Below are positions 1-64,000 of a stretch of 64,000 nt of DNA, piece after piece. A program made the translations under genes and the position numbers. How positions within the stretch are numbered: position 1 is the stretch's first letter; each line of letters begins with the position of its first letter. The DNA is taken from contig JBAZKF010000001.1 of assembly GCA_041650895.1 (NCBI GenBank), positions 273,685-337,684 on the forward strand, written 5' to 3'. The notes under the pieces were generated by a model that was not told the DNA's origin, did no database searches, and saw only the letters and a program-made list of their open reading frames with translations. The DNA comes from Patescibacteria group bacterium (GTDB lineage: Bacteria > Patescibacteriota > Patescibacteriia > 2-01-FULL-39-33).

Positions 1-25
1 CGTAAGCACATTTAGGAAACAAACA

Positions 26-62
26 ACGCCGAGAACAAGGAAGTCCTCGGCGTTTTCATTTT
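26..62 (+). terminator. Rho-independent terminator-like hairpin (gccgag...ctcggc) followed by a T-run, probably terminating a gene upstream of the window
   Basis: GC stem 'cgccgag/ctcggcg' followed by 'ttttcatttt', read directly from the sequence. Confidence 0.4.
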
Positions 63-132
63 GTTAAAATTCCATAAAACCACCATTGTGAAATAGTGGT
101 TTTGGTAGGATTTGGTAGTTTTTCGTTGTTTT

Positions 133-699
133 CTATCGATCCAGATTGATTAAAATGTTGCCACCGCCGAACATACTGCCGTTATACTGGAATTGCAGGC
201 CGGTAGCTGTCTTTGGTACTTCGAAGCCAACCCATCCTGTGCGCTTGCTGTTGGCCAGAATTTGGCCGTCTAAGCCGAAGCCGGGGTTCTCCATGGCTTT
301 ATTGGTCACTGCCACCTGATAGCTGTTTTTATCACCGTCTCGGATAAACATCTGGCCGAGAGTGCTAACGCCTTGGCCGGTAGAGCCGGTATTCTCGATG
401 GTGATATTCAGATTAAGCCATTCGTTGCCAGCGGTGGGTTTGCTGTATTGGCCGCCTTGGGAGTATTCGACTTTATTGATAGTTACTATTGAGCTGCCCA
501 TCTTAACCTGATCTCCTACTTTGAATACTTCGTCTTGTTTGGCCGCCGTATTCTGGCTGCCTGAGTTATTAGTATTGCCCACTTTTTGCGGTTTGTTACC
601 GCTGGAGGCGATGGCGATAAATAGTATAATTACTACGATCAGCCAGAACCACCAGCGCTTATAAAACTTTTTCTTTGTTTTTTGATCTTTGTTTTCCAT
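133..699 (-). CDS. Membrane-anchored DUF4352-like beta-sandwich protein
   Basis: N-terminal KK-rich segment plus one TM helix (WWFWLIVVIILFIAIA), an Asn/Ser-rich linker, then a beta-rich domain with DUF4352-type pattern (VGDQVKMG..IVTINKVEY, LNLNITIENTG, FIRDGDKNSYQ). Confidence 0.55.
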   Translation of the reverse strand: MENKDQKTKKKFYKRWWFWLIVVIILFIAIASSGNKPQKVGNTNNSGSQNTAAKQDEVFKVGDQVKMGSSIVTINKVEYSQGGQYSKPTAGNEWLNLNITIENTGSTGQGVSTLGQMFIRDGDKNSYQVAVTNKAMENPGFGLDGQILANSKRTGWVGFEVPKTATGLQFQYNGSMFGGGNILINLDR

Positions 700-954
700 A
701 TTTTGCTATTGTTTATTTATAAGTTGAGTAGCTGGAGGTTTCGACTTTAGGTTTTTCAAATAAAAAACCCACCACCAGTTAGGGTCTTGCGACCCATATA
801 CGAGTTTCCCCGTATAACGCAACGAAGCGACCCTGATGATGGGGTCTTTATTTTCGTTGCGATTTTTGACCATGCCACTGGCCGAGGCCGGGGTTTAGGT
901 CTATTAGCTAAATTGTACTATTATCCTATCATTTTTTTCTAATTTTTGGAAGTC

Positions 955-1410
955 CTAAGGTTGGTTTTTAGCCATCAGGTCGGCAAGCGTTATATTTTGG
1001 CTTACATTCTGATTATATCCATATGGCTTTCCGCCGCGCATATAGTCCGGGTGGCGATGGCTCAGCCAAAAGCGGATTGACGGGCCGTCACCTTGAAAGG
1101 CCTTAACTAATAACAACTCTTCAACAAAATCCAGAATATAGCTTTGTACGCGCTCGATTTTGTTTTTGAATGTCACATCTTCGCGAAGCCATCGATAGTA
1201 GGTATCTCGGCTAATGCCGACATGCTGTGAGACGAGAGTGACGCTTGATCCGCCTGAACGCTCAAAAATCGTCAAAAATCGCTCTTTGGCCTGCCGCGTG
1301 CTTTCACGTTCGATTCTTGTTGTAACTTCGCTCATAGGGGCAACAGTGGCCCCAAGCGCCTCAATTTTTACCGGAAAACCCAGTAAATTGTCAGATTTGT
1401 CGGATTGCAT
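955..1410 (-). CDS. HTH DNA-binding protein (phage terminase-small-subunit-like or IS3 OrfA-like HTH)
   Basis: Motif 'SQHVGISRDTYYRWLRED' resembles HTH_Tnp/HTH_23-type helix-turn-helix ('..NTLYRWVKE' pattern); short C-terminal extension. Confidence 0.5.
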   Translation of the reverse strand: MQSDKSDNLLGFPVKIEALGATVAPMSEVTTRIERESTRQAKERFLTIFERSGGSSVTLVSQHVGISRDTYYRWLREDVTFKNKIERVQSYILDFVEELLLVKAFQGDGPSIRFWLSHRHPDYMRGGKPYGYNQNVSQNITLADLMAKNQP

Positions 1411-1513
1411 GAAAAATTTTAACCTATTTTATTATATTATCCCAAGGATTTTGACTTTTGACAACTAATACTGTGGGTAGTAGAATTAAGCCAAGAAATA
1501 CTGAGTAATATTT

Positions 1514-3595
1514 TTGATTAGGAATAAATCGATTATTATGAAATTAAATGGTACAAAAAAAGTTGAGTTAGAAAATTCAATTGGTCGACATTTTATCGGA
1601 TACACTCTGAATGCGAATGCTCCTCAAGGACAAAATTGTTTTTCCTGCAATTACGTGCTTGAAAAAGATTATCGAAAATTTTTATTAAAGATACTCTTGA
1701 AAAATAAAATCAAAGGTCAGGTTAATAAGGAGCAAGCACTTGCAGAGGTGTCAATTTACAAAACAGTAAGCAGTCCATATGTTTTGTCATTAGTTGATAC
1801 CAAAGAAGACGAAAATTATATTTTTTTATTATTTCCTCTATTAGAGGGAGGGAATCTCGCCGAATATATTAAATCATCGCCGCTAAGTGAAAATAATATT
1901 ATTGAAATTGGGGTCAGTATATTGCGAGGGATAGCTGATCTATGGCGGAAAAATATAGTTCATCAGGATCTCAAGCCGGAAAATATATTCATTCAATTAG
2001 ATGGCTCCGTAAAAATTCTTGATTTTGGATCTGCGCGATTTCAGATAAGTCCATTTCGCGGAGAAGCGCGAAGAAATTTTGCGTATTCATCTCCCGAACA
2101 GATTTTAGCGAGCAGGCCGGGTAATGCTGAACTTTTGCGCATGACTATTGATGATCGCATTGATGTATATGCAGTTGGCTTAATATTATATCGCTTGATT
2201 GAAGGTCGACATCCTTTTGAGGGCAGTGATTTCCCGGCTGAAGCCATTTTCGCTGGTAATGTGTTGCCGCCACTTAATAATGAGGGTGTATCTGATGGTT
2301 TGAAAAAAGTAGTTATGAGAATGTTAGATTCAAATCAACTAAATAGACCAAATGCACAGATCGCAATCAGTTATCTCGAAATGAAAAATGTAGTACCGCC
2401 AGAATTACAAAATGGTGGATTTTATTATTGTGCTATTAACGGGACGAATCGATTTATAAAAATGAAAGATCAAATGCCGGGATTGTTTGACGGAGTTGTT
2501 GTGGAAGCATCTCAGGTTCCTAAGGACGAGGCAAAAAGAATTAAAATTAGATATGGATTAAAAACGGTTTTAATTGATCCGCAAGCATATTTATTTCAAT
2601 TTCCGAAGCATCAGTCTAAAAAGTTTAAGGGACTATCTTATTATGAACATAAAAATTTATTTAGTGACATGCCACTACTTCTACAAAAAATTAAGGAAAG
2701 GGGCGGCGATATTATAAATTTTTTGAATGAAATAGTCGGACATCAACTTAATGCAGGAGCTACTGCAATTATCCCACCATTTTTATACATTGATGAGTTT
2801 AATAACGACGCATGGAGTATAGATCAAGAAATTACGTATCTGGCACTTGATATTCTTTCCAATTATCGGAATGTCAAGCCTTTTGTAAAGGGTGTCGCTA
2901 TGTCACAAGAAATTTTAACAAGTGACCGCTCACGCAATAAAATTTTAGAATATTTAACCTCGTTAAGTGATAGGGTTGAGGGGTATATTATTTTATTAGA
3001 TTCATCGCACTCTACCGTTGTGTCTGACGAACCGTGGCTTAAGGGAGCACAGGATTTATTCACAAAACTATTAAGTACTGGAAAATATGTTATTTGGAGC
3101 AAGGCTGATTTCTCTGGCATCGCTCTTGCTCCACTCGGGGTTAGTATAGCTACAGGAGAAATGCTAAAACAAAGACGCTTCAATGTTATTGAAGACAAGC
3201 AATCTCAAGCGCGTAAAGTACCTTGTTTTTATTTACCAGCAATGTTTGCGAGAGCGACATGGCCAGAAGCATTGAACATTCTTTCTGAGTATGAAAAATT
3301 TAATGATTTAGTGTGCCAAGATGCTTGTTGTTCGGCAGTAGATTTTTCTTCGCCGGCATACAGAAAGGAAGGCGATCTTGCGGGACACATGATGTTAGCC
3401 GTAGGCAAACAGTACGGCAGATATAAGGGTGGAAGTGGAAAAGTTGTTTTAGTTGAAGATATTAAAAAAGCGAAACAACATTATGAATCGCTAAAAAATC
3501 ATAGTAATTTACTCGTCAGAGAAGGTTTGAGAAAAAATATTAAGCCATCGTCCAGCTTATTTTTAGATAGCTGGTTGAATACTTTGAATAGATAA
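1514..3595 (+). CDS. Eukaryotic-like Ser/Thr protein kinase (about aa 20-295) fused to a roughly 400-aa alpha/beta C-terminal domain of unknown function, possibly TGT/DpdA-like with a Cys cluster
   Basis: Kinase motifs present: beta3 Lys (LLKILLK), alphaC Glu, catalytic loop 'HQDLKPENIF', 'DFGSAR', 'SPE', and 'DVYAVGLILYRLIEGRHPF'. C-terminal part shows alternating beta/alpha pattern (LIDPQAYLFQ, IIPPFLYIDE, YIILLDSSHS, YVIWSKADFSG) and 'CQDACCSAVDFSSPAYR...H'. Confidence 0.75.
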   Translation: MIRNKSIIMKLNGTKKVELENSIGRHFIGYTLNANAPQGQNCFSCNYVLEKDYRKFLLKILLKNKIKGQVNKEQALAEVSIYKTVSSPYVLSLVDTKEDENYIFLLFPLLEGGNLAEYIKSSPLSENNIIEIGVSILRGIADLWRKNIVHQDLKPENIFIQLDGSVKILDFGSARFQISPFRGEARRNFAYSSPEQILASRPGNAELLRMTIDDRIDVYAVGLILYRLIEGRHPFEGSDFPAEAIFAGNVLPPLNNEGVSDGLKKVVMRMLDSNQLNRPNAQIAISYLEMKNVVPPELQNGGFYYCAINGTNRFIKMKDQMPGLFDGVVVEASQVPKDEAKRIKIRYGLKTVLIDPQAYLFQFPKHQSKKFKGLSYYEHKNLFSDMPLLLQKIKERGGDIINFLNEIVGHQLNAGATAIIPPFLYIDEFNNDAWSIDQEITYLALDILSNYRNVKPFVKGVAMSQEILTSDRSRNKILEYLTSLSDRVEGYIILLDSSHSTVVSDEPWLKGAQDLFTKLLSTGKYVIWSKADFSGIALAPLGVSIATGEMLKQRRFNVIEDKQSQARKVPCFYLPAMFARATWPEALNILSEYEKFNDLVCQDACCSAVDFSSPAYRKEGDLAGHMMLAVGKQYGRYKGGSGKVVLVEDIKKAKQHYESLKNHSNLLVREGLRKNIKPSSSLFLDSWLNTLNR

Positions 3596-4063
3596 TGATC
3601 TTCGCCAAATTTTTTCTCGCAAATTAACTTCGTAAACTTTATTGCTACTAAAATTATTTGATGTCGGATGGTGTAAAACTTTTATTGTGTTTTCATCAAA
3701 AACAATTAAACCTACGTTATGTTTTTTGAATAAACTAATGTCAGCATTTTTCGCATAATCTTTATATAATGCAAGATAACTTTTTTCGGCAAATGAACAG
3801 TACCTCCATGCTTGATATAATCCCTGTTTCCAATCAGATATTTTAACTTCAATAGCAATAAATTTAGTTTGTTTTGTATTAAAGTCGTTCTGCACCATTT
3901 TTTGTGGAAAAGACGAGATTAAAATATCGGCAATAAATGAATTATTGCCAACCTCACGCCTCATCTCAATGTTTTTTCCCCTTCTCGAACGTATAATTTT
4001 TGTAATGCCACCCTCTTGCAGTGTTTTTATTAACTGCGATGTTAGTACGTATTCACGTAACAT
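3563..4063 (-). CDS. PD-(D/E)XK (restriction-endonuclease-fold) nuclease-like protein
   Basis: Core motifs 'FIADILIS' (Asp) ... 'FIAIEVKIS' (E-x-K) with spacing typical of PD-(D/E)XK. Converges on the kinase gene and overlaps its 3' end by 33 nt. Confidence 0.45.
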   Translation of the reverse strand: MLREYVLTSQLIKTLQEGGITKIIRSRRGKNIEMRREVGNNSFIADILISSFPQKMVQNDFNTKQTKFIAIEVKISDWKQGLYQAWRYCSFAEKSYLALYKDYAKNADISLFKKHNVGLIVFDENTIKVLHHPTSNNFSSNKVYEVNLREKIWRRSLSIQSIQPAI

Positions 4064-4199
4064 ATATATTGTTTATTTTATTATATCATTTTTTTTGACG
4101 CAGGTAAAAAGATGTTTTCCACAATTAAAATTTCCCTTGAATATGGCGAATTTATTGACTATATATACGTTTTCACCTCGTACAGAATGCGGAACTCTT

Positions 4200-5102
4200 T
4201 TACAAATCAATTAGTGGATGCTTGGTTATTTGTGCCCTCAGGTGCTCGATATTGGCCGCCAAGTATATCGTCGTGGTCTTAATGTCGCTATGGCCCATCA
4301 TCTTTGCCAGTGAATAAATATCACAGCCGCCCTCCAGCATCAGTGTGGCAAACGTATGGCGTAGCTTGTGAATGGTGAAATTAATGCCTGAGGCCTCCTT
4401 GATACGGTCGACCAATCTCTTGAGGCCACTGGCCGTAAACCCGCCGTTTATAAACAGCGAGGTGAAAAATTCCGGGCAGGTTTTGTTCAGTTTTCGCCGC
4501 TCTGCGAGATACTTGTTTAATGTCTCCGCTAATTTGTAATTGATCGGCACCACCCTGTCCTTACTCCCCTTGCCCTGTCGGATAAATATCGACAAGTTCT
4601 CGATATCCACGTCAGTGAACTTCAGGTTTAGCAACTCCTTTTTTCGCAAGCCGGCCATAATAAACGTCGAGAAAATCGCATAATTGCGGTAACGCAGGAA
4701 TTTTTCCTTGTAAGGATAGTTATCTATCACTTCGAGAATTTTCATTGCTTCTTGCTTGGTCAGCTTCGGTGGCAATCGTTTTTCCAATTTCGGCGTCTCG
4801 ATGTCATCAATCGGATTGCCGGTCATATACCCCTCTTTGACGCACCAGCGGAAGAACACGGCCAGCGACTTGTGATAGCAGATGAAAGTGTTAGTCGTCC
4901 ATTTCTGCTGGGTACGGCCGTGATAAAACAAATTACGGACGTTTTCCTGACTGACCTGCTCAATATCCGTAATGTCGGATAATCTGGCGTAATAGTTGAT
5001 CACCTGCCGGTAGCGCTTGATCGTCGGCTGGGAAAACCCCTTGATGAACTTTGAATAATCAAAGAACTTTTGCGATAAAATTTGTATAGTCATAAAAAAC
5101 AC
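4200..5102 (-). CDS. Tyrosine site-specific recombinase / phage-type integrase
   Basis: C-terminal catalytic signature 'HKLRHTFATLMLEGGCDIYSLAKMMGHSDIKTTTIYL' (R..H-x-x-R...Y), N-terminal SAM-like core-binding domain. Immediately adjacent to the tRNA 3' end. Confidence 0.9.
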   Translation of the reverse strand: MFFMTIQILSQKFFDYSKFIKGFSQPTIKRYRQVINYYARLSDITDIEQVSQENVRNLFYHGRTQQKWTTNTFICYHKSLAVFFRWCVKEGYMTGNPIDDIETPKLEKRLPPKLTKQEAMKILEVIDNYPYKEKFLRYRNYAIFSTFIMAGLRKKELLNLKFTDVDIENLSIFIRQGKGSKDRVVPINYKLAETLNKYLAERRKLNKTCPEFFTSLFINGGFTASGLKRLVDRIKEASGINFTIHKLRHTFATLMLEGGCDIYSLAKMMGHSDIKTTTIYLAANIEHLRAQITKHPLIDL

Positions 5103-5133
5103 TGCGGTTTTATTGCAGTGTTTTCCATATTTG

Positions 5134-5397
5134 AGCCGTTGTGCGGATTCGAACCGCAGACCTACTCCTTCACTTATACCTCCATTTCAAAATTATATTG
5201 GAGGGTTAGACTGTATATCAAGCGTGGCAAATTATGCTTTAGCTTCCCTTGTCAGTCGTTCGGGCGATCGCTCGCCACGGTCTTAACCATTTCTGGCCTT
5301 TAACCGTAATTCGGGATTCAACGATTAGTTTCCTAATCGAGGGGCAAAACCTGTTCGGTTCACCATGGAGTTGCTCTACCAACTGAGCTACAACGGC
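5134..5397 (-). tRNA. tRNA-Thr (anticodon GGU) interrupted by an intervening sequence of about 191 nt in the anticodon loop (possible group I intron). Exons about 5360-5397 and 5134-5168
   Basis: Minus-strand 5' exon GCCGTTG-TA-GCTC-AGTTGGTA-GAGC-A-ACTCC-ATGGTGA. 3' exon GGAGT-AGGTC-TGCGG-TTCGAAT-CCGCA-CAACGGC-T. Anticodon stem ACTCC/GGAGT and acceptor GCCGTTG/CAACGGC pair perfectly only when the two halves are joined. CCA is not encoded. Confidence 0.6.
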
Positions 5398-5526
5398 ATT
5401 AAATTTTATAAAACAATTTTATCGGGACGACCCATTTACGGCCGATTGATGACGGCAAAAAATGGATTTACCGCAGTAATTCTGCGGTAAAGGGCAATTC
5501 TCTGGCAGCAAACCTCGGCGGATTTG

Positions 5527-5564
5527 TTACCATGGATGCGCTCTACCAACTGAGCTACAACGGC
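5527..5564 (-). pseudogene. Orphan tRNA 5' half (acceptor + D-arm + anticodon stem-loop, anticodon GGU) with no matching 3' half
   Basis: GCCGTTGTAGCTCAGTTGGTAGAGC-G-CATCC-ATGGTAA matches the acceptor/D-arm of the neighbouring tRNA-Thr. The required GGATG, T-arm and CAACGGC are absent in the following 130 nt. Confidence 0.4.
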
Positions 5565-5594
5565 AAAAACAACAAAACTATTTTAACACACCTC

Positions 5595-6461
5595 TTACAT
5601 TTTTTCAAGCGCCTCTTTAAATCTGGCCAATTTGGCATTTTCCGGGTTAATTTCCTTCAACTGGCGATAGGTTTTCTTGGCTAATCCCTTGTCTTTAACT
5701 ATAATAGCCAAATCAATAACCTTATCAAGATATTTTGGATTATTTGGTTCAATGGCATTAGCTTTCAGATAATTATCCAAGGACTTGTCAATCTTACCCA
5801 AAATTTCATACACCTTGCCCAGGTCGTCATAATAACCGGCGATCTCCACATCCACATTAATCGTCTCCAACATAGCCGTTTCCGTATCCTCTAATTTTTC
5901 TTTTTGCAACGGTTCGGCCGTATTATTTTTCCGATACTTAAGCGACTTAAGCCTGATCAAATATTTAATCACCTCAGCCGCCTGTTCATAGTTTTTACCG
6001 TTCCGATATACCTCGGATAGCAATTCATAGGCGCGGATATTTTTCTTATCGCGAGAAATAACTTCAATCAAATCCCTTTCTGCGGCCGCCAAATCATCCT
6101 TAGACAACAACTGCTCCGCTTCCGCGAATAAATCGTTAATGCTTTTAGTTTTGGCTTCTTCCACTTCGCCGCGACGCTGATATTTTTTCTCTAATGTCTG
6201 CACCTGTTCCTGTAACCTGTTTTTTAATCCGCCGACGCCGGCCTTAATTGGCGACATTACTTTATCCAAGCGTTGGCGCGTCTTATCGCTTTGACGCAAA
6301 AACTTTGACTCCAAAATTTTAGCTTTGGTGTCAACATGTTTTTCCTTGGGAATGGAACTGATATCCAAAATCTTCAACTCCGGCAAATGCCGCCAAATAA
6401 TGCGAGCCAGCAGGATCAAGGAGATTATTAAAATTATTAGAACTGAAACGTTTAACAACAT
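5595..6461 (-). CDS. Membrane-anchored TPR-repeat protein
   Basis: N-terminal TM helix (VLIILIISLILLARII), charged coiled region, then TPR-like helical repeats (AYELLSEVYRNGKNYEQAAEVIKYLI; LGKVYEILGKIDKSLDNYLKANAIEPNN). Confidence 0.55.
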   Translation of the reverse strand: MLLNVSVLIILIISLILLARIIWRHLPELKILDISSIPKEKHVDTKAKILESKFLRQSDKTRQRLDKVMSPIKAGVGGLKNRLQEQVQTLEKKYQRRGEVEEAKTKSINDLFAEAEQLLSKDDLAAAERDLIEVISRDKKNIRAYELLSEVYRNGKNYEQAAEVIKYLIRLKSLKYRKNNTAEPLQKEKLEDTETAMLETINVDVEIAGYYDDLGKVYEILGKIDKSLDNYLKANAIEPNNPKYLDKVIDLAIIVKDKGLAKKTYRQLKEINPENAKLARFKEALEKM

Positions 6462-6516
6462 AAAAATTTATTGGAAATCACTCGAATACCCTCGACGGAT
6501 AACAGTAGAGCCAACT

Positions 6517-7383
6517 TCATCGCCCGCTACCGAATAATTTAATTAAGCGTTCCGTTTCGGCGGCAACGGCGTCAATTGACGGTTTTAGAATTTGACGCGG
6601 ATCATAATGATTTTTTGGCGTGTCTTTGATTGTTCGCCTTAACTCTTGAGTGAAAGCGCGACGCAAATCCGTATCAATATTGACGATCCGGACGCCGAAT
6701 TTAGCGGCTGAGCGCAAGTCGCCATCAGCCAAACCGGAAGCGCCATGAAGCACTAACGGCGTCTGCGGAATCTCCTGCTGGATTTTCTTCAGCCGAGGAA
6801 AATCAATCTTTTCTTTACCCCGGTAATAGCCGTGCATAGTACCGACAGAAACCGCCAAGGTATCCACGCCGGTACGGCGGATAAACTCCTTCACCTTAGC
6901 CGGATCGGTCATATAGGTGTTGGGATCCTTGGGCACATTCTTAAGTACCGTACCTTCTTTGCCCAGCATTGCTCCCAACTCAGCCTGCGCCCAAACGCCA
7001 TGGCTATGGGCAAAAACCGCCGCTTTCTTGGTTAAAGCGACATTCTGCTCAAATGGTAAATCCGAACCGTCAATGTGGACGGAAGAAAATCCCGCTTTAA
7101 CACAATCGACTACAACTTTAAAACTATGACCATGATCCAAGTGAATAGCAATGGGTATTCTCTTGCCATCGGTGGTAGCAATAATCTTAATCAATTCCGT
7201 GATATTGGTCAAGCCGGCATATTTAATGGCGCTTTCCGAAACTTGAACGATCACTGGAGACTTTCGCGCCACCGCGCCGCGGATAATACCCAGTGTTACT
7301 TCTAAATTAGAGGTGTTAAAAGCGCCCAAGGCATATTTGCCTTGTTGCGCACCGTTAATAATTTTTTTGATATGAACTATCAT
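6517..7383 (-). CDS. fba: Class II fructose-bisphosphate aldolase
   Basis: Motifs 'IAIHLDHGHS', 'HGASG', and an N-terminal 'YALGAFN' typical of FbaA/TBP aldolase class II. Confidence 0.9.
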   Translation of the reverse strand: MIVHIKKIINGAQQGKYALGAFNTSNLEVTLGIIRGAVARKSPVIVQVSESAIKYAGLTNITELIKIIATTDGKRIPIAIHLDHGHSFKVVVDCVKAGFSSVHIDGSDLPFEQNVALTKKAAVFAHSHGVWAQAELGAMLGKEGTVLKNVPKDPNTYMTDPAKVKEFIRRTGVDTLAVSVGTMHGYYRGKEKIDFPRLKKIQQEIPQTPLVLHGASGLADGDLRSAAKFGVRIVNIDTDLRRAFTQELRRTIKDTPKNHYDPRQILKPSIDAVAAETERLIKLFGSGR

Positions 7384-7389
7384 AAATTT

Positions 7390-8148
7390 TTAACAAATTT
7401 TTATTATAGAAGAAAACTCCTTTATTTTCAAACTCGCTCCACCAACTAAGAAGCCGGCGAAATGATCCAATGGCACAAAATCTCCGGCGTTGGACGAATC
7501 CACTGAACCGCCGTAAATAATGCGGACATTGGACTTGGCGATAGCCATCGGCATATTGTCAATAATCTGCTGCCAAATAATACGAAAAGCCTCTTCAGCC
7601 TCGGCCGGTTCAATCGCCTGGCCCAAACCTATAACCCAAACCGGTTCATAAGCAACCACCAGATGCTCGCTAGCCAGAAAATCAACGCCTTGCAAAGCGG
7701 ACTGAACTTGGCGCAACAAGACATTACCGGTCTGCCCTTCGCGACGCTCCTCATAAGTTTCCCCCACGCACAAAATCGGTGTTAACCCGGCTGAGAGAGC
7801 GGCCTTAAGCTTGAGATGGACCATTTCATCAGTCTCACCTAAATTCTGCCGCCTTTCCGAATGGCCGACAATAGCATAACGGCAACCGGCTTCACGCAAA
7901 AATCTGGGCGATTCGCAACCCGTAAAAGACCCCCGGTCCTCCCAAAAAATATCCTGGGCGCTCAAAGCTATTTCTTCTTTTTTAACCGTTTCCGCTACTA
8001 AAGTCAAAGCGGAGATAGACGGTGCCAAAACCACGTCCCTTTCTTCCAGCACATCATTGTTCAAAGCCTTAGCCAAATCATGAGCCAACTCGGCCGAAGC
8101 AATCGGACTTAGATTCATTTTCCAATTGGCAATGATTATTTTACGCAT
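7390..8148 (-). CDS. tpiA: Triosephosphate isomerase
   Basis: 'IIANWKMN', 'IVGHSERR', 'AYEPVWVIG', 'IYGGSV' signature motifs. Confidence 0.92.
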   Translation of the reverse strand: MRKIIIANWKMNLSPIASAELAHDLAKALNNDVLEERDVVLAPSISALTLVAETVKKEEIALSAQDIFWEDRGSFTGCESPRFLREAGCRYAIVGHSERRQNLGETDEMVHLKLKAALSAGLTPILCVGETYEERREGQTGNVLLRQVQSALQGVDFLASEHLVVAYEPVWVIGLGQAIEPAEAEEAFRIIWQQIIDNMPMAIAKSNVRIIYGGSVDSSNAGDFVPLDHFAGFLVGGASLKIKEFSSIIKIC

Positions 8149-8152
8149 ATGT

Positions 8153-8656
8153 TTAAATTAAAAAATCCAAAAAATTCAGTATGCCGGTGGTAGCCAGAAA
8201 CACGATAATTCCGGCAATCATGACCCCGGCGACAATCGCCAAAAAAGCGCGCCGGTTATCAATACCGAACAGCCAAGCCGCCAAAGCGCCGGTCCAAGCT
8301 CCAGTCATGGGCAAAGGTATGGCCACAAAAATCGCCAAGGCCAGCAGGCCGTACTTTTCATAATTCTTGCCGATCTTATGCCTGGTACGTTTGAATAGCC
8401 AAGCAAAAAACTTTTCCATCAGCCGACTATGCTTAGCCAGCCAAGCGGAAACCGGACCGATATACAGCAGAATCAGCATCACCGGCAATAAATTGCCGAC
8501 GACTGACAGGCAATAAGCCAGTAGAGGGTTAAGCTTATAAACCGTCAAAGCTACCGGCAAGGCGCCGCGCAACTCTACGATCGGAATCATAGAAATCAAC
8601 AAAACGACCCATGACGGGGGCAAACCGGCGAGAAATTTTATCAACAGATAAACCAT
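8153..8656 (-). CDS. Small multi-TM membrane protein (COG2426 / putative small multidrug export-like)
   Basis: Four predicted TM helices; general resemblance to the Sm_multidrug_ex family. Assignment is tentative. Confidence 0.45.
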   Translation of the reverse strand: MVYLLIKFLAGLPPSWVVLLISMIPIVELRGALPVALTVYKLNPLLAYCLSVVGNLLPVMLILLYIGPVSAWLAKHSRLMEKFFAWLFKRTRHKIGKNYEKYGLLALAIFVAIPLPMTGAWTGALAAWLFGIDNRRAFLAIVAGVMIAGIIVFLATTGILNFLDFLI

Positions 8657-8657
8657 A

Positions 8658-9581
8658 TCACCAAGAAAAATTATTAAACACCCAATAAGCCAAAGATTTG
8701 GTATCGGTAAAACGGTCGTAAGTGGAAGAACTGCCCAAGACAGCGATTAATAGCCGCCGATCGTTCTGATCTTTGACTTGGCTGGCAAAACAGTAGCCGG
8801 CGGACGGCAAAGTGCCGGTTTTGCCCGCTTCCAACTTGTAAGAATCCCCGCGATAGCCGAACTCGGCTTTCAAAATCGTGTCCGTGCTATTGATATGGCG
8901 CGACAAATTCTTATTGATAATCGGCACATCATAACTCTTAAAACTCAAGGCCTTGCGGACTTCGGAATGGGAAAAAGCGACTTTAATCAGCTTGATGACG
9001 TCTTCGGCGCTGGCCTTATTATCCACAGACAACCCGGTCGTCTCACTGAACTGGCTTGAATCCATGACTAACAGCTTGGCATATAAATTCATTTGCCTGA
9101 CAAATTCTTCCGGCTTCAATCCGGTGGACCTGGACAGAGCTACCGCCGCTTCGTTGGCTGAAGAAACAAGCATGGTATAAAATAAATCACGAACAGTCAA
9201 GGTGTCGCCGACCATTAAAGCCGGTTTGGCTCCTACGCGAAAATCGTCAGCAGTCATCGTGTACTGCTTATCCCAGCCGGGGTTATGCTCCAAGAAAACC
9301 AAGGCGGTCATCAATTTAGTCAAGGAGGCAATAGGACGGCAATCCTGGGAATTCTTCTCATACAAAACCGCGCCCGTTTCCGGTTCTACCACGATAAAGC
9401 TTTTCGCCGTAACTTTAACACCTAAACTCTCGCTGTCTATGGCTTTTTCCGGCAAACGAGCCTCAATTTTCTGTTGAGTCAGGGGCAAAGAATTGGCTGG
9501 CAGAACGGCGTCGGCAGGATTGGTGGCCTGCGCTTGCAGAAATATTGCGGCCAAGAATAAGTTGAGAACGGTTTGAAACAT
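8658..9581 (-). CDS. Serine-type D-Ala-D-Ala carboxypeptidase (PBP5/DacA-like, low-MW PBP)
   Basis: Signal peptide; SxxK 'ASLTK', SxN 'SSAN', KTG 'GKTGT' motifs in canonical order. Confidence 0.8.
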   Translation of the reverse strand: MFQTVLNLFLAAIFLQAQATNPADAVLPANSLPLTQQKIEARLPEKAIDSESLGVKVTAKSFIVVEPETGAVLYEKNSQDCRPIASLTKLMTALVFLEHNPGWDKQYTMTADDFRVGAKPALMVGDTLTVRDLFYTMLVSSANEAAVALSRSTGLKPEEFVRQMNLYAKLLVMDSSQFSETTGLSVDNKASAEDVIKLIKVAFSHSEVRKALSFKSYDVPIINKNLSRHINSTDTILKAEFGYRGDSYKLEAGKTGTLPSAGYCFASQVKDQNDRRLLIAVLGSSSTYDRFTDTKSLAYWVFNNFSW

Positions 9582-9619
9582 AATATATTAGTTAATAACT
9601 GTTAAATTACAAACAAGAA

Positions 9620-10201
9620 TTAAACTGCCAGATCGGCGGGAAGTTCCTGTTCCGCCGCGCCGCCGGTAAGGCCGTACAATAATTTTTCCAGATTATTATT
9701 GCGATTAAGCCGTTCGTATTCCGGCAATTCGCTGACCGAACTTAAGCCCAGATGCTTCAAAAAATCAAAAGTTATCTGATAAACGTTTGTGGCTTTGTCC
9801 TTATCTTCGCGCGATTCTATCAATCCCCGCATCAGCAAATTGCGCAAGATCAGGGAGCAATTGACTCCGCGTATCAATTCTAGTTCCACCTTGGAAACCG
9901 GACCGCGATAAGCGATGATAGTAAGCGTTTCCAGCGATGGCCGGGTCAACTCTCCGGTTACTTCGGTTTTTAGAAACTTAGCCACTATTTCCGACGATTC
10001 GCCAGCGGCCGCCATCTGGTATTTATCCTCAATATTGATTATCTCCATGCCACCCTTTTTCTCCCGATACTCCTCCCGCAGTAATTTGAGCTCTTCCTCC
10101 ACTGCTGTTTTGTCGCTTTCAGCCAATTTGGCCAATTCCGCAACGCTCAGCGGCTTATGGGAGATAAACAACAATGATTCAATAGTGTTTTTTAAATTCA
10201 T
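9620..10201 (-). CDS. scpB: Segregation and condensation protein B
   Basis: Tandem winged-helix pattern, N-terminal 'IESLLFISHKPLSVAELAKL'; directly downstream of scpA. Confidence 0.85.
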   Translation of the reverse strand: MNLKNTIESLLFISHKPLSVAELAKLAESDKTAVEEELKLLREEYREKKGGMEIINIEDKYQMAAAGESSEIVAKFLKTEVTGELTRPSLETLTIIAYRGPVSKVELELIRGVNCSLILRNLLMRGLIESREDKDKATNVYQITFDFLKHLGLSSVSELPEYERLNRNNNLEKLLYGLTGGAAEQELPADLAV

Positions 10202-10212
10202 AATTGATAATT

Positions 10213-10920
10213 TTAGTTGACACTGACTTTTTCCACTTCTATCTCATCAAAAATGCCTTTTTGGTTGACCGCGGCTTCGCCGGACTTGATTAATTCCAAT
10301 AACGCCATAAAACTGATGACCACTTCATGCTTGGATTTGGCGTTGGCGATAACTTCTTTGAAGCTCATTTTTTGCGCCCGCCCCAAGGCTTCCCTGATAC
10401 CGCTGACCATTTCCTGCAGGCTGACCACCTTTTCCATTATTCTCCTGGGCAAACCGGTTACGTATTCTATGCGTTTCAGAATCTCCTCAAAAATCGCAGT
10501 CAAATCACCGGCAACCAGTGCCGGTGGCGGAGAAAACGCCGGCCTAAAATCAACCGGCAGACGCTCGCGCGTAAAAGAATAATTATTTTCCATTAGTAAC
10601 GCTTCAAGTTTTTTGCTGGCCTCCAGGTATTCCTTGTACATCTTAAGCTGGGCTTCCAGCTGTTCGGCACTGTCCTCTTCCTCGTCCGCCAGTTGTGGCA
10701 ACAATAACTTGGATTTGATAACCAAAAGCTTTGTCGCCACCGTCAAAAAATCCGCCAGCTCTCCTGCCGGTAAATCCTTATTAGCGTCCAAATAGGCAAG
10801 ATATTGATCGGTAACCTTAGCCAAAGAAACTTGGGAAATATCAAGTTCCTCTTGCTCAATCAACTGCAGCAAAAGATCTAATGGCCCGGAAAATTTATCT
10901 AAAACTATTTGATAATCCAC
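10213..10920 (-). CDS. scpA: Segregation and condensation protein A (kleisin)
   Basis: N-terminal 'FSGPLDLLLQLIEQEELDISQVSLAKVTDQYL' typical of ScpA; forms the scpA-scpB pair. Confidence 0.85.
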   Translation of the reverse strand: MDYQIVLDKFSGPLDLLLQLIEQEELDISQVSLAKVTDQYLAYLDANKDLPAGELADFLTVATKLLVIKSKLLLPQLADEEEDSAEQLEAQLKMYKEYLEASKKLEALLMENNYSFTRERLPVDFRPAFSPPPALVAGDLTAIFEEILKRIEYVTGLPRRIMEKVVSLQEMVSGIREALGRAQKMSFKEVIANAKSKHEVVISFMALLELIKSGEAAVNQKGIFDEIEVEKVSVN

Positions 10921-10993
10921 GATTCTTCAATAATTTTTATTCTAAATTTAAACAAATTATAAAACAATTATACTGATTATGATTATTTAATAC

Positions 10994-11021
10994 TTGACTT
11001 TTTATCTATTTATGATATAAT
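10994..11021 (+). promoter_or_regulatory. Sigma70-like promoter (TTGACT, 16-nt spacer, TATAAT) upstream of the 11097 ORF
   Basis: ttgact at 10994-10999 and tataat at 11016-11021. Confidence 0.4.
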
Positions 11022-11096
11022 CTAACCAGAATTTTAAATAGAAGCATCTGCCAAGGACATTAACAACTATTAACGACACAGAAAGGAATTGCCACC

Positions 11097-11681
11097 ATGA
11101 TTGAAGGAACTGCTACTGTAGTTGAACTCTCACCGTTTTGCATAAGCCCTGTCGGAAAAAAAGCCAGATCGTTCGCCCTGGTTTACCAAGGAAGAACTCC
11201 GGAGCAGGAAAAGATCGAACTGGAAAATTATTCTTCTTGCGGGGATCCCTTTGCCGCTATGTCGCCAGACTCCCTAATGGTTAAAGATCTAATAGATGCA
11301 ATTCATCAAACCAACGATAAAATGGCTTTCAGCATGTCCGGAATCAGCTTGGGTGATAATCCAATGGAATTGCTATTTGGTATTCGCCGGGGGCAGTTTA
11401 AACGCTTGTTCATCATTGCCATGGAGCATGATCCGTTACAGCGCCCGCATTCCAGAGACGGACTTATCACCGGAGCCTGTGTAGCTTTTGACATCATCAC
11501 CCTGTGTGAAATGAGCGCAGTCAGGGTTCCGCCGATATTTCTCATCGTATCGTCCGGCACCGAAGAGCGGGCTTCACTGACAAAGTCACTGGATGAATTC
11601 CGGCCGACTTTTGAAAAACACGGCGTACGGATTATTGATGAGCGCAAACTGATCCATCATCCGCGAAAATACCTGAGGTAA
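11097..11681 (+). CDS. Hypothetical protein
   Basis: 194-aa ORF with a promoter-like element upstream; no recognisable motif. An antisense 113-aa ORF (11306-11647) is less likely. Confidence 0.4.
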   Translation: MIEGTATVVELSPFCISPVGKKARSFALVYQGRTPEQEKIELENYSSCGDPFAAMSPDSLMVKDLIDAIHQTNDKMAFSMSGISLGDNPMELLFGIRRGQFKRLFIIAMEHDPLQRPHSRDGLITGACVAFDIITLCEMSAVRVPPIFLIVSSGTEERASLTKSLDEFRPTFEKHGVRIIDERKLIHHPRKYLR

Positions 11682-11738
11682 ACCCTCGATTTTCCTTTTG
11701 AACTTTGCTCGGAGAGCGGCTAACGCAGTCGCTCTTTT

Positions 11739-12449
11739 TTATTTTTTCTTAATCGATTTTCTCACTGATTTTTTAGGAGCTTTTGGGGTTGATTTCCTAA
11801 CCGGTTGTTTGGTTGCCGCCTTGACAACCTTGCTGACTGCTTTCTTGACTGACCGTTTCACTGTTTTCTCTAATTTCTTGACCGTCTTCGGCACTTTAAT
11901 CTTGGTCTTTTTGCCTTTCTTAGCTTTGACTTGTTTTTTTACTTTAACCATTTTTTTCTTCGTCGCCTTAGGAATCTTGTAGCCGCCTTTCATGGCGATA
12001 TCGGCCAGACGCGCTTCTTCGCTCTGAACAAAATCCTTGACTTTCATCAAGACGCTGTCGGTAAAACTGCCGGTGGAAACCACAGCCTTCTTCACTCCGA
12101 TCATGGCTTTGTCCACCACTACTTCCATGTCATGAAGACGACCGAAGGATGACAAAGTGCCCGGCTTAATCTTTAACACCTTAATCATCACCTTTTCATC
12201 GGGAATACGGACGCTTTTGGCGCCCAAAACTTTCTTAAGCTTGGCCATATCAATTTTCTTATCGGCCGGCAGAACCACTAACACATGGGTTTTGTCCGCT
12301 TCAACTAAAATCGTCTTGGCGATTTCTTTGAGCTGTTTTTTCAAGGTCTGCGCCGCATCATAAGCGGTAAAGACAGTCTTGTGGGCCAACTCTTCATAAT
12401 CAATACCCTTGGCGTCAAGATATTTCTTGACTTTGACTGGGATTGGCAT
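11739..12449 (-). CDS. YbaK/ProX-like aminoacyl-tRNA trans-editing deacylase domain fused to a lysine-rich histone-H1-like C-terminal tail
   Basis: N-terminal 150 aa match the YbaK/ProX deacylase fold pattern (..KTVFTAYDAAQT..., IKPGTLSSFG). C-terminal 80 aa are KKxxK/AKK repeats. Confidence 0.6.
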   Translation of the reverse strand: MPIPVKVKKYLDAKGIDYEELAHKTVFTAYDAAQTLKKQLKEIAKTILVEADKTHVLVVLPADKKIDMAKLKKVLGAKSVRIPDEKVMIKVLKIKPGTLSSFGRLHDMEVVVDKAMIGVKKAVVSTGSFTDSVLMKVKDFVQSEEARLADIAMKGGYKIPKATKKKMVKVKKQVKAKKGKKTKIKVPKTVKKLEKTVKRSVKKAVSKVVKAATKQPVRKSTPKAPKKSVRKSIKKK

Positions 12450-12531
12450 AAATTTAAAAATTACTGATTACGGATTTAAAATAAATAAAATTTAATCAAA
12501 CTGCCGGCTGACAGGGATAGGCAACCGAATA

Positions 12532-13482
12532 CTACCTCACCGCCGGCGTCTCGCCTTTTATCGCTTCCGGCGCCACATCGGCTTTGGGTAAAAGGACTTT
12601 CTTAGTGAAACACTGCCGGCCGACGCCATGATAATACCAATTTTCCCCTTGCCAGCTCTGCGAATTATCCGCAGTCGCATCAGTCAAAAACGTTGCGCAA
12701 AATTCAAATTCATTCGCGGTCTGGCGGTTATATTCAATCTGATCGCTTTTTACCGCTTCTACGACATTCTTGTATTTGGCGGCGCTTAAATCAACCGGTA
12801 CGGCGCCGTCCTGCTGATAATCAATTTCCAACAAATAATTGATTTGTGTCATGTCATTGACCAGCTGACTGTCCAATTGCTTATTCCTGGTGACAGTCGG
12901 CGAATCTATAATCATTAATCCGGCGACCAATTCAACTAAAACTACAGCCACCAAAACAATGGCAAAGACCAAAGAGGTTGGGCTGTACTTCTGATAGGCC
13001 TTGCGCCGCAAATCATAAAAATAATAGCTGAATATTCCGGCGGCAATCGCGACGACGGTCAGAATCTTCAAAGCGACGCGCCAAGTCTGTTCGCCGTTTA
13101 GGAAAATAAAAATCAATCTGACTAAAGCGCCGATAATCGTTAAGGCGGAAACCAGTAACATCAAATAAGTCAGCCAACGATATATGCCGCTGTTATGATT
13201 CAGCTTATTCTTCTTATAATTGCGATGCAAAAGATTGACAGCCAGAAAATACACCGGCACCACGATAATTAAGGAGGCAATGGCATATTTGACCACCTCT
13301 TGCGAATACATGGTCGGATAATACATTTGGAGCTTTAAGCTCTCAGCCAAATATCTGTTAATCAACTGGAAAGCGATACCACCGATCGCCCAGGACATCC
13401 AGCCCAGAGAAATGAAGGATAATAAGTTGAGGAAAGCGTCTAAAGCGCCCTTGCCTCGGTAGGAGCTGTTGTTACTTGGCAT
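12532..13482 (-). CDS. Integral membrane protein (DUF5671-like) with a C-terminal extracytoplasmic domain
   Basis: Five to six TM helices in the N-terminal 200 aa followed by a soluble domain; family assignment is tentative. Confidence 0.5.
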   Translation of the reverse strand: MPSNNSSYRGKGALDAFLNLLSFISLGWMSWAIGGIAFQLINRYLAESLKLQMYYPTMYSQEVVKYAIASLIIVVPVYFLAVNLLHRNYKKNKLNHNSGIYRWLTYLMLLVSALTIIGALVRLIFIFLNGEQTWRVALKILTVVAIAAGIFSYYFYDLRRKAYQKYSPTSLVFAIVLVAVVLVELVAGLMIIDSPTVTRNKQLDSQLVNDMTQINYLLEIDYQQDGAVPVDLSAAKYKNVVEAVKSDQIEYNRQTANEFEFCATFLTDATADNSQSWQGENWYYHGVGRQCFTKKVLLPKADVAPEAIKGETPAVR

Positions 13483-13497
13483 ACGGTTAAAATTAAA

Positions 13498-14187
13498 TTA
13501 AGATAATTTAAAATTATTGATAATTAAGACAAACTTACAGCCCAAAAATTCCGCGGCCAGCCGGCAAAAACTCATGCGTTCGGAAAAAATCTCAAAGTAA
13601 TCCATAGGTTTGGCCTCCTGCGTATCAATCTGGATTTTAAGGACTATTTGCTTGAGCAAACGATTAACTTTCAGGCTGTTGCCGGTTGCGGCGTAATTGA
13701 CCCGATCATGGATATCTTCTCCGCGCGCCTGAATTTCGCGACCGATAACGCGGCTGCGATGCACGTCAGACTTATCGGCCAGAACCAGAATCGCCGAAAT
13801 CTTATCAACTATTTTCAATTCGTCCTTATCGTGGCTGACAATGGCTTGGGTAATGCGGGCGATATCATCCGGATTAACGTTTTGGGGGATGAAAATCTGC
13901 GAAAAAAGCATAGCCGCCCAATAATGATGCTGGGTACGGCCCAAATAATTGCCCATGTCATGGCAATAGCCGGCGATAGCGGCCAATTCCTGATCCTTTT
14001 TGACCAGTCCCAACTGTTTGGCCAAACCGCGGCAACGCTCCGAGACAATATTAACATGCCGGTAACCGTGATCCGTATAACCCAAAGCGATCAAGTATTT
14101 TTCTGTTTGGCGGATAAAGTCATCGACATAAGGATTAGCCTTGACTTCCTCCAGAGTCAAATTTTTCATAATATTTGTCACCTTCAA
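13498..14187 (-). CDS. HD-domain phosphohydrolase
   Basis: 'HGYRHV' ... 'CHDMGN' (H...HD metal-binding motif), later 'SHDKD'. Confidence 0.75.
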   Translation of the reverse strand: MKVTNIMKNLTLEEVKANPYVDDFIRQTEKYLIALGYTDHGYRHVNIVSERCRGLAKQLGLVKKDQELAAIAGYCHDMGNYLGRTQHHYWAAMLFSQIFIPQNVNPDDIARITQAIVSHDKDELKIVDKISAILVLADKSDVHRSRVIGREIQARGEDIHDRVNYAATGNSLKVNRLLKQIVLKIQIDTQEAKPMDYFEIFSERMSFCRLAAEFLGCKFVLIINNFKLS

Positions 14188-14196
14188 ATTACTAAA

Positions 14197-15018
14197 CTAT
14201 TTTATGAACTTAATAGTAGAAATAATCTGCCTAAAATTGCCGGCTGACGAAGAAAGTCCGCTGTCTTGCAGTTTTATCATCATAGCAGAACCGAAAATCA
14301 AAGCTGAAGCATAATCTTTCATCCCCGCCTCAGTAAAAAATATGACATTATTGCCATTAATCACCTCTTCGGTTATTCCGTTAATCGATCCATCATTTTT
14401 TAACGCTTTTAATGTTTCCGCATAATTCTGAACGGAAAATTTGTCAAAATAAAGACCATAACAATCTTCACCTTCGCAAGCACCCCTAGAAACCGGTCCA
14501 ACATTTATCCGCCAATTCGATCTTACCTGCGGATAACCGCCAGTATAGACGCCGGCTGAAATCTCCGGTTTCGGCCAATTCTTGGGGTACTGAAATTCCA
14601 AACCGTATTCTTGGCTTTGATAAACCGACCAATCGGCTATAGTGGTTATTGTCGTCGTAGAAGACGAGGTTATCAACCCGGGACGGCATTCGCCTCGGAA
14701 AAACGCCCACTCCTCACACTGTGTATCATCGGGAAACTTGCACAGACCGGATTGATTGCCTTCCAAGTCAGTAATAATTTCCAAGGTACCGCCTTTTTCC
14801 TGACAATTCACCGAAGCGGGGTTGGCTAAGCCAGTATTACCGGCATTCTGGCACTGCGCAAACTCGCAATTCGGACCTTCACGGCCGACCGACGAACCAT
14901 CCGGGCAAATCTTGGCTTCCATCGTGCACGCCGTTGGCGCCGGTTTTTGGCCGGGCAGAGTACAAGCCGATAAGATAACAGCCAGGGAAATAAAAAACAA
15001 TGGGGCGATATTTTTCAT
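14197..15018 (-). CDS. Lipoprotein with N-terminal DUF333 (putative hemolysin-like, Cys-rich) domain and a C-terminal domain shared with the upstream gene
   Basis: Lipobox 'ILSAC'; 'NPASVNCQEKGGTLEI...GLCKFPDDTQCEEWAFFRGEC' matches the DUF333 pattern. Confidence 0.6.
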   Translation of the reverse strand: MKNIAPLFFISLAVILSACTLPGQKPAPTACTMEAKICPDGSSVGREGPNCEFAQCQNAGNTGLANPASVNCQEKGGTLEIITDLEGNQSGLCKFPDDTQCEEWAFFRGECRPGLITSSSTTTITTIADWSVYQSQEYGLEFQYPKNWPKPEISAGVYTGGYPQVRSNWRINVGPVSRGACEGEDCYGLYFDKFSVQNYAETLKALKNDGSINGITEEVINGNNVIFFTEAGMKDYASALIFGSAMMIKLQDSGLSSSAGNFRQIISTIKFIK

Positions 15019-15032
15019 AAAAACAATTGAGC

Positions 15033-15073
15033 TTTGTTACGTAGCCTGTTACGTAGCATGGCTATTTTGTTAC
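15033..15073. repeat. Tandem direct repeat TGTTACGTAGC x2 (12-nt period) plus a third TTGTTAC, each full unit containing the palindrome TACGTA, in a 50-bp intergenic spacer
   Basis: Read directly: ctttgttacgtagcctgttacgtagcatggctattttgttac. Confidence 0.5.
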
Positions 15074-15684
15074 TTTATCAATGCTTTAAATGAATTCTTT
15101 ATGTCAGTAAACTGATTTCTTTGAACGGTATACCTTTGATCAGAAACATACTGACTTTGATACATTGCAAAAACATAATTATTGTTTTCGCCAATATAAG
15201 CGTTAAGATCTCTTTCGCCATTTACAGGATCTTTTTTCATTAATCCCCAAGTTTCTTTCGTATAAATACCAATCGTGAATATATCCGACCAACCAGGCAT
15301 ACCAAAAGAAGCATAGGTTCTACCGGCTCTATCCCCGATTGAAACCGTATATCCCGCCCAATCTTTAGGCAACTGCAATGAAAAACCATAAATCTGATTT
15401 GAATAAGCAATACCAACAGCATCTATAACCGAAGTTAATGGGGCTGCGGTACTAGCTGAAGTATTTATGGGAATACCGGTTACTGATGATTGATCATTCA
15501 AGCCGGCAGCCTGTTGATAGTTTAATCCCTCGATCTTAGCAGATAATAAGCTAATTTCTGAGATTACTTCTTGTCGTAAACCATTAACTTGATTGACTTG
15601 ACTGATATATAACACCAAACCGCCTAAAATCATAATAATAGCTACTACTGATAGAGAAACAATCAAAATCTTTTTGTTTTCCAT
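15070..15684 (-). CDS. Membrane-anchored or secreted hypothetical protein; its C-terminal domain is paralogous to that of the 14197-15018 product
   Basis: N-terminal TM/signal; C-terminal 'YGFSLQLPKDW...NSFKALIK' parallels 'YGLEFQYPKNW...STIKFIK' in the neighbouring protein. Confidence 0.5.
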   Translation of the reverse strand: MENKKILIVSLSVVAIIMILGGLVLYISQVNQVNGLRQEVISEISLLSAKIEGLNYQQAAGLNDQSSVTGIPINTSASTAAPLTSVIDAVGIAYSNQIYGFSLQLPKDWAGYTVSIGDRAGRTYASFGMPGWSDIFTIGIYTKETWGLMKKDPVNGERDLNAYIGENNNYVFAMYQSQYVSDQRYTVQRNQFTDIKNSFKALIK

Positions 15685-15754
15685 AAATACTATTTAATTA
15701 TTAATAATGATTATTAGTTATGCGCAAGCCATAAATCTTACACTGTAACGCCAT

Positions 15755-17209
15755 TTAATCCGCGGTTTGCGTTTGTTCGCCGTAAAGATTGACGCCTTCT
15801 TTTTCGGCGCGAGCTTCTACGCTGTCGGCAATCCTAATATTAGCTTCGCGCAGAGCCTTCAAACTGGTATAATTGGGCGCGTCCATCATCAAATCGCGGC
15901 TGTCGCCGGTTTTGGGGAAGACAATAACCTCGCGGATATTGGGTTCGTTGTGCAATATCGCCAACAATCTGTCAACACCGGGGGCGATACCGCCATGAGG
16001 CGGGGCGCCGAATTCAAACGCTTCCAGCATATGGCCGAAACGGGTTTTAATTTCATTCTCACCGACGCCCAAAAGCTCAAAAATTTTCTGCTGGATATCA
16101 TGCAGATGGATCCTGATGGAGCCGCCGGCGACTTCAAAGCCGTTTAAGACCAAATCATAGCCGTAAGCGCGCCATTTCTTGGGGTCGTCGGGATACTTTT
16201 CCATATCTTCGCGGTTAGGCATGGTAAAAGGGTGATGGGAAGCGACTAATTTGTTCTCTGTCTCACTATACTTAAACATAGGCGGATCAATCAGCCACAT
16301 GAACGCCAAAACATCCGGATCATTCTTGTCGGGACGCAAATCAGGCTTATCCGTGCCGTATTTATCCAGGCATTCGGCATAAGTCAAACGCGGAAACGGC
16401 TTGGCTAAAATCTTTTTATTAGGGTAGAGTTTTCCCACTAATTCAATCATCATCGGCTCAATCAAGTTGAAAATATCTTCCTGCTCAATAAAACTCATTT
16501 CAATATCCAATTGTGTGAATTCAGCTTGACGATCCCCGCGAGTGTCCTCATCGCGAAAACATCTGGCGATCTGAAAATATTTTTCCGCGCCGGCTACCAT
16601 CAATAATTGCTTGAACTGCTGGGGCGATTGCGGCAAAACATAAAACTTGCCGGGCCACTGGCGCGACGGCACCAAAAATTCCCGAGCGCCCTCGGGCGTG
16701 CCCTTGGTCAAAATCGGCGTTTCTATTTCCAAAAATCCTTGCTGTTCCAGATAATCACGGAAAAACTTATTAACCTTGGAACGCATAATCATGTTTTCGG
16801 TCATACGTTGAGAACGTAGGTCCAAATAGCGGTATTTGAGGCGTAATTCTTCATTTATTTCAATCGTATCTTGATTAATTTCAAACGGCGTCGTCTTGGC
16901 TTCATTAATGATTTCCAATCCGGTTGCGAGCATTTCTACGCCGCCTGTCGGCAACTTATCGTTGACCATATTGGCCGGCCGCTCATTGATTTGGCCGGTA
17001 ATAGCCACTACGTATTCGCTACGCAACTTCTGCGCCAACTCATGCGCCTCTTTATTGGATGGAATAAAAACGACTTGCAACAAGCCGCTGCGGTCGCGCA
17101 CGTCAATAAACACTAACTTGCCATGGTCGCGACGCGTATGCACCCAACCCTTGACCAGCACTTCTTGCCCTGCTTTATTTACCACCTCCTGGATCGGCGT
17201 TCTTGTCAT
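15755..17209 (-). CDS. aspS: Aspartyl-tRNA synthetase (bacterial type, lacking the GAD insertion domain)
   Basis: N-terminal OB fold, class II motifs 'FRDED..R..EFTQLD', 'GGSIRIH', 'GAPPHGGIAPGVDRL'. 'DKPDLR' is followed almost directly by 'HHPFTMP', so the roughly 130-aa GAD domain is absent. Confidence 0.9.
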   Translation of the reverse strand: MTRTPIQEVVNKAGQEVLVKGWVHTRRDHGKLVFIDVRDRSGLLQVVFIPSNKEAHELAQKLRSEYVVAITGQINERPANMVNDKLPTGGVEMLATGLEIINEAKTTPFEINQDTIEINEELRLKYRYLDLRSQRMTENMIMRSKVNKFFRDYLEQQGFLEIETPILTKGTPEGAREFLVPSRQWPGKFYVLPQSPQQFKQLLMVAGAEKYFQIARCFRDEDTRGDRQAEFTQLDIEMSFIEQEDIFNLIEPMMIELVGKLYPNKKILAKPFPRLTYAECLDKYGTDKPDLRPDKNDPDVLAFMWLIDPPMFKYSETENKLVASHHPFTMPNREDMEKYPDDPKKWRAYGYDLVLNGFEVAGGSIRIHLHDIQQKIFELLGVGENEIKTRFGHMLEAFEFGAPPHGGIAPGVDRLLAILHNEPNIREVIVFPKTGDSRDLMMDAPNYTSLKALREANIRIADSVEARAEKEGVNLYGEQTQTAD

Positions 17210-17399
17210 ATTTTTCTTGCTTGACTGCCGCGCCCTCGCCTCGCGGTGCTAATTAATATTGTGTATATTATAACAAAATCTGATTTTTAATGCAAATAAA
17301 GTTGGCCACCGCAAACAATTAAAGCATTGGAAGGCTTCCAATAAAAAACCATGGCGGAAAACCGACATGGTTGTGTGCAAAAAGTAATAAAGAGGAGAA

Positions 17400-18194
17400 T
17401 TAGGAAACTACGGAACGGGGACGCAGATTGCCGAGCGGACAGCCGGGGTCGTAGCAATAGACCCGAAACTTGCCGACGCACCAGCGCACGCACGGGACGT
17501 AGCCGAAGGCACTGCGAGAACCGTCGCAACGAGTGATCTTCTGCTTGTTGAGATGATCCTTTGTTTCCATGAAATATTTACCTTCTAACAGCAAGGGTTC
17601 AAGCAGAGTCGTTCCACTCAAGCCGATGGCTCGTGTTTGATTCGCGGTCATAGCCACTTCATCCGGCTCCACGTCGCCGCGAATCCAGATGGCGTAATGG
17701 CGATTCGGCTCGCGGTCGTTGCGTCCTTTGACTGCCGCCGCGTCCAAATCATCAGTCCATTTCCATGACGGAAACATTTCGGCGTTTTTGGCGAAGGCCT
17801 GATTGCAGGTCATGCCCTGCGGTACAACGATCAGGCGCTTGGTCCAATCACGACGAAGCGGAATAAATATGCCGGAAAAATCAACCGACATATTAAACTC
17901 GTCCCGGTAGTGGCGCTCCCAACTTTCCAGTTGGGCGAGGGTGTCGGCGTCGTGTTGAAGCGCTGGTAGAACCTGCGGTTGTTCGACCGGCGGTATCAAA
18001 AGCCGCCGCACTCCGCGGTTGAGGCCGCGACGATTCGCCATCCAATTCTCGTAAACATCGCGCGACATATCCGTGGGAGTTGCGGTGATCATTGCCCCAT
18101 ATAACTCGCGCTGTTGTTCTGCGGTTAAACCGCTTTCTTTGGCATTCCCAGCTTTCTTAGGCATGGGCATTTCCCTTTCTTTATTGAAGTGCAT
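17400..18194 (-). CDS. Hypothetical protein in a GC-rich (compositionally foreign) segment, with a Cys-rich C-terminus
   Basis: 264-aa ORF; local GC is clearly above flanking DNA; no confident homology. A possible HxD...H arrangement (QHDAD ... NRHYAIW) is speculative. Confidence 0.4.
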   Translation of the reverse strand: MHFNKEREMPMPKKAGNAKESGLTAEQQRELYGAMITATPTDMSRDVYENWMANRRGLNRGVRRLLIPPVEQPQVLPALQHDADTLAQLESWERHYRDEFNMSVDFSGIFIPLRRDWTKRLIVVPQGMTCNQAFAKNAEMFPSWKWTDDLDAAAVKGRNDREPNRHYAIWIRGDVEPDEVAMTANQTRAIGLSGTTLLEPLLLEGKYFMETKDHLNKQKITRCDGSRSAFGYVPCVRWCVGKFRVYCYDPGCPLGNLRPRSVVS

Positions 18195-18308
18195 TTGTCC
18201 TTGTGGCGTTATACCGCTCCGGACCGAGCGAAATCCCGACTTTCGAGATTATCAGGCTATAATATCATGTCAACGGAATTCTGTCAAACAATCATCCGTA
18301 CTATACTA

Positions 18309-18337
18309 TTGACAAAATATTCTTTGGATGATATAAT
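18309..18337 (+). promoter_or_regulatory. Sigma70-like promoter (TTGACA, 17-nt spacer, TATAAT)
   Basis: ttgaca at 18309-18314 and tataat at 18332-18337, about 55 bp upstream of the ATG at 18392. Confidence 0.5.
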
Positions 18338-18391
18338 GAAATATCAATTTGGCCAGCGATTAAAAAACCGAACATTAAAAAACCAACCAAA

Positions 18392-18802
18392 ATGAAAGGG
18401 TTGAACATGAAAATCGGCAAATTGATTCGATCTTTTATTGGTTTTATCAAAAACGCCAGCATCTCAATCTGGCAAATTTCCAGCGGCATTATTTGCACTG
18501 CCGCGATAATCGCAGCCGGAGCAATTGCCCTGACAATACCCTTCTACGGCTGGTACTTTAGCCTCATTGCTTCGGTCACTATATCCGCTTTTCAACATCG
18601 GATTAACCGATTCTTGCTGGTGGCAATATTATTGTTGTATGGACCGCTTATTATGTTAGCGGGCGTCCTCACAATATGGCAGGATTTTGTGATTATAGCT
18701 ATAATCCAAGGCGCGATTTGCTGGGTGATTTTCGTGGGATTTTTTTTACTGACCTGGTATTTTGGGAATTTCAAACGGCGGCAAAACCAGGCCCCTCAAT
18801 AA
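18392..18802 (+). CDS. Small integral membrane protein (3-4 TM), hypothetical
   Basis: Hydrophobic helices throughout; consensus promoter upstream and a terminator downstream. Confidence 0.5.
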   Translation: MKGLNMKIGKLIRSFIGFIKNASISIWQISSGIICTAAIIAAGAIALTIPFYGWYFSLIASVTISAFQHRINRFLLVAILLLYGPLIMLAGVLTIWQDFVIIAIIQGAICWVIFVGFFLLTWYFGNFKRRQNQAPQ

Positions 18803-18816
18803 CAAAGCTCATTCCT

Positions 18817-18850
18817 CCGTCCCGATATTTTATCGGGACGGATTTTATTT
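18817..18850 (+). terminator. Rho-independent terminator
   Basis: ccgtcccgata-ttt-tatcgggacgg stem-loop followed by ttttatttt. Confidence 0.6.
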
Positions 18851-18897
18851 TGACAAAATAATACCGCGACGGCAGAGCCGGCGCGGCGCAAAGGACA

Positions 18898-19269
18898 TTA
18901 GAAACCCAGGGGTTGGTCACTTTTAACCAGTTCTTCCCAATCAGGCAAATAACGAAATTCAATCGGACGATCAGCTTCTTTGGCTGCTTTAATACCGTAT
19001 TGCATGCCCTGGCTAAGACCTAAATCCATATAGACAACTGTCTTATCCGCCTTCTTCCCCCAAGCCAATCCGGCATCAATCCCCAACTTACGCTCTCCGG
19101 GGATTTCATCCCGCAAGATTCCCGTCTGGGTATAGAATAAATGAGAAGCAAAGGGATATTCACCGCGAATCAAACAATCGTGGATACAGGCCCTGGCATA
19201 CCTGACATTTTTAGCAATTTCACCGGCAAAAGGACTTTCTACCAAAACCAAGATACCATTGTTGGCCAT
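18898..19269 (-). CDS. Hypothetical protein, possibly nucleoside 2-deoxyribosyltransferase-like (DUF4406/DUF1937-type) fold
   Basis: N-terminal 'ILVLVESPFAG' resembles the 'YLAGPF' start of that fold; weak. Confidence 0.35.
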   Translation of the reverse strand: MANNGILVLVESPFAGEIAKNVRYARACIHDCLIRGEYPFASHLFYTQTGILRDEIPGERKLGIDAGLAWGKKADKTVVYMDLGLSQGMQYGIKAAKEADRPIEFRYLPDWEELVKSDQPLGF

Positions 19270-19481
19270 AGATGCTCCTCCTATCTGTTGGCTGGTTATT
19301 AAACTGCTTGGATAATATGCGTTATTTATAGCTTAATTGACGGCTAAAGTCAACGCTTTTGGGTCTTGTCTGAAACATAAAAAAATGCTAAAATTAAGGG
19401 TGTGGAAAACATTAATTGCAACTAACTACTGTCCATTTTTTTCAACAGTTGTAAGTATTATTCTTATCTAAATTTAGATAA

Positions 19482-21557
<2,076 letters not shown>

Positions 21558-21567
21558 AATATAATTA

Positions 21568-21600
21568 AAAATACACTCGTCCTTTGGGTGTATTTTTTTG
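21568..21600 (+). terminator. Probable rho-independent terminator after gyrB
   Basis: aatacac...gtgtatt stem followed by ttttttg. Confidence 0.45.
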
Positions 21601-21653
21601 TTTAAATTTGCTTGTAATTAAGCTGTCTAATGGATATTTGTGGATAAGTCTAT

Positions 21654-21681
21654 TGACAAAAAAATAACAGTGTGCTATAAT
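21654..21681 (+). promoter_or_regulatory. Sigma70-like promoter (TTGACA, 16-nt spacer, TATAAT)
   Basis: ttgaca at 21654-21659 and tataat at 21676-21681; SD 'aaaggag' before the ATG at 21788. Confidence 0.5.
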
Positions 21682-21787
21682 TATATGATTCAGAAACGAA
21701 TCAAAAAACGAACATTTAAACCAATAATGGACAATAAAATGCTTAAGCATCAACGACTTAAACCGTAACAGTAAAAAGGAGAAGGAA

Positions 21788-22186
21788 ATGCCTAATTTAA
21801 AAGATCTTTCAGTATTAGTAGCTGTAATCGCAGTAGTTAGTTTCATTTTCGCCCTAATTTTTATCGCTGGGTCCTTTGCCGGAAGTGACAGAACACTCGG
21901 ATTTACAAGGGGCACGGAGAATTTGGCAAACGAATTTGAAAACGGAACACTGATAACAATCATCAAGTCTGAGCTACCTGAGCTCAAACCACTGAATGAA
22001 AATGACCAGACGAAACCGGGAACTAAGCTTGTGATTGTACGCTTCGAAAACGGGATGGTTAAAGTCTTTGCAACAACACAAAACTACGATCCGGGCACAT
22101 ACGTTATCGCCCAACTCGGCAAAGAGAAAAACATACTAATGCCGTCGGCCAATGTCAGCGAACTTACCGGCGAAAAAAAGGAGTAG
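21788..22186 (+). CDS. Membrane-anchored hypothetical protein
   Basis: Single N-terminal TM (VLVAVIAVVSFIFALIFIAG), soluble C-terminal domain; clear promoter, RBS and terminator. Confidence 0.5.
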   Translation: MPNLKDLSVLVAVIAVVSFIFALIFIAGSFAGSDRTLGFTRGTENLANEFENGTLITIIKSELPELKPLNENDQTKPGTKLVIVRFENGMVKVFATTQNYDPGTYVIAQLGKEKNILMPSANVSELTGEKKE

Positions 22187-22196
22187 CACAAATAAC

Positions 22197-22238
22197 GCCC
22201 CGCGAAGATCATGTCTTCGCGGGGTGAATTATTTTTAT
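22197..22238 (+). terminator. Rho-independent terminator
   Basis: ccccgcgaaga-tcatgtc-ttcgcgggg stem-loop followed by a T-rich tract. Confidence 0.6.
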
Positions 22239-22332
22239 AATTAATTTGTGTCCGAAATATGATTTATGACCAGCCGCAACTTCTTGCTCAGCCACTTCTA
22301 GAAAAAGTTGTAAAAAAACAAGTAACATAATT

Positions 22333-22366
22333 TAAAAACACGCTCAGTGGGCTGAGCGTGTTTTAT
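22333..22366 (-). terminator. Bidirectional terminator hairpin downstream of greA
   Basis: acacgctcag-tggg-ctgagcgtgt flanked by an A-run and a T-run. Confidence 0.5.
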
Positions 22367-22377
22367 ATTTTAAGATT

Positions 22378-22872
22378 TTATTCAATATGATCAATGACGC
22401 ACTTGATAGCTCCGGCCGGAATTTTAAGTTCAAACTCATGGCCAATACCCTTGCCGATAAAAGCCGAGCCTAACGGCGATTGGTGGCTAATGCGACCATT
22501 AGCCGGGTCAGCCTCGGAATGGCCGACGATCTGGTATTTGACTTTCTGGCCGTTATCACAAGTAGCATGAACCGTAGAGCCGATTTGCACCGTATCTGAT
22601 TTCTTGTTCTTGATAATTACGGCGTTCTTAACCAAAGCCTCCAATTCTTGAATGCGGCCTTCAATAAAACTTTGCTTTTCCCTGGCTTCGTGATACTCGG
22701 CGTTTTCCGACAAATCACCCAAATCGCGCGCTTTGGCGATACGGTCAATAACCTCGGGACGATCAATTGATTTAAGTTGTTCCAGTTCTTCCTTGATCTT
22801 TTTCAGACCTTCGGAAGAGATATAACTTTCTGACATGTATTTGTATTTTAGACAATTTAAAAACTCCTCCAT
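22378..22872 (-). CDS. greA: Transcription elongation factor GreA (true start likely the internal Met 12 codons downstream)
   Basis: 'ISSEGLKKIKEELEQLK...RPEVIDRIAKARDLGDLSENAEYHEAREKQSFIEGRIQELE', C-terminal FKBP-like domain. Confidence 0.9.
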   Translation of the reverse strand: MEEFLNCLKYKYMSESYISSEGLKKIKEELEQLKSIDRPEVIDRIAKARDLGDLSENAEYHEAREKQSFIEGRIQELEALVKNAVIIKNKKSDTVQIGSTVHATCDNGQKVKYQIVGHSEADPANGRISHQSPLGSAFIGKGIGHEFELKIPAGAIKCVIDHIE

Positions 22873-23052
22873 TAAAGACGATTTGAGAGATTAGAGCGAA
22901 TTTATAGTAATAATGATATCACAGCCACCAAACCTTGTCAATAGCCAGATACAATAATTAACAAAACTTCAACTAAATAAGGCAAAATCCTCGCTTTTAA
23001 TGCTGATTGCAGTCGAAATACTGCGATTCAAGCAGCTTTAACATAATACGCC

Positions 23053-25008
23053 TTATCTGGTAAACCACCACTGCATAACATCCCTGGCAATTGGCACGGA
23101 AATGGAGGAGCCCTCTCCGCCTTCTTCCACCAAAACAGTAATGCAAAAATTAGGATTATCGTAAGGAGCAAAGCCGGCGAACCAGGCATGATTGGCCTTA
23201 GTTGAACTCCATTGCGCCGTACCGGTTTTTCCGGCCACAGCAACAGGTAGGGAGTTCAAACTGCCGGCAGAACCGGCCGTTACGGTCTGTCGCATACCCT
23301 CGCGCACGATAGCCAAATTCTCCGCCGAAACGGGAATTTGCCTAATTACTTCAGGCTGAATATTTTGTCTAGTGCCATCAGCTTTAACAATCGCCACTGC
23401 CAAGTGGGGCTTAATCAGCTTGCCGCCGTTTGCCACCACGGCCGTATAATTATTGACTTGCAACGGCGTCACTAGCAGATCGCCCTGGCCGATAGACAAA
23501 TGATAAGTATCGCCGATATACCAAACCTCGTTCTTGGTATCTTCTTTCCATTTGGCGTCAGGCACAAATCCCTGGTGTTCGCCGGGCAAATCGATTCCAG
23601 TCACCTGACCCAAACCGAATAATTTGAAATATTTTACCAACCGCTCCAAACCCAAACCGGAAAAGTCACCGTAACCGCCACCGATATAATAGAAGAAAGA
23701 ATTGACAGACCAGGCGATGGCCTTGGTAACATTGGTTACGCCATGGCCGCCACTCTGCCAATCGGGAAAAAACCATTGGCCGACTCTGATACCACCGATG
23801 GAATTCACTGTAGTATCTTTAGTGATAACCTTTTCTTCTAAAGCGGCGGAAGCTATTACTGGTTTAACCGTTGAACCGGAGGGATACTCGCCAAAAATTG
23901 AACGGGTGAATAAAGGGTTATTAGGATCATCCAATAATTTATTGTAATCTTCCGCGCTGATACCGCCGGTAAAAAGATTATTGTCAAAACTGGGATAATC
24001 AACCATGGCCAAAATTTCGCCGTTTTGCGGATTAGAAACGATTACCGAAGCCTTCTTACCCGGCACTCTGGCGTTTAAAACCTCGTAGATTTTTTCTTGT
24101 AAAGCCGCATCCAGTGATAACACAATATTATCCCCTGGCACCGATTGATTCTGAGAGATAACTTTTTTCTCCCGGCCCAAAGCGTCAACTTCAATCTGCT
24201 CCTGGCCGTTAACACCGCGCAAATTGCTTTCATACTGCTTCTCCAAACCGGCCTTGCCGATATTGGCATCCATTAAATAGTCAGCGCTTAATTTTTGATA
24301 TTCCTCCTGATTAAGCTTGCCAATGTAACCCAGAATATGCGACAAAGACTCGCTAGCCGGATACAAACGCCAAGAATCCACATTAAGTTCGGCACCCGGC
24401 AAATCATCGGTTTGGATTTTAATGGTCATAGCCTGCTCGTAAGGCACGCCGACACGCAGAGTTACCGGTTGATAGTAATTCTTATCGGCGCCGACCAGAC
24501 GCGCCTCAATTTCTTCTTCCGGCATATCAATGATTTCAGACAGCCTAGTGATTTCTTCCGCCCGCTGAACCTTATCCTTGGGCAATTCCGCCGGCAACAA
24601 AGATAAAGAAAAACCGAATAAATTGTTGACCAGAGGCTGGCCGTTACGGTCAAAAATAATGCCACGATGCGCTTTGACATACTCAGTCTTGATGCGATTA
24701 TTTTCCGCTAAAGAAAAATAATGCTCGCCGGAGATTATTTGCAACCAAAAACTTTTAGCCAAGATTACCGTGAATGCCAAAGCGATCAATAAAAAAAACC
24801 AACGGATCTTTTTGCCAGATAAGGACAAATTCAAATAGCCGGTTTCCACACCGCTTTCCAGCGAATTGCTTAAATCACAGCTATCCTCCACCCAATTCAA
24901 ACGACTCTTGCGTTTGATGTCTATTGGTTCAATTGTGGCAAAAGGATTAGCCATACTAACGCGATAAATAATTAGGGCGAAAACTATTGGACCAACGGTC
25001 GATAACAA
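23053..25008 (-). CDS. mrdA: Penicillin-binding protein 2 (elongasome transpeptidase); true start probably at the internal Met, which removes the overlap with mreD
   Basis: SxxK 'SGSTVKP', SxN 'SVN', KTG 'GKTGTAQW'; follows mreBCD. Confidence 0.85.
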   Translation of the reverse strand: MLSTVGPIVFALIIYRVSMANPFATIEPIDIKRKSRLNWVEDSCDLSNSLESGVETGYLNLSLSGKKIRWFFLLIALAFTVILAKSFWLQIISGEHYFSLAENNRIKTEYVKAHRGIIFDRNGQPLVNNLFGFSLSLLPAELPKDKVQRAEEITRLSEIIDMPEEEIEARLVGADKNYYQPVTLRVGVPYEQAMTIKIQTDDLPGAELNVDSWRLYPASESLSHILGYIGKLNQEEYQKLSADYLMDANIGKAGLEKQYESNLRGVNGQEQIEVDALGREKKVISQNQSVPGDNIVLSLDAALQEKIYEVLNARVPGKKASVIVSNPQNGEILAMVDYPSFDNNLFTGGISAEDYNKLLDDPNNPLFTRSIFGEYPSGSTVKPVIASAALEEKVITKDTTVNSIGGIRVGQWFFPDWQSGGHGVTNVTKAIAWSVNSFFYYIGGGYGDFSGLGLERLVKYFKLFGLGQVTGIDLPGEHQGFVPDAKWKEDTKNEVWYIGDTYHLSIGQGDLLVTPLQVNNYTAVVANGGKLIKPHLAVAIVKADGTRQNIQPEVIRQIPVSAENLAIVREGMRQTVTAGSAGSLNSLPVAVAGKTGTAQWSSTKANHAWFAGFAPYDNPNFCITVLVEEGGEGSSISVPIARDVMQWWFTR

Positions 25009-25507
25009 AAAAGACCACTGCTAGTAGCAAAGAGGTAAGAATAAGCTCTTGAGCCGTCTGCAACCAAAAGTTCCAACCGACGGTGGCATCGGTAAGACCG
25101 AAAAAAAACAAGCTTTGGGCAAATAAGGCAAAAATTAAACGATAGATAACCAAACCGATCGCCCCCAAACCGACTAAGGAATAAAAAGACCGGTTAGAAA
25201 AAATATTAGCAACAAGTATTTCCATAACAGCCGCGGATAATACTAAACTAACCGCCGTCAAACCGAAAGGCAAACCGGAATAAACATCCAAAACAATACC
25301 GCTAACGGCGGCAAAAATAAGCGACTCGCTGATACTGCGCAAGTTAACCAAGACAACCAGGGTGGCAAAAATCAGATTGATAAAAGCCAAATATTTAATC
25401 ACTCCGCCGGCCAACAATAAATTGAAAACTACCGCGCCGATCAAGCAGGCAACGGCGAGTAGCGGACGCCATTTATTATTCAGTTTAAGGTATGATAACC
25501 AAGACAT
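24956..25507 (-). CDS. mreD: Rod shape-determining protein MreD
   Basis: Small, about 5-TM hydrophobic protein immediately after mreC in mreB-mreC-mreD-mrdA order. Confidence 0.55.
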   Translation of the reverse strand: MSWLSYLKLNNKWRPLLAVACLIGAVVFNLLLAGGVIKYLAFINLIFATLVVLVNLRSISESLIFAAVSGIVLDVYSGLPFGLTAVSLVLSAAVMEILVANIFSNRSFYSLVGLGAIGLVIYRLIFALFAQSLFFFGLTDATVGWNFWLQTAQELILTSLLLAVVFFVIDRWSNSFRPNYLSR

Positions 25508-26282
25508 ATGACAAATTACTCAAGGGTATGATCGGTTGAAGAATGGCGGTTTTAAAAATCTCCGATTCCACGGTTCTAACACTTTCCACTTTGGCAATCA
25601 ATAAATCTTTGGGTATTTGGCCTTCCAAGCCAGAAGTAACCACCAAATCGCCTTGATGAATATCTTGATTTTGCGGAATATTAGTCATAGAGAAAGACAA
25701 ACCGTATTGCCCCTCAACCAGACCAACGGTGTGATCGAGATTCTGCACTGTCGCTGCCACGCGAGATTTATTATCTGACAACAACATCACCTTGGAGTAA
25801 TCATCAAAAACTTCGGAAATTTTACCAACCAAGACGCCTCGATCGGCCGAAACCGCCAATCCCTTGACGATGCCGTCCCTGGCGCCGCGATCAATAATAA
25901 CAGTCTGCGACAAAGGATCGGATACGCCGGTAATAATACGCGCCGCCACGAACTGTTTCTTATCTTCGTCAATAAAATTCAACTCTTTTTTTAGTAGAGC
26001 ATTCTCTTCTTCCAAGCTGTTTATCTTGGATTGATCCAAAGACAGATTTTTTATTTCCTCAATCAGCTTTTGATTTTCGGCTATAATATTCCTTTTACGC
26101 AACCAATAATCGGAAAAACTTTGAGTCTTTTGCGATAGCTCGTAAGCGCCGCTTTGCAGTGGTTTAAATAATAAGATAAACATGTTCTCCACCGGTCTCA
26201 ACCAGCCTAAATAATGAAAAAACACGGCAATAAGTATTGCCGCTAAAGAATAAATTAATGATTTTAGCAACCTGTCTAACAT
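25485..26282 (-). CDS. mreC: Rod shape-determining protein MreC
   Basis: N-terminal TM, coiled-coil (NQKLIEEIKNLSLDQSKINSLEEENALLKKEL), C-terminal beta domains. Confidence 0.8.
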   Translation of the reverse strand: MLDRLLKSLIYSLAAILIAVFFHYLGWLRPVENMFILLFKPLQSGAYELSQKTQSFSDYWLRKRNIIAENQKLIEEIKNLSLDQSKINSLEEENALLKKELNFIDEDKKQFVAARIITGVSDPLSQTVIIDRGARDGIVKGLAVSADRGVLVGKISEVFDDYSKVMLLSDNKSRVAATVQNLDHTVGLVEGQYGLSFSMTNIPQNQDIHQGDLVVTSGLEGQIPKDLLIAKVESVRTVESEIFKTAILQPIIPLSNLSYVLVIIP

Positions 26283-26350
26283 CTAAAACAATTACTAATT
26301 TAAGAATTACAAGTTATGAATTGAATTTAATAATTCAATTACTAACTAAT

Positions 26351-27385
26351 TTAGGAGTTAGGCACGACAATGTCCTTCAGTAAGGCCTCATCATCTAAAA
26401 GCGACCCCAAGCCGCGCACAGCGCAAGTCTGCGGATCCTCGGCTATATGCACCGGTATATTAATGCCTTTAGAAATGTAACTGTCCAATTCTTTCAACTG
26501 AGCCGTACCACCAGTCAAATAAATTCCTTTCTGGTAAATGTCAGCCACCAATTCCGGCGGAGTAGTTTCTAAGGTTGCCTTGATAATATTTAATATTTTT
26601 TCCAACGATTTGACGATGGCTTCGCGAACTTGCGCATCATTGACTTTTATTTCCCTTGGCAGTCCGGTCATAACATCACGGCCGCGCATGGCCATCTCCA
26701 ATGGCTCCTTAAGCGGTAAGGCCGAACCGATTTTCTTTTTAATATCTTCCGCCACCATTTCGCCCAAAATCAAAGAGAATTCCTCACGGGCGAAATTAAT
26801 AATGTCTTTGTCTAAAGCATTACCGGCGACACGAGAAACCTTAAAGTTAACAATGCCGTCTAACGAAATAACCGCAGCCTCGGCTAATCCGCAACCGATA
26901 TTGACCACCATATTGCCAGTCGGATCCTGAATGGGAATGCGTGCGCCGATAGCTGTAGCCATAACATTCTCCACCAAATAAACTTGCGCCGCTCCGGCGG
27001 CCATCACCACGTCGGCCACCGCTTTTTTTTCTACTGCCGTAACATCCAAAGGCACGCCCACCACCACGATAGGCATAGCTGAAAACCCCACGCGTCCGGC
27101 GCGGACTTTATTCATAAAAAACTTCAGCATTTTTTCGGTTACTTCAAAATCAGAAATAATGCCATACTCCAACGGGCGAGTGGCGGTAATGTGAGGCGGA
27201 GTTTTGCCCAGCATTCTTCGGGCTTCGTCGCCGATCGCCAAAATCTGATCAGTGCGATTGTTAACCGCCACCACTGAAGACTCAGCAATTACAATACCGC
27301 GATCCTGCTGATAGACCAAGGTATTACCACTGCCCAAGTCAATACCCAGACCGCGATTGAATTTTCCGAAGAATTTTTTAAACAT
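26351..27385 (-). CDS. mreB: Actin-like rod shape protein MreB
   Basis: 'GIDLGSGNTLVY', 'VVAVN', actin-fold phosphate-binding loops throughout. Confidence 0.92.
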   Translation of the reverse strand: MFKKFFGKFNRGLGIDLGSGNTLVYQQDRGIVIAESSVVAVNNRTDQILAIGDEARRMLGKTPPHITATRPLEYGIISDFEVTEKMLKFFMNKVRAGRVGFSAMPIVVVGVPLDVTAVEKKAVADVVMAAGAAQVYLVENVMATAIGARIPIQDPTGNMVVNIGCGLAEAAVISLDGIVNFKVSRVAGNALDKDIINFAREEFSLILGEMVAEDIKKKIGSALPLKEPLEMAMRGRDVMTGLPREIKVNDAQVREAIVKSLEKILNIIKATLETTPPELVADIYQKGIYLTGGTAQLKELDSYISKGINIPVHIAEDPQTCAVRGLGSLLDDEALLKDIVVPNS

Positions 27386-27441
27386 TTTGACAAGTTATCT
27401 GTTTTTTATTGGTATTCGCCGATAAATTTTAAATGGGTCTT

Positions 27442-28671
27442 TTATTTTTTTAATTTCTTAATGATTTCTTCCACTGCCATCAGTTCCGCCTCAGACCCTT
27501 CCCTCTTCTTGATTTCCACCTTCTCCCCTGTTTTTTCACTCACGACTAAACGCCAGGTAATGCCCAGTAAATCGCTATCAGCGAATTTCTGACCGGCAGA
27601 AATATCGCGATCGTCATATAGCACTTCAATGCCGGCTTTGATTAATTCATCATAAACCTTCGCGGCTTGATCATCAGCTTTAAGCGACAGCAAATGAACG
27701 GAAAACGGCGAGGAGCTTTCCGGCCAAACAATGCCTTTATCATCATGGTACAACTCAACTATCGTCGCTACCAATCGAGAGATTCCAATGCCATAAGAAG
27801 CCATTAGAATCGGCAACTTCTTTCCCGACTCGTCGTTGATATAACCATTCATGTCCTTGGCATACTTATCGCCAAAATTAAAAATATTGCCCACCTCTAC
27901 GCTCTTGCCCTCTTTGACCGGTAAGCCGCACTTAGGGCATTTTTCACCGGCTTTGACTGTCGCAATTTCCGCATTCTGCGCGAAGTCACAACCGTCGCAA
28001 TAAATAATCTTATCTTCACCAGCGTCGGATACCACCTGAAACTCATGAGAAAAATTCTTGGTAAAAACACCGCCGGAAGCTTCTACGACCTTAACCTGTA
28101 AACCCAAACGGCTATACACTCGCTTGTAAGCTTCAATTTGACGCTGATAATACTGATTCAAATCTTCCTCGCTTAAATGAAAGCTATATAAATCCTTCAT
28201 CATGAATTCGCGACCGCGCATCAACCCGCCTTTCGCTCTGAGTTCGGCACGGAATTTGTTCTGGATCTGATAAACAGCCAAAGGCAATTCTTTATATGAA
28301 GAAATAAAACGACGCACCAAATCATAAATAACTTCTTCATGCGTGGCGGCCAGCCCCAATTCCTTGCCGGCCCCATCTTTAAATTGATACATCACCTCTT
28401 GCAAGCTGCCGCTCCAGCGACCAGTCTCTTCCCAAATATTTTTGGGTTGCAAAGCAGGCATGAGCAATTCTTGCCCGTCTTCGGCGTTCATTTCTTCCCG
28501 CACAATCCGCGCAATCTTTTGAATCACGCGCCAGCCAAGAGGCAAATATGTGTATACTCCGGCTTGGAGCATATCAACATAACCTCCTTGCACTAACAAT
28601 CTATGGCTGGCCGAAGTCGCATCTTTAGGCGGATTTTTGAGTGTCTTAGGAAATAACTTGGACTGTTTCAT
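27442..28671 (-). CDS. proS: Prolyl-tRNA synthetase, bacterial-like but lacking the INS editing domain (409 aa), with a Cys4 insertion
   Basis: N-terminal 'KQSKLFPKTLKNPPKDATSASHRLLVQGGYV..GVYTYLPLGWRV', class II motifs, C-terminal anticodon-binding domain. 'CDGCDF...CPKCG' lies where INS would be. Confidence 0.85.
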   Translation of the reverse strand: MKQSKLFPKTLKNPPKDATSASHRLLVQGGYVDMLQAGVYTYLPLGWRVIQKIARIVREEMNAEDGQELLMPALQPKNIWEETGRWSGSLQEVMYQFKDGAGKELGLAATHEEVIYDLVRRFISSYKELPLAVYQIQNKFRAELRAKGGLMRGREFMMKDLYSFHLSEEDLNQYYQRQIEAYKRVYSRLGLQVKVVEASGGVFTKNFSHEFQVVSDAGEDKIIYCDGCDFAQNAEIATVKAGEKCPKCGLPVKEGKSVEVGNIFNFGDKYAKDMNGYINDESGKKLPILMASYGIGISRLVATIVELYHDDKGIVWPESSSPFSVHLLSLKADDQAAKVYDELIKAGIEVLYDDRDISAGQKFADSDLLGITWRLVVSEKTGEKVEIKKREGSEAELMAVEEIIKKLKK

Positions 28672-28711
28672 AATGGGCTTATTTTACTATTATAAAAGCT
28701 TAATGTCAAAC

Positions 28712-29077
28712 TTAGAAAAATCGATGAAAAAAACCCTTCTTCTCCTTTGTTTCCCTAACCGCCGGAGCGGTTTTTTCTGCCACCAATCTCTGCAAACACT
28801 CACTGATTTTACCGCCTTCAGCCTCAACCGTTTCACCATCGTATTCGCCGCTGTGCGCTGATGTGCCTTCATAAGACGCCTGCTTTTGATCCAAATGCAG
28901 ATTAATCACGTAACCCGCGCCAGCCTGATTGATATAAACATGAAAACGCGGATAAAGGCCGACTCCCAGCCGACGCGCAAAGCTTGGCTCGGTAGCGCGA
29001 CGATCCAAAATCTGGCCATAACCGCAACGACGGACGGCATCTATCGGATTGAGACTATTTGGTATGCTTATTTTCAT
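28712..29077 (-). CDS. Hypothetical protein
   Basis: 121-aa ORF divergent from the three-paralog cluster; no confident motif. Confidence 0.35.
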   Translation of the reverse strand: MKISIPNSLNPIDAVRRCGYGQILDRRATEPSFARRLGVGLYPRFHVYINQAGAGYVINLHLDQKQASYEGTSAHSGEYDGETVEAEGGKISECLQRLVAEKTAPAVRETKEKKGFFHRFF

Positions 29078-29132
29078 ATTTGTTATATTAAATCCGGTTA
29101 ATTAAACTATGAAGAATATTTGCAAGGTAAAT

Positions 29133-29161
29133 TTGACAAATTTTATAAGATGTGATAATAT
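29133..29161 (+). promoter_or_regulatory. Sigma70-like promoter (TTGACA, 17-nt spacer, TAATAT) plus an AAGGAG SD for the first small paralog
   Basis: ttgaca at 29133-29138 and taatat at 29156-29161; 'aaggag' 8 nt before the ATG at 29218. Confidence 0.45.
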
Positions 29162-29217
29162 AGCCAATCAACAATGAACCTTAAAACCATATTTTGCAAC
29201 CATAAGGAGATACGGAT

Positions 29218-29538
29218 ATGATTGACACTTTGGAAAAAATCATTATCGCCAAAGGATTTCTGAAGAAACTAATTAGTCTTAAATACTGGGATAAGCTTTT
29301 TGATAATCATGGGATGCCGGAGATTGAGGGTATCAACGGTAACGGATCAGAGAAAAAACTTTCCATTTTAGCCGAAGCGTGCGTTAATCATCTCAATCAT
29401 TTTTGCGGATTAACATGTCCAACAGGAGTTCCAACTATTCAGCAGATTACTCTTTTGATCACTGAAAGTCGAAAGATTATAGCGGCGGCAGAATCAGCCA
29501 TACCAGGAAATCCAACCGAAGAGGAGAAAAAATCGTGA
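29218..29538 (+). CDS. Small protein, paralog A of a tandem three-member family
   Basis: Shared N-terminal motif M-[IV]-x-T-[LM]-[DE]-[KQ]-[IV]-x-[IL]-[AI]-K with the next two ORFs. Confidence 0.5.
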   Translation: MIDTLEKIIIAKGFLKKLISLKYWDKLFDNHGMPEIEGINGNGSEKKLSILAEACVNHLNHFCGLTCPTGVPTIQQITLLITESRKIIAAAESAIPGNPTEEEKKS

Positions 29539-29840
29539 TTACCACATTAGATCAGGTCAGATTGATAAAACGGTATATTTTCAGGATACGGAATTTATTT
29601 ACTACTGGACAATTAATAGAGATAAAGACTACTCAACAATACACAAGCGAAGCTCTTATGATTATTAATCATTTGGAGGACTTGCTTGGTAGGAATAGTG
29701 ATGGCAGTATAATGTGCGAGGGATGTTTCCTAACCCACAAACCGCCTAACACCGAAAACTTCTCAGCCTGGATTGATTTTATCCAGCCTTTTATTGACAA
29801 TGCTCTATTTCCTATACTGGAAGAACAAAAGTATCACTGA
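29535..29840 (+). CDS. Small protein, paralog B (start overlaps the stop of A: ATGA)
   Basis: 'MITTLDQVRLIKRYIFRI' N-terminus paralogous to A and C; 4-nt overlap suggests translational coupling. Confidence 0.5.
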   Translation: MITTLDQVRLIKRYIFRIRNLFTTGQLIEIKTTQQYTSEALMIINHLEDLLGRNSDGSIMCEGCFLTHKPPNTENFSAWIDFIQPFIDNALFPILEEQKYH

Positions 29841-29889
29841 TAGTACTAATTAAAAGCCGCATTAAACCTTCAACCGAAAAGGAAAAAAA

Positions 29890-30219
29890 ATGGTCACCAC
29901 GATGGATCAGATAACGATTGCTAAGCATCTCCTAAGATCTTTACAAAGAATGGCAAGCATTCAATTAGATTATGAGAAAAGAGATGCTTACCAACCAGAT
30001 TATGACAAGCTGATAATATCTTCAACCTCCGGCAATGGCAAACGTTTATCAGAAAATGCCTACCTGTGTGTCAAATTGATTGAAAGCATAATCCTGTCAG
30101 ATCAAAATGGTAAAGCTTTAATAGCTAGACTTAGCGAAAAATCAAATGCTACGAGCATTGATATGGAACATTACAATGAATGGGCCTTGCAAGTGGGTTG
30201 GTTGTTATCCGTCATGTAA
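29890..30219 (+). CDS. Small protein, paralog C
   Basis: 'MVTTMDQITIAKHLLRSL' N-terminus paralogous to A and B; SD 'aaaaggaaaaaaa' upstream. Confidence 0.5.
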   Translation: MVTTMDQITIAKHLLRSLQRMASIQLDYEKRDAYQPDYDKLIISSTSGNGKRLSENAYLCVKLIESIILSDQNGKALIARLSEKSNATSIDMEHYNEWALQVGWLLSVM

Positions 30220-30287
30220 AAACACCAATAAAACCCAGCAGTACCTTATGGCAATCCGACGACTCACCTTGTCGGATTTTTATTTTC

Positions 30288-31445
30288 CTATAATCCGATA
30301 CTGCGCCTAAACACGCTGATAATCTTCGCGCCGTATCTGATAATATCGCGATAAGTAATAATCACGATAAGCAACATCAACAACAGGAAACCGACATTAT
30401 GCGACAAGTTCTCCCATTTACTATTGACCGCTTTACCGCGAATTTTCTCCACGATCAGAAACATTATTCTACCGCCGTCCAAGGCCGGAAACGGCAAAAT
30501 ATTAATAATGGCCAGATTCAAGGACAATAAGGCAACGAATTGCAATACGTAAATCCAACCCATTTTGGCCGCTTGGCCGGTCATCACTGCAATGCCGACC
30601 GGACCGGCGAAATCCAATCCCATGGACGGCCCGCCGAATAACTGCCGAACCAAGCCCACCACCGCCAAAACAATCAAAACCAGCCACTGCCAAGTCATCA
30701 CGAGACCGTGCCATAAAGCCAAATGCAAAGGATAACGCACCACGCCGACATCCATAATGCCAATGCCGATACCGGTAATACCGTCTTTTTGCACAATCGC
30801 GATATCTTTTTCCAATTGCGCATTGTCGCGCTCAATTGTGATTTTAGCGGTTTGACCGACTAACTGGCTAAAATTATCCTTAAGCGCTTGCGAAGAGGTG
30901 ATTTCTACTCCGTTAACCTTGGCTATGACATCTCCCGGCTTGACATCGCTCCCAACAGCCGGCATATCTGGCAGAATCTCCGTTACTTGCACTTGCGGCG
31001 CAGACACGAATTTTCCGCCCTGATTGTCCTCCACCGCCGAAGGCATGCCGATGGCAAATCCCAACGCTAAAGCCAGAACGCACAAAACCAGGTTCATGGT
31101 TACGCCGGCGGCCAAGACGATATTCCTTTGCCAGATCGGCTTATGGCCGAAACTGTTAGACTCTCCCGCTTGGTCGCCATTTTCGCCCTTAATTTTGACA
31201 AATCCACCAACCGGAATCCAATTAATAGAATAAATCATCGGCTCATCCGGAGTAATCTCCCGATTACCCCAAATCAACCGCCAACGCCCTTGATATTTCT
31301 GCCAGCCGACAGCACGTGGCGGCAAGCCCATACCGAATTCTTCGCACTTAATGCCGAATCCCCGCGCCGTCAAAAAATGCCCCAACTCGTGGACAAATAC
31401 CAATAGGGATAAAATTAGGATAAATATAATAATCGTTAGTAACAT
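30288..31445 (-). CDS. rseP: Site-2 protease RseP (M50 zinc metalloprotease with PDZ domain)
   Basis: 'HELGHF' HExxH in TM1, PDZ-like central domain, C-terminal 'NLAIINILPFPALDGG' (LDG motif). Confidence 0.85.
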   Translation of the reverse strand: MLLTIIIFILILSLLVFVHELGHFLTARGFGIKCEEFGMGLPPRAVGWQKYQGRWRLIWGNREITPDEPMIYSINWIPVGGFVKIKGENGDQAGESNSFGHKPIWQRNIVLAAGVTMNLVLCVLALALGFAIGMPSAVEDNQGGKFVSAPQVQVTEILPDMPAVGSDVKPGDVIAKVNGVEITSSQALKDNFSQLVGQTAKITIERDNAQLEKDIAIVQKDGITGIGIGIMDVGVVRYPLHLALWHGLVMTWQWLVLIVLAVVGLVRQLFGGPSMGLDFAGPVGIAVMTGQAAKMGWIYVLQFVALLSLNLAIINILPFPALDGGRIMFLIVEKIRGKAVNSKWENLSHNVGFLLLMLLIVIITYRDIIRYGAKIISVFRRSIGL

Positions 31446-31548
31446 AAAATTATAAAATTGGAAGTCGAAAGTTTTTAAGGTTGAGATTGTAATTCAACGG
31501 GTTCCTACGACTTTTCCTTTGAGGACTTTATAGACTTTGGACTTATAA

Positions 31549-32100
31549 CTACACCGTCATTATTTCTTCTTCTTTTTTCTCCACCAAACCCTTGACTTCC
31601 TCATTATACTTGCCCACCGTCTTATCCAATTCCTCCAATAAGCGGAATCTCTCATCTTCGCCGAATTCTTTATCTTCCTCGGCCGCTTCAATCTTCCCCT
31701 TAACTTGATCGCGCTCCAAACGAATAGTAATCTTGGCCTGCTCCGCTTTCTGATGCAACAACTTGACTGTATCACGCCTGGTTTCCTCGGTCATCACCGG
31801 CAGAGAAATCCTGATTCTTTCGCCCTCATTTGACGGCGATAAATTAAGATTTGATTCCAAGATAGCCTTTTCAATATCCTTGACAATGCTTTTGTCCCAA
31901 GGCTGGATCAAAAGCGATCGGGAATCGCCAATAGTGACGGAAGCGACTTGGTTTAGGGGCATAAGCGTACCGTAATTCTGCACTCTAACCCCGTCTAAAA
32001 TCGCCGGATTAGCCCGACCGGTTTTAAGCTGTCCCAACTCCGTCTTAAAATGGTCAACGACTTTTATAAACTCATTTTTGTGATCATCGATGATACTCAT
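31549..32100 (-). CDS. frr: Ribosome recycling factor
   Basis: Full-length match to the Frr pattern (ELGQLKTGRANPAILDGVRVQNYG...). Confidence 0.92.
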   Translation of the reverse strand: MSIIDDHKNEFIKVVDHFKTELGQLKTGRANPAILDGVRVQNYGTLMPLNQVASVTIGDSRSLLIQPWDKSIVKDIEKAILESNLNLSPSNEGERIRISLPVMTEETRRDTVKLLHQKAEQAKITIRLERDQVKGKIEAAEEDKEFGEDERFRLLEELDKTVGKYNEEVKGLVEKKEEEIMTV

Positions 32101-32205
32101 AAAATATTAGTTAAAAATTTGTAAAGTTATAGAGCTTATAAAATCAAAATCTCAAAATAATTAATTAAACTTTTGACTTTATACGCTTGGTACTTTGACT
32201 TATAG

Positions 32206-33270
32206 TTATTGTTGAGCCAGTTCCGTCGCCAGATAAACCGTGGCCGGCGTTTCCGGATTAATGATAATAGCCGTGGTCAAGCGGCTATACGGCAATTTGC
32301 GCGATGACCAAGTCTTACCGCCATCAACTGATTTGACCAAAGCTCCTGACGTCGCATAATAAATCTCATTACTGTTTTTAGGATTAACTGCTACTGTTAG
32401 AATCGTAGCGGAACGTTGAGCTGGCAAAAGATCAACGATATTCCAAGTGTTGCCGCCGTCGGAACTCCTAAGCATACCGAATTTAGAGATAAATATCAAT
32501 CCGTTGGGCGTAGCATTATCAATTATTAACTGTTGATATTGCTGACTGCCAATATACGACTTTAGGCCTTCACCCAAAGACCGCCAAGAATCGCCGCTAT
32601 TTGTAGTCTTAAAGATACCTTCTTTATCGGTACCGACATAAACTACTCGGGAATCGCGCGGATCAAACAAGATATCCTTGATTACACCGCCGCTAACGCG
32701 ATAAGATGTTACCCAGGCCTGGCCGGCATTAACACTCTTGAGAATCTCTCCGGCACTGGTGCCCATGAGCATGATATTCGGGCTGACGGGATCGATACTG
32801 ATATCGGTTAGAACCACGTTAGTTTTCTGATGGTAATAAACATTGACGAAATCACGCCCGCAATTATCGGTTTTAAACACATAAGTGTCCAGCAAGACAT
32901 AAAAAACGCACTTGCTCTGCGGACTAACGACGACTTTTCTTATCTTGTCAAATTTTAATTTTTTGAACTGTTGCCAGGAAGCGCCACCGTCAAGCGAGTA
33001 AACAACACCATTTTTTTCCGTACTCAAATACATAGCGGCGGCTTCAGAAGGATCAAGCGAGACCTTCCTGACATCAACCGAAGCGATAGAGGCGACTTTA
33101 CCCTTAGTTGTTGAGACATCATTGGTTTGCATCCAAGTTTTGCCGCTATCGGCTGATTTCCAAATACCGCCATCAGCCGCCTTAACGGTGGTACTGACCG
33201 GAGCGCCAATGGTGCAACCGCCTAAAAAGACAGCTAGCGCCAGAAAAGGAATAAGTTTTTTGACAAGCAT
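32206..33270 (-). CDS. BNR/Asp-box repeat beta-propeller lipoprotein (Ycf48/sialidase-like fold)
   Basis: Lipobox 'LGGCT'; five or more Asp-boxes (SADSGKTW, SLDGGASW, TNSGDSW, SSDGGNTW, SVDGGKTW). Confidence 0.7.
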   Translation of the reverse strand: MLVKKLIPFLALAVFLGGCTIGAPVSTTVKAADGGIWKSADSGKTWMQTNDVSTTKGKVASIASVDVRKVSLDPSEAAAMYLSTEKNGVVYSLDGGASWQQFKKLKFDKIRKVVVSPQSKCVFYVLLDTYVFKTDNCGRDFVNVYYHQKTNVVLTDISIDPVSPNIMLMGTSAGEILKSVNAGQAWVTSYRVSGGVIKDILFDPRDSRVVYVGTDKEGIFKTTNSGDSWRSLGEGLKSYIGSQQYQQLIIDNATPNGLIFISKFGMLRSSDGGNTWNIVDLLPAQRSATILTVAVNPKNSNEIYYATSGALVKSVDGGKTWSSRKLPYSRLTTAIIINPETPATVYLATELAQQ

Positions 33271-33385
33271 ATGTTTAAATTAATTACGAATTTAAAATTA
33301 CAAATTACGAGTTAAAATTAATCAAAAAATCAATAAAATAAAATGCTTCGTTGTTTTATCGTTTTCTTGATCGTTTATTCCATGG

Positions 33386-34474
33386 TTACAAATTTATCAT
33401 TAAATTCTCCAAGATGTTTCTGGAACTGATATTATTATTAAAAAGCTGTTTCAATTCAGTAATCAATCGATCAGCATGCAAAATCCTCTCCCAGCTGATT
33501 TTATCCCTAACCTCATACAATAAAGGCAAAGACGACAAATTGGCCGTATAATATTCACTATTCAGTTTAAGCAGTATCAGATCACGAATGGTCATTTGCC
33601 AGCTTTCCATTAAACGATGAGCACGATCTGAACTGATGGATTCATCCTTATCTGTTTTAAACACTTCATCCAATAATCTCAGACGCTCAATTAATGGCCG
33701 AGGCAAAATTTTCAACAACGAGTCAATTTGTTCTTGCTCTTCACTCAATAATTCCGGATTATTAGCCAGAGTCATGGCCCGGCCCGGCCGGCCTAAAGCC
33801 AAACGCGCGCATCTTTCAGCAATTTCTTCTTCCACCTCTTTTGATAAAAGGTAATCCTTAATTTCATTACGGGCAACCGGTAAAAAATTCAAAATCTGGC
33901 AACGGGAGGCGATGGTTTTGGGCACGGCGGAAATATCGCTGACAATCAAAATGATAATGGTTTTGGCGGTCGGTTCTTCCAAGACTTTCAGGAAGGCGTT
34001 GGCCGAATTTATATTCAACAACTCGGCCTCAGAAATTATCGCCACCTTCCAACCAGATAAAAAACTTCCCTGCGACAATTTATATTTCAACTCGCGGATC
34101 TGATCAATAATAATATCACGCTTCCATTTACCGGTTTTATCGTCTTGAATTCGGCCCAAACGGAAAATATCGGGATGAGTCAAATTGTTGATTTGCCGAC
34201 AAACGGCGCACTCATTGCAGGGCTTGGTCTCCCCGGTGCCATTGCACATCAGAGATTTGATAAACTGATTAGCGATAGTTCCTTTGCCTAAAGCATCCGG
34301 ACCGGTAAAGATATAGGCATGGCCGACACGATTGTTCTTTATGGCCGACTTCAAAAAATCAACGGCCTTTTCCTGACCGCAAATATCCCAAAAATATTGC
34401 ATTTTGCTTCTTTCATTCATAAGCCGATTATAACATAATTCACCAACTTTTAGCAAACTTAGACGGCTGATCAC
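33386..34474 (-). CDS. holB: DNA polymerase III delta-prime subunit
   Basis: AAA+ 'GHAYIFTGPDALGKGT', Zn module 'CNGTGETKPCNECAVCRQI', sensor motifs. Confidence 0.75.
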   Translation of the reverse strand: MISRLSLLKVGELCYNRLMNERSKMQYFWDICGQEKAVDFLKSAIKNNRVGHAYIFTGPDALGKGTIANQFIKSLMCNGTGETKPCNECAVCRQINNLTHPDIFRLGRIQDDKTGKWKRDIIIDQIRELKYKLSQGSFLSGWKVAIISEAELLNINSANAFLKVLEEPTAKTIIILIVSDISAVPKTIASRCQILNFLPVARNEIKDYLLSKEVEEEIAERCARLALGRPGRAMTLANNPELLSEEQEQIDSLLKILPRPLIERLRLLDEVFKTDKDESISSDRAHRLMESWQMTIRDLILLKLNSEYYTANLSSLPLLYEVRDKISWERILHADRLITELKQLFNNNISSRNILENLMINL

Positions 34475-34611
34475 AAGTAGATGTTAAACCCGATAAAAAA
34501 TAAATTTAAATTTACAATTATTTATCTAATTTAAGGCATTTTTAATACTTCACGCTATAGTGTGAAGTATTAAACTTAATATAAACCTTGAAAGTTTAGA
34601 TGGATCTTGGC

Positions 34612-35580
34612 CTATCTCACTCCAATTGTTTTCCTAACTTGCTTCATTTTCTCCTCCGCCAAACCCTCAGCTTTCTTAGCTCCATTGGCTAAAACTTTAT
34701 TTAAATATTTTTCATTTTTAATCAGCTTGAAATATTTATCACGCATCGGCTTAAGATAAGCCATCATATTAGCAAGCAAGATTTCTTTAGATTCCTTATA
34801 GCCAATGCCACCATTTTCATATCTCGATCTTAACTCATTAATCATCTGAGTGGAAAATAACTTATGATAAGCAAAAACATTATCGGCCTCCGGATCTTTT
34901 TTATCTTCTACGCCTTTAGAATCAGTCTTAATACTCATCACCTTTTTCTTGATGGATTCCTCACTCTCAAACAATTCAATTACATTGCCTTTGCTTTTGC
35001 TCATTTTTTCGCCATCAATTCCCCTAACACTCTGACCTTCCCAAATTAAGGCCTTTGGCAACTTAAAAACTTCTTGACTATAGGTATGATTAAACTTTCT
35101 AGCTAAATCAACGGCAATTTCTAAATGCTGTTCCTGATCTTTGCCGACCGGCACCAAATCCGAGCCGTAAATCAAAATATCGGCCGCCATGAGCACCGGG
35201 TAGCAAAACAATCCCATATTAACATCTTTTTTCTTGGCCGCCGCGTCTTTATAAGCATGAGCGCTTTGCAAATAAGAGGGAGTGATTAAAGAATTAAAGA
35301 TCCAATTCAACTCGGTCACTTGCGGCACATCCGACTGTCGAAATAAAACTGTTTTTTTAGGATCTAAGCCAACCGCCAAATAAGCGGCGGTTAGCTCCAA
35401 AGTCAGCTGTTTTATCTCTTGCGGATTATCCGTCATTTGATTTAAGGCATGATAATCAGCGATAAAATTAAAATTCTGGTATTTATCCTGTAAATCCACG
35501 AATTGCTTCATGGCGCCGAAATAATTACCGATATGGACGCGGGCGGTCGGCTTAATGCCGGAAAGTAAAATGGGCTTCAT
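34612..35580 (-). CDS. trpS: Tryptophanyl-tRNA synthetase
   Basis: 'VHIGNYFG' (HIGH) and 'KMSKSKGN' (KMSKS); length 322 aa. Confidence 0.92.
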   Translation of the reverse strand: MKPILLSGIKPTARVHIGNYFGAMKQFVDLQDKYQNFNFIADYHALNQMTDNPQEIKQLTLELTAAYLAVGLDPKKTVLFRQSDVPQVTELNWIFNSLITPSYLQSAHAYKDAAAKKKDVNMGLFCYPVLMAADILIYGSDLVPVGKDQEQHLEIAVDLARKFNHTYSQEVFKLPKALIWEGQSVRGIDGEKMSKSKGNVIELFESEESIKKKVMSIKTDSKGVEDKKDPEADNVFAYHKLFSTQMINELRSRYENGGIGYKESKEILLANMMAYLKPMRDKYFKLIKNEKYLNKVLANGAKKAEGLAEEKMKQVRKTIGVR

Positions 35581-35723
35581 ATCTGATTTTGTTATAAATT
35601 ATAAGTTTATCTTAGCAAATATCGGGTAAAGTGGCAATTATTATAACAAAATTTGTAAAAAATAATACCGCGTGACGTAAATCGCCACGCGGGTTGGGGT
35701 CAAGGTTCAAGGGAGACAAGGGG

Positions 35724-36434
35724 TTAATTTTGGATTGCTTCGCGGACAACCGCGAAACGCCAACGGCCGTGGAAGCCGTGCCCGAGCCTGCGGAGACTGA
35801 GAGAGCGCCTCGCATCGCTCCTGTCGAGATAGGCGAAGAGGCGATAGCCACCAGCCTGCCGCCAGATGGAGCCAAATGCGGCGATCGGAAACGACAACTG
35901 CAAATCGGGAAATGCCGCGCCCAGGGCTAACAACTCCTGAATGAAGGCGAAGCGGTAGCGATAATTCGCTCCTTGGCTCGCCAACCAAGTATTGACTTCT
36001 TGCAGTTTAGCGATAATCAGATCGCCATTTGCGAAATGCTGGTTGAAGTGTAGGAGCTCTACCCTGATCTGGCACTGGCCCAATCCTCTGACCGGGAAAT
36101 TATCAGCGGTGATATCGATGTTTTTCCAATCATAACCGCCGGCGGCGATCATTTGCTCGAGAGTCTGGCTGAAGTCCAGAATGACGTTGTGGGCAGTGAT
36201 CAGATACTGCGACACGATTTGTTTAACGACCCTTTCAGCACCTTTGGCCTTCTGCCAGTGCTGCACCAACAGCTCGGCGATGGCCTTGAGGGTTTCTTTG
36301 CCCTCGGGCTGAGCCAGACGGTAGATGCATTCGCCGACATCTCCTTTAAGATCGCGAATGTAGGCGACCAGGTCAGTTACAATAGAAAGCAAAGCGCCCA
36401 TGGCCGAGATTACTGCTGCTACGTTTTTCTTCAT
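35724..36434 (-). CDS. Hypothetical protein in a GC-rich segment; the C-terminal 40 aa are Arg-rich and may reflect a frameshift or read-through
   Basis: ORF with protein-like composition for about 190 aa then 'RRSLSLRRLGHGFHGRWRFAVVRE'; several competing GC-rich ORFs overlap. Confidence 0.35.
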   Translation of the reverse strand: MKKNVAAVISAMGALLSIVTDLVAYIRDLKGDVGECIYRLAQPEGKETLKAIAELLVQHWQKAKGAERVVKQIVSQYLITAHNVILDFSQTLEQMIAAGGYDWKNIDITADNFPVRGLGQCQIRVELLHFNQHFANGDLIIAKLQEVNTWLASQGANYRYRFAFIQELLALGAAFPDLQLSFPIAAFGSIWRQAGGYRLFAYLDRSDARRSLSLRRLGHGFHGRWRFAVVREAIQN

Positions 36435-36703
36435 GTCCGTTCTCCTTTGGCCAATCCCTCATTCCAGAAATCATCGGAATCCCAGATTAGCCGTTGTCAG
36501 GTACGAATTGGCTCCATCAACATGACGGTTTACCAATATATAATTATATCATATCTAGTAAAATTTATCAATAGATTTATCCACAATATTAATATAATTT
36601 ATCTAAATTTAAATAAAAAAAATGTTTAAAAACTACACCGGCAGATAAGTCTTGGTTATTTTTTTAATTAATTTAAAAAATCCCGATATTATTCGGGGTA
36701 TTT

Positions 36704-37930
36704 TTAATCTTTAATTATTTTATAAATCTCTTCTGCGGTTTTTTGCCAAGAAAATTCCTTGGCCTGATTAAGCCCGCGTGTGATCATTTCCTGCCGCAAA
36801 CTATCATTAGTCAAAAGCTGGGTTATCTTATCGGCAATATCCTCGGCTGAATTGGGCAGGGCGTAAAGCGCGGCCTGACCGCCGACTTCCGTATGCGGCA
36901 ATTGATTGGAGGTTACCACTGGAGTACCCGAAGCCATGGCTTCTAAAATCGGCAAACCGAATCCTTCATACAAAGTAGGAAAAACAAACACGGCAGCATT
37001 GCTGTATAGAGCCGGCATATCTTGATTATCAATGTAACCGGTCAAAATTACTTCGTTCTCCAATTTGGCTTTGCTGATAATGTTTTTTATTTCCTCGTAT
37101 TGATTGCCCGAAGCGCCAGCCAACACCAGCTTCAAATCTTCCTGTTTCATTTTGGCCAAAACAAAGGCCTTAACAATATTGCCGATATTTTTTTTCTTTT
37201 CCAGTCGGCCGACATAAAACAGATAGGGCTTAACGATGCCGTATTTTTTTAAAATGTCATTCTGAACCATCCCCTCCTCATTGTCATTTCGACCGGAGTC
37301 GCCTCCAGGCGACGCAGTGGAGAAATCGCTTGCATTTAATGAAAGGGATTCCTCTCCGCCAGTTGGCGGATCGCTCGGAATGACATCAGCCGAATGATAC
37401 TGCTCGGCGTCAAACCCCAGATAAACCACCTTAATCTTCTCCGGACGGACGCCATAAAGCTCAACGATTTCTTCTTGGGAAAACTGGGAGATGGTGATAA
37501 TCATATTGGCGCGCGCCTTGATGCGCCACATCGTCAGATCGTGATACCACACCTGAATCGGCTTATATAATTCCGGACTACGTTTAAAACCCACATCATG
37601 GACATTAACTACAACTTTAATTGAACGTGGAATAGTCAAAAGCGGAATGGTGTGCGCCGGCACCAGCAAGACATCCGGCGGATTGACTTGCAGTTCCCAC
37701 CACAAGCGCAATTGCGTCCATAAATACTGGGGCGGCCAAGACAAAACCTTAACCTGCCAATTCTGCGGTAAATCATTCAAATCGCCAGTAAGCTTCTTAT
37801 TAGCATAGAGGATAACCTTAACATCGGCAGGAACAATTTTTTTTAATTCCTGAATCAAATGCCAGCTATACCATTCAGTGCCGGTTTTATTGTTTCTATT
37901 GGCGCGGCTGGCGTCAATGCCGATTGTCAT
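36704..37930 (-). CDS. Glycosyltransferase family 1 (GT4-type) with an internal low-complexity insert
   Basis: 'EGFGLPILEAMASGTPVVTS' GT1 signature, Rossmann GT-B halves. Confidence 0.85.
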   Translation of the reverse strand: MTIGIDASRANRNNKTGTEWYSWHLIQELKKIVPADVKVILYANKKLTGDLNDLPQNWQVKVLSWPPQYLWTQLRLWWELQVNPPDVLLVPAHTIPLLTIPRSIKVVVNVHDVGFKRSPELYKPIQVWYHDLTMWRIKARANMIITISQFSQEEIVELYGVRPEKIKVVYLGFDAEQYHSADVIPSDPPTGGEESLSLNASDFSTASPGGDSGRNDNEEGMVQNDILKKYGIVKPYLFYVGRLEKKKNIGNIVKAFVLAKMKQEDLKLVLAGASGNQYEEIKNIISKAKLENEVILTGYIDNQDMPALYSNAAVFVFPTLYEGFGLPILEAMASGTPVVTSNQLPHTEVGGQAALYALPNSAEDIADKITQLLTNDSLRQEMITRGLNQAKEFSWQKTAEEIYKIIKD

Positions 37931-37936
37931 AATTGT

Positions 37937-38290
37937 TTAAACAGATTGTATTTTACTATAGCCGTTAAAATGGACTGAGCTGTCATTATTAAAAACCTCC
38001 TTTATCAAATATTTGCCTTTAGTGAAAACCCTATCGCCGTCTTTAAGATGTGTTGCCTCTAAAATAACAATACTGGCAACGGGCAAAGATAAGTTTTCAT
38101 CTCCTTCAGTCACTAACAATGGCAACTCTCCGTTCAGCCAATAATTACGCTGACCAACTTTCAAGAAATCATAAGCCTTGCCGACTTCCAGCTTTTCTGG
38201 CAAGCACTCTTCTCGCCTTCGCTTACCGGTAATAAATTTATCATGACTTCGTAAAGCCAAATCCGGATTGAATTCAATTGCTATGCCCAT
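37937..38290 (-). CDS. Small PUA/ASCH-like domain protein (tentative)
   Basis: 117 aa, beta-rich; 'GKRRREE...LKVGQ' resembles ASCH arrangement; weak. Confidence 0.35.
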   Translation of the reverse strand: MGIAIEFNPDLALRSHDKFITGKRRREECLPEKLEVGKAYDFLKVGQRNYWLNGELPLLVTEGDENLSLPVASIVILEATHLKDGDRVFTKGKYLIKEVFNNDSSVHFNGYSKIQSV

Positions 38291-38294
38291 AAAA

Positions 38295-39299
38295 TTATTT
38301 TGTCGCCAAGATGCTTCTCTTGTAGCTGTCTAAATTCTCCAACGCAATGCCCGTGCCCTTGGCCACGCAATACAAAGCGTCTTCGGCCACATAGGCCTTA
38401 ATACCGGTTGCTTGGGTGATTAATTTATCAATATTACGCAGTAAACTCGTACCGCCTGACATAGTAATGCCATTAACCGTTACATCAGCCGAAAGCTCCG
38501 GCGGAGTCTCGCTTAAGACTGCCTTAATAGCCGCCACAATTCCTTCTAATTCACTCTGGATGGCTTCGGTCGTGTCGTCAGAGGAAATGCGAATGGTTTT
38601 AGGCAGGCCGGCGATAATATCTCGACCGCGCACATCCATATACATTTTTTCTTTCAGATATAAAGCCGAACCGATATTGATTTTAATTTCCTCGGCTGTA
38701 CGTTCACCTATGGCCATGCCGTACTTACGCCTGACATATTCAATGATCGCCGTGTCCAATCGCGTGCCACCGATTCTCACCGAAGTGGAAGTCACTACTC
38801 CGCCCAAAGAAATAACTGCTACCTCGGAAGTGCCACCGCCGATATCAATAATCATATGACCGGACGGAGAACCAATCGGAATATTAGCGCCGATAGCGGC
38901 GACGATCGGCTCTTTAATAATGTAGGCGGCTTTAGCTCCGGCAGCAATAGCCGCATCAACCACGGCGCGCCGTTCAGTTGAGGTAATACCGGCAGGAACC
39001 GCTATCATCACTTCCGGACGAAGCAAACGAATGCCACCCAAAGCTTTGTTAATAAAATACCTAAGCATCGCCTCGGTAGTTTTGTAATCAGCAATCACGC
39101 CATCACGCAAAGGCCGTTGAGCGATAATTGTATCCGGCGTACGTCCTAGCATTTCCTTAGCTTCAATACCAACAGCAATAACCTTGCGGTCTAAGGCGGA
39201 AATCGCCACCACTGATGGTTCATTTATTACTACTCCTTTCTTGGGTACATAAACCAAAATATTAGTCGTGCCCAAATCAATGCCGATTTTTCTAGCCAT
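38295..39299 (-). CDS. mreB: Second MreB/Mbl-like actin homolog
   Basis: 'IGIDLGTTNILVYV', 'IDIGGGTSEVAVIS'; paralog of the 26351-27385 product. Confidence 0.88.
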   Translation of the reverse strand: MARKIGIDLGTTNILVYVPKKGVVINEPSVVAISALDRKVIAVGIEAKEMLGRTPDTIIAQRPLRDGVIADYKTTEAMLRYFINKALGGIRLLRPEVMIAVPAGITSTERRAVVDAAIAAGAKAAYIIKEPIVAAIGANIPIGSPSGHMIIDIGGGTSEVAVISLGGVVTSTSVRIGGTRLDTAIIEYVRRKYGMAIGERTAEEIKINIGSALYLKEKMYMDVRGRDIIAGLPKTIRISSDDTTEAIQSELEGIVAAIKAVLSETPPELSADVTVNGITMSGGTSLLRNIDKLITQATGIKAYVAEDALYCVAKGTGIALENLDSYKRSILATK

Positions 39300-39319
39300 A
39301 ATAATCTATAATAAACCTC

Positions 39320-41290
39320 CTAAAACTTTATAAAAAAATCACGATCAGTCAATAAATCAGTGTCCCAAAGCAAACTTTGTCCCAGCACCTTTTGAGGCAT
39401 GATTTTTGAATAATAGGCGGTAATGCGCTGGTCAAATTTTAGATCAATTTTGAGTTTATGTCCAGGCGTGCCCGGTTGCTTCTGAACACTTAATTTGTAC
39501 AGGCCATCCTGAGCTAATTGCTTAACTTCCGGAGGCAGACGATATTCCAAAACCAAAGTCTTAGCGGTGCCCTGATCCACAGTCAAAAAAATACCGGCGT
39601 AACGCTTGCCCAATTCATTTTTAATCTCTACCTCTTTATCCAAAGATAAATCCTGTACGCCTTTACTGTCTTTAAAATATGCCCTGGTAAACCAACTGCC
39701 TTCCGGCACATACACCCTGGTGTAACTGCGATAGTTAGTGATCAATGCCGGCACCGATCGGCCGGTATGCTGATAATTAATTTCCACTTTGGCCAGTAAA
39801 TCGTCATTGGCACCGGGATTGACGCTGTAAGCTATTGTCCGCTTCATTACCTGGTCGGTTTTTAACGCCGCCAAGTTGGCATCAACGATATATAAATAAT
39901 CCCCCTCGCCTTGTTTCATTTCTCCCGACCAATTCTCTTGCGCCAGATAACCCTGCAACTGCGAATCGGTCATGTAAGCCAAAACCTGTTTCTCGTCAAT
40001 GTTCTTTTTCATAGCCAGCCACACCTGAAATAATTCTGTGGCATTGGCCTTGGTTACACGGGCAACAATATCTTTAGTCAAATCACCGATGATGTCTTTG
40101 CGGTTAGCTAAGTCAATGCCTTGGGACACATAAGCGAATTCAACTTGCTGTTCCAATTGATAAGTGAAATTATCGCTAGTAAAAGTGATGCCATCGGCGG
40201 TAATCGGTCCGGTAACCGCTAAAAAATTAGCAATGAACTCCGGCGTAATAGCGATAATACCGTCAAGTTTAGCCGGGACTAAACCGGCGTTGGCTCGCTC
40301 CACGTTCCAGAACCACTCAATTTGTCGCGCCGAAGTCGGCCAATCCGGAGACCAGTTGGCGTCACGCAAAAATAAATACTTCTGGGCGTTATAAGTGGTC
40401 ATAGGCCAAGGCGCCGGCACTTGCAACTTATCCTTGGACCACTTATCAAGATTGTAAATGTCATCCGTATGTATGGCAATAATATCGCCGTCTTTAATGG
40501 TTACTAAGCCGTAACTGCCGATAAATCCTCCGGTCGGCCTAAGCTCGGTGTTATTTTCAAACAGAATCAAATAATTCTTTTCTTGGTTGTAGCCGGCTAA
40601 TTCCGGCAGATATTTAAATAATGGCAGGGCCACTTCGCTTTGCTCCACCACTTCAGACAGCAGACGGTTAGCGGCAATTACTTTACTCTGGAAAATACCG
40701 GACAAATCATCGGAGCTAACCGAATTCAAGCTAGCTTTAGCTAAAGCGATTTTATTTTTGGCTTCTTCTAATTTATTTCTATTCTTAACAATGGAGGCCA
40801 ATAATTGACGCTTGGATTCGTTAGCGGAAAAATCAAACACCACTTTTTGTTCCTGAGTCTGCGAAGACAGATCAGAAAAAACCGACAACATCTCCTGATA
40901 ACCGGCCAACAAATCACCGGTTGCCAATATCATCTTATCGCCAGTTCGCGCAGTTTTGGCTACTGCCGGCAACCATAAAATCGGCCCCAATTGCTTGGTT
41001 TTTACCTGTACTACAGCCAGGTCTTCGCGAATCGCCGTCAGTTGGCTGTCAATAACAATAAAATCACCCCGAGCCGCTGCTGCCATAATCGGTTCAACCC
41101 GGTTATTTATCGCCACCAGCCGCACATAGATCTGACTGCCATTTACAGCCAAGGGAATAATGACGGCGGCAACAATTATAAGCAATAATAAAATTGGCGC
41201 CAGAAATCTCCACCACCTCCTCTTTGGCTTTTTACTAAAAGGGCTTGTCTGGAGCAATTGCTCCAATTTGTTTTTCTTCTTAAAGAACAT
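39320..41290 (-). CDS. Large membrane-anchored extracytoplasmic protein (DUF4012-like), envelope-polysaccharide associated
   Basis: Basic N-terminus plus single TM (WWRFLAPILLLLIIVAAVIIPLAV), a 600-aa periplasmic part; sits within the GT cluster. Confidence 0.45.
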   Translation of the reverse strand: MFFKKKNKLEQLLQTSPFSKKPKRRWWRFLAPILLLLIIVAAVIIPLAVNGSQIYVRLVAINNRVEPIMAAAARGDFIVIDSQLTAIREDLAVVQVKTKQLGPILWLPAVAKTARTGDKMILATGDLLAGYQEMLSVFSDLSSQTQEQKVVFDFSANESKRQLLASIVKNRNKLEEAKNKIALAKASLNSVSSDDLSGIFQSKVIAANRLLSEVVEQSEVALPLFKYLPELAGYNQEKNYLILFENNTELRPTGGFIGSYGLVTIKDGDIIAIHTDDIYNLDKWSKDKLQVPAPWPMTTYNAQKYLFLRDANWSPDWPTSARQIEWFWNVERANAGLVPAKLDGIIAITPEFIANFLAVTGPITADGITFTSDNFTYQLEQQVEFAYVSQGIDLANRKDIIGDLTKDIVARVTKANATELFQVWLAMKKNIDEKQVLAYMTDSQLQGYLAQENWSGEMKQGEGDYLYIVDANLAALKTDQVMKRTIAYSVNPGANDDLLAKVEINYQHTGRSVPALITNYRSYTRVYVPEGSWFTRAYFKDSKGVQDLSLDKEVEIKNELGKRYAGIFLTVDQGTAKTLVLEYRLPPEVKQLAQDGLYKLSVQKQPGTPGHKLKIDLKFDQRITAYYSKIMPQKVLGQSLLWDTDLLTDRDFFIKF

Positions 41291-41324
41291 ATTATAAAAA
41301 TCTAAAATATAAGATTAAAAACCC

Positions 41325-42131
41325 TTAATCATGGCGATAGTATTTCAACAAATACTTGATCCAATCGCCGATATGAATCCAGAAAATTTTGGAAAAAATT
41401 CCGCTCTCGGCTGATTCCCTCTTATGGTAATGGATTATATCGGCGCCGACAAAATAATACACCGGCAATCCCGCCTGCCAAAATTTTCTGCACCAAGCCA
41501 CATCGCCAAAATACAAGAATAATCCTTCGTCCATGCCGCCGACTTTCTCAATCGCGCTACGGCGTACTATTTCACAGGCGCCTAAAATCCAATCTACCGG
41601 CCGCGTTTCATTATGACTAAAATCTTCCATTAAATAGCGACGTAATTCCTCTTGCGCGAATTTAAACTGATTAAGCACCGTTCGGCGATAAAACGGCGTC
41701 AATAAATGCGGAAAACGCAAGCAAGACATTTGAACAGAACCGTCGGGATTCTTCAATCGCGGACCAGCCAAAGCGATTTCCGGCTGACTTTCCATAAACC
41801 TATACAGCCCGTCAATAGCACCTGCTGACACGGCAATATCAGTATTCAAAATCAAAACATATTTGCCGGTAGAGCTCTTAATACCCAAGTTATTGCCCTT
41901 ATGATGACCAAGATTCTTATTGGAAGTGATTAACCTGATTTGAGGAAAATTATCCCGGACCAACTCCACTGAACCGTCTTGGCTGTTATTATCAACCACT
42001 ACAACCTCAAACTCCACGCTGGGCGGATTGGCGTATATCCCCTTCAAACACTGCTTAAGCAACCCGCGGGTTTTATAATTATTAATAATTATTGATATCT
42101 CCATAATTACTTCTTCAGTTAATTTATCCAC
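41325..42131 (-). CDS. Glycosyltransferase family 2
   Basis: 'ISIIINNYKTRGLLKQCLKGI...VVVVDNNSQDGS' GT-A signature, DxD region. Confidence 0.85.
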   Translation of the reverse strand: MDKLTEEVIMEISIIINNYKTRGLLKQCLKGIYANPPSVEFEVVVVDNNSQDGSVELVRDNFPQIRLITSNKNLGHHKGNNLGIKSSTGKYVLILNTDIAVSAGAIDGLYRFMESQPEIALAGPRLKNPDGSVQMSCLRFPHLLTPFYRRTVLNQFKFAQEELRRYLMEDFSHNETRPVDWILGACEIVRRSAIEKVGGMDEGLFLYFGDVAWCRKFWQAGLPVYYFVGADIIHYHKRESAESGIFSKIFWIHIGDWIKYLLKYYRHD

Positions 42132-43156
42132 TTTCTAATATCTTTAGCTGACAGTTTGGCATGCCGGAAAACCTGGCGACGTTTGGATAACGTTTGAGGC
42201 AGCATTTTAATCACTTCGATAATCGCTCTTAAATTTTTAATTTCAAAAATTAACAAATAACATAACTTCTTAAGTTCGTACCAAAGAATAAACGGCGAAT
42301 AAATAATCAAATTAGAAAAAAATTCATTATCCGACAGCACTAAAAAGTGATTGCGATAGGAATAATAACGAGCCAGATCATTTTGCTGGCGGCGATTGGC
42401 GATTACCTCGCCAAAACGGTTCTTCTGCGCCGCCGGGAATGTCCGTAGATGATAGGCCACTGCCTCAGGAATGAATATTGATCTAAAGCCCTGTAAACGC
42501 AAACGCCAAGCCAAATCCACATCTTCCTTATAAAAGAAAAAATTACTATCCAAAAAATCACCGGTATAATGATACTTATCCTGAATAACGGCTTGCTCCA
42601 GCGATTCTTTACGCAATAATACCAAAGCCCCAGAATGGCCGAATACTTCTTGTGCCTGACTATATTCCCTGGCCGATTCACCCGCCCCTAATTCTACAAA
42701 ACGATGATTTTTGAGGAATTTTAAACCGCAGGAGTCAATTATCTCGGTTTTTTCCATTTCGCCTATCTCCGCATCAACTAATTTCAATTTAAGTAGTTTA
42801 CCGCCAAAACTGGCACAGTCATGATTTTGTTCTAATTCCGCTATTGCCATGATCTTTTCTAGCCAATCAGATTCCAGAATTATATCCGGGTTGCATAACA
42901 AAAAAAACGGCGACTTAATCAGTCTAATGCCTTGATTATTTGCCTTGGCAAAACCGGAATTTTTATTATTGACGAACATTCCGGCTTGCGGGTAGTTAGA
43001 GCGGACAAAATCAACCGTACCGTCATGGCTGTCATTATCAATCACTAAAACTTGAAAATCACGGTAAGTTTGGGCGTAAATAGAATCCAGACAAGACGCC
43101 ATAAAACGTTGACTGTTTCGGGTAACGATAATTATAGTAACTTTAGGACTGGTCAT
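42119..43156 (-). CDS. Glycosyltransferase family 2
   Basis: 'VTIIIVTRNSQRFMASCLDSIYAQTY..VLVIDNDSHDGT'. Confidence 0.85.
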   Translation of the reverse strand: MTSPKVTIIIVTRNSQRFMASCLDSIYAQTYRDFQVLVIDNDSHDGTVDFVRSNYPQAGMFVNNKNSGFAKANNQGIRLIKSPFFLLCNPDIILESDWLEKIMAIAELEQNHDCASFGGKLLKLKLVDAEIGEMEKTEIIDSCGLKFLKNHRFVELGAGESAREYSQAQEVFGHSGALVLLRKESLEQAVIQDKYHYTGDFLDSNFFFYKEDVDLAWRLRLQGFRSIFIPEAVAYHLRTFPAAQKNRFGEVIANRRQQNDLARYYSYRNHFLVLSDNEFFSNLIIYSPFILWYELKKLCYLLIFEIKNLRAIIEVIKMLPQTLSKRRQVFRHAKLSAKDIRKWIN

Positions 43157-43157
43157 G

Positions 43158-44654
43158 CTATTTGGTTATTTTTTTTTCCGTCACCCAAAAACCCAGGCGA
43201 TATTTGCCGCCAAGTAAAAGGCGAGTCTGCGACTCTATGGCTGGAATAGAACCGAAAATAATCATAGTAACGGGAAACAACACCCATTGTAAAACCATTA
43301 CCAACCAATTAAAAACCGACATGTGCTTAGGCCGTTCCGGCAGAATAAAAGTATACATAACCGCATTTAAAATCAAACCAACCATACCGATAGTCATTAA
43401 ATTCTCTAAGGTGACCGGCGCATTCTGAACAAAGGCCGTGGCCTTATCCGTACCGGAAACCATAGCCAAAGGCAATCGACCGACAATTAAGATTAATATC
43501 GGCGCCGTCGCCCAGGAATACATACCTTCGACTTGTACCCAAAAATATCTCAAACGCACACGCAAAGGAATATTAGTATTTTTGTGAACGCCAAAAAAAT
43601 GATCCCACATCCAGGGAAAATGCTCTACGCCCCAGGCCCAGCGCCGCATTTGTTTATATTGATTGCCTAACGATTGCCAAAATTTGCCAATATAAACCGT
43701 ATCCATGGATACGGTGATAAACATAGGCACTACTTCATAGTCGCCATTATAACGATCAATGGCTTGCAGGCAGATGCGTGAATCCTCCGAAACAATTGTT
43801 TTTTCATGACCGCCGACATCAACAATCATTTTAAAACTCATAGAGTGACTAGAAAAAGTCAACAGGCGCTCCGGTCGCGACATATCAGTCAATAGCCAGA
43901 AAGTCGTGGCCGACGCCACTACACGAATAATCGGGTTAGATTCCCAAATATTATTATTATAAAGCACTAAAGGCTGATAACTGGCATGGGTCGGGTTGGG
44001 ATGAATCAAATACTGATAAGTCAGATAAGCAAAGTACTGAGGATGGGGCAAGGTTTCGATATCAAAACAAGAAACAATGACATTTTCGTAAGGAATTTTT
44101 TCTTCATCAATATACTCTTTGAGGCGCTCTTCTTGATAATGGACATTACTGCCCTTGCCCGGCAATTCATCTGGTCGGCGAGGGTGTACTGTAATCATTA
44201 ATTTCCTGAATTTATCCGCATATTTAGCTTCTATTTTAGCGGCTATACCCAAAAAATTCTCTTTATCTCCCTCTTCTCCGCCCAAAACAATGATCATCTT
44301 TTCTTTGGGATAGTCACACTTAAGCAATGTCTCAAAGGTTCTTTCAATAACTCCGTACGGTTCCTTATAGGTCGGTAAAGTGACGATATGCCAATAGTCA
44401 AGGTAATTTTTGGGCAATTTTTTAACTCGCTCCAACCAGTCCTTCTTGATATTTTTCCGGAATTTAATCCAAGAAGAAATCAGCCACCATAACATATAAA
44501 ATAAACGAACAATCCAATAAACGGAGAAAATCAAAATAAAATAAACCGCCCAAAGCGGCTTAATTAACGATAATGTTATAGCAGCAACAAAAGTCAACCA
44601 GACGATGGCAGCAGGAAAAATTTCCGATAAACGCTGTTTAGCGGCTTCTTTCAT
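43158..44654 (-). CDS. Membrane-embedded processive family-2 glycosyltransferase (cellulose/chitin/PNAG-synthase-like)
   Basis: N-terminal and C-terminal TM helices flanking a GT-A domain, with a 'QMRRW' (QxxRW) motif. Confidence 0.7.
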   Translation of the reverse strand: MKEAAKQRLSEIFPAAIVWLTFVAAITLSLIKPLWAVYFILIFSVYWIVRLFYMLWWLISSWIKFRKNIKKDWLERVKKLPKNYLDYWHIVTLPTYKEPYGVIERTFETLLKCDYPKEKMIIVLGGEEGDKENFLGIAAKIEAKYADKFRKLMITVHPRRPDELPGKGSNVHYQEERLKEYIDEEKIPYENVIVSCFDIETLPHPQYFAYLTYQYLIHPNPTHASYQPLVLYNNNIWESNPIIRVVASATTFWLLTDMSRPERLLTFSSHSMSFKMIVDVGGHEKTIVSEDSRICLQAIDRYNGDYEVVPMFITVSMDTVYIGKFWQSLGNQYKQMRRWAWGVEHFPWMWDHFFGVHKNTNIPLRVRLRYFWVQVEGMYSWATAPILILIVGRLPLAMVSGTDKATAFVQNAPVTLENLMTIGMVGLILNAVMYTFILPERPKHMSVFNWLVMVLQWVLFPVTMIIFGSIPAIESQTRLLLGGKYRLGFWVTEKKITK

Positions 44655-44820
44655 ATATTAAATCATAACATAAAACGACAAAAAAAATCAAGTATGCAAA
44701 AACGCCCATTAACAGGCGTCTGGTTTAACATTTAACTTTAAAAGGCGGGGTTATTCGCCTTGTTTTTATGAAATATCAAATGTCATGAGCGATACTTCAT
44801 TATAACGTCCTTTTATATAA

Positions 44821-47732
<2,912 letters not shown>

Positions 47733-47734
47733 AA

Positions 47735-48310
47735 TTAACGGTAAACCTTGGAAGAAATAGTGGTTTGCAATCGCAGCTCCTTGCGATAGCGATCCGGTAC
47801 GTTCTTATTATAAATCGTCATAAGTAAAGTGATTTTCGGTTGATAAATATAATCATCGGTCGTAACATTGGCATAGGGATCATAAATCGGGCTAACAATG
47901 AACTGCAAATTACTTACGCCGACGTCAGAGGCATTTAAGGAAGCAAAAACAGTGCTGTCAGGGCTAATGGTGGTAATGAAGATCTTAGCCATAAAATCTT
48001 CCGGATCATAGGCTAATTGCCAAACCTCTCCGGCTTCATCCTTTTTGAATATCAATCTATCAACCTTACCATCAATAGGCGGCAAAGTTCTTTCATAATC
48101 CAACTCCCGACCGCGGACTTCCCGACCTATCTTTTCAATCATATACCGGCCGTCATTTTGCAATTTCTCCATGTTAGCGGTTTGCTGTTGAAGATTATTG
48201 ACATTAATAAAGATTCCACCAACCAAAACTGAAGTGATAGCAAACAAACCGGCAGTAATTAACATCTCTACCAGGGTAAATCCTTGATTACGAATTAGCT
48301 TTGATTTCAT
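47735..48310 (-). CDS. Type IV prepilin-like minor pilin
   Basis: 'NQGFTLVEMLITAGLFAI' class III signal (G|FTLVE). Confidence 0.7.
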   Translation of the reverse strand: MKSKLIRNQGFTLVEMLITAGLFAITSVLVGGIFINVNNLQQQTANMEKLQNDGRYMIEKIGREVRGRELDYERTLPPIDGKVDRLIFKKDEAGEVWQLAYDPEDFMAKIFITTISPDSTVFASLNASDVGVSNLQFIVSPIYDPYANVTTDDYIYQPKITLLMTIYNKNVPDRYRKELRLQTTISSKVYR

Positions 48311-48313
48311 AGA

Positions 48314-48925
48314 TTAACGCCAATTAAACAATTGATCTTCTACGGTAAGCTGGCGCGGTTGGCCGGAATAAGTCCAGATAACGCGGGAATTGATATTAAT
48401 ACCAATTTTAAGGGTATTATTAGGGCAACCGCCATCATCTGCTGGGGAGGAATAAGTCGTATCATCGCATTTTAAATCCTCAGGATTATTGTCGTTGCAA
48501 CAAATGGAAGTCAATGTGATAAGACGAGAAAAGAAAGAAGTATCATCCGATACTTGAGCTGAATAATAACCATCGGCATCATAAAACAGCTTACCGGACT
48601 GATTGGCTGTAACCTCAGACAAACCGCCCTTATAATCAACGGTATAAACGCCATCTCCCAGTCCCCTATCCCATAACCATAGATAAGTTTCATCAGGAAT
48701 ATTTCTAGCCATTCTCAACCAGTTACTATCACGAATGTTCTTAGTTATTTCCACTCCCTCACGCGCCAGATTAGCTGCCACGATACGCATTTCCGACTCT
48801 TTTACCGCATTAAAATTAACTAGAAATAAAAACCAAACGGAAAATAAACCGATAGTTATAACGGCGATGGAAACAATCAATTCAATCAGGCTTTGTCCTG
48901 ATTGGTTATCTCTTAATCTCATCAT
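48314..48925 (-). CDS. Pseudopilin-like protein (PilW/PilV-type)
   Basis: 'SGQSLIELIVSIAVITIGLF' prepilin-like N-terminus. Confidence 0.6.
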   Translation of the reverse strand: MMRLRDNQSGQSLIELIVSIAVITIGLFSVWFLFLVNFNAVKESEMRIVAANLAREGVEITKNIRDSNWLRMARNIPDETYLWLWDRGLGDGVYTVDYKGGLSEVTANQSGKLFYDADGYYSAQVSDDTSFFSRLITLTSICCNDNNPEDLKCDDTTYSSPADDGGCPNNTLKIGININSRVIWTYSGQPRQLTVEDQLFNWR

Positions 48926-48928
48926 AAA

Positions 48929-49441
48929 CTAAGGGCAATTGCCTTTAATTTCTTCAACTTTACCGGAGATACTATTAACTTGGACACAAAAAGCATTTGA
49001 GCTATTGCTGATTTCTATTTTAGCCTCGCTGGGATTGCCATCACCGGATAATGTCATACGCCCCCGAGGTACGGCAAAAGAAATTGACAATTGGTTACTA
49101 GCTTCATTTTTAATAGCAACTCTTACCCCCTCTAAATTCTTCTTGACTACTTGTTGATTCGGATCTCGGCCGCTGACTTCATAAAAACAATCAGCTTGGC
49201 AATTACTAATAGTGAAAACAAACTGTTGGGAATAAATATTACTCGGACCACTGCCGGCCAAAGAAAAATTACGCGCCTGGTCAATACCGACCAAAACCAA
49301 ATCCGCCTGCTCTTTCAGTAAGCGAATTTTCTCATCATTAGTAAAACTGACTACCATAAAAGAAGAAAGCATCGTAAAAATAGCGATGGCAATAAGTAAC
49401 TCAATTAAGGTGAAACCTTTCTGTAATTTATGTCGAGGCAT
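48929..49441 (-). CDS. Type IV prepilin-like minor pilin
   Basis: 'LQKGFTLIELLIAIAIFTML' class III signal peptide. Confidence 0.75.
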   Translation of the reverse strand: MPRHKLQKGFTLIELLIAIAIFTMLSSFMVVSFTNDEKIRLLKEQADLVLVGIDQARNFSLAGSGPSNIYSQQFVFTISNCQADCFYEVSGRDPNQQVVKKNLEGVRVAIKNEASNQLSISFAVPRGRMTLSGDGNPSEAKIEISNSSNAFCVQVNSISGKVEEIKGNCP

Positions 49442-49444
49442 ACA

Positions 49445-50188
49445 TTATAATAATAGACCGAGATACCAGTTGATTATTCTTTCGCCCCAAAATAGGGCGA
49501 CTAAAGTGCCCAAAGCCAGAAAAGTGCCGAAAGCGACGGGCGTTTTGGCTTTGGCTTTGCCTGAAATTAACAATACAACAGAGACTATAGCGCCAACAAT
49601 ATAAGCAACCAGCAGGGCGACTATTAGAAGCGGCCAGCCTAAAACCGCGCCCATTAAAGCACCCAAGCGCAGATCACCGCCGCCGATCCATCGGCCGGAA
49701 GAAACCAAGTATTGCAAACCAAAAAAACCAAAACCAACTAGAACAGCAAAAATTAAAAGCCACAAGTTACTGCCTAAAAGCAAACTAAAAATAAACAACA
49801 AAATAATAGCGGGAATAGTTACCTGATCAGGAATTAGTTGCCAACGCAAATCATAAACGAAAACGATAATCAGGATTGAAACCAATATTATGTCCCTAAG
49901 AAAAACTAACAACTGAGGATGGAGAATATAGGCTAAAACAAAAAGCAATCCGCCAGCTAATTCCACAATAGGGTATTGCCAGGAGATTGGTTGTCGGCAA
50001 TACCGGCAACGACCGCGCAACAAAATAAAACTTAACAGCGGCACTAAATCTTTTGGCTGTAATCCAGCTTGGCAGTGCGGGCACTTTGACCGGCCAAAAA
50101 CAATCGGTTCGCCGGAATGCAGACGCCAAACAACGACATTAAGGAAACTGCCGATGACTAACCCGATAATAAAAATAAATAAAATCAT
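49445..50188 (-). CDS. pilD: Prepilin peptidase (A24 family)
   Basis: N-terminal Zn 'CPHCQ...CRYCRQ', polytopic membrane, conserved Asp positions. Confidence 0.85.
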   Translation of the reverse strand: MILFIFIIGLVIGSFLNVVVWRLHSGEPIVFGRSKCPHCQAGLQPKDLVPLLSFILLRGRCRYCRQPISWQYPIVELAGGLLFVLAYILHPQLLVFLRDIILVSILIIVFVYDLRWQLIPDQVTIPAIILLFIFSLLLGSNLWLLIFAVLVGFGFFGLQYLVSSGRWIGGGDLRLGALMGAVLGWPLLIVALLVAYIVGAIVSVVLLISGKAKAKTPVAFGTFLALGTLVALFWGERIINWYLGLLL

Positions 50189-50568
50189 TTCACGCCGTTT
50201 TTAGTCCAAATATAACCGCCGGCCTTGAGACCGCCGATGCCACGTTCTAAATAAAAATTAATCTCATAATCGTTTTCACCCAAGGCGCCGACCAAATACT
50301 TATAATTGCCCCGGTTAACGGGATCAAGCGGAGTGGTTCGATTATTAAAGCACTGGCTGACAACCATGCCGGGATTACAATTGACAACTTGATAAGTATT
50401 ATACTTAGAAAAGTATTCGGCCATAATATCTTGCCAGACTTTTAAACCTTTAAGACGTTCAAAGTCCCGCGCTTGACCGCTATAAAACCAAACAGCCAAA
50501 CCGGTAAAAACCAGCCCCAAGATTAGCAACATGGAATAAACAATGATTTTATAAGATAATCGTCGCAT
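50185..50568 (-). CDS. Membrane-anchored hypothetical protein in the pilus gene cluster
   Basis: Single N-terminal TM; start overlaps the pilD stop. Confidence 0.45.
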   Translation of the reverse strand: MRRLSYKIIVYSMLLILGLVFTGLAVWFYSGQARDFERLKGLKVWQDIMAEYFSKYNTYQVVNCNPGMVVSQCFNNRTTPLDPVNRGNYKYLVGALGENDYEINFYLERGIGGLKAGGYIWTKNGVK

Positions 50569-50651
50569 AAGTTATATTTACCCTAATATTATACCATAAT
50601 TAAAGAGACAAAAAAACCCTCCCGTTGAATCGGGAGGGTTTAATTCAAATC

Positions 50652-51062
50652 TTAATTAGCATTACATTGTCCGGCTGCAGCAGGCACGGCTGAATTCAAT
50701 CCTCTAAAGCCATTAGTATCAGCGCAGAAATAGGAGTCGCTGGTACATAGTTGAGCATAATAAGCAACAACAGATGCCGTAGTGGAGGGCGAAGCGGTCC
50801 AACTGACCTTACCGGCGGCAGTGCAAGGATAAGTGCCCAATTTTGCGATAACAGAATCCCTATAAGTATCAGAGTCAACGCTTTCGCCGTTAGCTCTGGC
50901 AATTTCTGTCTGAGTAGAAGCAGTAGCAACATTAGATTGAACCTTAGCGTCATTAGCTTTGTTTCTAGCGTCCTGTAAATAAACAATAGCGACCGAGGAC
51001 AAGATGCCGATAATGGCAATAACCACTAATAATTCAATTAAAGTAAAACCTTTCTTATTCAT
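50652..51062 (-). CDS. pilA: Major type IV pilin
   Basis: 'MNKKGFTLIELLVVIAIIGILSSVAIVYL' canonical T4a pilin N-terminus, C-terminal Cys pair. Confidence 0.85.
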   Translation of the reverse strand: MNKKGFTLIELLVVIAIIGILSSVAIVYLQDARNKANDAKVQSNVATASTQTEIARANGESVDSDTYRDSVIAKLGTYPCTAAGKVSWTASPSTTASVVAYYAQLCTSDSYFCADTNGFRGLNSAVPAAAGQCNAN

Positions 51063-51092
51063 AGGTTTATATTTTATATTTAACGTTTTAAT

Positions 51093-51108
51093 TTCACTCG
51101 CGAGTGAA
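51093..51108. promoter_or_regulatory. Perfect 16-bp palindrome TTCACTCGCGAGTGAA about 30 bp upstream of the pilA start (candidate operator)
   Basis: Read directly; flanked by imperfect extension ttaattt/aaattaa. Confidence 0.35.
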
Positions 51109-51249
51109 TAAAATTAAACTGCTTCTAAGCTTTTTCCTCGACCTTTTCCCTTAATAAATGGGTTATCTAGCTTATCCACAGCTATTTTATAACATAATTA
51201 TAGCACAAAAAATGATAAAAAAACAGGAAATACACGCTATTAGTAAAAC

Positions 51250-52461
51250 CTAGAAGGCCGACGACAATTGCCACATCGGCAACATAACAGCAATAACGAA
51301 CAGAGCCACGGCGATTCCCAGGACAATCATAATGATCGGCTCAATCAAGTTAGACAAATTCCGAACTGAATTGTCTATCTCTTTAGAATAAAAATCTGAG
51401 GCTTTATCCAATACTTCTTCCAACTTTCCCGACTCCTCGCCGATACTGATCATATTAGCCACGATTTGGGGTAGATAAGGGCTAGCGGCCAAACTTTCAG
51501 AAATCTGATTACCTTCATTAACGCTCGCAATCGCATCATTAATCATTTCTTCAAACAATTTATTATCAACAACCTCCTTAACCACAGCCAATCCTTGGGC
51601 GATAGGAACGCCGCCTTTAATAAGCGTGGCGAAGCTTTGAGTAAAACGCACGATGTAAATATCTTTAAAAATAGCACCAAAAATTGGAATCTTAAGTTTT
51701 ACCCAATCCAAGAAACGTCTACCCTCCGGCGTCTGCCGGCCAACAAAAAATATGATCAATAAACCGATAGTTAAAAGTACCACCAACCACCAAAAATTCC
51801 TTAAAAAATTAGCCAGATTCATCATTAATCTGGTGATTAACGGAATTTGAGCGCCTGACTCCACCAACATTTTAGTAATACTGGGAATAACAAAAGCCAC
51901 GACAATAAAACCCACCACACCCAGGACCAAGACAATCATAGCTGGATAAATCATCGCACCTCTAACCTTGGATTCCAAATCATAATCTTTCTCTTTTTGG
52001 TCAGCCAAATAATTCATTACTTCAGACAATCGTCCCGAAGTTTCACCGGAACGCATGATGTTGGCATAAAATTTAGTAAAAACGTCTGGATAAATTTCCA
52101 AAGCTGAGGAAAAGCTTGACCCACCCTCCACTTCGTCTGCCACTTTGTCAATTACGTTACGTAAGTAGTCATTCTTGGTTTGTCGGACCAAAATACGCAA
52201 ACCCCGAACTAATGGAATGTTGGCTTCCACCATTACCGCCAACTGACGAAAGAATATGACTAAATCTTTACTACTAACTCGTTTAAAAAATAAAAATTTC
52301 TGCCAATACCAAACACTTAAAGTGGCTTGAGGACGAATATCAATAATGGCCAACTTTTTATCCAACAAAAAATTGGCTACGGCTTCGGCAGAAACCGCAT
52401 CCATGGCTGCTTCAACGATATTGCCTCGGCGATCCTTAGTCTTATACTTGTATATCGGCAT
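51250..52461 (-). CDS. pilC: Type IV pilus platform protein PilC (GspF family)
   Basis: Two GspF repeats, three TM segments, about 400 aa. Confidence 0.9.
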   Translation of the reverse strand: MPIYKYKTKDRRGNIVEAAMDAVSAEAVANFLLDKKLAIIDIRPQATLSVWYWQKFLFFKRVSSKDLVIFFRQLAVMVEANIPLVRGLRILVRQTKNDYLRNVIDKVADEVEGGSSFSSALEIYPDVFTKFYANIMRSGETSGRLSEVMNYLADQKEKDYDLESKVRGAMIYPAMIVLVLGVVGFIVVAFVIPSITKMLVESGAQIPLITRLMMNLANFLRNFWWLVVLLTIGLLIIFFVGRQTPEGRRFLDWVKLKIPIFGAIFKDIYIVRFTQSFATLIKGGVPIAQGLAVVKEVVDNKLFEEMINDAIASVNEGNQISESLAASPYLPQIVANMISIGEESGKLEEVLDKASDFYSKEIDNSVRNLSNLIEPIIMIVLGIAVALFVIAVMLPMWQLSSAF

Positions 52462-52473
52462 GATTGATAAAAA

Positions 52474-53538
52474 TTAATTTTTCCCCAAACCTTTAGGATC
52501 CGGAGAATGTTCCTGCGCCTCCTCGTAAGTAATCAGATTAGCCCTTAACGCCTCGCCCAAGGCCTGATTAAAAGATATCATACCCTCACGGCGCGAGGTG
52601 GCAATAATATTGTCTAATTGGTTAAGATTGCCGCTGGCAATAGTCGCTCTAACTGTGTCATTAACCAAAAGAATTTCGCAAACCGGGACTACTCCACCGC
52701 CGATTTTGGGTAAGAGCTTCTGACAAACCACAGCTTTCAAGGCGCCGGACAATAAATCACGGATACGATCCTGATCAAAAGCCGGAAAATAATCAAGAAT
52801 TGCAGTTAACGACCTGGCGCAAGTATCAGCGGCCATAGTAGTAATCACTAAAGCGCTACCACGAGCTATTTCTAAAACCGGCGGAATAATAGAGGCGCTG
52901 TTTAACTGTTCTAAGAACAATACATCGCCGCTTTCTTCTTGAAAATATTTTAGGGCATCAGCATAACTATTAGTATCCTGTCCCACTTGACGTTGCTCAA
53001 TAACGCTTTTTTTATTGGCAAAAATGTATTCAATCGGATCTTCAATAGTGATAATATACTTCTTGCGACTGACATTTATCTCTTCGATCATAGAGGCTGC
53101 GGTAGAAGTACGACCAGAACCAAAGGCGCCGGAAACAATAACCAATCCTCGATTTAACTTAATTAGTTCCTTGACTGCCGCCGGCATACCCAACTGACTT
53201 AAAGTAACAATCGTTACTGGCACATAACGAAAAGTAGAAGACAAAAAACCCTTCTGATAGAACAAATTTATCTTAAAACGAAGATTCTTATCAAAGTTAT
53301 ACGTTAATATTATTTCCCTCTCCTTGGCCAGCTTTTCCCGCTGTAGTGGCGTTAGTAATGCCTCAGCCAGTTTAATCATGAATTCTGCCGTAATAACACC
53401 CTTATCCTCAAGATAACGCAATTCACCGTTAACTTTTATAATCGGAAAATGGCCGACGGTAAAATGCCAATCGGAAGCGCTAGCTGTTATTCCTTCTGTT
53501 AATACCTGCCTTAAAAACAAATCCTGACTGGTATCCAT
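52474..53538 (-). CDS. pilT: PilT-like ATPase with degenerate catalytic motifs (likely pseudo-ATPase)
   Basis: PilT/PilU architecture with Asp-box 'IEDPIEY'. Walker A is 'GAFGSGRTST' (Lys to Arg), Walker B region is 'DVLFLEQLNS' where GEMRD is expected, and His-box is 'ITTMAAD' with no His. Confidence 0.7.
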   Translation of the reverse strand: MDTSQDLFLRQVLTEGITASASDWHFTVGHFPIIKVNGELRYLEDKGVITAEFMIKLAEALLTPLQREKLAKEREIILTYNFDKNLRFKINLFYQKGFLSSTFRYVPVTIVTLSQLGMPAAVKELIKLNRGLVIVSGAFGSGRTSTAASMIEEINVSRKKYIITIEDPIEYIFANKKSVIEQRQVGQDTNSYADALKYFQEESGDVLFLEQLNSASIIPPVLEIARGSALVITTMAADTCARSLTAILDYFPAFDQDRIRDLLSGALKAVVCQKLLPKIGGGVVPVCEILLVNDTVRATIASGNLNQLDNIIATSRREGMISFNQALGEALRANLITYEEAQEHSPDPKGLGKN

Positions 53539-53540
53539 AG

Positions 53541-53918
53541 TTAAGCAATTAACTTTTTAATCTTCTCCACTACTTCGGACGGCATAAAGTGCGCCTTAAT
53601 CAAATAATCTTTGGCACCCAACTTTAATCCCTTTTCCACATCAGATTTTTGGCTTAGGTTAGTCAAAAGAATAACCGGGATTTTCTCCAGTTTACTATCA
53701 GCTTTAAGCGACTTAAGGATGTCAAATCCGCTCATCTTGGGCAAAACCAAATCCAATAAAATTATGTCCGGCGAACCTTTCTTGGCTGTTTCCCAGCCCC
53801 TTTCTCCATCATAAGCCACAGTTACTTTAAATCCTTCCAGGGCAAATTTGGTTTTATACAAATCAGCCAGAAAAACATCGTCCTCCACAATAAGAATGTT
53901 TATTTTCTTGTCTTTCAT
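53541..53918 (-). CDS. Single-domain CheY-like response regulator (PilH/PilG-like) inside the pilus operon
   Basis: Receiver residues D11/D12, D54 (ILLDLV), T82, K104 all present. Confidence 0.85.
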   Translation of the reverse strand: MKDKKINILIVEDDVFLADLYKTKFALEGFKVTVAYDGERGWETAKKGSPDIILLDLVLPKMSGFDILKSLKADSKLEKIPVILLTNLSQKSDVEKGLKLGAKDYLIKAHFMPSEVVEKIKKLIA

Positions 53919-53949
53919 AAAATCAATTTAGTTGATAATTAAATTACAT

Positions 53950-55713
53950 TTATGTTACTTGCATCACTTCTTCGATCGTGGTCAAGCCCATCATTGATTT
54001 CATTATACCGTCCTGCATTAAGGTGACAAAATTCTGTTTCTTTAACTCCGCCATAACCACCTCGTTAGAAAAATTCTCTTTGGCGATAATATTTCGCAAT
54101 TCCGGAGTAATAGAGATAATTTCACTAATCACTGTCCGACCGGCAAAACCGCTCTTACCGCAAAGATCACAGCCAACTGCCCGATAGAACTTGACTTGTG
54201 GCACATACTGCTTAAGCAATTCTGGCGGAATCTGTTTAATTTCGCCTTCTACTTGTTTAAGTAATGGCCCAGGCAACGACACTTCTTGACGGCAACTGGG
54301 GCAGACTTTCCTGACTAAACGTTGCGCCATGATTAAATTAAGCGTGGAAGACAGCAAAAATGGCTCGGCTTTCATATCAATCATGCGTGGAATAGCGCCC
54401 CAAGCATTGTTAGTATGCAAAGTAGAAAAAACCAAGTGCCCGGTCAACCCGGCATGAATGACTAATTCGGCTGTTTCACTGTCACGAATTTCTCCCACCA
54501 TGATAATATTGGGGTCTTGACGCAAAATCGCCCTCAAACCGGAAGCAAAAGTAAAACCAACATCCGGATTTATTTGAGATTGATTAATGCCGGCGATAGA
54601 ATATTCTATCGGATCCTCCAAGGTAGTAACATTACTGTTTTCTGTTTTGATTTGGTTCAAAATGGAATATAAGGTTGTCGTTTTGCCTGAACCGGTCGGA
54701 CCGGTTAAAAGTATCAGACCAAACGGCTTGTTGGCATTCTGGTTTAAAATTTCTATTTCATTATCAAGAAAACCAAGCTGGGCCAAATTAGGAACGCCGG
54801 CGGAAGTGTCCAAAACGCGAATTACCACTTTCTCTGAATTAAGCATGGGCAGAACGGAAATACGCAAATCCACTTCCTGACCATCTATTTGCGAACGAAT
54901 ACGCCCATCTTGAGGTAGGCGCGTTTCATCCAGTTTTAAATTAGCCATGACCTTGATACGCGAAACTACGGCATTATGAATATAAGCCGGCAAAGTCAGC
55001 GAGGTGTGCAAGATACCATCCACGCGATAACGCACCCGGCTTTCATTACGACCCGGCTCAATATGAATATCTGAAGCGTTGCCCTCAATGCCATGACGAA
55101 TAATAACGGAGACGATTTTGGCTACGGGGGCGGCTTTTATTTTTTCTTCCAGGGCGGCTCCACCTTCCAATACCACTCCCTCCTCTTTCTCCGCATATTT
55201 CTCTTCCGCCGATTGTAAGGCGGTGCCTATTTCCTTAGTAAAACCGCTGTAACTTTTAATAAAACGACGAAAATCTTCTAATAAGATTACAAAGTAACTA
55301 ACCTGAAAACCGGAAGTCTTAGACCAAAATTCAATCGCTTCATTAGCCATAAAGTCACCTGGATCAACCAAACCGACGCTGACTTTCTTGCCTTCCTGTG
55401 CAAATGCAATCGCTTTATAATTTTCTGCCACTTTCTGAGATAGCAAATTAAGAGTTTCCGACTTAATCTGGCTGGTTGCCAGGTCAGCCACCGGTAAATT
55501 AAATACCTCGCCTTTTATCTTAAGCAGATCATTACGATTAAAGACATTCCGATCCATTAATTCCTCTTCAATCATCTTTTTACCCCTATTCGCCGCAATC
55601 AAAACTTCTTCTAAGATAGACAGATTGACCAGATTATGGCTGGCCAGATAATTCTTCATTTTTTCGTTGTATTGGATATCGGGCATAAATTTTATTCCCC
55701 CAATTCGCGACAC
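53950..55713 (-). CDS. pilB: Type IV pilus assembly ATPase PilB (GspE family)
   Basis: Walker A 'GPTGSGKTTT', Asp-box 'LEDPIEY', Walker B 'IIMVGEIRD', His-box 'FSTLHTN', C-terminal Zn 'CPSCR...GCDLCG'. Confidence 0.92.
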   Translation of the reverse strand: MSRIGGIKFMPDIQYNEKMKNYLASHNLVNLSILEEVLIAANRGKKMIEEELMDRNVFNRNDLLKIKGEVFNLPVADLATSQIKSETLNLLSQKVAENYKAIAFAQEGKKVSVGLVDPGDFMANEAIEFWSKTSGFQVSYFVILLEDFRRFIKSYSGFTKEIGTALQSAEEKYAEKEEGVVLEGGAALEEKIKAAPVAKIVSVIIRHGIEGNASDIHIEPGRNESRVRYRVDGILHTSLTLPAYIHNAVVSRIKVMANLKLDETRLPQDGRIRSQIDGQEVDLRISVLPMLNSEKVVIRVLDTSAGVPNLAQLGFLDNEIEILNQNANKPFGLILLTGPTGSGKTTTLYSILNQIKTENSNVTTLEDPIEYSIAGINQSQINPDVGFTFASGLRAILRQDPNIIMVGEIRDSETAELVIHAGLTGHLVFSTLHTNNAWGAIPRMIDMKAEPFLLSSTLNLIMAQRLVRKVCPSCRQEVSLPGPLLKQVEGEIKQIPPELLKQYVPQVKFYRAVGCDLCGKSGFAGRTVISEIISITPELRNIIAKENFSNEVVMAELKKQNFVTLMQDGIMKSMMGLTTIEEVMQVT

Positions 55714-56021
55714 TGCGCGGTTGAAGTATTAACAATAGCATTAACATCGGCTGTTTTGCGCTCAAACGGATTACCGCGACCGGAGCTTAATTCGACTCCG
55801 ACGATCGGCCAATCACTGCATTGATTCAACTGTTTAACATCGGGAAAAATGTCGCGATTTATTTTAACGAATTGACTGCCCAAATTAACCACATTCTGTT
55901 CTTGCAATAAAGAAAAGGGCCAAAATTTCTGCCAATAAGCCAAGGCGCCATAAAGAATAATGATCAAAATGACCAACAAAACATACAGGCGCGTAGATGA
56001 TTTTTTTTCTATCTTATCCAT
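55692..56021 (-). CDS. Small membrane-anchored pilus-cluster protein (PilP-like position)
   Basis: Single TM, about 110 aa, located between pilO and pilB. Confidence 0.4.
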   Translation of the reverse strand: MDKIEKKSSTRLYVLLVILIIILYGALAYWQKFWPFSLLQEQNVVNLGSQFVKINRDIFPDVKQLNQCSDWPIVGVELSSGRGNPFERKTADVNAIVNTSTAQCRELGE

Positions 56022-56024
56022 AAA

Positions 56025-56603
56025 TTAAGGCCGATAATAAGTCACCAGGGAAATATTATAAGATTTACCGTCATCAGTAACGCTAATGGAATTGATATCG
56101 GCAACAATCGCTGATTTTTCTAAAAGACTCAAAAACAGTTTAAAAGAATCATAATTACCGCCGACTAATTGTAACTTGATTAGCATTTTTTGTACGCCGG
56201 CCGCCGTAATCGGAGTATTAGGTAAGGCACTAACGCTGTCACTAAAAGACAAGCTGCTAGCCACAAATCCGGCGCGCTTAGCCAAATTGGTAAAATGCAC
56301 GATCATACTGGGGGTATCCGGCGCCGAGGGCAAAACTAAAGACAGCAAGCGTTTCTCTTCCGTTGTCAATTCAACTATTTGAGAAGCGTTCTTTTGCGAC
56401 TCATCTAATTGAAAATTAGCAATAGAAATTTTTTCTTGCAAACCGGCTAATATTTGCCGGCTATCATTATAATTCGCCAATTGTTTGTTTAGAACCAATA
56501 GATAACCAAAAATAACCACCAAAACAGCGATTGAAAACAGCCAAAAACGCTCATACTTACTCCAAATATCAATAATAGTTTTTTTATAGCTTAAATCGGG
56601 CAT
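56025..56603 (-). CDS. pilO: PilO-like pilus assembly protein
   Basis: N-terminal TM plus coiled coil plus C-terminal ferredoxin-like domain; follows pilN. Confidence 0.6.
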   Translation of the reverse strand: MPDLSYKKTIIDIWSKYERFWLFSIAVLVVIFGYLLVLNKQLANYNDSRQILAGLQEKISIANFQLDESQKNASQIVELTTEEKRLLSLVLPSAPDTPSMIVHFTNLAKRAGFVASSLSFSDSVSALPNTPITAAGVQKMLIKLQLVGGNYDSFKLFLSLLEKSAIVADINSISVTDDGKSYNISLVTYYRP

Positions 56604-56606
56604 AAA

Positions 56607-57887
56607 TTATTTAATCAAACGACGGAAAACACCGTCAGCTAGAGTTAGACGTAAAAGAAAATCAACACCAGTAACTCCAGCCTTGGGATCGGTAGAAACC
56701 TGCATGCTAGCAGTTCTGGCATCTTTGACAAAGTCATTAGCGCTCTTTAATGCTACAAGTTGCCGAGCTAATGTTTCATAGTTATCAGCTGTAGCAGGCA
56801 AAGAAATAAGTCCGGCGATGTCAGCCTTAAATTCCTTAAAATATACTCCGTCCAAAGTATATTTTTCCAATAATACAAAAAACTTACTCCAATAAATACG
56901 ATTATCTAATATTTTTTTAAGGGTAATAACGCGATTAGCCGTATCATTATTTATTCTAGCTCTTTCGTTATAATCACCGATGCTCTTCTGTAATTGGGTC
57001 AGTTCATTACGGTTGGTTGATATTTTCTGACTGATATTGCCCTGTAACCAGCTCATGCCCGAATAACATAAAAAAATCACTACTGCCGGTAAAATCATTG
57101 CCATAACTATCCGCAACCAATTAATGCCTCCCGCCTTCCCTTTTAATAACTCTGATGGTATTAGATTAATGTAAGTATGGCGATTATGTGTGATTGGCTC
57201 CGTCGTATGGTAACCGCCTGATTTGTCATGTTTATGCTTTTTATCCTTCTTGACTGGTTCAATCTTGCTGTCGGCAACTTTATCCATCCGCTCTTTAATC
57301 GGCTGAATCGAGGCGCTTTCTAATTCTGCTTTTTCTTCCTTAGGTTTAACCGATACTAAAGGAGCTGATGCTAAAGGCGCTGTTGTCTCCAATGTTCTAG
57401 CCAAATTAATCTTGGGCTCAGATTTATTGGAGCGCGAAAACAAAGAAGCTAATATTCTCCACCAACTATTTTTCTGGGTCTGTAGTAGATTATCTGGTGA
57501 TGACGCAACGACTCGGGAGACGGACCGGGATTCCGGTTGCCCCTGCTTTTTATAATTAACTGACTCTGTCAATCCCCTTGATGCCTGTCGCTGAAAATTA
57601 ATTTGGCCGACTTCTCCGCCAACCGGCAAATTAACCGGCGCTGAAGATTTGAAGGTTGGCAAAGCAATTGCCTGATTGCCACTGATCGGCACCTGAGAAC
57701 GAGATGAAGAAACAATTGGCGAAACCGGCTTACCGAACATCCTCTTTAACCAACCAGACTTTTCCAATTTTGTCTCCTCCGGATTAGTCAGATTAATATC
57801 AAAGCTTAGCGTTCGATTGGATCGCCGCCTTTGCTCTTCGTTTTCTTTTTTCCTTAACTCTTCCGGAAGCAAATTAACATCTGACAT
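56607..57887 (-). CDS. pilN: PilN-like protein with an unusually long Ser/Pro/Lys-rich cytoplasmic N-terminal extension
   Basis: 'MSDVNLLPEEL' (PilM-binding INLLP motif) at the N-terminus, TM about 245 aa later, C-terminal PilN domain. Confidence 0.6.
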   Translation of the reverse strand: MSDVNLLPEELRKKENEEQRRRSNRTLSFDINLTNPEETKLEKSGWLKRMFGKPVSPIVSSSRSQVPISGNQAIALPTFKSSAPVNLPVGGEVGQINFQRQASRGLTESVNYKKQGQPESRSVSRVVASSPDNLLQTQKNSWWRILASLFSRSNKSEPKINLARTLETTAPLASAPLVSVKPKEEKAELESASIQPIKERMDKVADSKIEPVKKDKKHKHDKSGGYHTTEPITHNRHTYINLIPSELLKGKAGGINWLRIVMAMILPAVVIFLCYSGMSWLQGNISQKISTNRNELTQLQKSIGDYNERARINNDTANRVITLKKILDNRIYWSKFFVLLEKYTLDGVYFKEFKADIAGLISLPATADNYETLARQLVALKSANDFVKDARTASMQVSTDPKAGVTGVDFLLRLTLADGVFRRLIK

Positions 57888-57928
57888 GTACTAATATTAT
57901 AACATTTTTTATTACTACACGCTAATGA

Positions 57929-59035
57929 TTATTCTATTTCTCGCATAGCCAAACCGACAGGAACAGCAAAACGTGCGCCGACGCGGTCTAAAATAGGCTT
58001 CAAATCAACCGGATAAACTACTCGCGCCCAAGGATCACCAATAACCGTGTTAATATTAAAGGTGTTTGACAAATAACCCGGTAAATGGCCCAAAAGAGCC
58101 GTACCGCCAGTCAAAATCAACTTATCAATTTTGGTATTATTGCTATCCTGATATAAATTAACAGTATAGCTGATTTCATTTAAAATTGGAGCAAAAGATT
58201 TTTCCACAGTTTGAGGCAAAGAGTTTTCGCTTGTTTCCGAATCTAATGACAAATCCTGCTTAAATTGTTCAGCACGATCTAAATTGACATTTAAAGCCAT
58301 AGAAATAGCCTTAGTCAAAGCTTGGCCGCCCAATTCCAAAGAACGACTCAGTACTGGCACTCCCTTGGAAACCACGACTAAACTCGAAGTTGCCGCTCCC
58401 ATATCAATAATCATTACCGTTGATTTATCATCACCCAAAAGCGAACGAACCAAGGCAAAACTCTCAGTCTCCAGACTAAGTAAGGTCAAACCACACTTAG
58501 CAAAAATATCAATGTATTTCTTAATCAACTGTTTACTGGCTCCAGTTAGAAGCACTCGAACATTCTTTTTAGGTTTAGAAAATATTTTTTTCAAAGGATT
58601 AGTTTCTTGGCTTATTTCGGGCAATTTATCCGTATCACCGCCAACCTCAAATTCCTCTACGATCTTCCAATCCAAAATTATTTCTTCCAGTGGCATAGGA
58701 ATAATCTTTTTAGCTTCCCAACTTATTGCCGCAGCTAAATCTTTCTTAGATAATGAAGGCAACGTCAGGATAGAAGTAAAGACAGAAAAATTAGGCAAGG
58801 CGGCTACGGCCTTGTTAGCTGTTACTTTTGATTTTTTACAAACTTCCTTAAGGATAGCAGCAGTTTCTTCAACATCAGAGATTATTCCCGATTCCGAGAT
58901 GTTAGTCGGGCTTTTTTCTGTGAAACCGTAAGTAACCAAACGCGGCCGACCTGAATAGTTAGCTAATTCCACGACCTTAATTGAGGAAGATCCCAGATCG
59001 ACACCGAGATAATTGTTTTTCTTTGATCCAAACAT
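57929..59035 (-). CDS. pilM: PilM actin-like ATPase
   Basis: 'YLGVDLGSSSIKVVEL' and a second 'IIDMGAATSSLVVV' actin-fold phosphate loop. Confidence 0.85.
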   Translation of the reverse strand: MFGSKKNNYLGVDLGSSSIKVVELANYSGRPRLVTYGFTEKSPTNISESGIISDVEETAAILKEVCKKSKVTANKAVAALPNFSVFTSILTLPSLSKKDLAAAISWEAKKIIPMPLEEIILDWKIVEEFEVGGDTDKLPEISQETNPLKKIFSKPKKNVRVLLTGASKQLIKKYIDIFAKCGLTLLSLETESFALVRSLLGDDKSTVMIIDMGAATSSLVVVSKGVPVLSRSLELGGQALTKAISMALNVNLDRAEQFKQDLSLDSETSENSLPQTVEKSFAPILNEISYTVNLYQDSNNTKIDKLILTGGTALLGHLPGYLSNTFNINTVIGDPWARVVYPVDLKPILDRVGARFAVPVGLAMREIE

Positions 59036-59080
59036 AAAAAATAAAAAATGGTGACTAATAATTGATAATTAAATAACCGT

Positions 59081-60763
59081 TCAATACTGATAATCACGAA
59101 TTACAGGCAAATTTTCCGCCAAAGCTTTAAGTCCGGGTGGCGGATTAGCGATTAAACGTCCATCATAAATTATCCGTTCCGATCCTTGAATTAATTTAGA
59201 ATAAGTACGCCGGAAGTCAAAAGCTTTAGCGATAATCAAACCCAGTACCACCAGCTGATCCTGGCTTTCGTTAGAGAAAAAGACGCCACAACTATTGGCT
59301 ACATATTTAGGATAATCAACAGATGACCCGCTTTCCGCTTGACATAAGATATTGTCCTTGCCTAAAAGCAAGTAAGCTCCGACAATCTGGGTTACTGCTG
59401 GATCAACTATGACATCTCCCTTAACTACCCAAGCCACCGAGCCGAGTTTTTTTAAGTCATCCGGCAAAGAACCATTGCTATAACCAAAATTGCTTTTAAT
59501 ATTCAAATCGCCATTAACCACTATCAAGCCATTGCCTCTTTGGCCATCACCGCCGTTAGTAATAACGAATCCGTTATCAATGGTCAGATTACCATTAATA
59601 ACATACACGCTATTATTAAAAACTTCGCTTTTTTTCCAAGTCGTTGCATTGTTATAGATATTCAAAACTTGATCATATTTGTTATAGCGAGTATTGCCAA
59701 TTCTCTTGTATTCCGTGGTCAAGCCGACCAAATCAATCTGTCCCAAAGCATTCCTATAAACACCATTCTGAAACGTCGGGTAAGCAATGGCAACGTCAGA
59801 AAAAAACGGCTGTTGGCAATTAGTGGAAGTAAAACTGTAGACATCCTTAGCAAAAATACAGTAAGTGGCGTTACGACCCTTTTCAAACCTTTGCCTGATA
59901 TAATTAGAACCATAAACTGAACCAAACTGCGTTTGCAACCAAGGATAAACAATCTCGGCCGCGCCATTAAATTCCACCCAGCCGGCGCCAACCAAATTGG
60001 TAACATCACCGTTCCAACCCCAACCCAGAATTGTACCGTTAGCTCCATTGACTACCGTACCGTATTTTTTACAGCCGCCGGTGCAACCACTGTTACAAAC
60101 AATACGACTGGCAGTGCCTAAGGGATTAGTTGAAGTCTGACAGCCGTTGCAATTAAAACAGATTGAGCCGCTACCGGCGCTAGTTGAAGTAATATTGGCG
60201 TCAGGAATATTCGCCCCATCAACCCTAACACGGGCAAAACAAGTACGACAATTTAATGCTCCATCTTCATTATTGGTATTGCAATCATAACAGGCTTGAC
60301 CGACGCCGTTAGCCAAGGAACCACTATCCACAGTACTACCCAAATGCAAATAACCGTCACCGCCTAAAGAAACAACCCCGGCCCAACCGGTAATCTTCTT
60401 GGATATTGGATCATAACTGGCATTCCAACCATCATCAAACGATGGAGTACCGCCGATACCGGAACTAGAGCAAGTAAAACCGAAACAAACCCAACCCACA
60501 TATTCTGACCACCCATAACCGACTAAATTATTATTGCTATCCAACTGGACTTTATACATCTTTGCGTCTCCACTTTCTGGAAACTCCGGATTCTGGTAAT
60601 TCAATGATATCCAACCGTAATTATCGCTCCAAAGCCAGCCGGCTATGTCGTAGGCCACATCTGTTTCCTGCATAAAAGCCAACCGACAAGCCAACACTCC
60701 GGTCAAAATAATAATGGCCGTAAACATGACGAGTGATCCGTATTTAAAAACATGATTAGTCAT
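59081..60763 (-). CDS. Secreted Cys- and Trp-rich protein with GW-type repeats (pilus-associated or adhesin candidate)
   Basis: N-terminal signal/TM; recurring 'GW..S..YGWIS', 'GYGWSEYVGWV', 'GWGWNGD...GAGWVEF'; many Cys; start overlaps the stop of the upstream gene (TAATG). Confidence 0.5.
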   Translation of the reverse strand: MTNHVFKYGSLVMFTAIIILTGVLACRLAFMQETDVAYDIAGWLWSDNYGWISLNYQNPEFPESGDAKMYKVQLDSNNNLVGYGWSEYVGWVCFGFTCSSSGIGGTPSFDDGWNASYDPISKKITGWAGVVSLGGDGYLHLGSTVDSGSLANGVGQACYDCNTNNEDGALNCRTCFARVRVDGANIPDANITSTSAGSGSICFNCNGCQTSTNPLGTASRIVCNSGCTGGCKKYGTVVNGANGTILGWGWNGDVTNLVGAGWVEFNGAAEIVYPWLQTQFGSVYGSNYIRQRFEKGRNATYCIFAKDVYSFTSTNCQQPFFSDVAIAYPTFQNGVYRNALGQIDLVGLTTEYKRIGNTRYNKYDQVLNIYNNATTWKKSEVFNNSVYVINGNLTIDNGFVITNGGDGQRGNGLIVVNGDLNIKSNFGYSNGSLPDDLKKLGSVAWVVKGDVIVDPAVTQIVGAYLLLGKDNILCQAESGSSVDYPKYVANSCGVFFSNESQDQLVVLGLIIAKAFDFRRTYSKLIQGSERIIYDGRLIANPPPGLKALAENLPVIRDYQY

Positions 60764-63480
60764 TATAGATTATCAAGTTGTTTCCAAGAGCAAACGGAGG
60801 CTGTCGTTCTAATGCAACCGCAAAAATGACCGGCATTACCAGTGGCGATATACTTAATACTCCCTTCTTGGGTAGAACAAGTACAAGTACCAGAACAAGA
60901 GTTGCCACTACTGGTTCTAAAACGAACCATGCCGTTTACATCCAACTTTTGCGTCGGCGCTACAGTGCCTATCCCTACATTGCCTCCGGTTTGCAATATC
61001 ATTTGATCAGCATTGTTTTCTCTGAAATATATATTTCTGCCGGAAGGACGATTAACATAAAGATTAGTATTATCAGGCGATGACAATAAGTTATAAGTGC
61101 CTTGAGAAATTTCAGTTCCTGATAATTGCAAAGCCATCCAGGCGCCGCTTTGCGAGCTGTCCGGCCACGGACCTATAACCGCATATCCCCCTGCCTTTTC
61201 ATTAATAGAGCGTCCAACCATCAAACCCGTCCCACCCCTAAAAACACCTGCCCAACCATTATTAGTATCAGAGCTACCCGAGATTGCTGTTCCGTTTTCC
61301 GTTCGTCCTTGTATTCCAGTCCCTCCTGGACTGTTGCCATATACGCCGATACCTTCACTGCCAGTAGATATGCCCAACACTCCTGCTGTATACCCCTCAG
61401 CTATAACGCCAAAAGAAAACTCCAACCCTGATGTGATATGGCTGTTTTTAACATAAAGCGTAGCACCATCGCCCTGAGTGATACCATAAGGTGATTTATT
61501 ATCGCCTACAACGCTTAAGGTGGATATTGGACTGCTGGTTCCAATACCTATCTTTCCATTGGACAAGAAAGTCACCACGCTATTTGAAGGGGTATTATCA
61601 CCGGTCGCCAAAACCAAGTTGGCGGAATTAGCCGGACGATACAACCACCATAATTCTTGAGAGCTTGTAACCGTGCCAACAGACCACTTCAAACCGTTAG
61701 AATAATTAGTAGTATTAGTGTTAATATCAACAAAAACATCTTTATTGACAATTGCCGGACGTGAAGTAACTATTGAATGGTTAGAAACAACCAGTGATGA
61801 TAAGGGCGCCCAAGTTCCGATTCCGACGTAAGCATTTTCACTCCTAATTTTCATCGCCGGTATGCTATCGCCCCAGCCATGCACAGTAGAAGGATCGGTT
61901 CTACCGACATAGAAATCAAACCCTCTCGCGGCCTCATTTGTTAATGATGCGGTGTACCCTATGGCCCCAGCCTCATCTCTATAATTGCCAGCTCCCATAA
62001 CACTAAATTCAATACCTGAATCACCACTGGGATTCCAAGCGCCAGCCCCGCTTTCCGTAATGGCCATTGCCGAAGCCGGATAATAGGTCGGCCCAGAACC
62101 TATATGTAATCGTTTCTGCGGATCAGTATTATTTATACCCACCATCCCCGCTTGATTAATGGTTGCCCTATCTACTCCACCTCCCCAAATATTCAAACTA
62201 TCTGCTGTGCCAGGATAACCACTTATTCCAGTATTGCGAGTATATATAGACCAATGCTCGTTACCAATGCCATATTGCAACTGTAACTCCGGGTTATTAA
62301 CCTTGTCAGTAATGCGCACTCTAGCTGTCTTAGCGCTAACAGGAGCTGCTACTTCTAGCATTTCAGCGGGGACCTCAACACCAATGCCCACCATAGCATT
62401 AAAAGCTGTTGTGCCAAAATCAATAACAGACAAAAGCGGTATACTACCACTGGAATCCACTATCTTCATAGCATAACCCAACAAATTAGCCGATTTAATT
62501 AAAAAACGATGATTTGCCAACGTAGCCGTACCAACAGCCACCCGGCCATTAGCATTATCAATAATCAAAGCTGAAGTACCGGTAACATTAGTGCCATTAG
62601 CGGGATAATAAGCGGCTTGACCGGCCAAACCATAATTGACTCCACCACCAGTACTACCTCCTGTGCCACAAGCTGACGCCGTAGCAGAAATCTGACCGGT
62701 AGCGCTGGCCTGCAAACAACGACTCCCACTACCAGATAGACTGCTTGCCGTTATTGCACCGTTGACTTGTAAACCAGTAGAACTGACTACGCCAGCCACA
62801 TCCAATCTAGTAAGAGGATTATTTATGCCAATACCAATATTACCGTTCTGCTTGATAGCCAGACGATCATTGCCACCGCCCCAAATCCTAAAAGCATCTT
62901 CAGTCTGATTATTATAAATACCCCAGTGACCATTAACATCACTAGAATACTGCAATTGAATCTCGGGATTTTTGGTATCATCAAAAACTCGCAACCAGGT
63001 GGCAGTAACAACGCTACTAGGTTTTTTTACCACTAAAGTAGCAATAGGAGCTGAGTCATTTATACCGACATTACCGTTATCAAAAATAGAAGAATTACCT
63101 AGTGTGTTAGTGCCGGTAAATTTAGATACATAATTAACCGTACCACTAATTCCTCCGGATGATGGTAAAGTAGAAGTACAAACCAGTTTAGTCCCACTCC
63201 AACCAACCAAGGAAGCAATACTGCAGTTATCAGGAGTAACTGTTAATGTATTCCATCTGCCAGAAATGACATCGCCGCTAAAAAGTGTTGACTGATTAAG
63301 TGGCGCCGCAACATTGCCATTAGGCGGATCATTTGTAGGACCAGTCCAGGCTAAAACTGGGGTAAATAAGACTAAAAATAAAGACAGGCCGCTCACGACT
63401 GAAATCGCGACCCCAAAAAACTTAATGGGCTGTTTTAACAGCATATTTTTGTCACCTTTAATTTTGCTTATGGAGAACAA
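60763..63480 (-). CDS. Giant secreted protein (905 aa) with six or more Gly-rich 'N(V/I)GIGT..P...L.V.G' repeats of the kind found in tail-fibre domain proteins
   Basis: Signal anchor; repeats 'VGINDSAPIATLVV', 'NGNIGIGINNPLTRLDVAG', 'AGMVGINNTDPQKRLHIG', 'YVGIGTWAPLSSLVVS', 'NGKIGIGTSSPISTLSVVG', 'GGNVGIGTVAPTQKLDVNG'; first gene of the pilus operon. Confidence 0.55.
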   Translation of the reverse strand: MFSISKIKGDKNMLLKQPIKFFGVAISVVSGLSLFLVLFTPVLAWTGPTNDPPNGNVAAPLNQSTLFSGDVISGRWNTLTVTPDNCSIASLVGWSGTKLVCTSTLPSSGGISGTVNYVSKFTGTNTLGNSSIFDNGNVGINDSAPIATLVVKKPSSVVTATWLRVFDDTKNPEIQLQYSSDVNGHWGIYNNQTEDAFRIWGGGNDRLAIKQNGNIGIGINNPLTRLDVAGVVSSTGLQVNGAITASSLSGSGSRCLQASATGQISATASACGTGGSTGGGVNYGLAGQAAYYPANGTNVTGTSALIIDNANGRVAVGTATLANHRFLIKSANLLGYAMKIVDSSGSIPLLSVIDFGTTAFNAMVGIGVEVPAEMLEVAAPVSAKTARVRITDKVNNPELQLQYGIGNEHWSIYTRNTGISGYPGTADSLNIWGGGVDRATINQAGMVGINNTDPQKRLHIGSGPTYYPASAMAITESGAGAWNPSGDSGIEFSVMGAGNYRDEAGAIGYTASLTNEAARGFDFYVGRTDPSTVHGWGDSIPAMKIRSENAYVGIGTWAPLSSLVVSNHSIVTSRPAIVNKDVFVDINTNTTNYSNGLKWSVGTVTSSQELWWLYRPANSANLVLATGDNTPSNSVVTFLSNGKIGIGTSSPISTLSVVGDNKSPYGITQGDGATLYVKNSHITSGLEFSFGVIAEGYTAGVLGISTGSEGIGVYGNSPGGTGIQGRTENGTAISGSSDTNNGWAGVFRGGTGLMVGRSINEKAGGYAVIGPWPDSSQSGAWMALQLSGTEISQGTYNLLSSPDNTNLYVNRPSGRNIYFRENNADQMILQTGGNVGIGTVAPTQKLDVNGMVRFRTSSGNSCSGTCTCSTQEGSIKYIATGNAGHFCGCIRTTASVCSWKQLDNL

Positions 63481-63819
63481 ATCCCCTTGTTGTTATAAAG
63501 TTCCCCATGGTTCTCAATTATTTATGAATCCCTGATAAACTTGACTTACTCTTAATTACCAGAGCTGGTCGTAAATTTTCAAGAATTGCATAATAATAAA
63601 GCTGGCTGTTTTATAACTTATCCACAAGCATTAACTATAATTAATTATACAACATTTTGACCATTTTGATAAATCATGATTATTGATTACAACATAAAAC
63701 GTCTATTTAATGCAATATCTTCATAACTGATTATTACAAGAAAGATGCCAGTGAATAATATTTTGCGACTATAAACAGGAAATGGTATAATAAAGATGTA
63801 ATTCTTTATGCCTTTACTA

Positions 63820-64000
63820 TGACGGATCATGAATCAGCTATGGACGAAGCGACAATAGCTAACAAAATAAACAATCAAAAAAACATTAAACGTAACGAAT
63901 TGGCTCGCGCCAATGTTTTTTCTCCGGTAGACACCGCCCTAAGCCGCCGTTCCATTCCCTCCGACCAATCCCAAGACCAACAGGAAAACACAAAAAATCA
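63820..64000 (+). CDS. Partial ORF running off the window end (N-terminal 60 aa), unknown function
   Basis: Open frame from ATG 63820 to the window end; TATAAT-like box at 63786-63791. Confidence 0.25.

Follow-up and report, generated by a model that had tools for sequence, protein, structure and literature searches.

The type IV pilus operon of a Patescibacteria bacterium contains, in the slot of the retraction ATPase gene pilT, a gene (pilT*) whose product has the PilT fold and has lost most of the residues by which this family hydrolyses ATP. Judged by operon position and phylogeny, pilT* is an orthologous descendant of pilT in a large Patescibacteria clade that comprises Buchananbacteria, Falkowbacteria and their relatives, and its product appears to be a pseudo-ATPase version of PilT that is fixed in nature throughout the clade, apparently undescribed before. 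We favour, at somewhat better than even confidence, the reading that PilT* is a nucleotide-binding derivative with poor or absent hydrolysis that acts at the PilC/PilM platform other than as a motor. In the clade as a whole, PilT* probably serves not as a motor but as a switch or scaffold that binds nucleotide.

PilT* is a PilT by fold and descent

The gene lies in a 64 kb stretch of DNA (hereafter referred to as the window), and its features, together with those of the surrounding operon, are listed in Table 1. PilT* can be aligned from end to end with the PilT of Aquifex aeolicus (2ewv; query residues 4–351, E=2.9e-73), matches Geobacter PilT4 (7e-62), and has the same length as the solved PilTs, with which it shares 34–36% identity. 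Its closest relatives come from Candidatus Buchananbacteria and other Patescibacteria. An AF2 model, computed from a 93-sequence alignment (pLDDT 93.5, pTM 0.90), adopts the two-domain architecture consisting of the N2D and the RecA-like CTD. In Foldseek searches, the model superimposed on GmPilT4 (6ojy/6ojx) with a TM score of 0.91 and an rmsd of 2.1 Å over 346 columns, and PilU, DotB and PilB scored lower.

The profile models give a split result. PilT* matches the Pfam family PF00437 (T2SSE) at residues 9–279 with 51 bits, against a cut-off of 24.9, and misses the NCBIfam model TIGR01420 (PilT/PilU), with 292.2 bits against a curated cut-off of 319.1; a canonical Patescibacteria PilT (locus L012) scores 447.6 bits on the latter. 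In this family, the Walker A Lys, the catalytic Glu, two Arg fingers and the Asp-box Glu are reported to be completely conserved, and the His-box His highly conserved (PMC5424180). Of the completely conserved set, PilT* keeps only R104 and E170. By its fold and its descent PilT* therefore belongs to the PilT lineage, and the residue-level definition of a PilT-like ATPase fails for it. The features of PilU, namely canonical Walker A and B motifs and a His box in a protein encoded beside a canonical pilT, are absent as well. What PilT* shows instead is the pattern of a putative pseudoenzyme, in which the catalytic residues are gone and the fold is kept under purifying selection.

Table 1 Features of the window and residues of PilT* (residue numbers are those of PilT*, with G. 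metallireducens PilB equivalents as GmPilB)
Feature	Position	Strand	Description
PilM	57929..59035	minus	Actin-like platform protein of the cytoplasm; the pil operon's first recognisable gene
PilB	53950..55713	minus	Extension ATPase, canonical; 415 bits; GPTGSGKT, EDPIEY, MVGEIRD, TGHLVFSTLHTN, both Arg fingers, Cys4 site
CheY-like response regulator	53541..53918	minus	Single-domain, 125 aa; PF00072, 86.8 bits; between pilB and pilT*
pilT*	52474..53538	minus	ATG start, 354 aa; PilT fold; nucleotide site remodelled, probably hydrolysis-dead
Arg-finger segment RFKINLFYQKGFLSSTFR	53227..53280	minus	Finger 1 (residue 89, GmPilB R271) is Lys; finger 2 (R104, GmPilB R286) kept
Walker A/P-loop GAFGSGRTST	53101..53130	minus	Glycines and Ser/Thr kept; Lys143 to Arg, Thr139 to Phe
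Asp box IEDPIEY	53026..53046	minus	Intact; E170 equivalent to GmPilB E357 (Mg2+-coordinating Glu; role from PMC5424180)
Walker B DVLFLEQLNS	52897..52926	minus	Gly210 to Glu, Glu211 to Gln, Arg213 to Asn
His-box segment RGSALVITTMAAD	52825..52863	minus	T227G, H229A, H236A (GmPilB T411, H413, H420)
AIRNLIRE position	52633..52656	minus	Residues 295–302 read TVRATIAS (degenerate)
PilC	51250..52461	minus	Platform protein; T2SSF, 217 bits; directly downstream of pilT*
Major pilin (50652–51062), small conserved ORF and prepilin peptidase PilD (49445–50188)	49445..51062	minus	N_methyl; Peptidase_A24 on orthologues
Walker A Lys (GmPilB K331)	residue 143		Arg in PilT*
Catalytic Glu (GmPilB E395)	residue 211		Gln in PilT*
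Thr of TGH (GmPilB T411)	residue 227		Gly in PilT*
First His-box His (GmPilB H413)	residue 229		Ala in PilT*
Gamma-phosphate-sensing His (GmPilB H420)	residue 236		Ala in PilT*
P-loop Gly	residues 137, 140, 142		Retained
P-loop Ser/Thr	residues 144, 145		Retained
Asp-box Glu	residues 166, 170		Retained
Arg finger 2 (GmPilB R286)	residue 104		Retained
Arg; Gln; Arg; Asp; Glu	residues 87; 182; 183; 205; 288		Retained

Remodelling of the nucleotide-binding site

The residues of PilT* were placed on the numbering of G. metallireducens PilB (GmPilB) by profile–profile alignment (hhalign) together with the 5tsg chain, and the motif coordinates were confirmed by translation. The roles of K331, R271, R286, E357, E395, T411, H413 and H420 follow McCallum et al. 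2017 and 2019 (PMC5424180, PMC6858323). The original prediction had named three substitutions and proposed a multiple alignment as the check; this alignment was made, and the losses of Lys, Glu and His are all real. The P-loop GPTGSGKS reads GAFGSGRT, with Arg for Lys at residue 143 in an ungapped alignment; the Walker B segment DVIFVGEMRD reads DVLFLEQLNS, with Gly-Glu exchanged for Glu-Gln at residues 210–211; and TLHTN of the His box reads TMAAD, with Ala for His at residue 236. Between Walker A and the His box, the alignment of PilT* with its PilT homologues contains no gaps.

Other registers were considered and rejected. A shifted alignment rescues neither Lys nor His, as the P-loop segment contains no Lys and the His-box segment contains no His. 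A one-residue shift that would make E210 the catalytic Glu is ruled out, as the stretch from D205 through the His box is ungapped in all homologues. E210, at the Gly position, is the sole acidic residue nearby, and this Gly-to-Glu change recreates, at the level of the motif, the classical Walker B acid (hhhh[D/E]). Arg143, for its part, keeps the positive charge of the P-loop Lys, an observation that counts against a non-hydrolysing PilT*.

The remodelling extends beyond the three substitutions first listed. The canonical His-box segment ETGHLVFGTLHTN is replaced by RGSALVITTMAAD, in which the first His (residue 229; TGH to GSA) is lost along with the Thr of that motif (residue 227, now Gly), and Arg finger 1 (R89K), the P-loop Thr (residue 139, now Phe), the AIRNLIRE motif and the invariant Arg residues at positions 201, 213 and 246 are also replaced. 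The residues kept and lost (Table 1) thus indicate that the parts of the site that hold Mg-nucleotide are kept, and that the hydrolysing parts are gone. In P. aeruginosa PilT, E204A and H229A abolish twitching (PMC6858323), and a Lys-to-Arg change in Walker A is 'often, but not always' associated with ATP binding without hydrolysis (PMC6254361).

Catalytic residues vary and binding residues are constant across relatives

We compared 205 full-length PilT-family proteins, comprising 86 canonical PilTs (from more than 20 phyla, 80 GTDB genome loci and CPR sequences) and 94 Arg-type and 25 Lys-type His-less relatives. The His is kept in 86 of the 205 proteins, and both the Lys and the Glu are present in all 86 of these, with zero intermediate states; the same linkage of the three residues holds in 97 canonical 50%-identity cluster representatives. 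At Walker A, 100% of the 86 canonical PilTs have Lys and all 94 Arg-type relatives have Arg, and the roughly 90 closest database homologues of PilT* all read GSGR[ST], none with the His. The AIRNLIRE motif, conserved in canonical CPR PilT, is degenerate across the Arg-type relatives.

In an exhaustive HMMER search over 1.84 billion 50%-identity representatives, 57 of the best 150 cluster representatives are His-less PilT-like proteins of about 355 residues. In these 57 divergent proteins, G137, G142, S/T144, E166, E170, R87, Q182 and E288 are kept at 95–100%, the Walker A position is Arg (53%) or Lys (42%), and His236 becomes Asn, Asp, Glu or Ser. The catalytic-Glu column varies in both sets (E47/Q26/D9/N6% in the Arg-type relatives and E40/Q14/K14/S11/D7% in the 57 representatives). 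Across the deeply divergent His-less representatives, the Arg fingers drift to Lys or His, and a strict 'charge swap' coupling of K143R with R89K is unsupported across the broader His-less clade. Constant binding residues combined with variable catalytic residues are what is expected of a site selected for binding and not for catalysis.

These data also bear on the possibility that PilT* is a retraction ATPase that still works, maybe slowly or under tight regulation, by means of a re-engineered site, in which Arg143 replaces the Lys, and Glu210, or Glu211 in many relatives, serves Mg binding or water activation. The replacement residues are conserved in the subfamily of PilT* (R143 100%, K89 98%, E201 88%, G204 84%, E/D210 84% and F139 91%) and so look like a new, defined constellation and not the product of random drift. 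E170 and R104, ligands of Mg and phosphate, are retained, and Glu or Asp has taken the place of the Walker B Gly in the subfamily, recreating the classical motif, with about half of its members keeping the catalytic Glu. The frequency of Glu or Asp at this Gly position (84%) and the retained Glu in about half of the subfamily also sit uneasily with a nucleotide-binding non-motor. However, the catalytic-Glu column varies freely in the subfamily and in the wider clade, PilT* itself has Gln, the classic hydrolysis-trap substitution, and E210 is not conserved outside the subfamily, where position 210 is Ser in 51% and Gly in 21%. Moreover, both His-box His residues and the inter-subunit Thr are gone, and H229A alone kills the function of P. 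aeruginosa PilT. We therefore regard a working ATPase as the less probable account, although one to be taken seriously.

Alternatively, the remodelled pocket could bind another phosphate ligand (GTP, (p)ppGpp or a cyclic dinucleotide, for example), and PilT* could gate pilus dynamics by sensing a small molecule. The P-loop and the Asp box are conserved and the gamma-phosphate contacts have changed (K to R, R to K, H to A and T to F), and new conserved charged residues (E201 and R258) have appeared. Yet Pfam and NCBIfam return T2SSE/PilT matches only, no known second-messenger-binding motif was detected in them, and a simple loss of hydrolysis explains the changes equally well, so we consider such a sensor unlikely.

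pilT* occupies the pilT slot of the operon

The type IV pilus operon around pilT* lies on a single strand (minus) and reads, 5′ to 3′, two large unannotated ORFs, pilM, pilN-like, pilO-like, a small ORF, pilB, the receiver gene, pilT*, pilC, the major pilin, a small ORF, pilD, minor pilins and ligA. The neighbouring PilB, described as canonical in the original prediction, is so throughout, with every motif intact and both arginine fingers included. Patescibacteria loci with a canonical PilT (L005, L012, L014, L017, L019, L076 and others) have the order pilM-N-O-x-pilB-pilT-pilC-pilin-pilD, and the degenerate loci (the window, L001–L004, L006–L008 and L010) have the same order with pilT* in place of pilT. 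Because the slot pilB-[receiver]-pilT*-pilC is exactly that of canonical pilT, pilT* is to be seen, in this lineage, as pilT's positional ortholog and not as an extra paralog. The word 'paralog', used in the original prediction, must accordingly be dropped: pilT* sits in the canonical operon slot, and its clade is both nested in and sister to canonical Patescibacteria PilT.

No second canonical pilT was found in the window, where the family HMM, run against all six-frame ORFs, recovered only PilT* and PilB. Within ±10 kb of nine degenerate loci (L001–L004 and L006–L010), we found no T2SSE ATPase besides PilB. No PilU-like partner occurs within 10 kb of any degenerate locus, which is a further observation at odds with the favoured reading. 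At the genome scale, a GTDB scan listed mostly unrelated phyla, with one close relative (L008) among the matches listed; a profile search with canonical Patescibacteria PilTs named no Buchananbacteria or Falkowbacteria among the matches listed, which came mainly from Wolfebacteria and Paceibacterota, and none of these matches lay on a contig equal in length to the long contigs bearing PilT*; this is a weak negative. In favour of a working retraction ATPase, pilT* holds the pilT slot, and neither the 64 kb window nor the ±10 kb around the related loci shows another such ATPase.

The degenerate clade is ancient and pilT* is under purifying selection

In a neighbour-joining tree of 146 sequences (the phylogeny is neighbour-joining only, not maximum likelihood), PilT* falls within PilT, and the His-less proteins, Arg-type and Lys-type together, are monophyletic (100/100 bootstrap), nested in Patescibacteria PilT and sister to the canonical Patescibacteria PilTs. 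The Arg-type proteins do not form a clade of their own, since Arg and Lys states intermingle across the His-less clade. The His-less branch has evolved faster, with a mean distance to non-CPR PilT of 1.37 versus 0.92 for canonical CPR PilT.

Compared with its 94%-identical orthologue in L001, pilT* has a dN/dS of 0.031, and the values for pilB, pilC, the receiver gene and ligA are 0.020, 0.014, 0.016 and 0.064, respectively. pilT* is under strong purifying selection. A decaying, functionless relic of pilT, a pseudogene in progress, would account for the loss of many catalytic residues and for the faster branch. However, the 354-codon frame is intact with a dN/dS as low as those of pilB, pilC and pilM, the predicted fold is of high confidence, the operon position is conserved, and the clade is wide and ancient, supplying the 57 of the best 150 cluster representatives. 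The dN/dS, the clade in the tree and the 57 His-less representatives effectively refute this possibility, which we regard as extremely improbable.

The predicted pseudo-ATPase signature is thus evolutionarily fixed, and neither a sequencing artefact nor decay. The earlier call of a probable pseudo-ATPase stands as regards this signature, which is wider than first listed and includes R143 in 94 of 94 Arg-type relatives and the low dN/dS of 0.031. Because the signature is fixed, a non-motor role is the most economical reading; this part of the original prediction, 'rather than a retraction motor', holds up at that strength, separately from its paralogy, and the regulatory or scaffolding function that it named is a putative one.

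A CheY-like receiver between pilB and pilT*

The response regulator encoded between pilB and pilT* has all receiver residues (the DD pair, the phospho-acceptor Asp, Thr and Lys), and it occurs at this place in all nine degenerate loci with upstream context (the window, L001–L004, L006–L008 and L010). A receiver insertion specific to degenerate PilT is ruled out by four Patescibacteria loci with canonical PilT (L011, L013, L022 and L062) that carry the same insertion; the receiver is therefore older than the degeneration and no marker for it. That the receiver is not specific to the degenerate form counts against the favoured reading. No histidine kinase partner for the receiver was found within the 64 kb window. 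In cyanobacteria and Pseudomonas, CheY-like proteins are known to bind PilB or to control type IV pili in some other way, and a regulatory link between the receiver and PilT* is plausible.

Comparison with known systems

PilT* shares with the PilTs of type IVa pili (2ewv, GmPilT4 6ojx and P. aeruginosa 3jvv) the fold, the length, the slot between pilB and pilC, the P-loop backbone, the Asp box and Arg finger 2, whereas the Walker A Lys, the catalytic Glu, both His residues, finger 1, the Thr residues of the P-loop and of TGH, and AIRNLIRE are all replaced. PilU resembles PilT* as a PilT-family protein without a canonical AIRNLIRE motif, and P. aeruginosa PilU (9n32) and PilT* superimpose with a TM score of 0.80–0.82. 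However, PilU normally lies beside a canonical pilT, whereas PilT* has no canonical partner nearby and its catalytic residues are gone; in L037, L048 and L055, pilT is followed by tandem second and third PilT-family genes, presumably PilU-like, and these keep the Lys, Glu and His.

A functional likeness is offered by the ATPase-dead PilT mutants of V. cholerae (K136A and E204A), in which a PilT hexamer without ATPase activity has a structural role as a platform adaptor and still supports PilU-driven retraction (PMC6821130). The E204 mutant is believed to be trapped in an ATP-bound state (PMC6821130), one to which the natural Glu-to-Gln change of PilT* may be likened. When PilU is missing, ATPase-dead PilT has the same effect as deleting pilT (PMC6821130), so that a dead PilT would require either a partner or some other role, a point against the favoured reading. 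The V. cholerae proteins are laboratory mutants that need PilU, whereas PilT* is natural and clade-wide, has many more substitutions and has no visible PilU.

Walker A Lys-to-Arg mutants are also known among the ASCE/RecA-like ATPases, such as RecA K72R and Rad51 K191R. They have the same P-loop substitution as PilT*, and the usual outcome of such a change is binding without hydrolysis (PMC6254361). These are engineered single substitutions, whereas the Arg of PilT* is a conserved wild-type residue accompanied by other catalytic losses. Nucleotide-binding, poorly hydrolysing accessory proteins that regulate or position a true motor ATPase are represented by FlaH/ArlH of the archaellum and TadZ of the Tad system. 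The concept, a degenerate P-loop protein beside a motor, is the same as that proposed for PilT*, although FlaH/ArlH and TadZ belong to unrelated families (KaiC-like and ParA/MinD-like, respectively) and PilT* derives from the motor family itself.

Discussion

We propose the following model for a nucleotide-binding, non-motor PilT*. The protein would still bind ATP or ADP, with turnover that is very slow or nil. Given binding with little or no turnover, its hexamer would be a nucleotide-state-dependent, non-motor occupant of the PilC/PilM platform, acting as a switch, clutch or brake. PilT* may compete with or displace PilB and so end extension, after which the fibre would be held, or would depolymerise without ATP-driven force. 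The adjacent phosphorylatable receiver may control PilT*.

In the full-text literature, we found no description of a PilT without catalytic residues, in Patescibacteria/Parcubacteria or elsewhere. One CPR study that examined the motifs reported well conserved Walker A and B boxes, but in PilB and PilT of Saccharibacteria, and the Saccharibacteria loci sampled here have canonical PilT. For annotators, GSGR[ST] together with the lack of a His box separates PilT*-type proteins from true PilT. PilT* would also be a natural experiment, in which the Lys-to-Arg, Glu-to-Gln and His-to-Ala mutants of laboratory use have been made by evolution, and it makes the roles of a non-catalytic PilT hexamer in platform occupancy, PilB antagonism and adaptor function directly testable.

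Type IV pili are held to be central to the CPR lifestyle, in host attachment, twitching and DNA uptake (PMC6744442, PMC9894109 and PMC12206443), and genome surveys routinely take the presence of pilT as a sign of a retractile pilus. If the operon pilT of a large CPR branch encodes no conventional motor, retraction, twitching and force generation inferred from gene presence would be wrong there. A more far-reaching proposal, which we advance tentatively and hold to be doubtful, is that an entire class-level branch of Patescibacteria has lost the ATP-driven retraction motor, and that its sole PilT is a non-hydrolysing, nucleotide-sensing switch that, with the CheY-like receiver, gates the engagement of the PilC/PilM platform by PilB, retraction being passive or PilB-reversed. 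If this were true, these episymbionts would take up DNA and attach to their hosts either passively or by means of reversed PilB.

Receiver gene between pilB and pilT

The pil operons of many Patescibacteria have a gene for a receiver-only (CheY-like) response regulator placed between pilB and pilT, and this insertion accompanies both the degenerate PilT, in which catalytic residues are replaced (PilT* in the window), and the canonical PilT of loci L011, L013, L022 and L062. At the C terminus of the pil-operon receiver, the signature YLIKAHFxPSEVV is conserved. The 64 kb window contains no histidine kinase.

Coordinates of pil-operon features in the window and compared loci
Feature	Locus	Coordinates	Strand	Position
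Receiver-only (CheY-like) response regulator	window	53541-53918	-	between pilB and pilT*
Receiver-only response regulator	L011	3522-3887		
Receiver-only response regulator	L013	6260-6625		
Receiver-only response regulator	L022	9517-9918		
Receiver-only response regulator	L062	9567-9956		
Large ORF, 905 aa	window	60763-63480	-	upstream of pilM, same strand
Large ORF, 560 aa	window	59081-60763	-	directly upstream of pilM, same strand
Small conserved ORF, 127 aa	window	50185-50568	-	between major pilin and pilD
bAvd/23S_rRNA_IVP family gene	L003	15608-15955		within minor-pilin cluster, Falkowbacteria-like pil operon

Uncharacterised genes and strand bias

The 905-aa and 560-aa ORFs have no Pfam match on record and keep their position in the degenerate-PilT loci L001 and L003; the 905-aa protein has a hydrophobic segment at its N terminus. 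Their products are candidate pilus-associated surface proteins. The small ORF, whose 127-aa product has an N-terminal transmembrane segment and no assigned family, recurs at the equivalent position in L001-L003. The bAvd/23S_rRNA_IVP family, represented in the L003 operon, is the type to which accessory proteins of diversity-generating retroelements belong. From 4 kb onward, each 2 kb bin of the window shows a negative GC skew, and nearly all of the long ORFs lie on the minus strand, which together are consistent with a single replichore with strong gene-strand bias.

Detached and tandem PilT-like proteins

A PilT-like gene lacking the His-box His lies away from pilB and pilC in another Patescibacteria genome (L009, 10001-12139; 1.15 Mb contig JBMOKY010000001.1), and its product has the motifs GAFGSGKTTT and DILFISDLSA. 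It lies together with pilM, its sole pil partner, between pth and mfd, and dprA and topA follow downstream; the exclusive pairing hints at a functional link between PilT* and PilM. Proteins of 700-1000 aa, known as protein sequences alone (P0121-P0129 and P0158), contain two PilT modules in tandem, and at least one module is degenerate in P0125, P0126, P0129 and P0158, as exemplified by the N-terminal half of P0129 (GNRGSGRSCT, LQDRIRF). The tandem proteins may represent fused pairs of a motor and a pseudo-motor.

Follow-up and report, generated by a model that had tools for sequence, protein, structure and literature searches.

On the surface of Bdellovibrio bacteriovorus, mosaic adhesive trimer (MAT) fibres act as trimeric adhesins whose tips can be swapped (Caulton et al. 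2024, PMC10769870). A conserved β-rich N-terminal domain of ~130 aa lies right after their signal peptide, and the trimer is intertwined along the entire fibre (PMC10769870). In the type IV pilus (T4P) field, ComZ of Thermus thermophilus and the ice-binding protein FfIBP have been reported by the ComZ authors as structurally related (PMC6561018); the same pair came up as the top PDB fold matches of protein B described here. An ice-binding-like solenoid in cyanobacterial PilX has been proposed as a PilY1-type tip plug (2026 preprint, 10.64898/2026.02.12.705559).

A chromosomal T4P operon in a Buchananbacteria-related Patescibacteria genome opens with two genes, A and B. ORF calls and Pfam place the operon on the minus strand over ~17 kb of the window, the 64-kb stretch of DNA that was analysed, the remainder of which consists of housekeeping genes. 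A and B are followed on the same strand by pilM, pilN-like and pilO-like genes, a 109-aa ORF, pilB, a response regulator, pilT, pilC and pilA, and then by pilD, three minor pilins and a 303-aa protein (Table 1). PilM, PilB, PilT, PilC, PilD and the pilins were named by Pfam; for pilN and pilO, the names come from gene position and from tblastn matches with the genes at equivalent places in related loci. The genes are tightly spaced: A overlaps B by 1 nt, pilM begins 45 nt after B, and the gaps from there to pilB are 3-41 nt. A consensus scan picked out a promoter-like pair in the AT-rich DNA that precedes A, which is no proof of a functional promoter.

The preliminary description had placed two large proteins within 59081-63480, co-directional with the pilus genes and directly upstream of pilM at the head of a T4P operon, and this layout was recovered in full, as minus-strand ORFs at 60763..63480 (A) and 59081..60763 (B). 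Its list of pilus genes left out pilD, the minor pilins and the response regulator. The length of 905 aa given for A is that of the longest ORF, which opens with TTG at 63480. The likelier start is the ATG at 63444, since the resulting 893-aa form is 100% identical to a database gene call in a Patescibacteria MAG (P0001) and the orthologues P0002-P0004 have the same start. In the sequence cTAATGa, A stops and B starts with one base in common. The overlap, described earlier as coupling the two genes, is thus real but specific to this genome, as the closest relatives (loci L006 and L007) have spacers of 11 and 16 nt instead.

Table 1. Coordinates of the features at the A/B locus, counted from the first letter of the window.
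Feature	Position	Strand	Basis
Promoter-like -35/-10 pair, TTATCA, 17 nt, TATAAT	63644..63672	-	candidate from consensus scan
Gene A, 893-aa secreted tail-fibre-like protein	60763..63444	-	ORF, P0001 identity, PHROG and 8ond matches
A residues 1-32, putative Sec-type signal peptide (MLLKQPIKFFGVAISVVSGLSLFLVLFTPVLA followed by W)	63349..63444	-	read from sequence
A residues 33-100, conserved N-terminal module W-x-G/E-P-T-x-x-P-P-x-G-N-V-x-x-P-L-N	63145..63348	-	
A residues 101-840, fibre shaft, eight GN(V/I)GIGTxxPxxxLxV motifs	60925..63144	-	
A residues 841-893, Cys-rich C-terminal tail ending WKQLDNL, swapped tip module	60766..60924	-	
TAATG, A stop/B start, one-base overlap	60761..60765	-	
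Gene B, 560 aa, member of an unannotated Patescibacteria family	59081..60763	-	
B residues 1-30, N-terminal hydrophobic helix, Sec signal peptide or signal anchor	60674..60763	-	
B residues 38-290, β-rich half with GWxWSxNxGW(I/V) hairpin repeats and Cys cluster	59894..60652	-	
B residues 291-560, predicted β-solenoid and tail GSExIIYDGRxxANPPPGL, family-defining	59084..59893	-	
T4P operon downstream of A and B, whole	46821..59035	-	
pilM	57929-59035	-	PilM (Pfam)
pilN-like gene	56607-57887	-	position and tblastn to related loci
pilO-like gene	56025-56603	-	position and tblastn to related loci
109-aa ORF	55692-56021	-	
pilB	53950-55713	-	Pfam
Response regulator	53541-53918	-	
pilT	52474-53538	-	Pfam
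pilC	51250-52461	-	Pfam
pilA	50652-51062	-	Pfam, N-terminal sequence
127-aa ORF	50185-50568	-	
pilD	49445-50188	-	Pfam
Three minor pilins	48929-49441, 48314-48925, 47735-48310	-	Pfam, N-terminal sequences
303-aa PilX-like protein	46821-47732	-	

B is the stronger result of the pair. It belongs to a large Patescibacteria family (9,663 clusters), and neither B nor the family has a Pfam or NCBIfam match. Profile matches of the family centre on positions 245-571. Its mark is a C-terminal domain of ~320 aa ending in GSExIIYDGRxxNPPPG, encoded directly upstream of pilM, and B carries every invariant position. Synteny with T4P loci, the refuting test set beforehand, proved very strong for B: of 84 loci chosen solely by similarity to B, 82 have pilM downstream in the same orientation. 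The distance is 18-577 nt in nearly all of the linked loci, two having larger offsets, and the linkage is kept across distant genomes. Two more lectin-bearing members (L085 and L086) also have the pilM arrangement. The family combines a variable N-terminus with a conserved C-terminus. Laminin_G_3, DUF2341, FG-GAP, PKD and F5_F8_type_C domains are among the N-terminal additions in longer members, and the GW module is encoded as a separate gene in six loci (L063, L067, L068, L072, L078, L081).

The identity of B is 42% compared to 26-36% for PilN/PilO, which makes B more conserved than these two but less so than the cytoplasmic parts. This, together with its fixed place heading the pilM-pilN-pilO alignment genes in the 82 loci and the report that PilQ is missing from CPR genomes (PMC6744442), would agree with B being an extracellular structural part of the pilus machine and no adhesin: in cells without PilQ it would act as a collar, conduit or alignment element on the path of the fibre across the wall or S-layer. 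Such a role appears unlikely, as family members bear lectin, PKD, discoidin and FG-GAP heads typical of adhesins, the N-termini resemble cleavable Sec signals with no other anchor visible, and the closest fold relatives are tip proteins. In addition, a single β-solenoid is not known to form a channel or ring. Against a tip factor, however, the higher conservation of B than of PilN/PilO suits a machine part no less than a docking module.

B contains 17 Cys (3.0%), 13 Trp (2.3%) and 9 GW dipeptides, against a mean of 1.6 and a maximum of 6 in shuffled sequences; it is thus Cys- and GW-rich as noted previously. Conserved cysteines are C93, C98, C158, C161, C172, C175, C202, C205, C208, C223 and C231. 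The AF2 model of B is confident (pLDDT 86.8, pTM 0.80) and has a helix over residues 2-29, ending at 29. The C-terminal domain is predicted from this model to be a triangular ice-binding-like β-solenoid, which in the sequence is followed by a conserved 40-aa tail. Foldseek matched the model to FfIBP (4nu2) with near-certain probability and a target-normalised TM of 0.50, and to ComZ (6qvi_B) at E=7e-4 with moderate probability and a low global TM of 0.17, a globally weak match that counts against the tip reading. No PDB entry resembles B in sequence, and Pfam gave no PF05567 match in B. The ice-binding family (DUF3494) gave no Pfam match at E≤1 in B, 62 family members or 17 C-terminal domains. 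DUF7305 was found below threshold in 6 of the 62 members and 3 of the 17 C-terminal domains (best E=2.5e-4); Pfam gave no DUF7305 match for B of this genome, and no mention of DUF7305 was found in the literature searched.

Many β-helix proteins degrade polysaccharides. The C-terminal part of B holds the invariant charged residues R519, E529, D534 and R536, and the two points together speak for an enzyme, a glycan lyase or hydrolase that would breach either the surface of the host or the wall of the cell itself where the pilus acts. An enzymatic B is nevertheless highly improbable: its fold class is that of the ice-binding/ComZ triangular solenoid, a binding module according to the ComZ work (PMC6561018), no enzyme family was matched at E≤1, and the invariant residues are putatively placed in the terminal cap and tail, none along the groove.

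The G|FTLIE-like prepilin motif, present in the true pilins of this operon, was found in 0 of 232 B-family members, whose N-termini are Sec-type, and Pfam gave no N_methyl match in A or B. With no prepilin signal or pilin module in either protein, neither can be a pilin-type tip subunit, and this possibility is ruled out. Both proteins have N-termini that look secretion-type, in keeping with the earlier view that they are secreted, and the signal-peptide region of A is kept in its orthologues.

The shaft motifs of A lie at residues 126, 203, 302, 352, 435, 540, 632 and 823. The pattern GN[VI]GI[GN]xxxPxxxLx[VI] occurs in 5 strict and 8 relaxed copies, whereas in composition shuffles the strict motif appeared in 0 of 2,000 trials and the relaxed one at a mean of 0.02. 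The count is far above chance, and the six or more GIGT-type repeats reported before are indeed present. Relationship to tail fibres, also claimed before, is borne out by the PHROG tail-fibre HMMs 9942 (E=2.1e-13) and 18345 (E=3.1e-10), each matching four stretches, by 43 IMG/VR viral contigs that encode relatives of the shaft (~residues 100-230), and by a phmmer match (E=2e-6) of residues 101-256 to the shaft of the Bdellovibrio fibre Bd2133 (PDB 8ond_A, which covers Bd2133 residues 662-1031). Among the matches listed, at least 25 or so of 120 homologues of A carry PF13884. Pfam gave no family for A itself at E≤1, Peptidase_S74 (PF13884) included, and the motif is one of the fibre shaft and not of the chaperone, so that the description of A as endosialidase-chaperone-type had to be dropped. 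A tblastn search with A of 50,697 deposited phage genome records (the 'phages' collection) gave no match.

As the shaft of A is common to phage proteins, A and B could be thought of as the remnant of a prophage tail module that adjoins the pilus genes by chance. This is scarcely credible. None of 2.9 million viral contigs encodes B, no viral protein matches its fold, no phage genes were found among the housekeeping genes in the rest of the window, and the linkage of B to pilM across distant genomes already contradicts it.

Compared with the orthologue P0002, identity is 82-98% across the larger part of residues 1-650 of A and drops to 14-46% in residues 700-893; compared with P0003, the difference is confined to the last 43 aa. 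The tail (841-893) is just 14% identical to the tails of its 75%- and 73%-identical orthologues, and the same tail type recurs in P0004, P0081 and an 878-aa protein of locus L002. The C-terminal part of A is therefore swapped between close orthologues, giving a mosaic identity profile. Orthologues of A were not seen beyond two genomes, while PilM and PilB are still 43-66% identical in more distant loci, and in other genomes the slot of A is occupied by non-orthologous large proteins. From its sequence, A reads as a variable, fast-evolving fibre adhesin of the phage-tail-fibre kind. The monomer model of A is too poor to use (pLDDT 43.4, pTM 0.27); by homology, A would form a trimer. The preliminary description had treated the two genes alike; the data separate a hypervariable fibre (A) from a conserved operon component (B).

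The N-terminal module of A (residues 33-100) is also found in otherwise unrelated large proteins upstream of B homologues. In ~30 related loci a large secreted protein, often with the W-x-E-P...PP-x-G-N module, lies directly upstream of B, and in some genomes (L086) B itself has a long N-terminal extension and no separate fibre gene upstream. These arrangements, and the overlapping stop and start codons, are what one would expect if A and B were a surface fibre and its anchor, located beside the pilus, with B holding the module of A. The pairing is distinctly doubtful, since many B loci have no A-like neighbour, the overlap is not kept in relatives, and a fibre with the same module (P0075) is encoded far from any T4P or B gene at L087. 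The off-locus fibre and the non-orthologues in the slot also contradict conservation of A with T4P loci.

The best reading, which we hold tentatively and at slightly less than even chances, is that B, though not a pilin, is associated with the pilus as an adhesin or tip factor of the PilY1/ComZ kind, and that A is a variable fibre adhesin. The candidacy as pilus-tip adhesins put forward earlier would then stand in part for B; it is unsupported for A, which is tied to the tip by gene position alone. What the sequences show is how the genes are arranged, what they are related to, the fold predicted for B, synteny and the pattern of conservation, whereas trimer formation by A, a surface or tip location of A or B, ligand binding and contacts with pilins are inferred. 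A would be exported via the Sec pathway and most likely assemble into trimeric fibres that resemble phage tail fibres and the MAT fibres of Bdellovibrio. Its conserved N-terminal module would hold the fibre at the cell surface, and the variable C-terminal part, exchanged between strains, may recognise host-surface ligands. B would likewise be exported, as a non-pilin, and its solenoid would associate with the pilus, probably via the minor-pilin priming complex of the same operon. The GW/Cys-rich N-terminal half could serve as a ligand-binding head, which lectin-type domains appear to replace or extend in relatives. As a tip plug or adhesin, B would do in Patescibacteria what PilY1, ComZ or PilX does in other bacteria. 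With its gene directly ahead of pilM in nearly all genomes examined, B is a testable candidate for engagement between pilus and host cell in ultrasmall bacteria.

Among known systems, the phage fibres and tailspikes with an S74 domain (PF13884) have the shaft motif in common with A, as do PHROG families and viral contigs; A differs in having no C-terminal PF13884/SDxxxK domain and in being part of a chromosomal operon. The closer likeness of A to the non-S74 MAT fibre Bd2133 lies in the putative signal peptide with a conserved N-terminal module after it, the shaft of GNVGIGTxxPxxKLxV-type units, the exchangeable C-terminal tip and the lack of an S74 chaperone. As in Bdellovibrio, the fibre is found in a T4P-using bacterium living on other bacteria. 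Unlike Bd2133, A comes from another phylum and is encoded inside a T4P operon, and its tip is a short Cys-rich tail with no defined sandwich or lectin domain. The trimer known for MAT fibres would in A be a proposal from homology, the model being that of a monomer.

The fold predicted for the C-terminal domain of B is that of ice-binding proteins (DUF3494; FfIBP, 4nu2), from which B differs by the absence of a Pfam match, its place in a pilus operon and the extra GW/Cys-rich half. Like the PilY1/PilC tip adhesins of proteobacterial T4aP, B appears to be a large, Sec-exported, T4P-linked non-pilin, with a variable N-terminal region (adhesive in PilY1) and a conserved C-terminal domain. This domain is a predicted β-solenoid in B, unlike the β-propeller (PF05567) of PilY1, whose gene lies in a minor-pilin operon. 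B is encoded beside pilM, and pilY1 and comZ in the minor-pilin cluster, a difference that counts against a tip factor. The solenoid of ComZ and of cyanobacterial PilX interrupts a GspK-like pilin domain, sitting between its last two strands, and this pilin domain becomes part of the fibre; in B the solenoid is C-terminal, and since the N-termini of the B family are Sec-type signals, no pilin helix would be left after cleavage. The other half of B consists of GW hairpins and a Cys cluster, its gene is upstream of pilM and not among the minor pilins, and it has no sequence similarity to ComZ. B nevertheless resembles ComZ in its N-terminal hydrophobic helix without a classical pilin motif and in length (560 aa versus 554 aa), and as modelled it has, like ComZ (6qvi) and PilX, a T4P-encoded triangular ice-binding-like solenoid. 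Both ComZ and cyanobacterial PilX have been assigned to the pilus tip.

A chromosomal type IV pilus (T4P) operon is headed by the genes of two large proteins: A, a tail-fibre-like secreted protein, and B, a protein rich in Cys and GW repeats. Both ORFs were found where the preliminary description had placed them, and downstream of B, on the same strand, the genes up to pilB are spaced by no more than 45 nt. One base belongs both to A's stop codon and to the ATG of B (...cTAATGa...). Of the translational coupling described earlier, the overlap is present in the window but is confined to this genome; the nearest relatives have A-B spacers of 11 and 16 nt with their own ribosome-binding sites. 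The ATG at 63444, which gives a protein of 893 aa, is the likelier start of A, judging from a Shine-Dalgarno-like sequence upstream of it (AAAGGTGA), from its use as the start of P0001, a protein of a Patescibacteria MAG that is 100% identical to A, and from the same start position in the orthologues P0002-P0004. A promoter-like site, a consensus match only, is found in the AT-rich region upstream of A.

Features of the pilus operon and other elements of the window. Identities in the last column are to the protein encoded in the window and come from loci whose B shares about 42% identity with that of the window.
Feature	Position	Strand	Description	Identity
Gene A	60763..63480	-	ORF, 905 aa from TTG start	
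Glycine-rich stretch of A	60766-61350	-	residues ~680-745	
Gene B	59081..60763	-	ORF, 560 aa	
PilM	downstream of B	-	Pfam PilM_2, 6e-44	60-66%
426-aa and 192-aa proteins	PilN and PilO positions	-	assigned by position	PilN 26-36%; PilO 25-36%
109-aa ORF	between PilO-position gene and pilB	-		
PilB	after 109-aa ORF	-	T2SSE, 2e-124	57-63%
Response regulator	53541-53918, between pilB and pilT	-	receiver-domain, stand-alone	
PilT, PilC, pilin, 127-aa ORF, PilD	after response regulator, in that order	-		PilC ~50-55%
Three further N_methyl pilins, then 303-aa protein, then ligA	operon end; 303-aa protein at 46821-47732	-		
DUF4012 protein and glycosyltransferases	39320-44654, just downstream of ligA	-	DUF4012 protein of 656 aa; three family-2 glycosyltransferases	
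LOOT RNA	781-901	-	Rfam RF03000, 77.1 bits (gathering threshold 46.4), full-length, intergenic	
Divergent gene	start 63819	+	incomplete at window end	

Several other features of the region were recorded. The response regulator gene occupies the same position in most of the related loci and therefore seems to belong to these operons as a fixed component. The listed pilB ORF has a GTG start and overlaps the 109-aa ORF by 22 nt (55686-55713, minus strand); the overlap would disappear with a start at the in-frame ATG that follows nine codons downstream (MPDIQY...), which is the probable true start. The 303-aa protein encoded after the three minor pilins had no match in Pfam; its hydrophobic N-terminus resembles that of PilX/GspK-type tip pilins, and it is a candidate partner for B. 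A divergent block of LemA, Peptidase_M48 and ClpB genes recurs beside the operon head, upstream of the fibre/B genes, in related genomes (L001, L002, L005 and L086); the divergent gene of the window, with the N-terminus MTDHESAMDEATIANK..., looks unrelated to this block. The DUF4012 and glycosyltransferase genes may be a surface-polysaccharide cluster beside the pilus operon, and an LOOT RNA match is present near the window start. The remaining window is housekeeping (gyrB, PBP2, aminoacyl-tRNA synthetases, mreB, glycosyltransferases).

The repeats attributed to A in the preliminary description are real: the motif GN[VI]GI[GN]xxxPxxxLx[VI] occurs in five strict and eight relaxed copies, as against no strict copy in 2,000 composition shuffles and a relaxed mean of 0.02. 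No match to A was obtained in Pfam or NCBIfam, and specifically none to Peptidase_S74 at E<=1. PHROG tail-fibre families were matched at 2e-13 and 3e-10, and the only PDB sequence match was Bd2133 of Bdellovibrio (8ond, E=2e-6), aligned via two motif units. Bd2133 belongs to the mosaic adhesive trimer (MAT) fibres, which have a signal peptide and a conserved N-terminal domain, then a trimeric beta-helix shaft, and whose tips are exchangeable; some MATs have an S74 chaperone and others do not, they are present on the surface of the predator, and for one of them binding to prey glycans is described (PMC10769870). Since the AF2 monomer model of A is unusable (pLDDT 43), trimer formation is proposed from homology only. 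The tail-fibre shaft of A is the only tie of either protein to a named family.

Clear relatives of A are only three, at 75%, 73% and 36% identity. Compared with P0002, A is 82-98% identical over most of residues 1-650 and 14-46% over residues 700-893; the difference from P0003 is confined to the last 43 residues (14% identity). The WKQLDN-type tail of A is also found on unrelated fibres. From these alignments, A appears to be a fast-evolving, mosaic protein, in the pattern expected of a receptor-binding tip. Within the part that diverges from P0002 lies a glycine-rich stretch of short period (GVLGISTGSEGIGVYGNSPGGTGIQGRTENGTAISGSS), which had no Pfam match and which we take to resemble the head repeats of trimeric autotransporter adhesins.

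Among the residues of B are 17 Cys and 13 Trp, and GW dipeptides occur nine times (shuffle mean 1.6, maximum 6), in agreement with the Cys and GW richness reported earlier. Searches of B against Pfam, NCBIfam and PHROGs gave no usable match. More than 100 full-length homologues were found at 38-47% identity, all of them unnamed proteins and all from Patescibacteria (Buchananbacteria, Falkowbacteria, Uhrbacteria). When a B profile was searched against 1.84 billion cluster representatives, 9,663 matches were obtained at E<=1e-3, 5,088 at E<=1e-10 and 616 at E<=1e-30. The common core of the family is the C-terminal ~320 residues, found terminally in proteins 450-1,900 aa long. A further homologue search with the C-terminal profile yielded 28 unnamed proteins, all "hypothetical", and PDB sequence searches with either profile gave only chance-level matches. 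Sub-threshold similarity to Pfam DUF7305 was seen in 3 of 17 C-terminal domains (best E 2.5e-4); a search of the literature on DUF7305 found no paper.

The N-terminal part of the family is variable, with Laminin_G_3, DUF2341, FG-GAP, PKD, discoidin or DUF4215 in different members. In one clade (L063, L067, L068, L072, L078 and L081), a 477-557-aa ORF with the GW-repeat module and a 1,405-1,541-aa ORF ending in the beta-solenoid are two adjacent genes upstream of pilM, so that the halves of B are naturally separate there. A glycan-degrading enzyme is another way to read B, and a very unlikely one.

The linkage of B to the pilus genes was examined at 84 loci, 79 retrieved by B-derived peptide patterns only (one genome per GTDB species) and five from exact-protein look-ups, and scored by tblastn with the pilus proteins of the window. 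pilM is present downstream of B on the same strand in 82 of the 84 loci, with a gap of 18-577 nt in nearly all; the offset is larger in L004, which has one intervening gene, and in L046, with only a partial B match. The two unlinked loci are L038, for which downstream DNA is lacking, and L084, with pilB/pilT directly after B. Two long members from the profile search, with Laminin_G_3 or FG-GAP heads, are also encoded directly upstream of pilM. Synteny with T4P loci, the test on which the preliminary description had staked its proposal, thus held for B. Many of the contigs with a Patescibacteria-type operon (L008, L011, L014, L019, L035 and others) carry seemingly wrong taxon titles, which look like mislabels or mis-binning; among these records are one complete 886-kb chromosome and two titled Vicinamibacterales and Acutalibacteraceae.

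Relatives of A residues ~100-230 are encoded on 43 IMG/VR viral contigs; among the deposited phage genome records of the 'phages' collection, tblastn with A found no match. The A/B pair could be viewed as a prophage remnant. This explanation was rejected as extremely improbable on the B-pilM synteny and on the finding that B-type sequences are missing from 2.9 million viral contigs.

Set against the identities of the Pil proteins in the same loci (see the table), the value of about 42% makes B look like a conserved extracytoplasmic component and not a freely diversifying adhesin, the variable N-terminus of the family excepted. An extracellular machine part that replaces missing outer components would be conserved in this way as well; this explanation is considered unlikely.

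The N-termini of the B family are of the Sec type (positive n-region, hydrophobic core, AxA-like site); the hydrophobic segment was present in 214 and the AxA-like site in 222 of 232 members. The prepilin motif of the G|FTLIE type, carried by the true pilins of the window's operon, was found in none of the 232. B is therefore not a pilin, and a ComZ-like pilin was rejected on the same grounds. The AF2 model of B is confident (pLDDT 86.8, pTM 0.80) and comprises a helix at residues 2-29, a beta-rich half with GW hairpins and a conserved cysteine cluster, and a C-terminal beta-helix. In a Foldseek search of the PDB, ComZ of Thermus ranked first (6qvi, E=7e-4, probability 0.66, but TM 0.17), followed by FfIBP, which binds ice (4nu2, probability 0.99, target-normalised TM 0.50); nothing significant was found among viral structures. 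The solenoid of ComZ superposes on FfIBP, and ComZ, which is without the usual pilin motifs, has been described as a DNA receptor positioned at the pilus tip (PMC6561018). An ice-binding-like solenoid is reported in all cyanobacterial PilX minor pilins and is proposed to substitute for the PilY1 tip plug (2026 preprint, 10.64898/2026.02.12.705559). The modelled solenoid of B is of this ice-binding/ComZ type.

In about 30 loci of Buchananbacteria-like clades, a secreted protein of 770-2,019 aa is encoded just upstream of B. Many of these proteins have several GxVGIG motifs and an N-terminus with a signal peptide followed by W-x-E-P-x-x-x-P-P-x-G-N, and are otherwise non-orthologous to A; in more distant clades no large-protein gene is present upstream of B. 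B as a cell-surface anchor for fibre A, a role that this arrangement brings to mind, is judged quite improbable. The same N-terminal module, together with a true Peptidase_S74 domain, was found in the database protein P0075 (L087, 8001-10067), which is encoded among unrelated genes. The module is thus not exclusive to T4P loci, which weakens the idea that it is a docking tag specific for B, and fibres of both classes, S74 and non-S74, appear to occur in Patescibacteria.

B belongs to a very large family, unnamed in the libraries searched, with near-invariant linkage to pilM. From the evidence on both proteins we infer, tentatively, a joint reading that is quite possible: A would be a trimeric surface fibre recognising host-surface ligands, and B a pilus-associated functional counterpart of PilY1, ComZ and PilX. 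The conserved solenoid of B would link it to the pilus, the minor-pilin complex being the most plausible route, and the N-terminal half would be presented as a binding head. As for the earlier proposal that both are pilus-tip adhesins or host-attachment proteins, host attachment in a general sense is a reasonable reading, and a role of B as a tip factor has partial support; a position of A at the tip is unsupported. A wider and more doubtful proposal is that B might be a hitherto undescribed core accessory of Patescibacteria T4P, a Sec-exported non-pilin whose solenoid caps or docks on the tip complex in the place of PilY1; host specificity would be set by N-terminal heads that are interchangeable (GW/Cys module, lectins, FG-GAP). 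In operons of the Buchananbacteria type, the phage-like fibre encoded immediately upstream may dock on B as well, in which case the pilus would carry a receptor-binding device of the tail-fibre type.

An estimated quarter or more of bacterial diversity belongs to the Patescibacteria. Cultivated members, without exception, live attached to other microbes, a lifestyle for which their T4P are needed (PMC11623550, PMC10633639). Little is known of their pilus ligands and binding factors beyond a few Saccharibacteria. A survey of CPR protein families lists PilB, PilT, PilC, PilM, PilN, PilO, PilD and pilins only (PMC6744442), no gene like B is mentioned in studies of Saccharibacteria T4P, and no description of the gene position or GW/Cys module of B was found in the literature searched. 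The locus gives two candidates, a fast-evolving, tip-swapping fibre and a very large family, described in none of the libraries or papers searched, that accompanies pilM in many lineages. Family size and strength of linkage make B a good experimental lead, with a mechanism that we infer. If B is a tip factor or adhesin, it would provide a sequence marker for host range from metagenomes and a defined experimental target, and would extend the emerging pattern of ice-binding-like solenoids as a general pilus-tip module in phyla without PilY1.

B is like ComZ and PilX in its solenoid and differs from them in its Sec-type N-terminus without a prepilin motif; in export and architecture it is like PilY1. 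A is a member of the tail-fibre/MAT kind, by which phages and Bdellovibrio recognise the surfaces of their prey, and occurs in a phylum and a genomic setting that are new for this kind. Its shaft is related to those of Bdellovibrio MATs and phage tail fibres and it also has a swapped tip, and the S74 and non-S74 fibres of Patescibacteria parallel the two MAT classes of Bdellovibrio.
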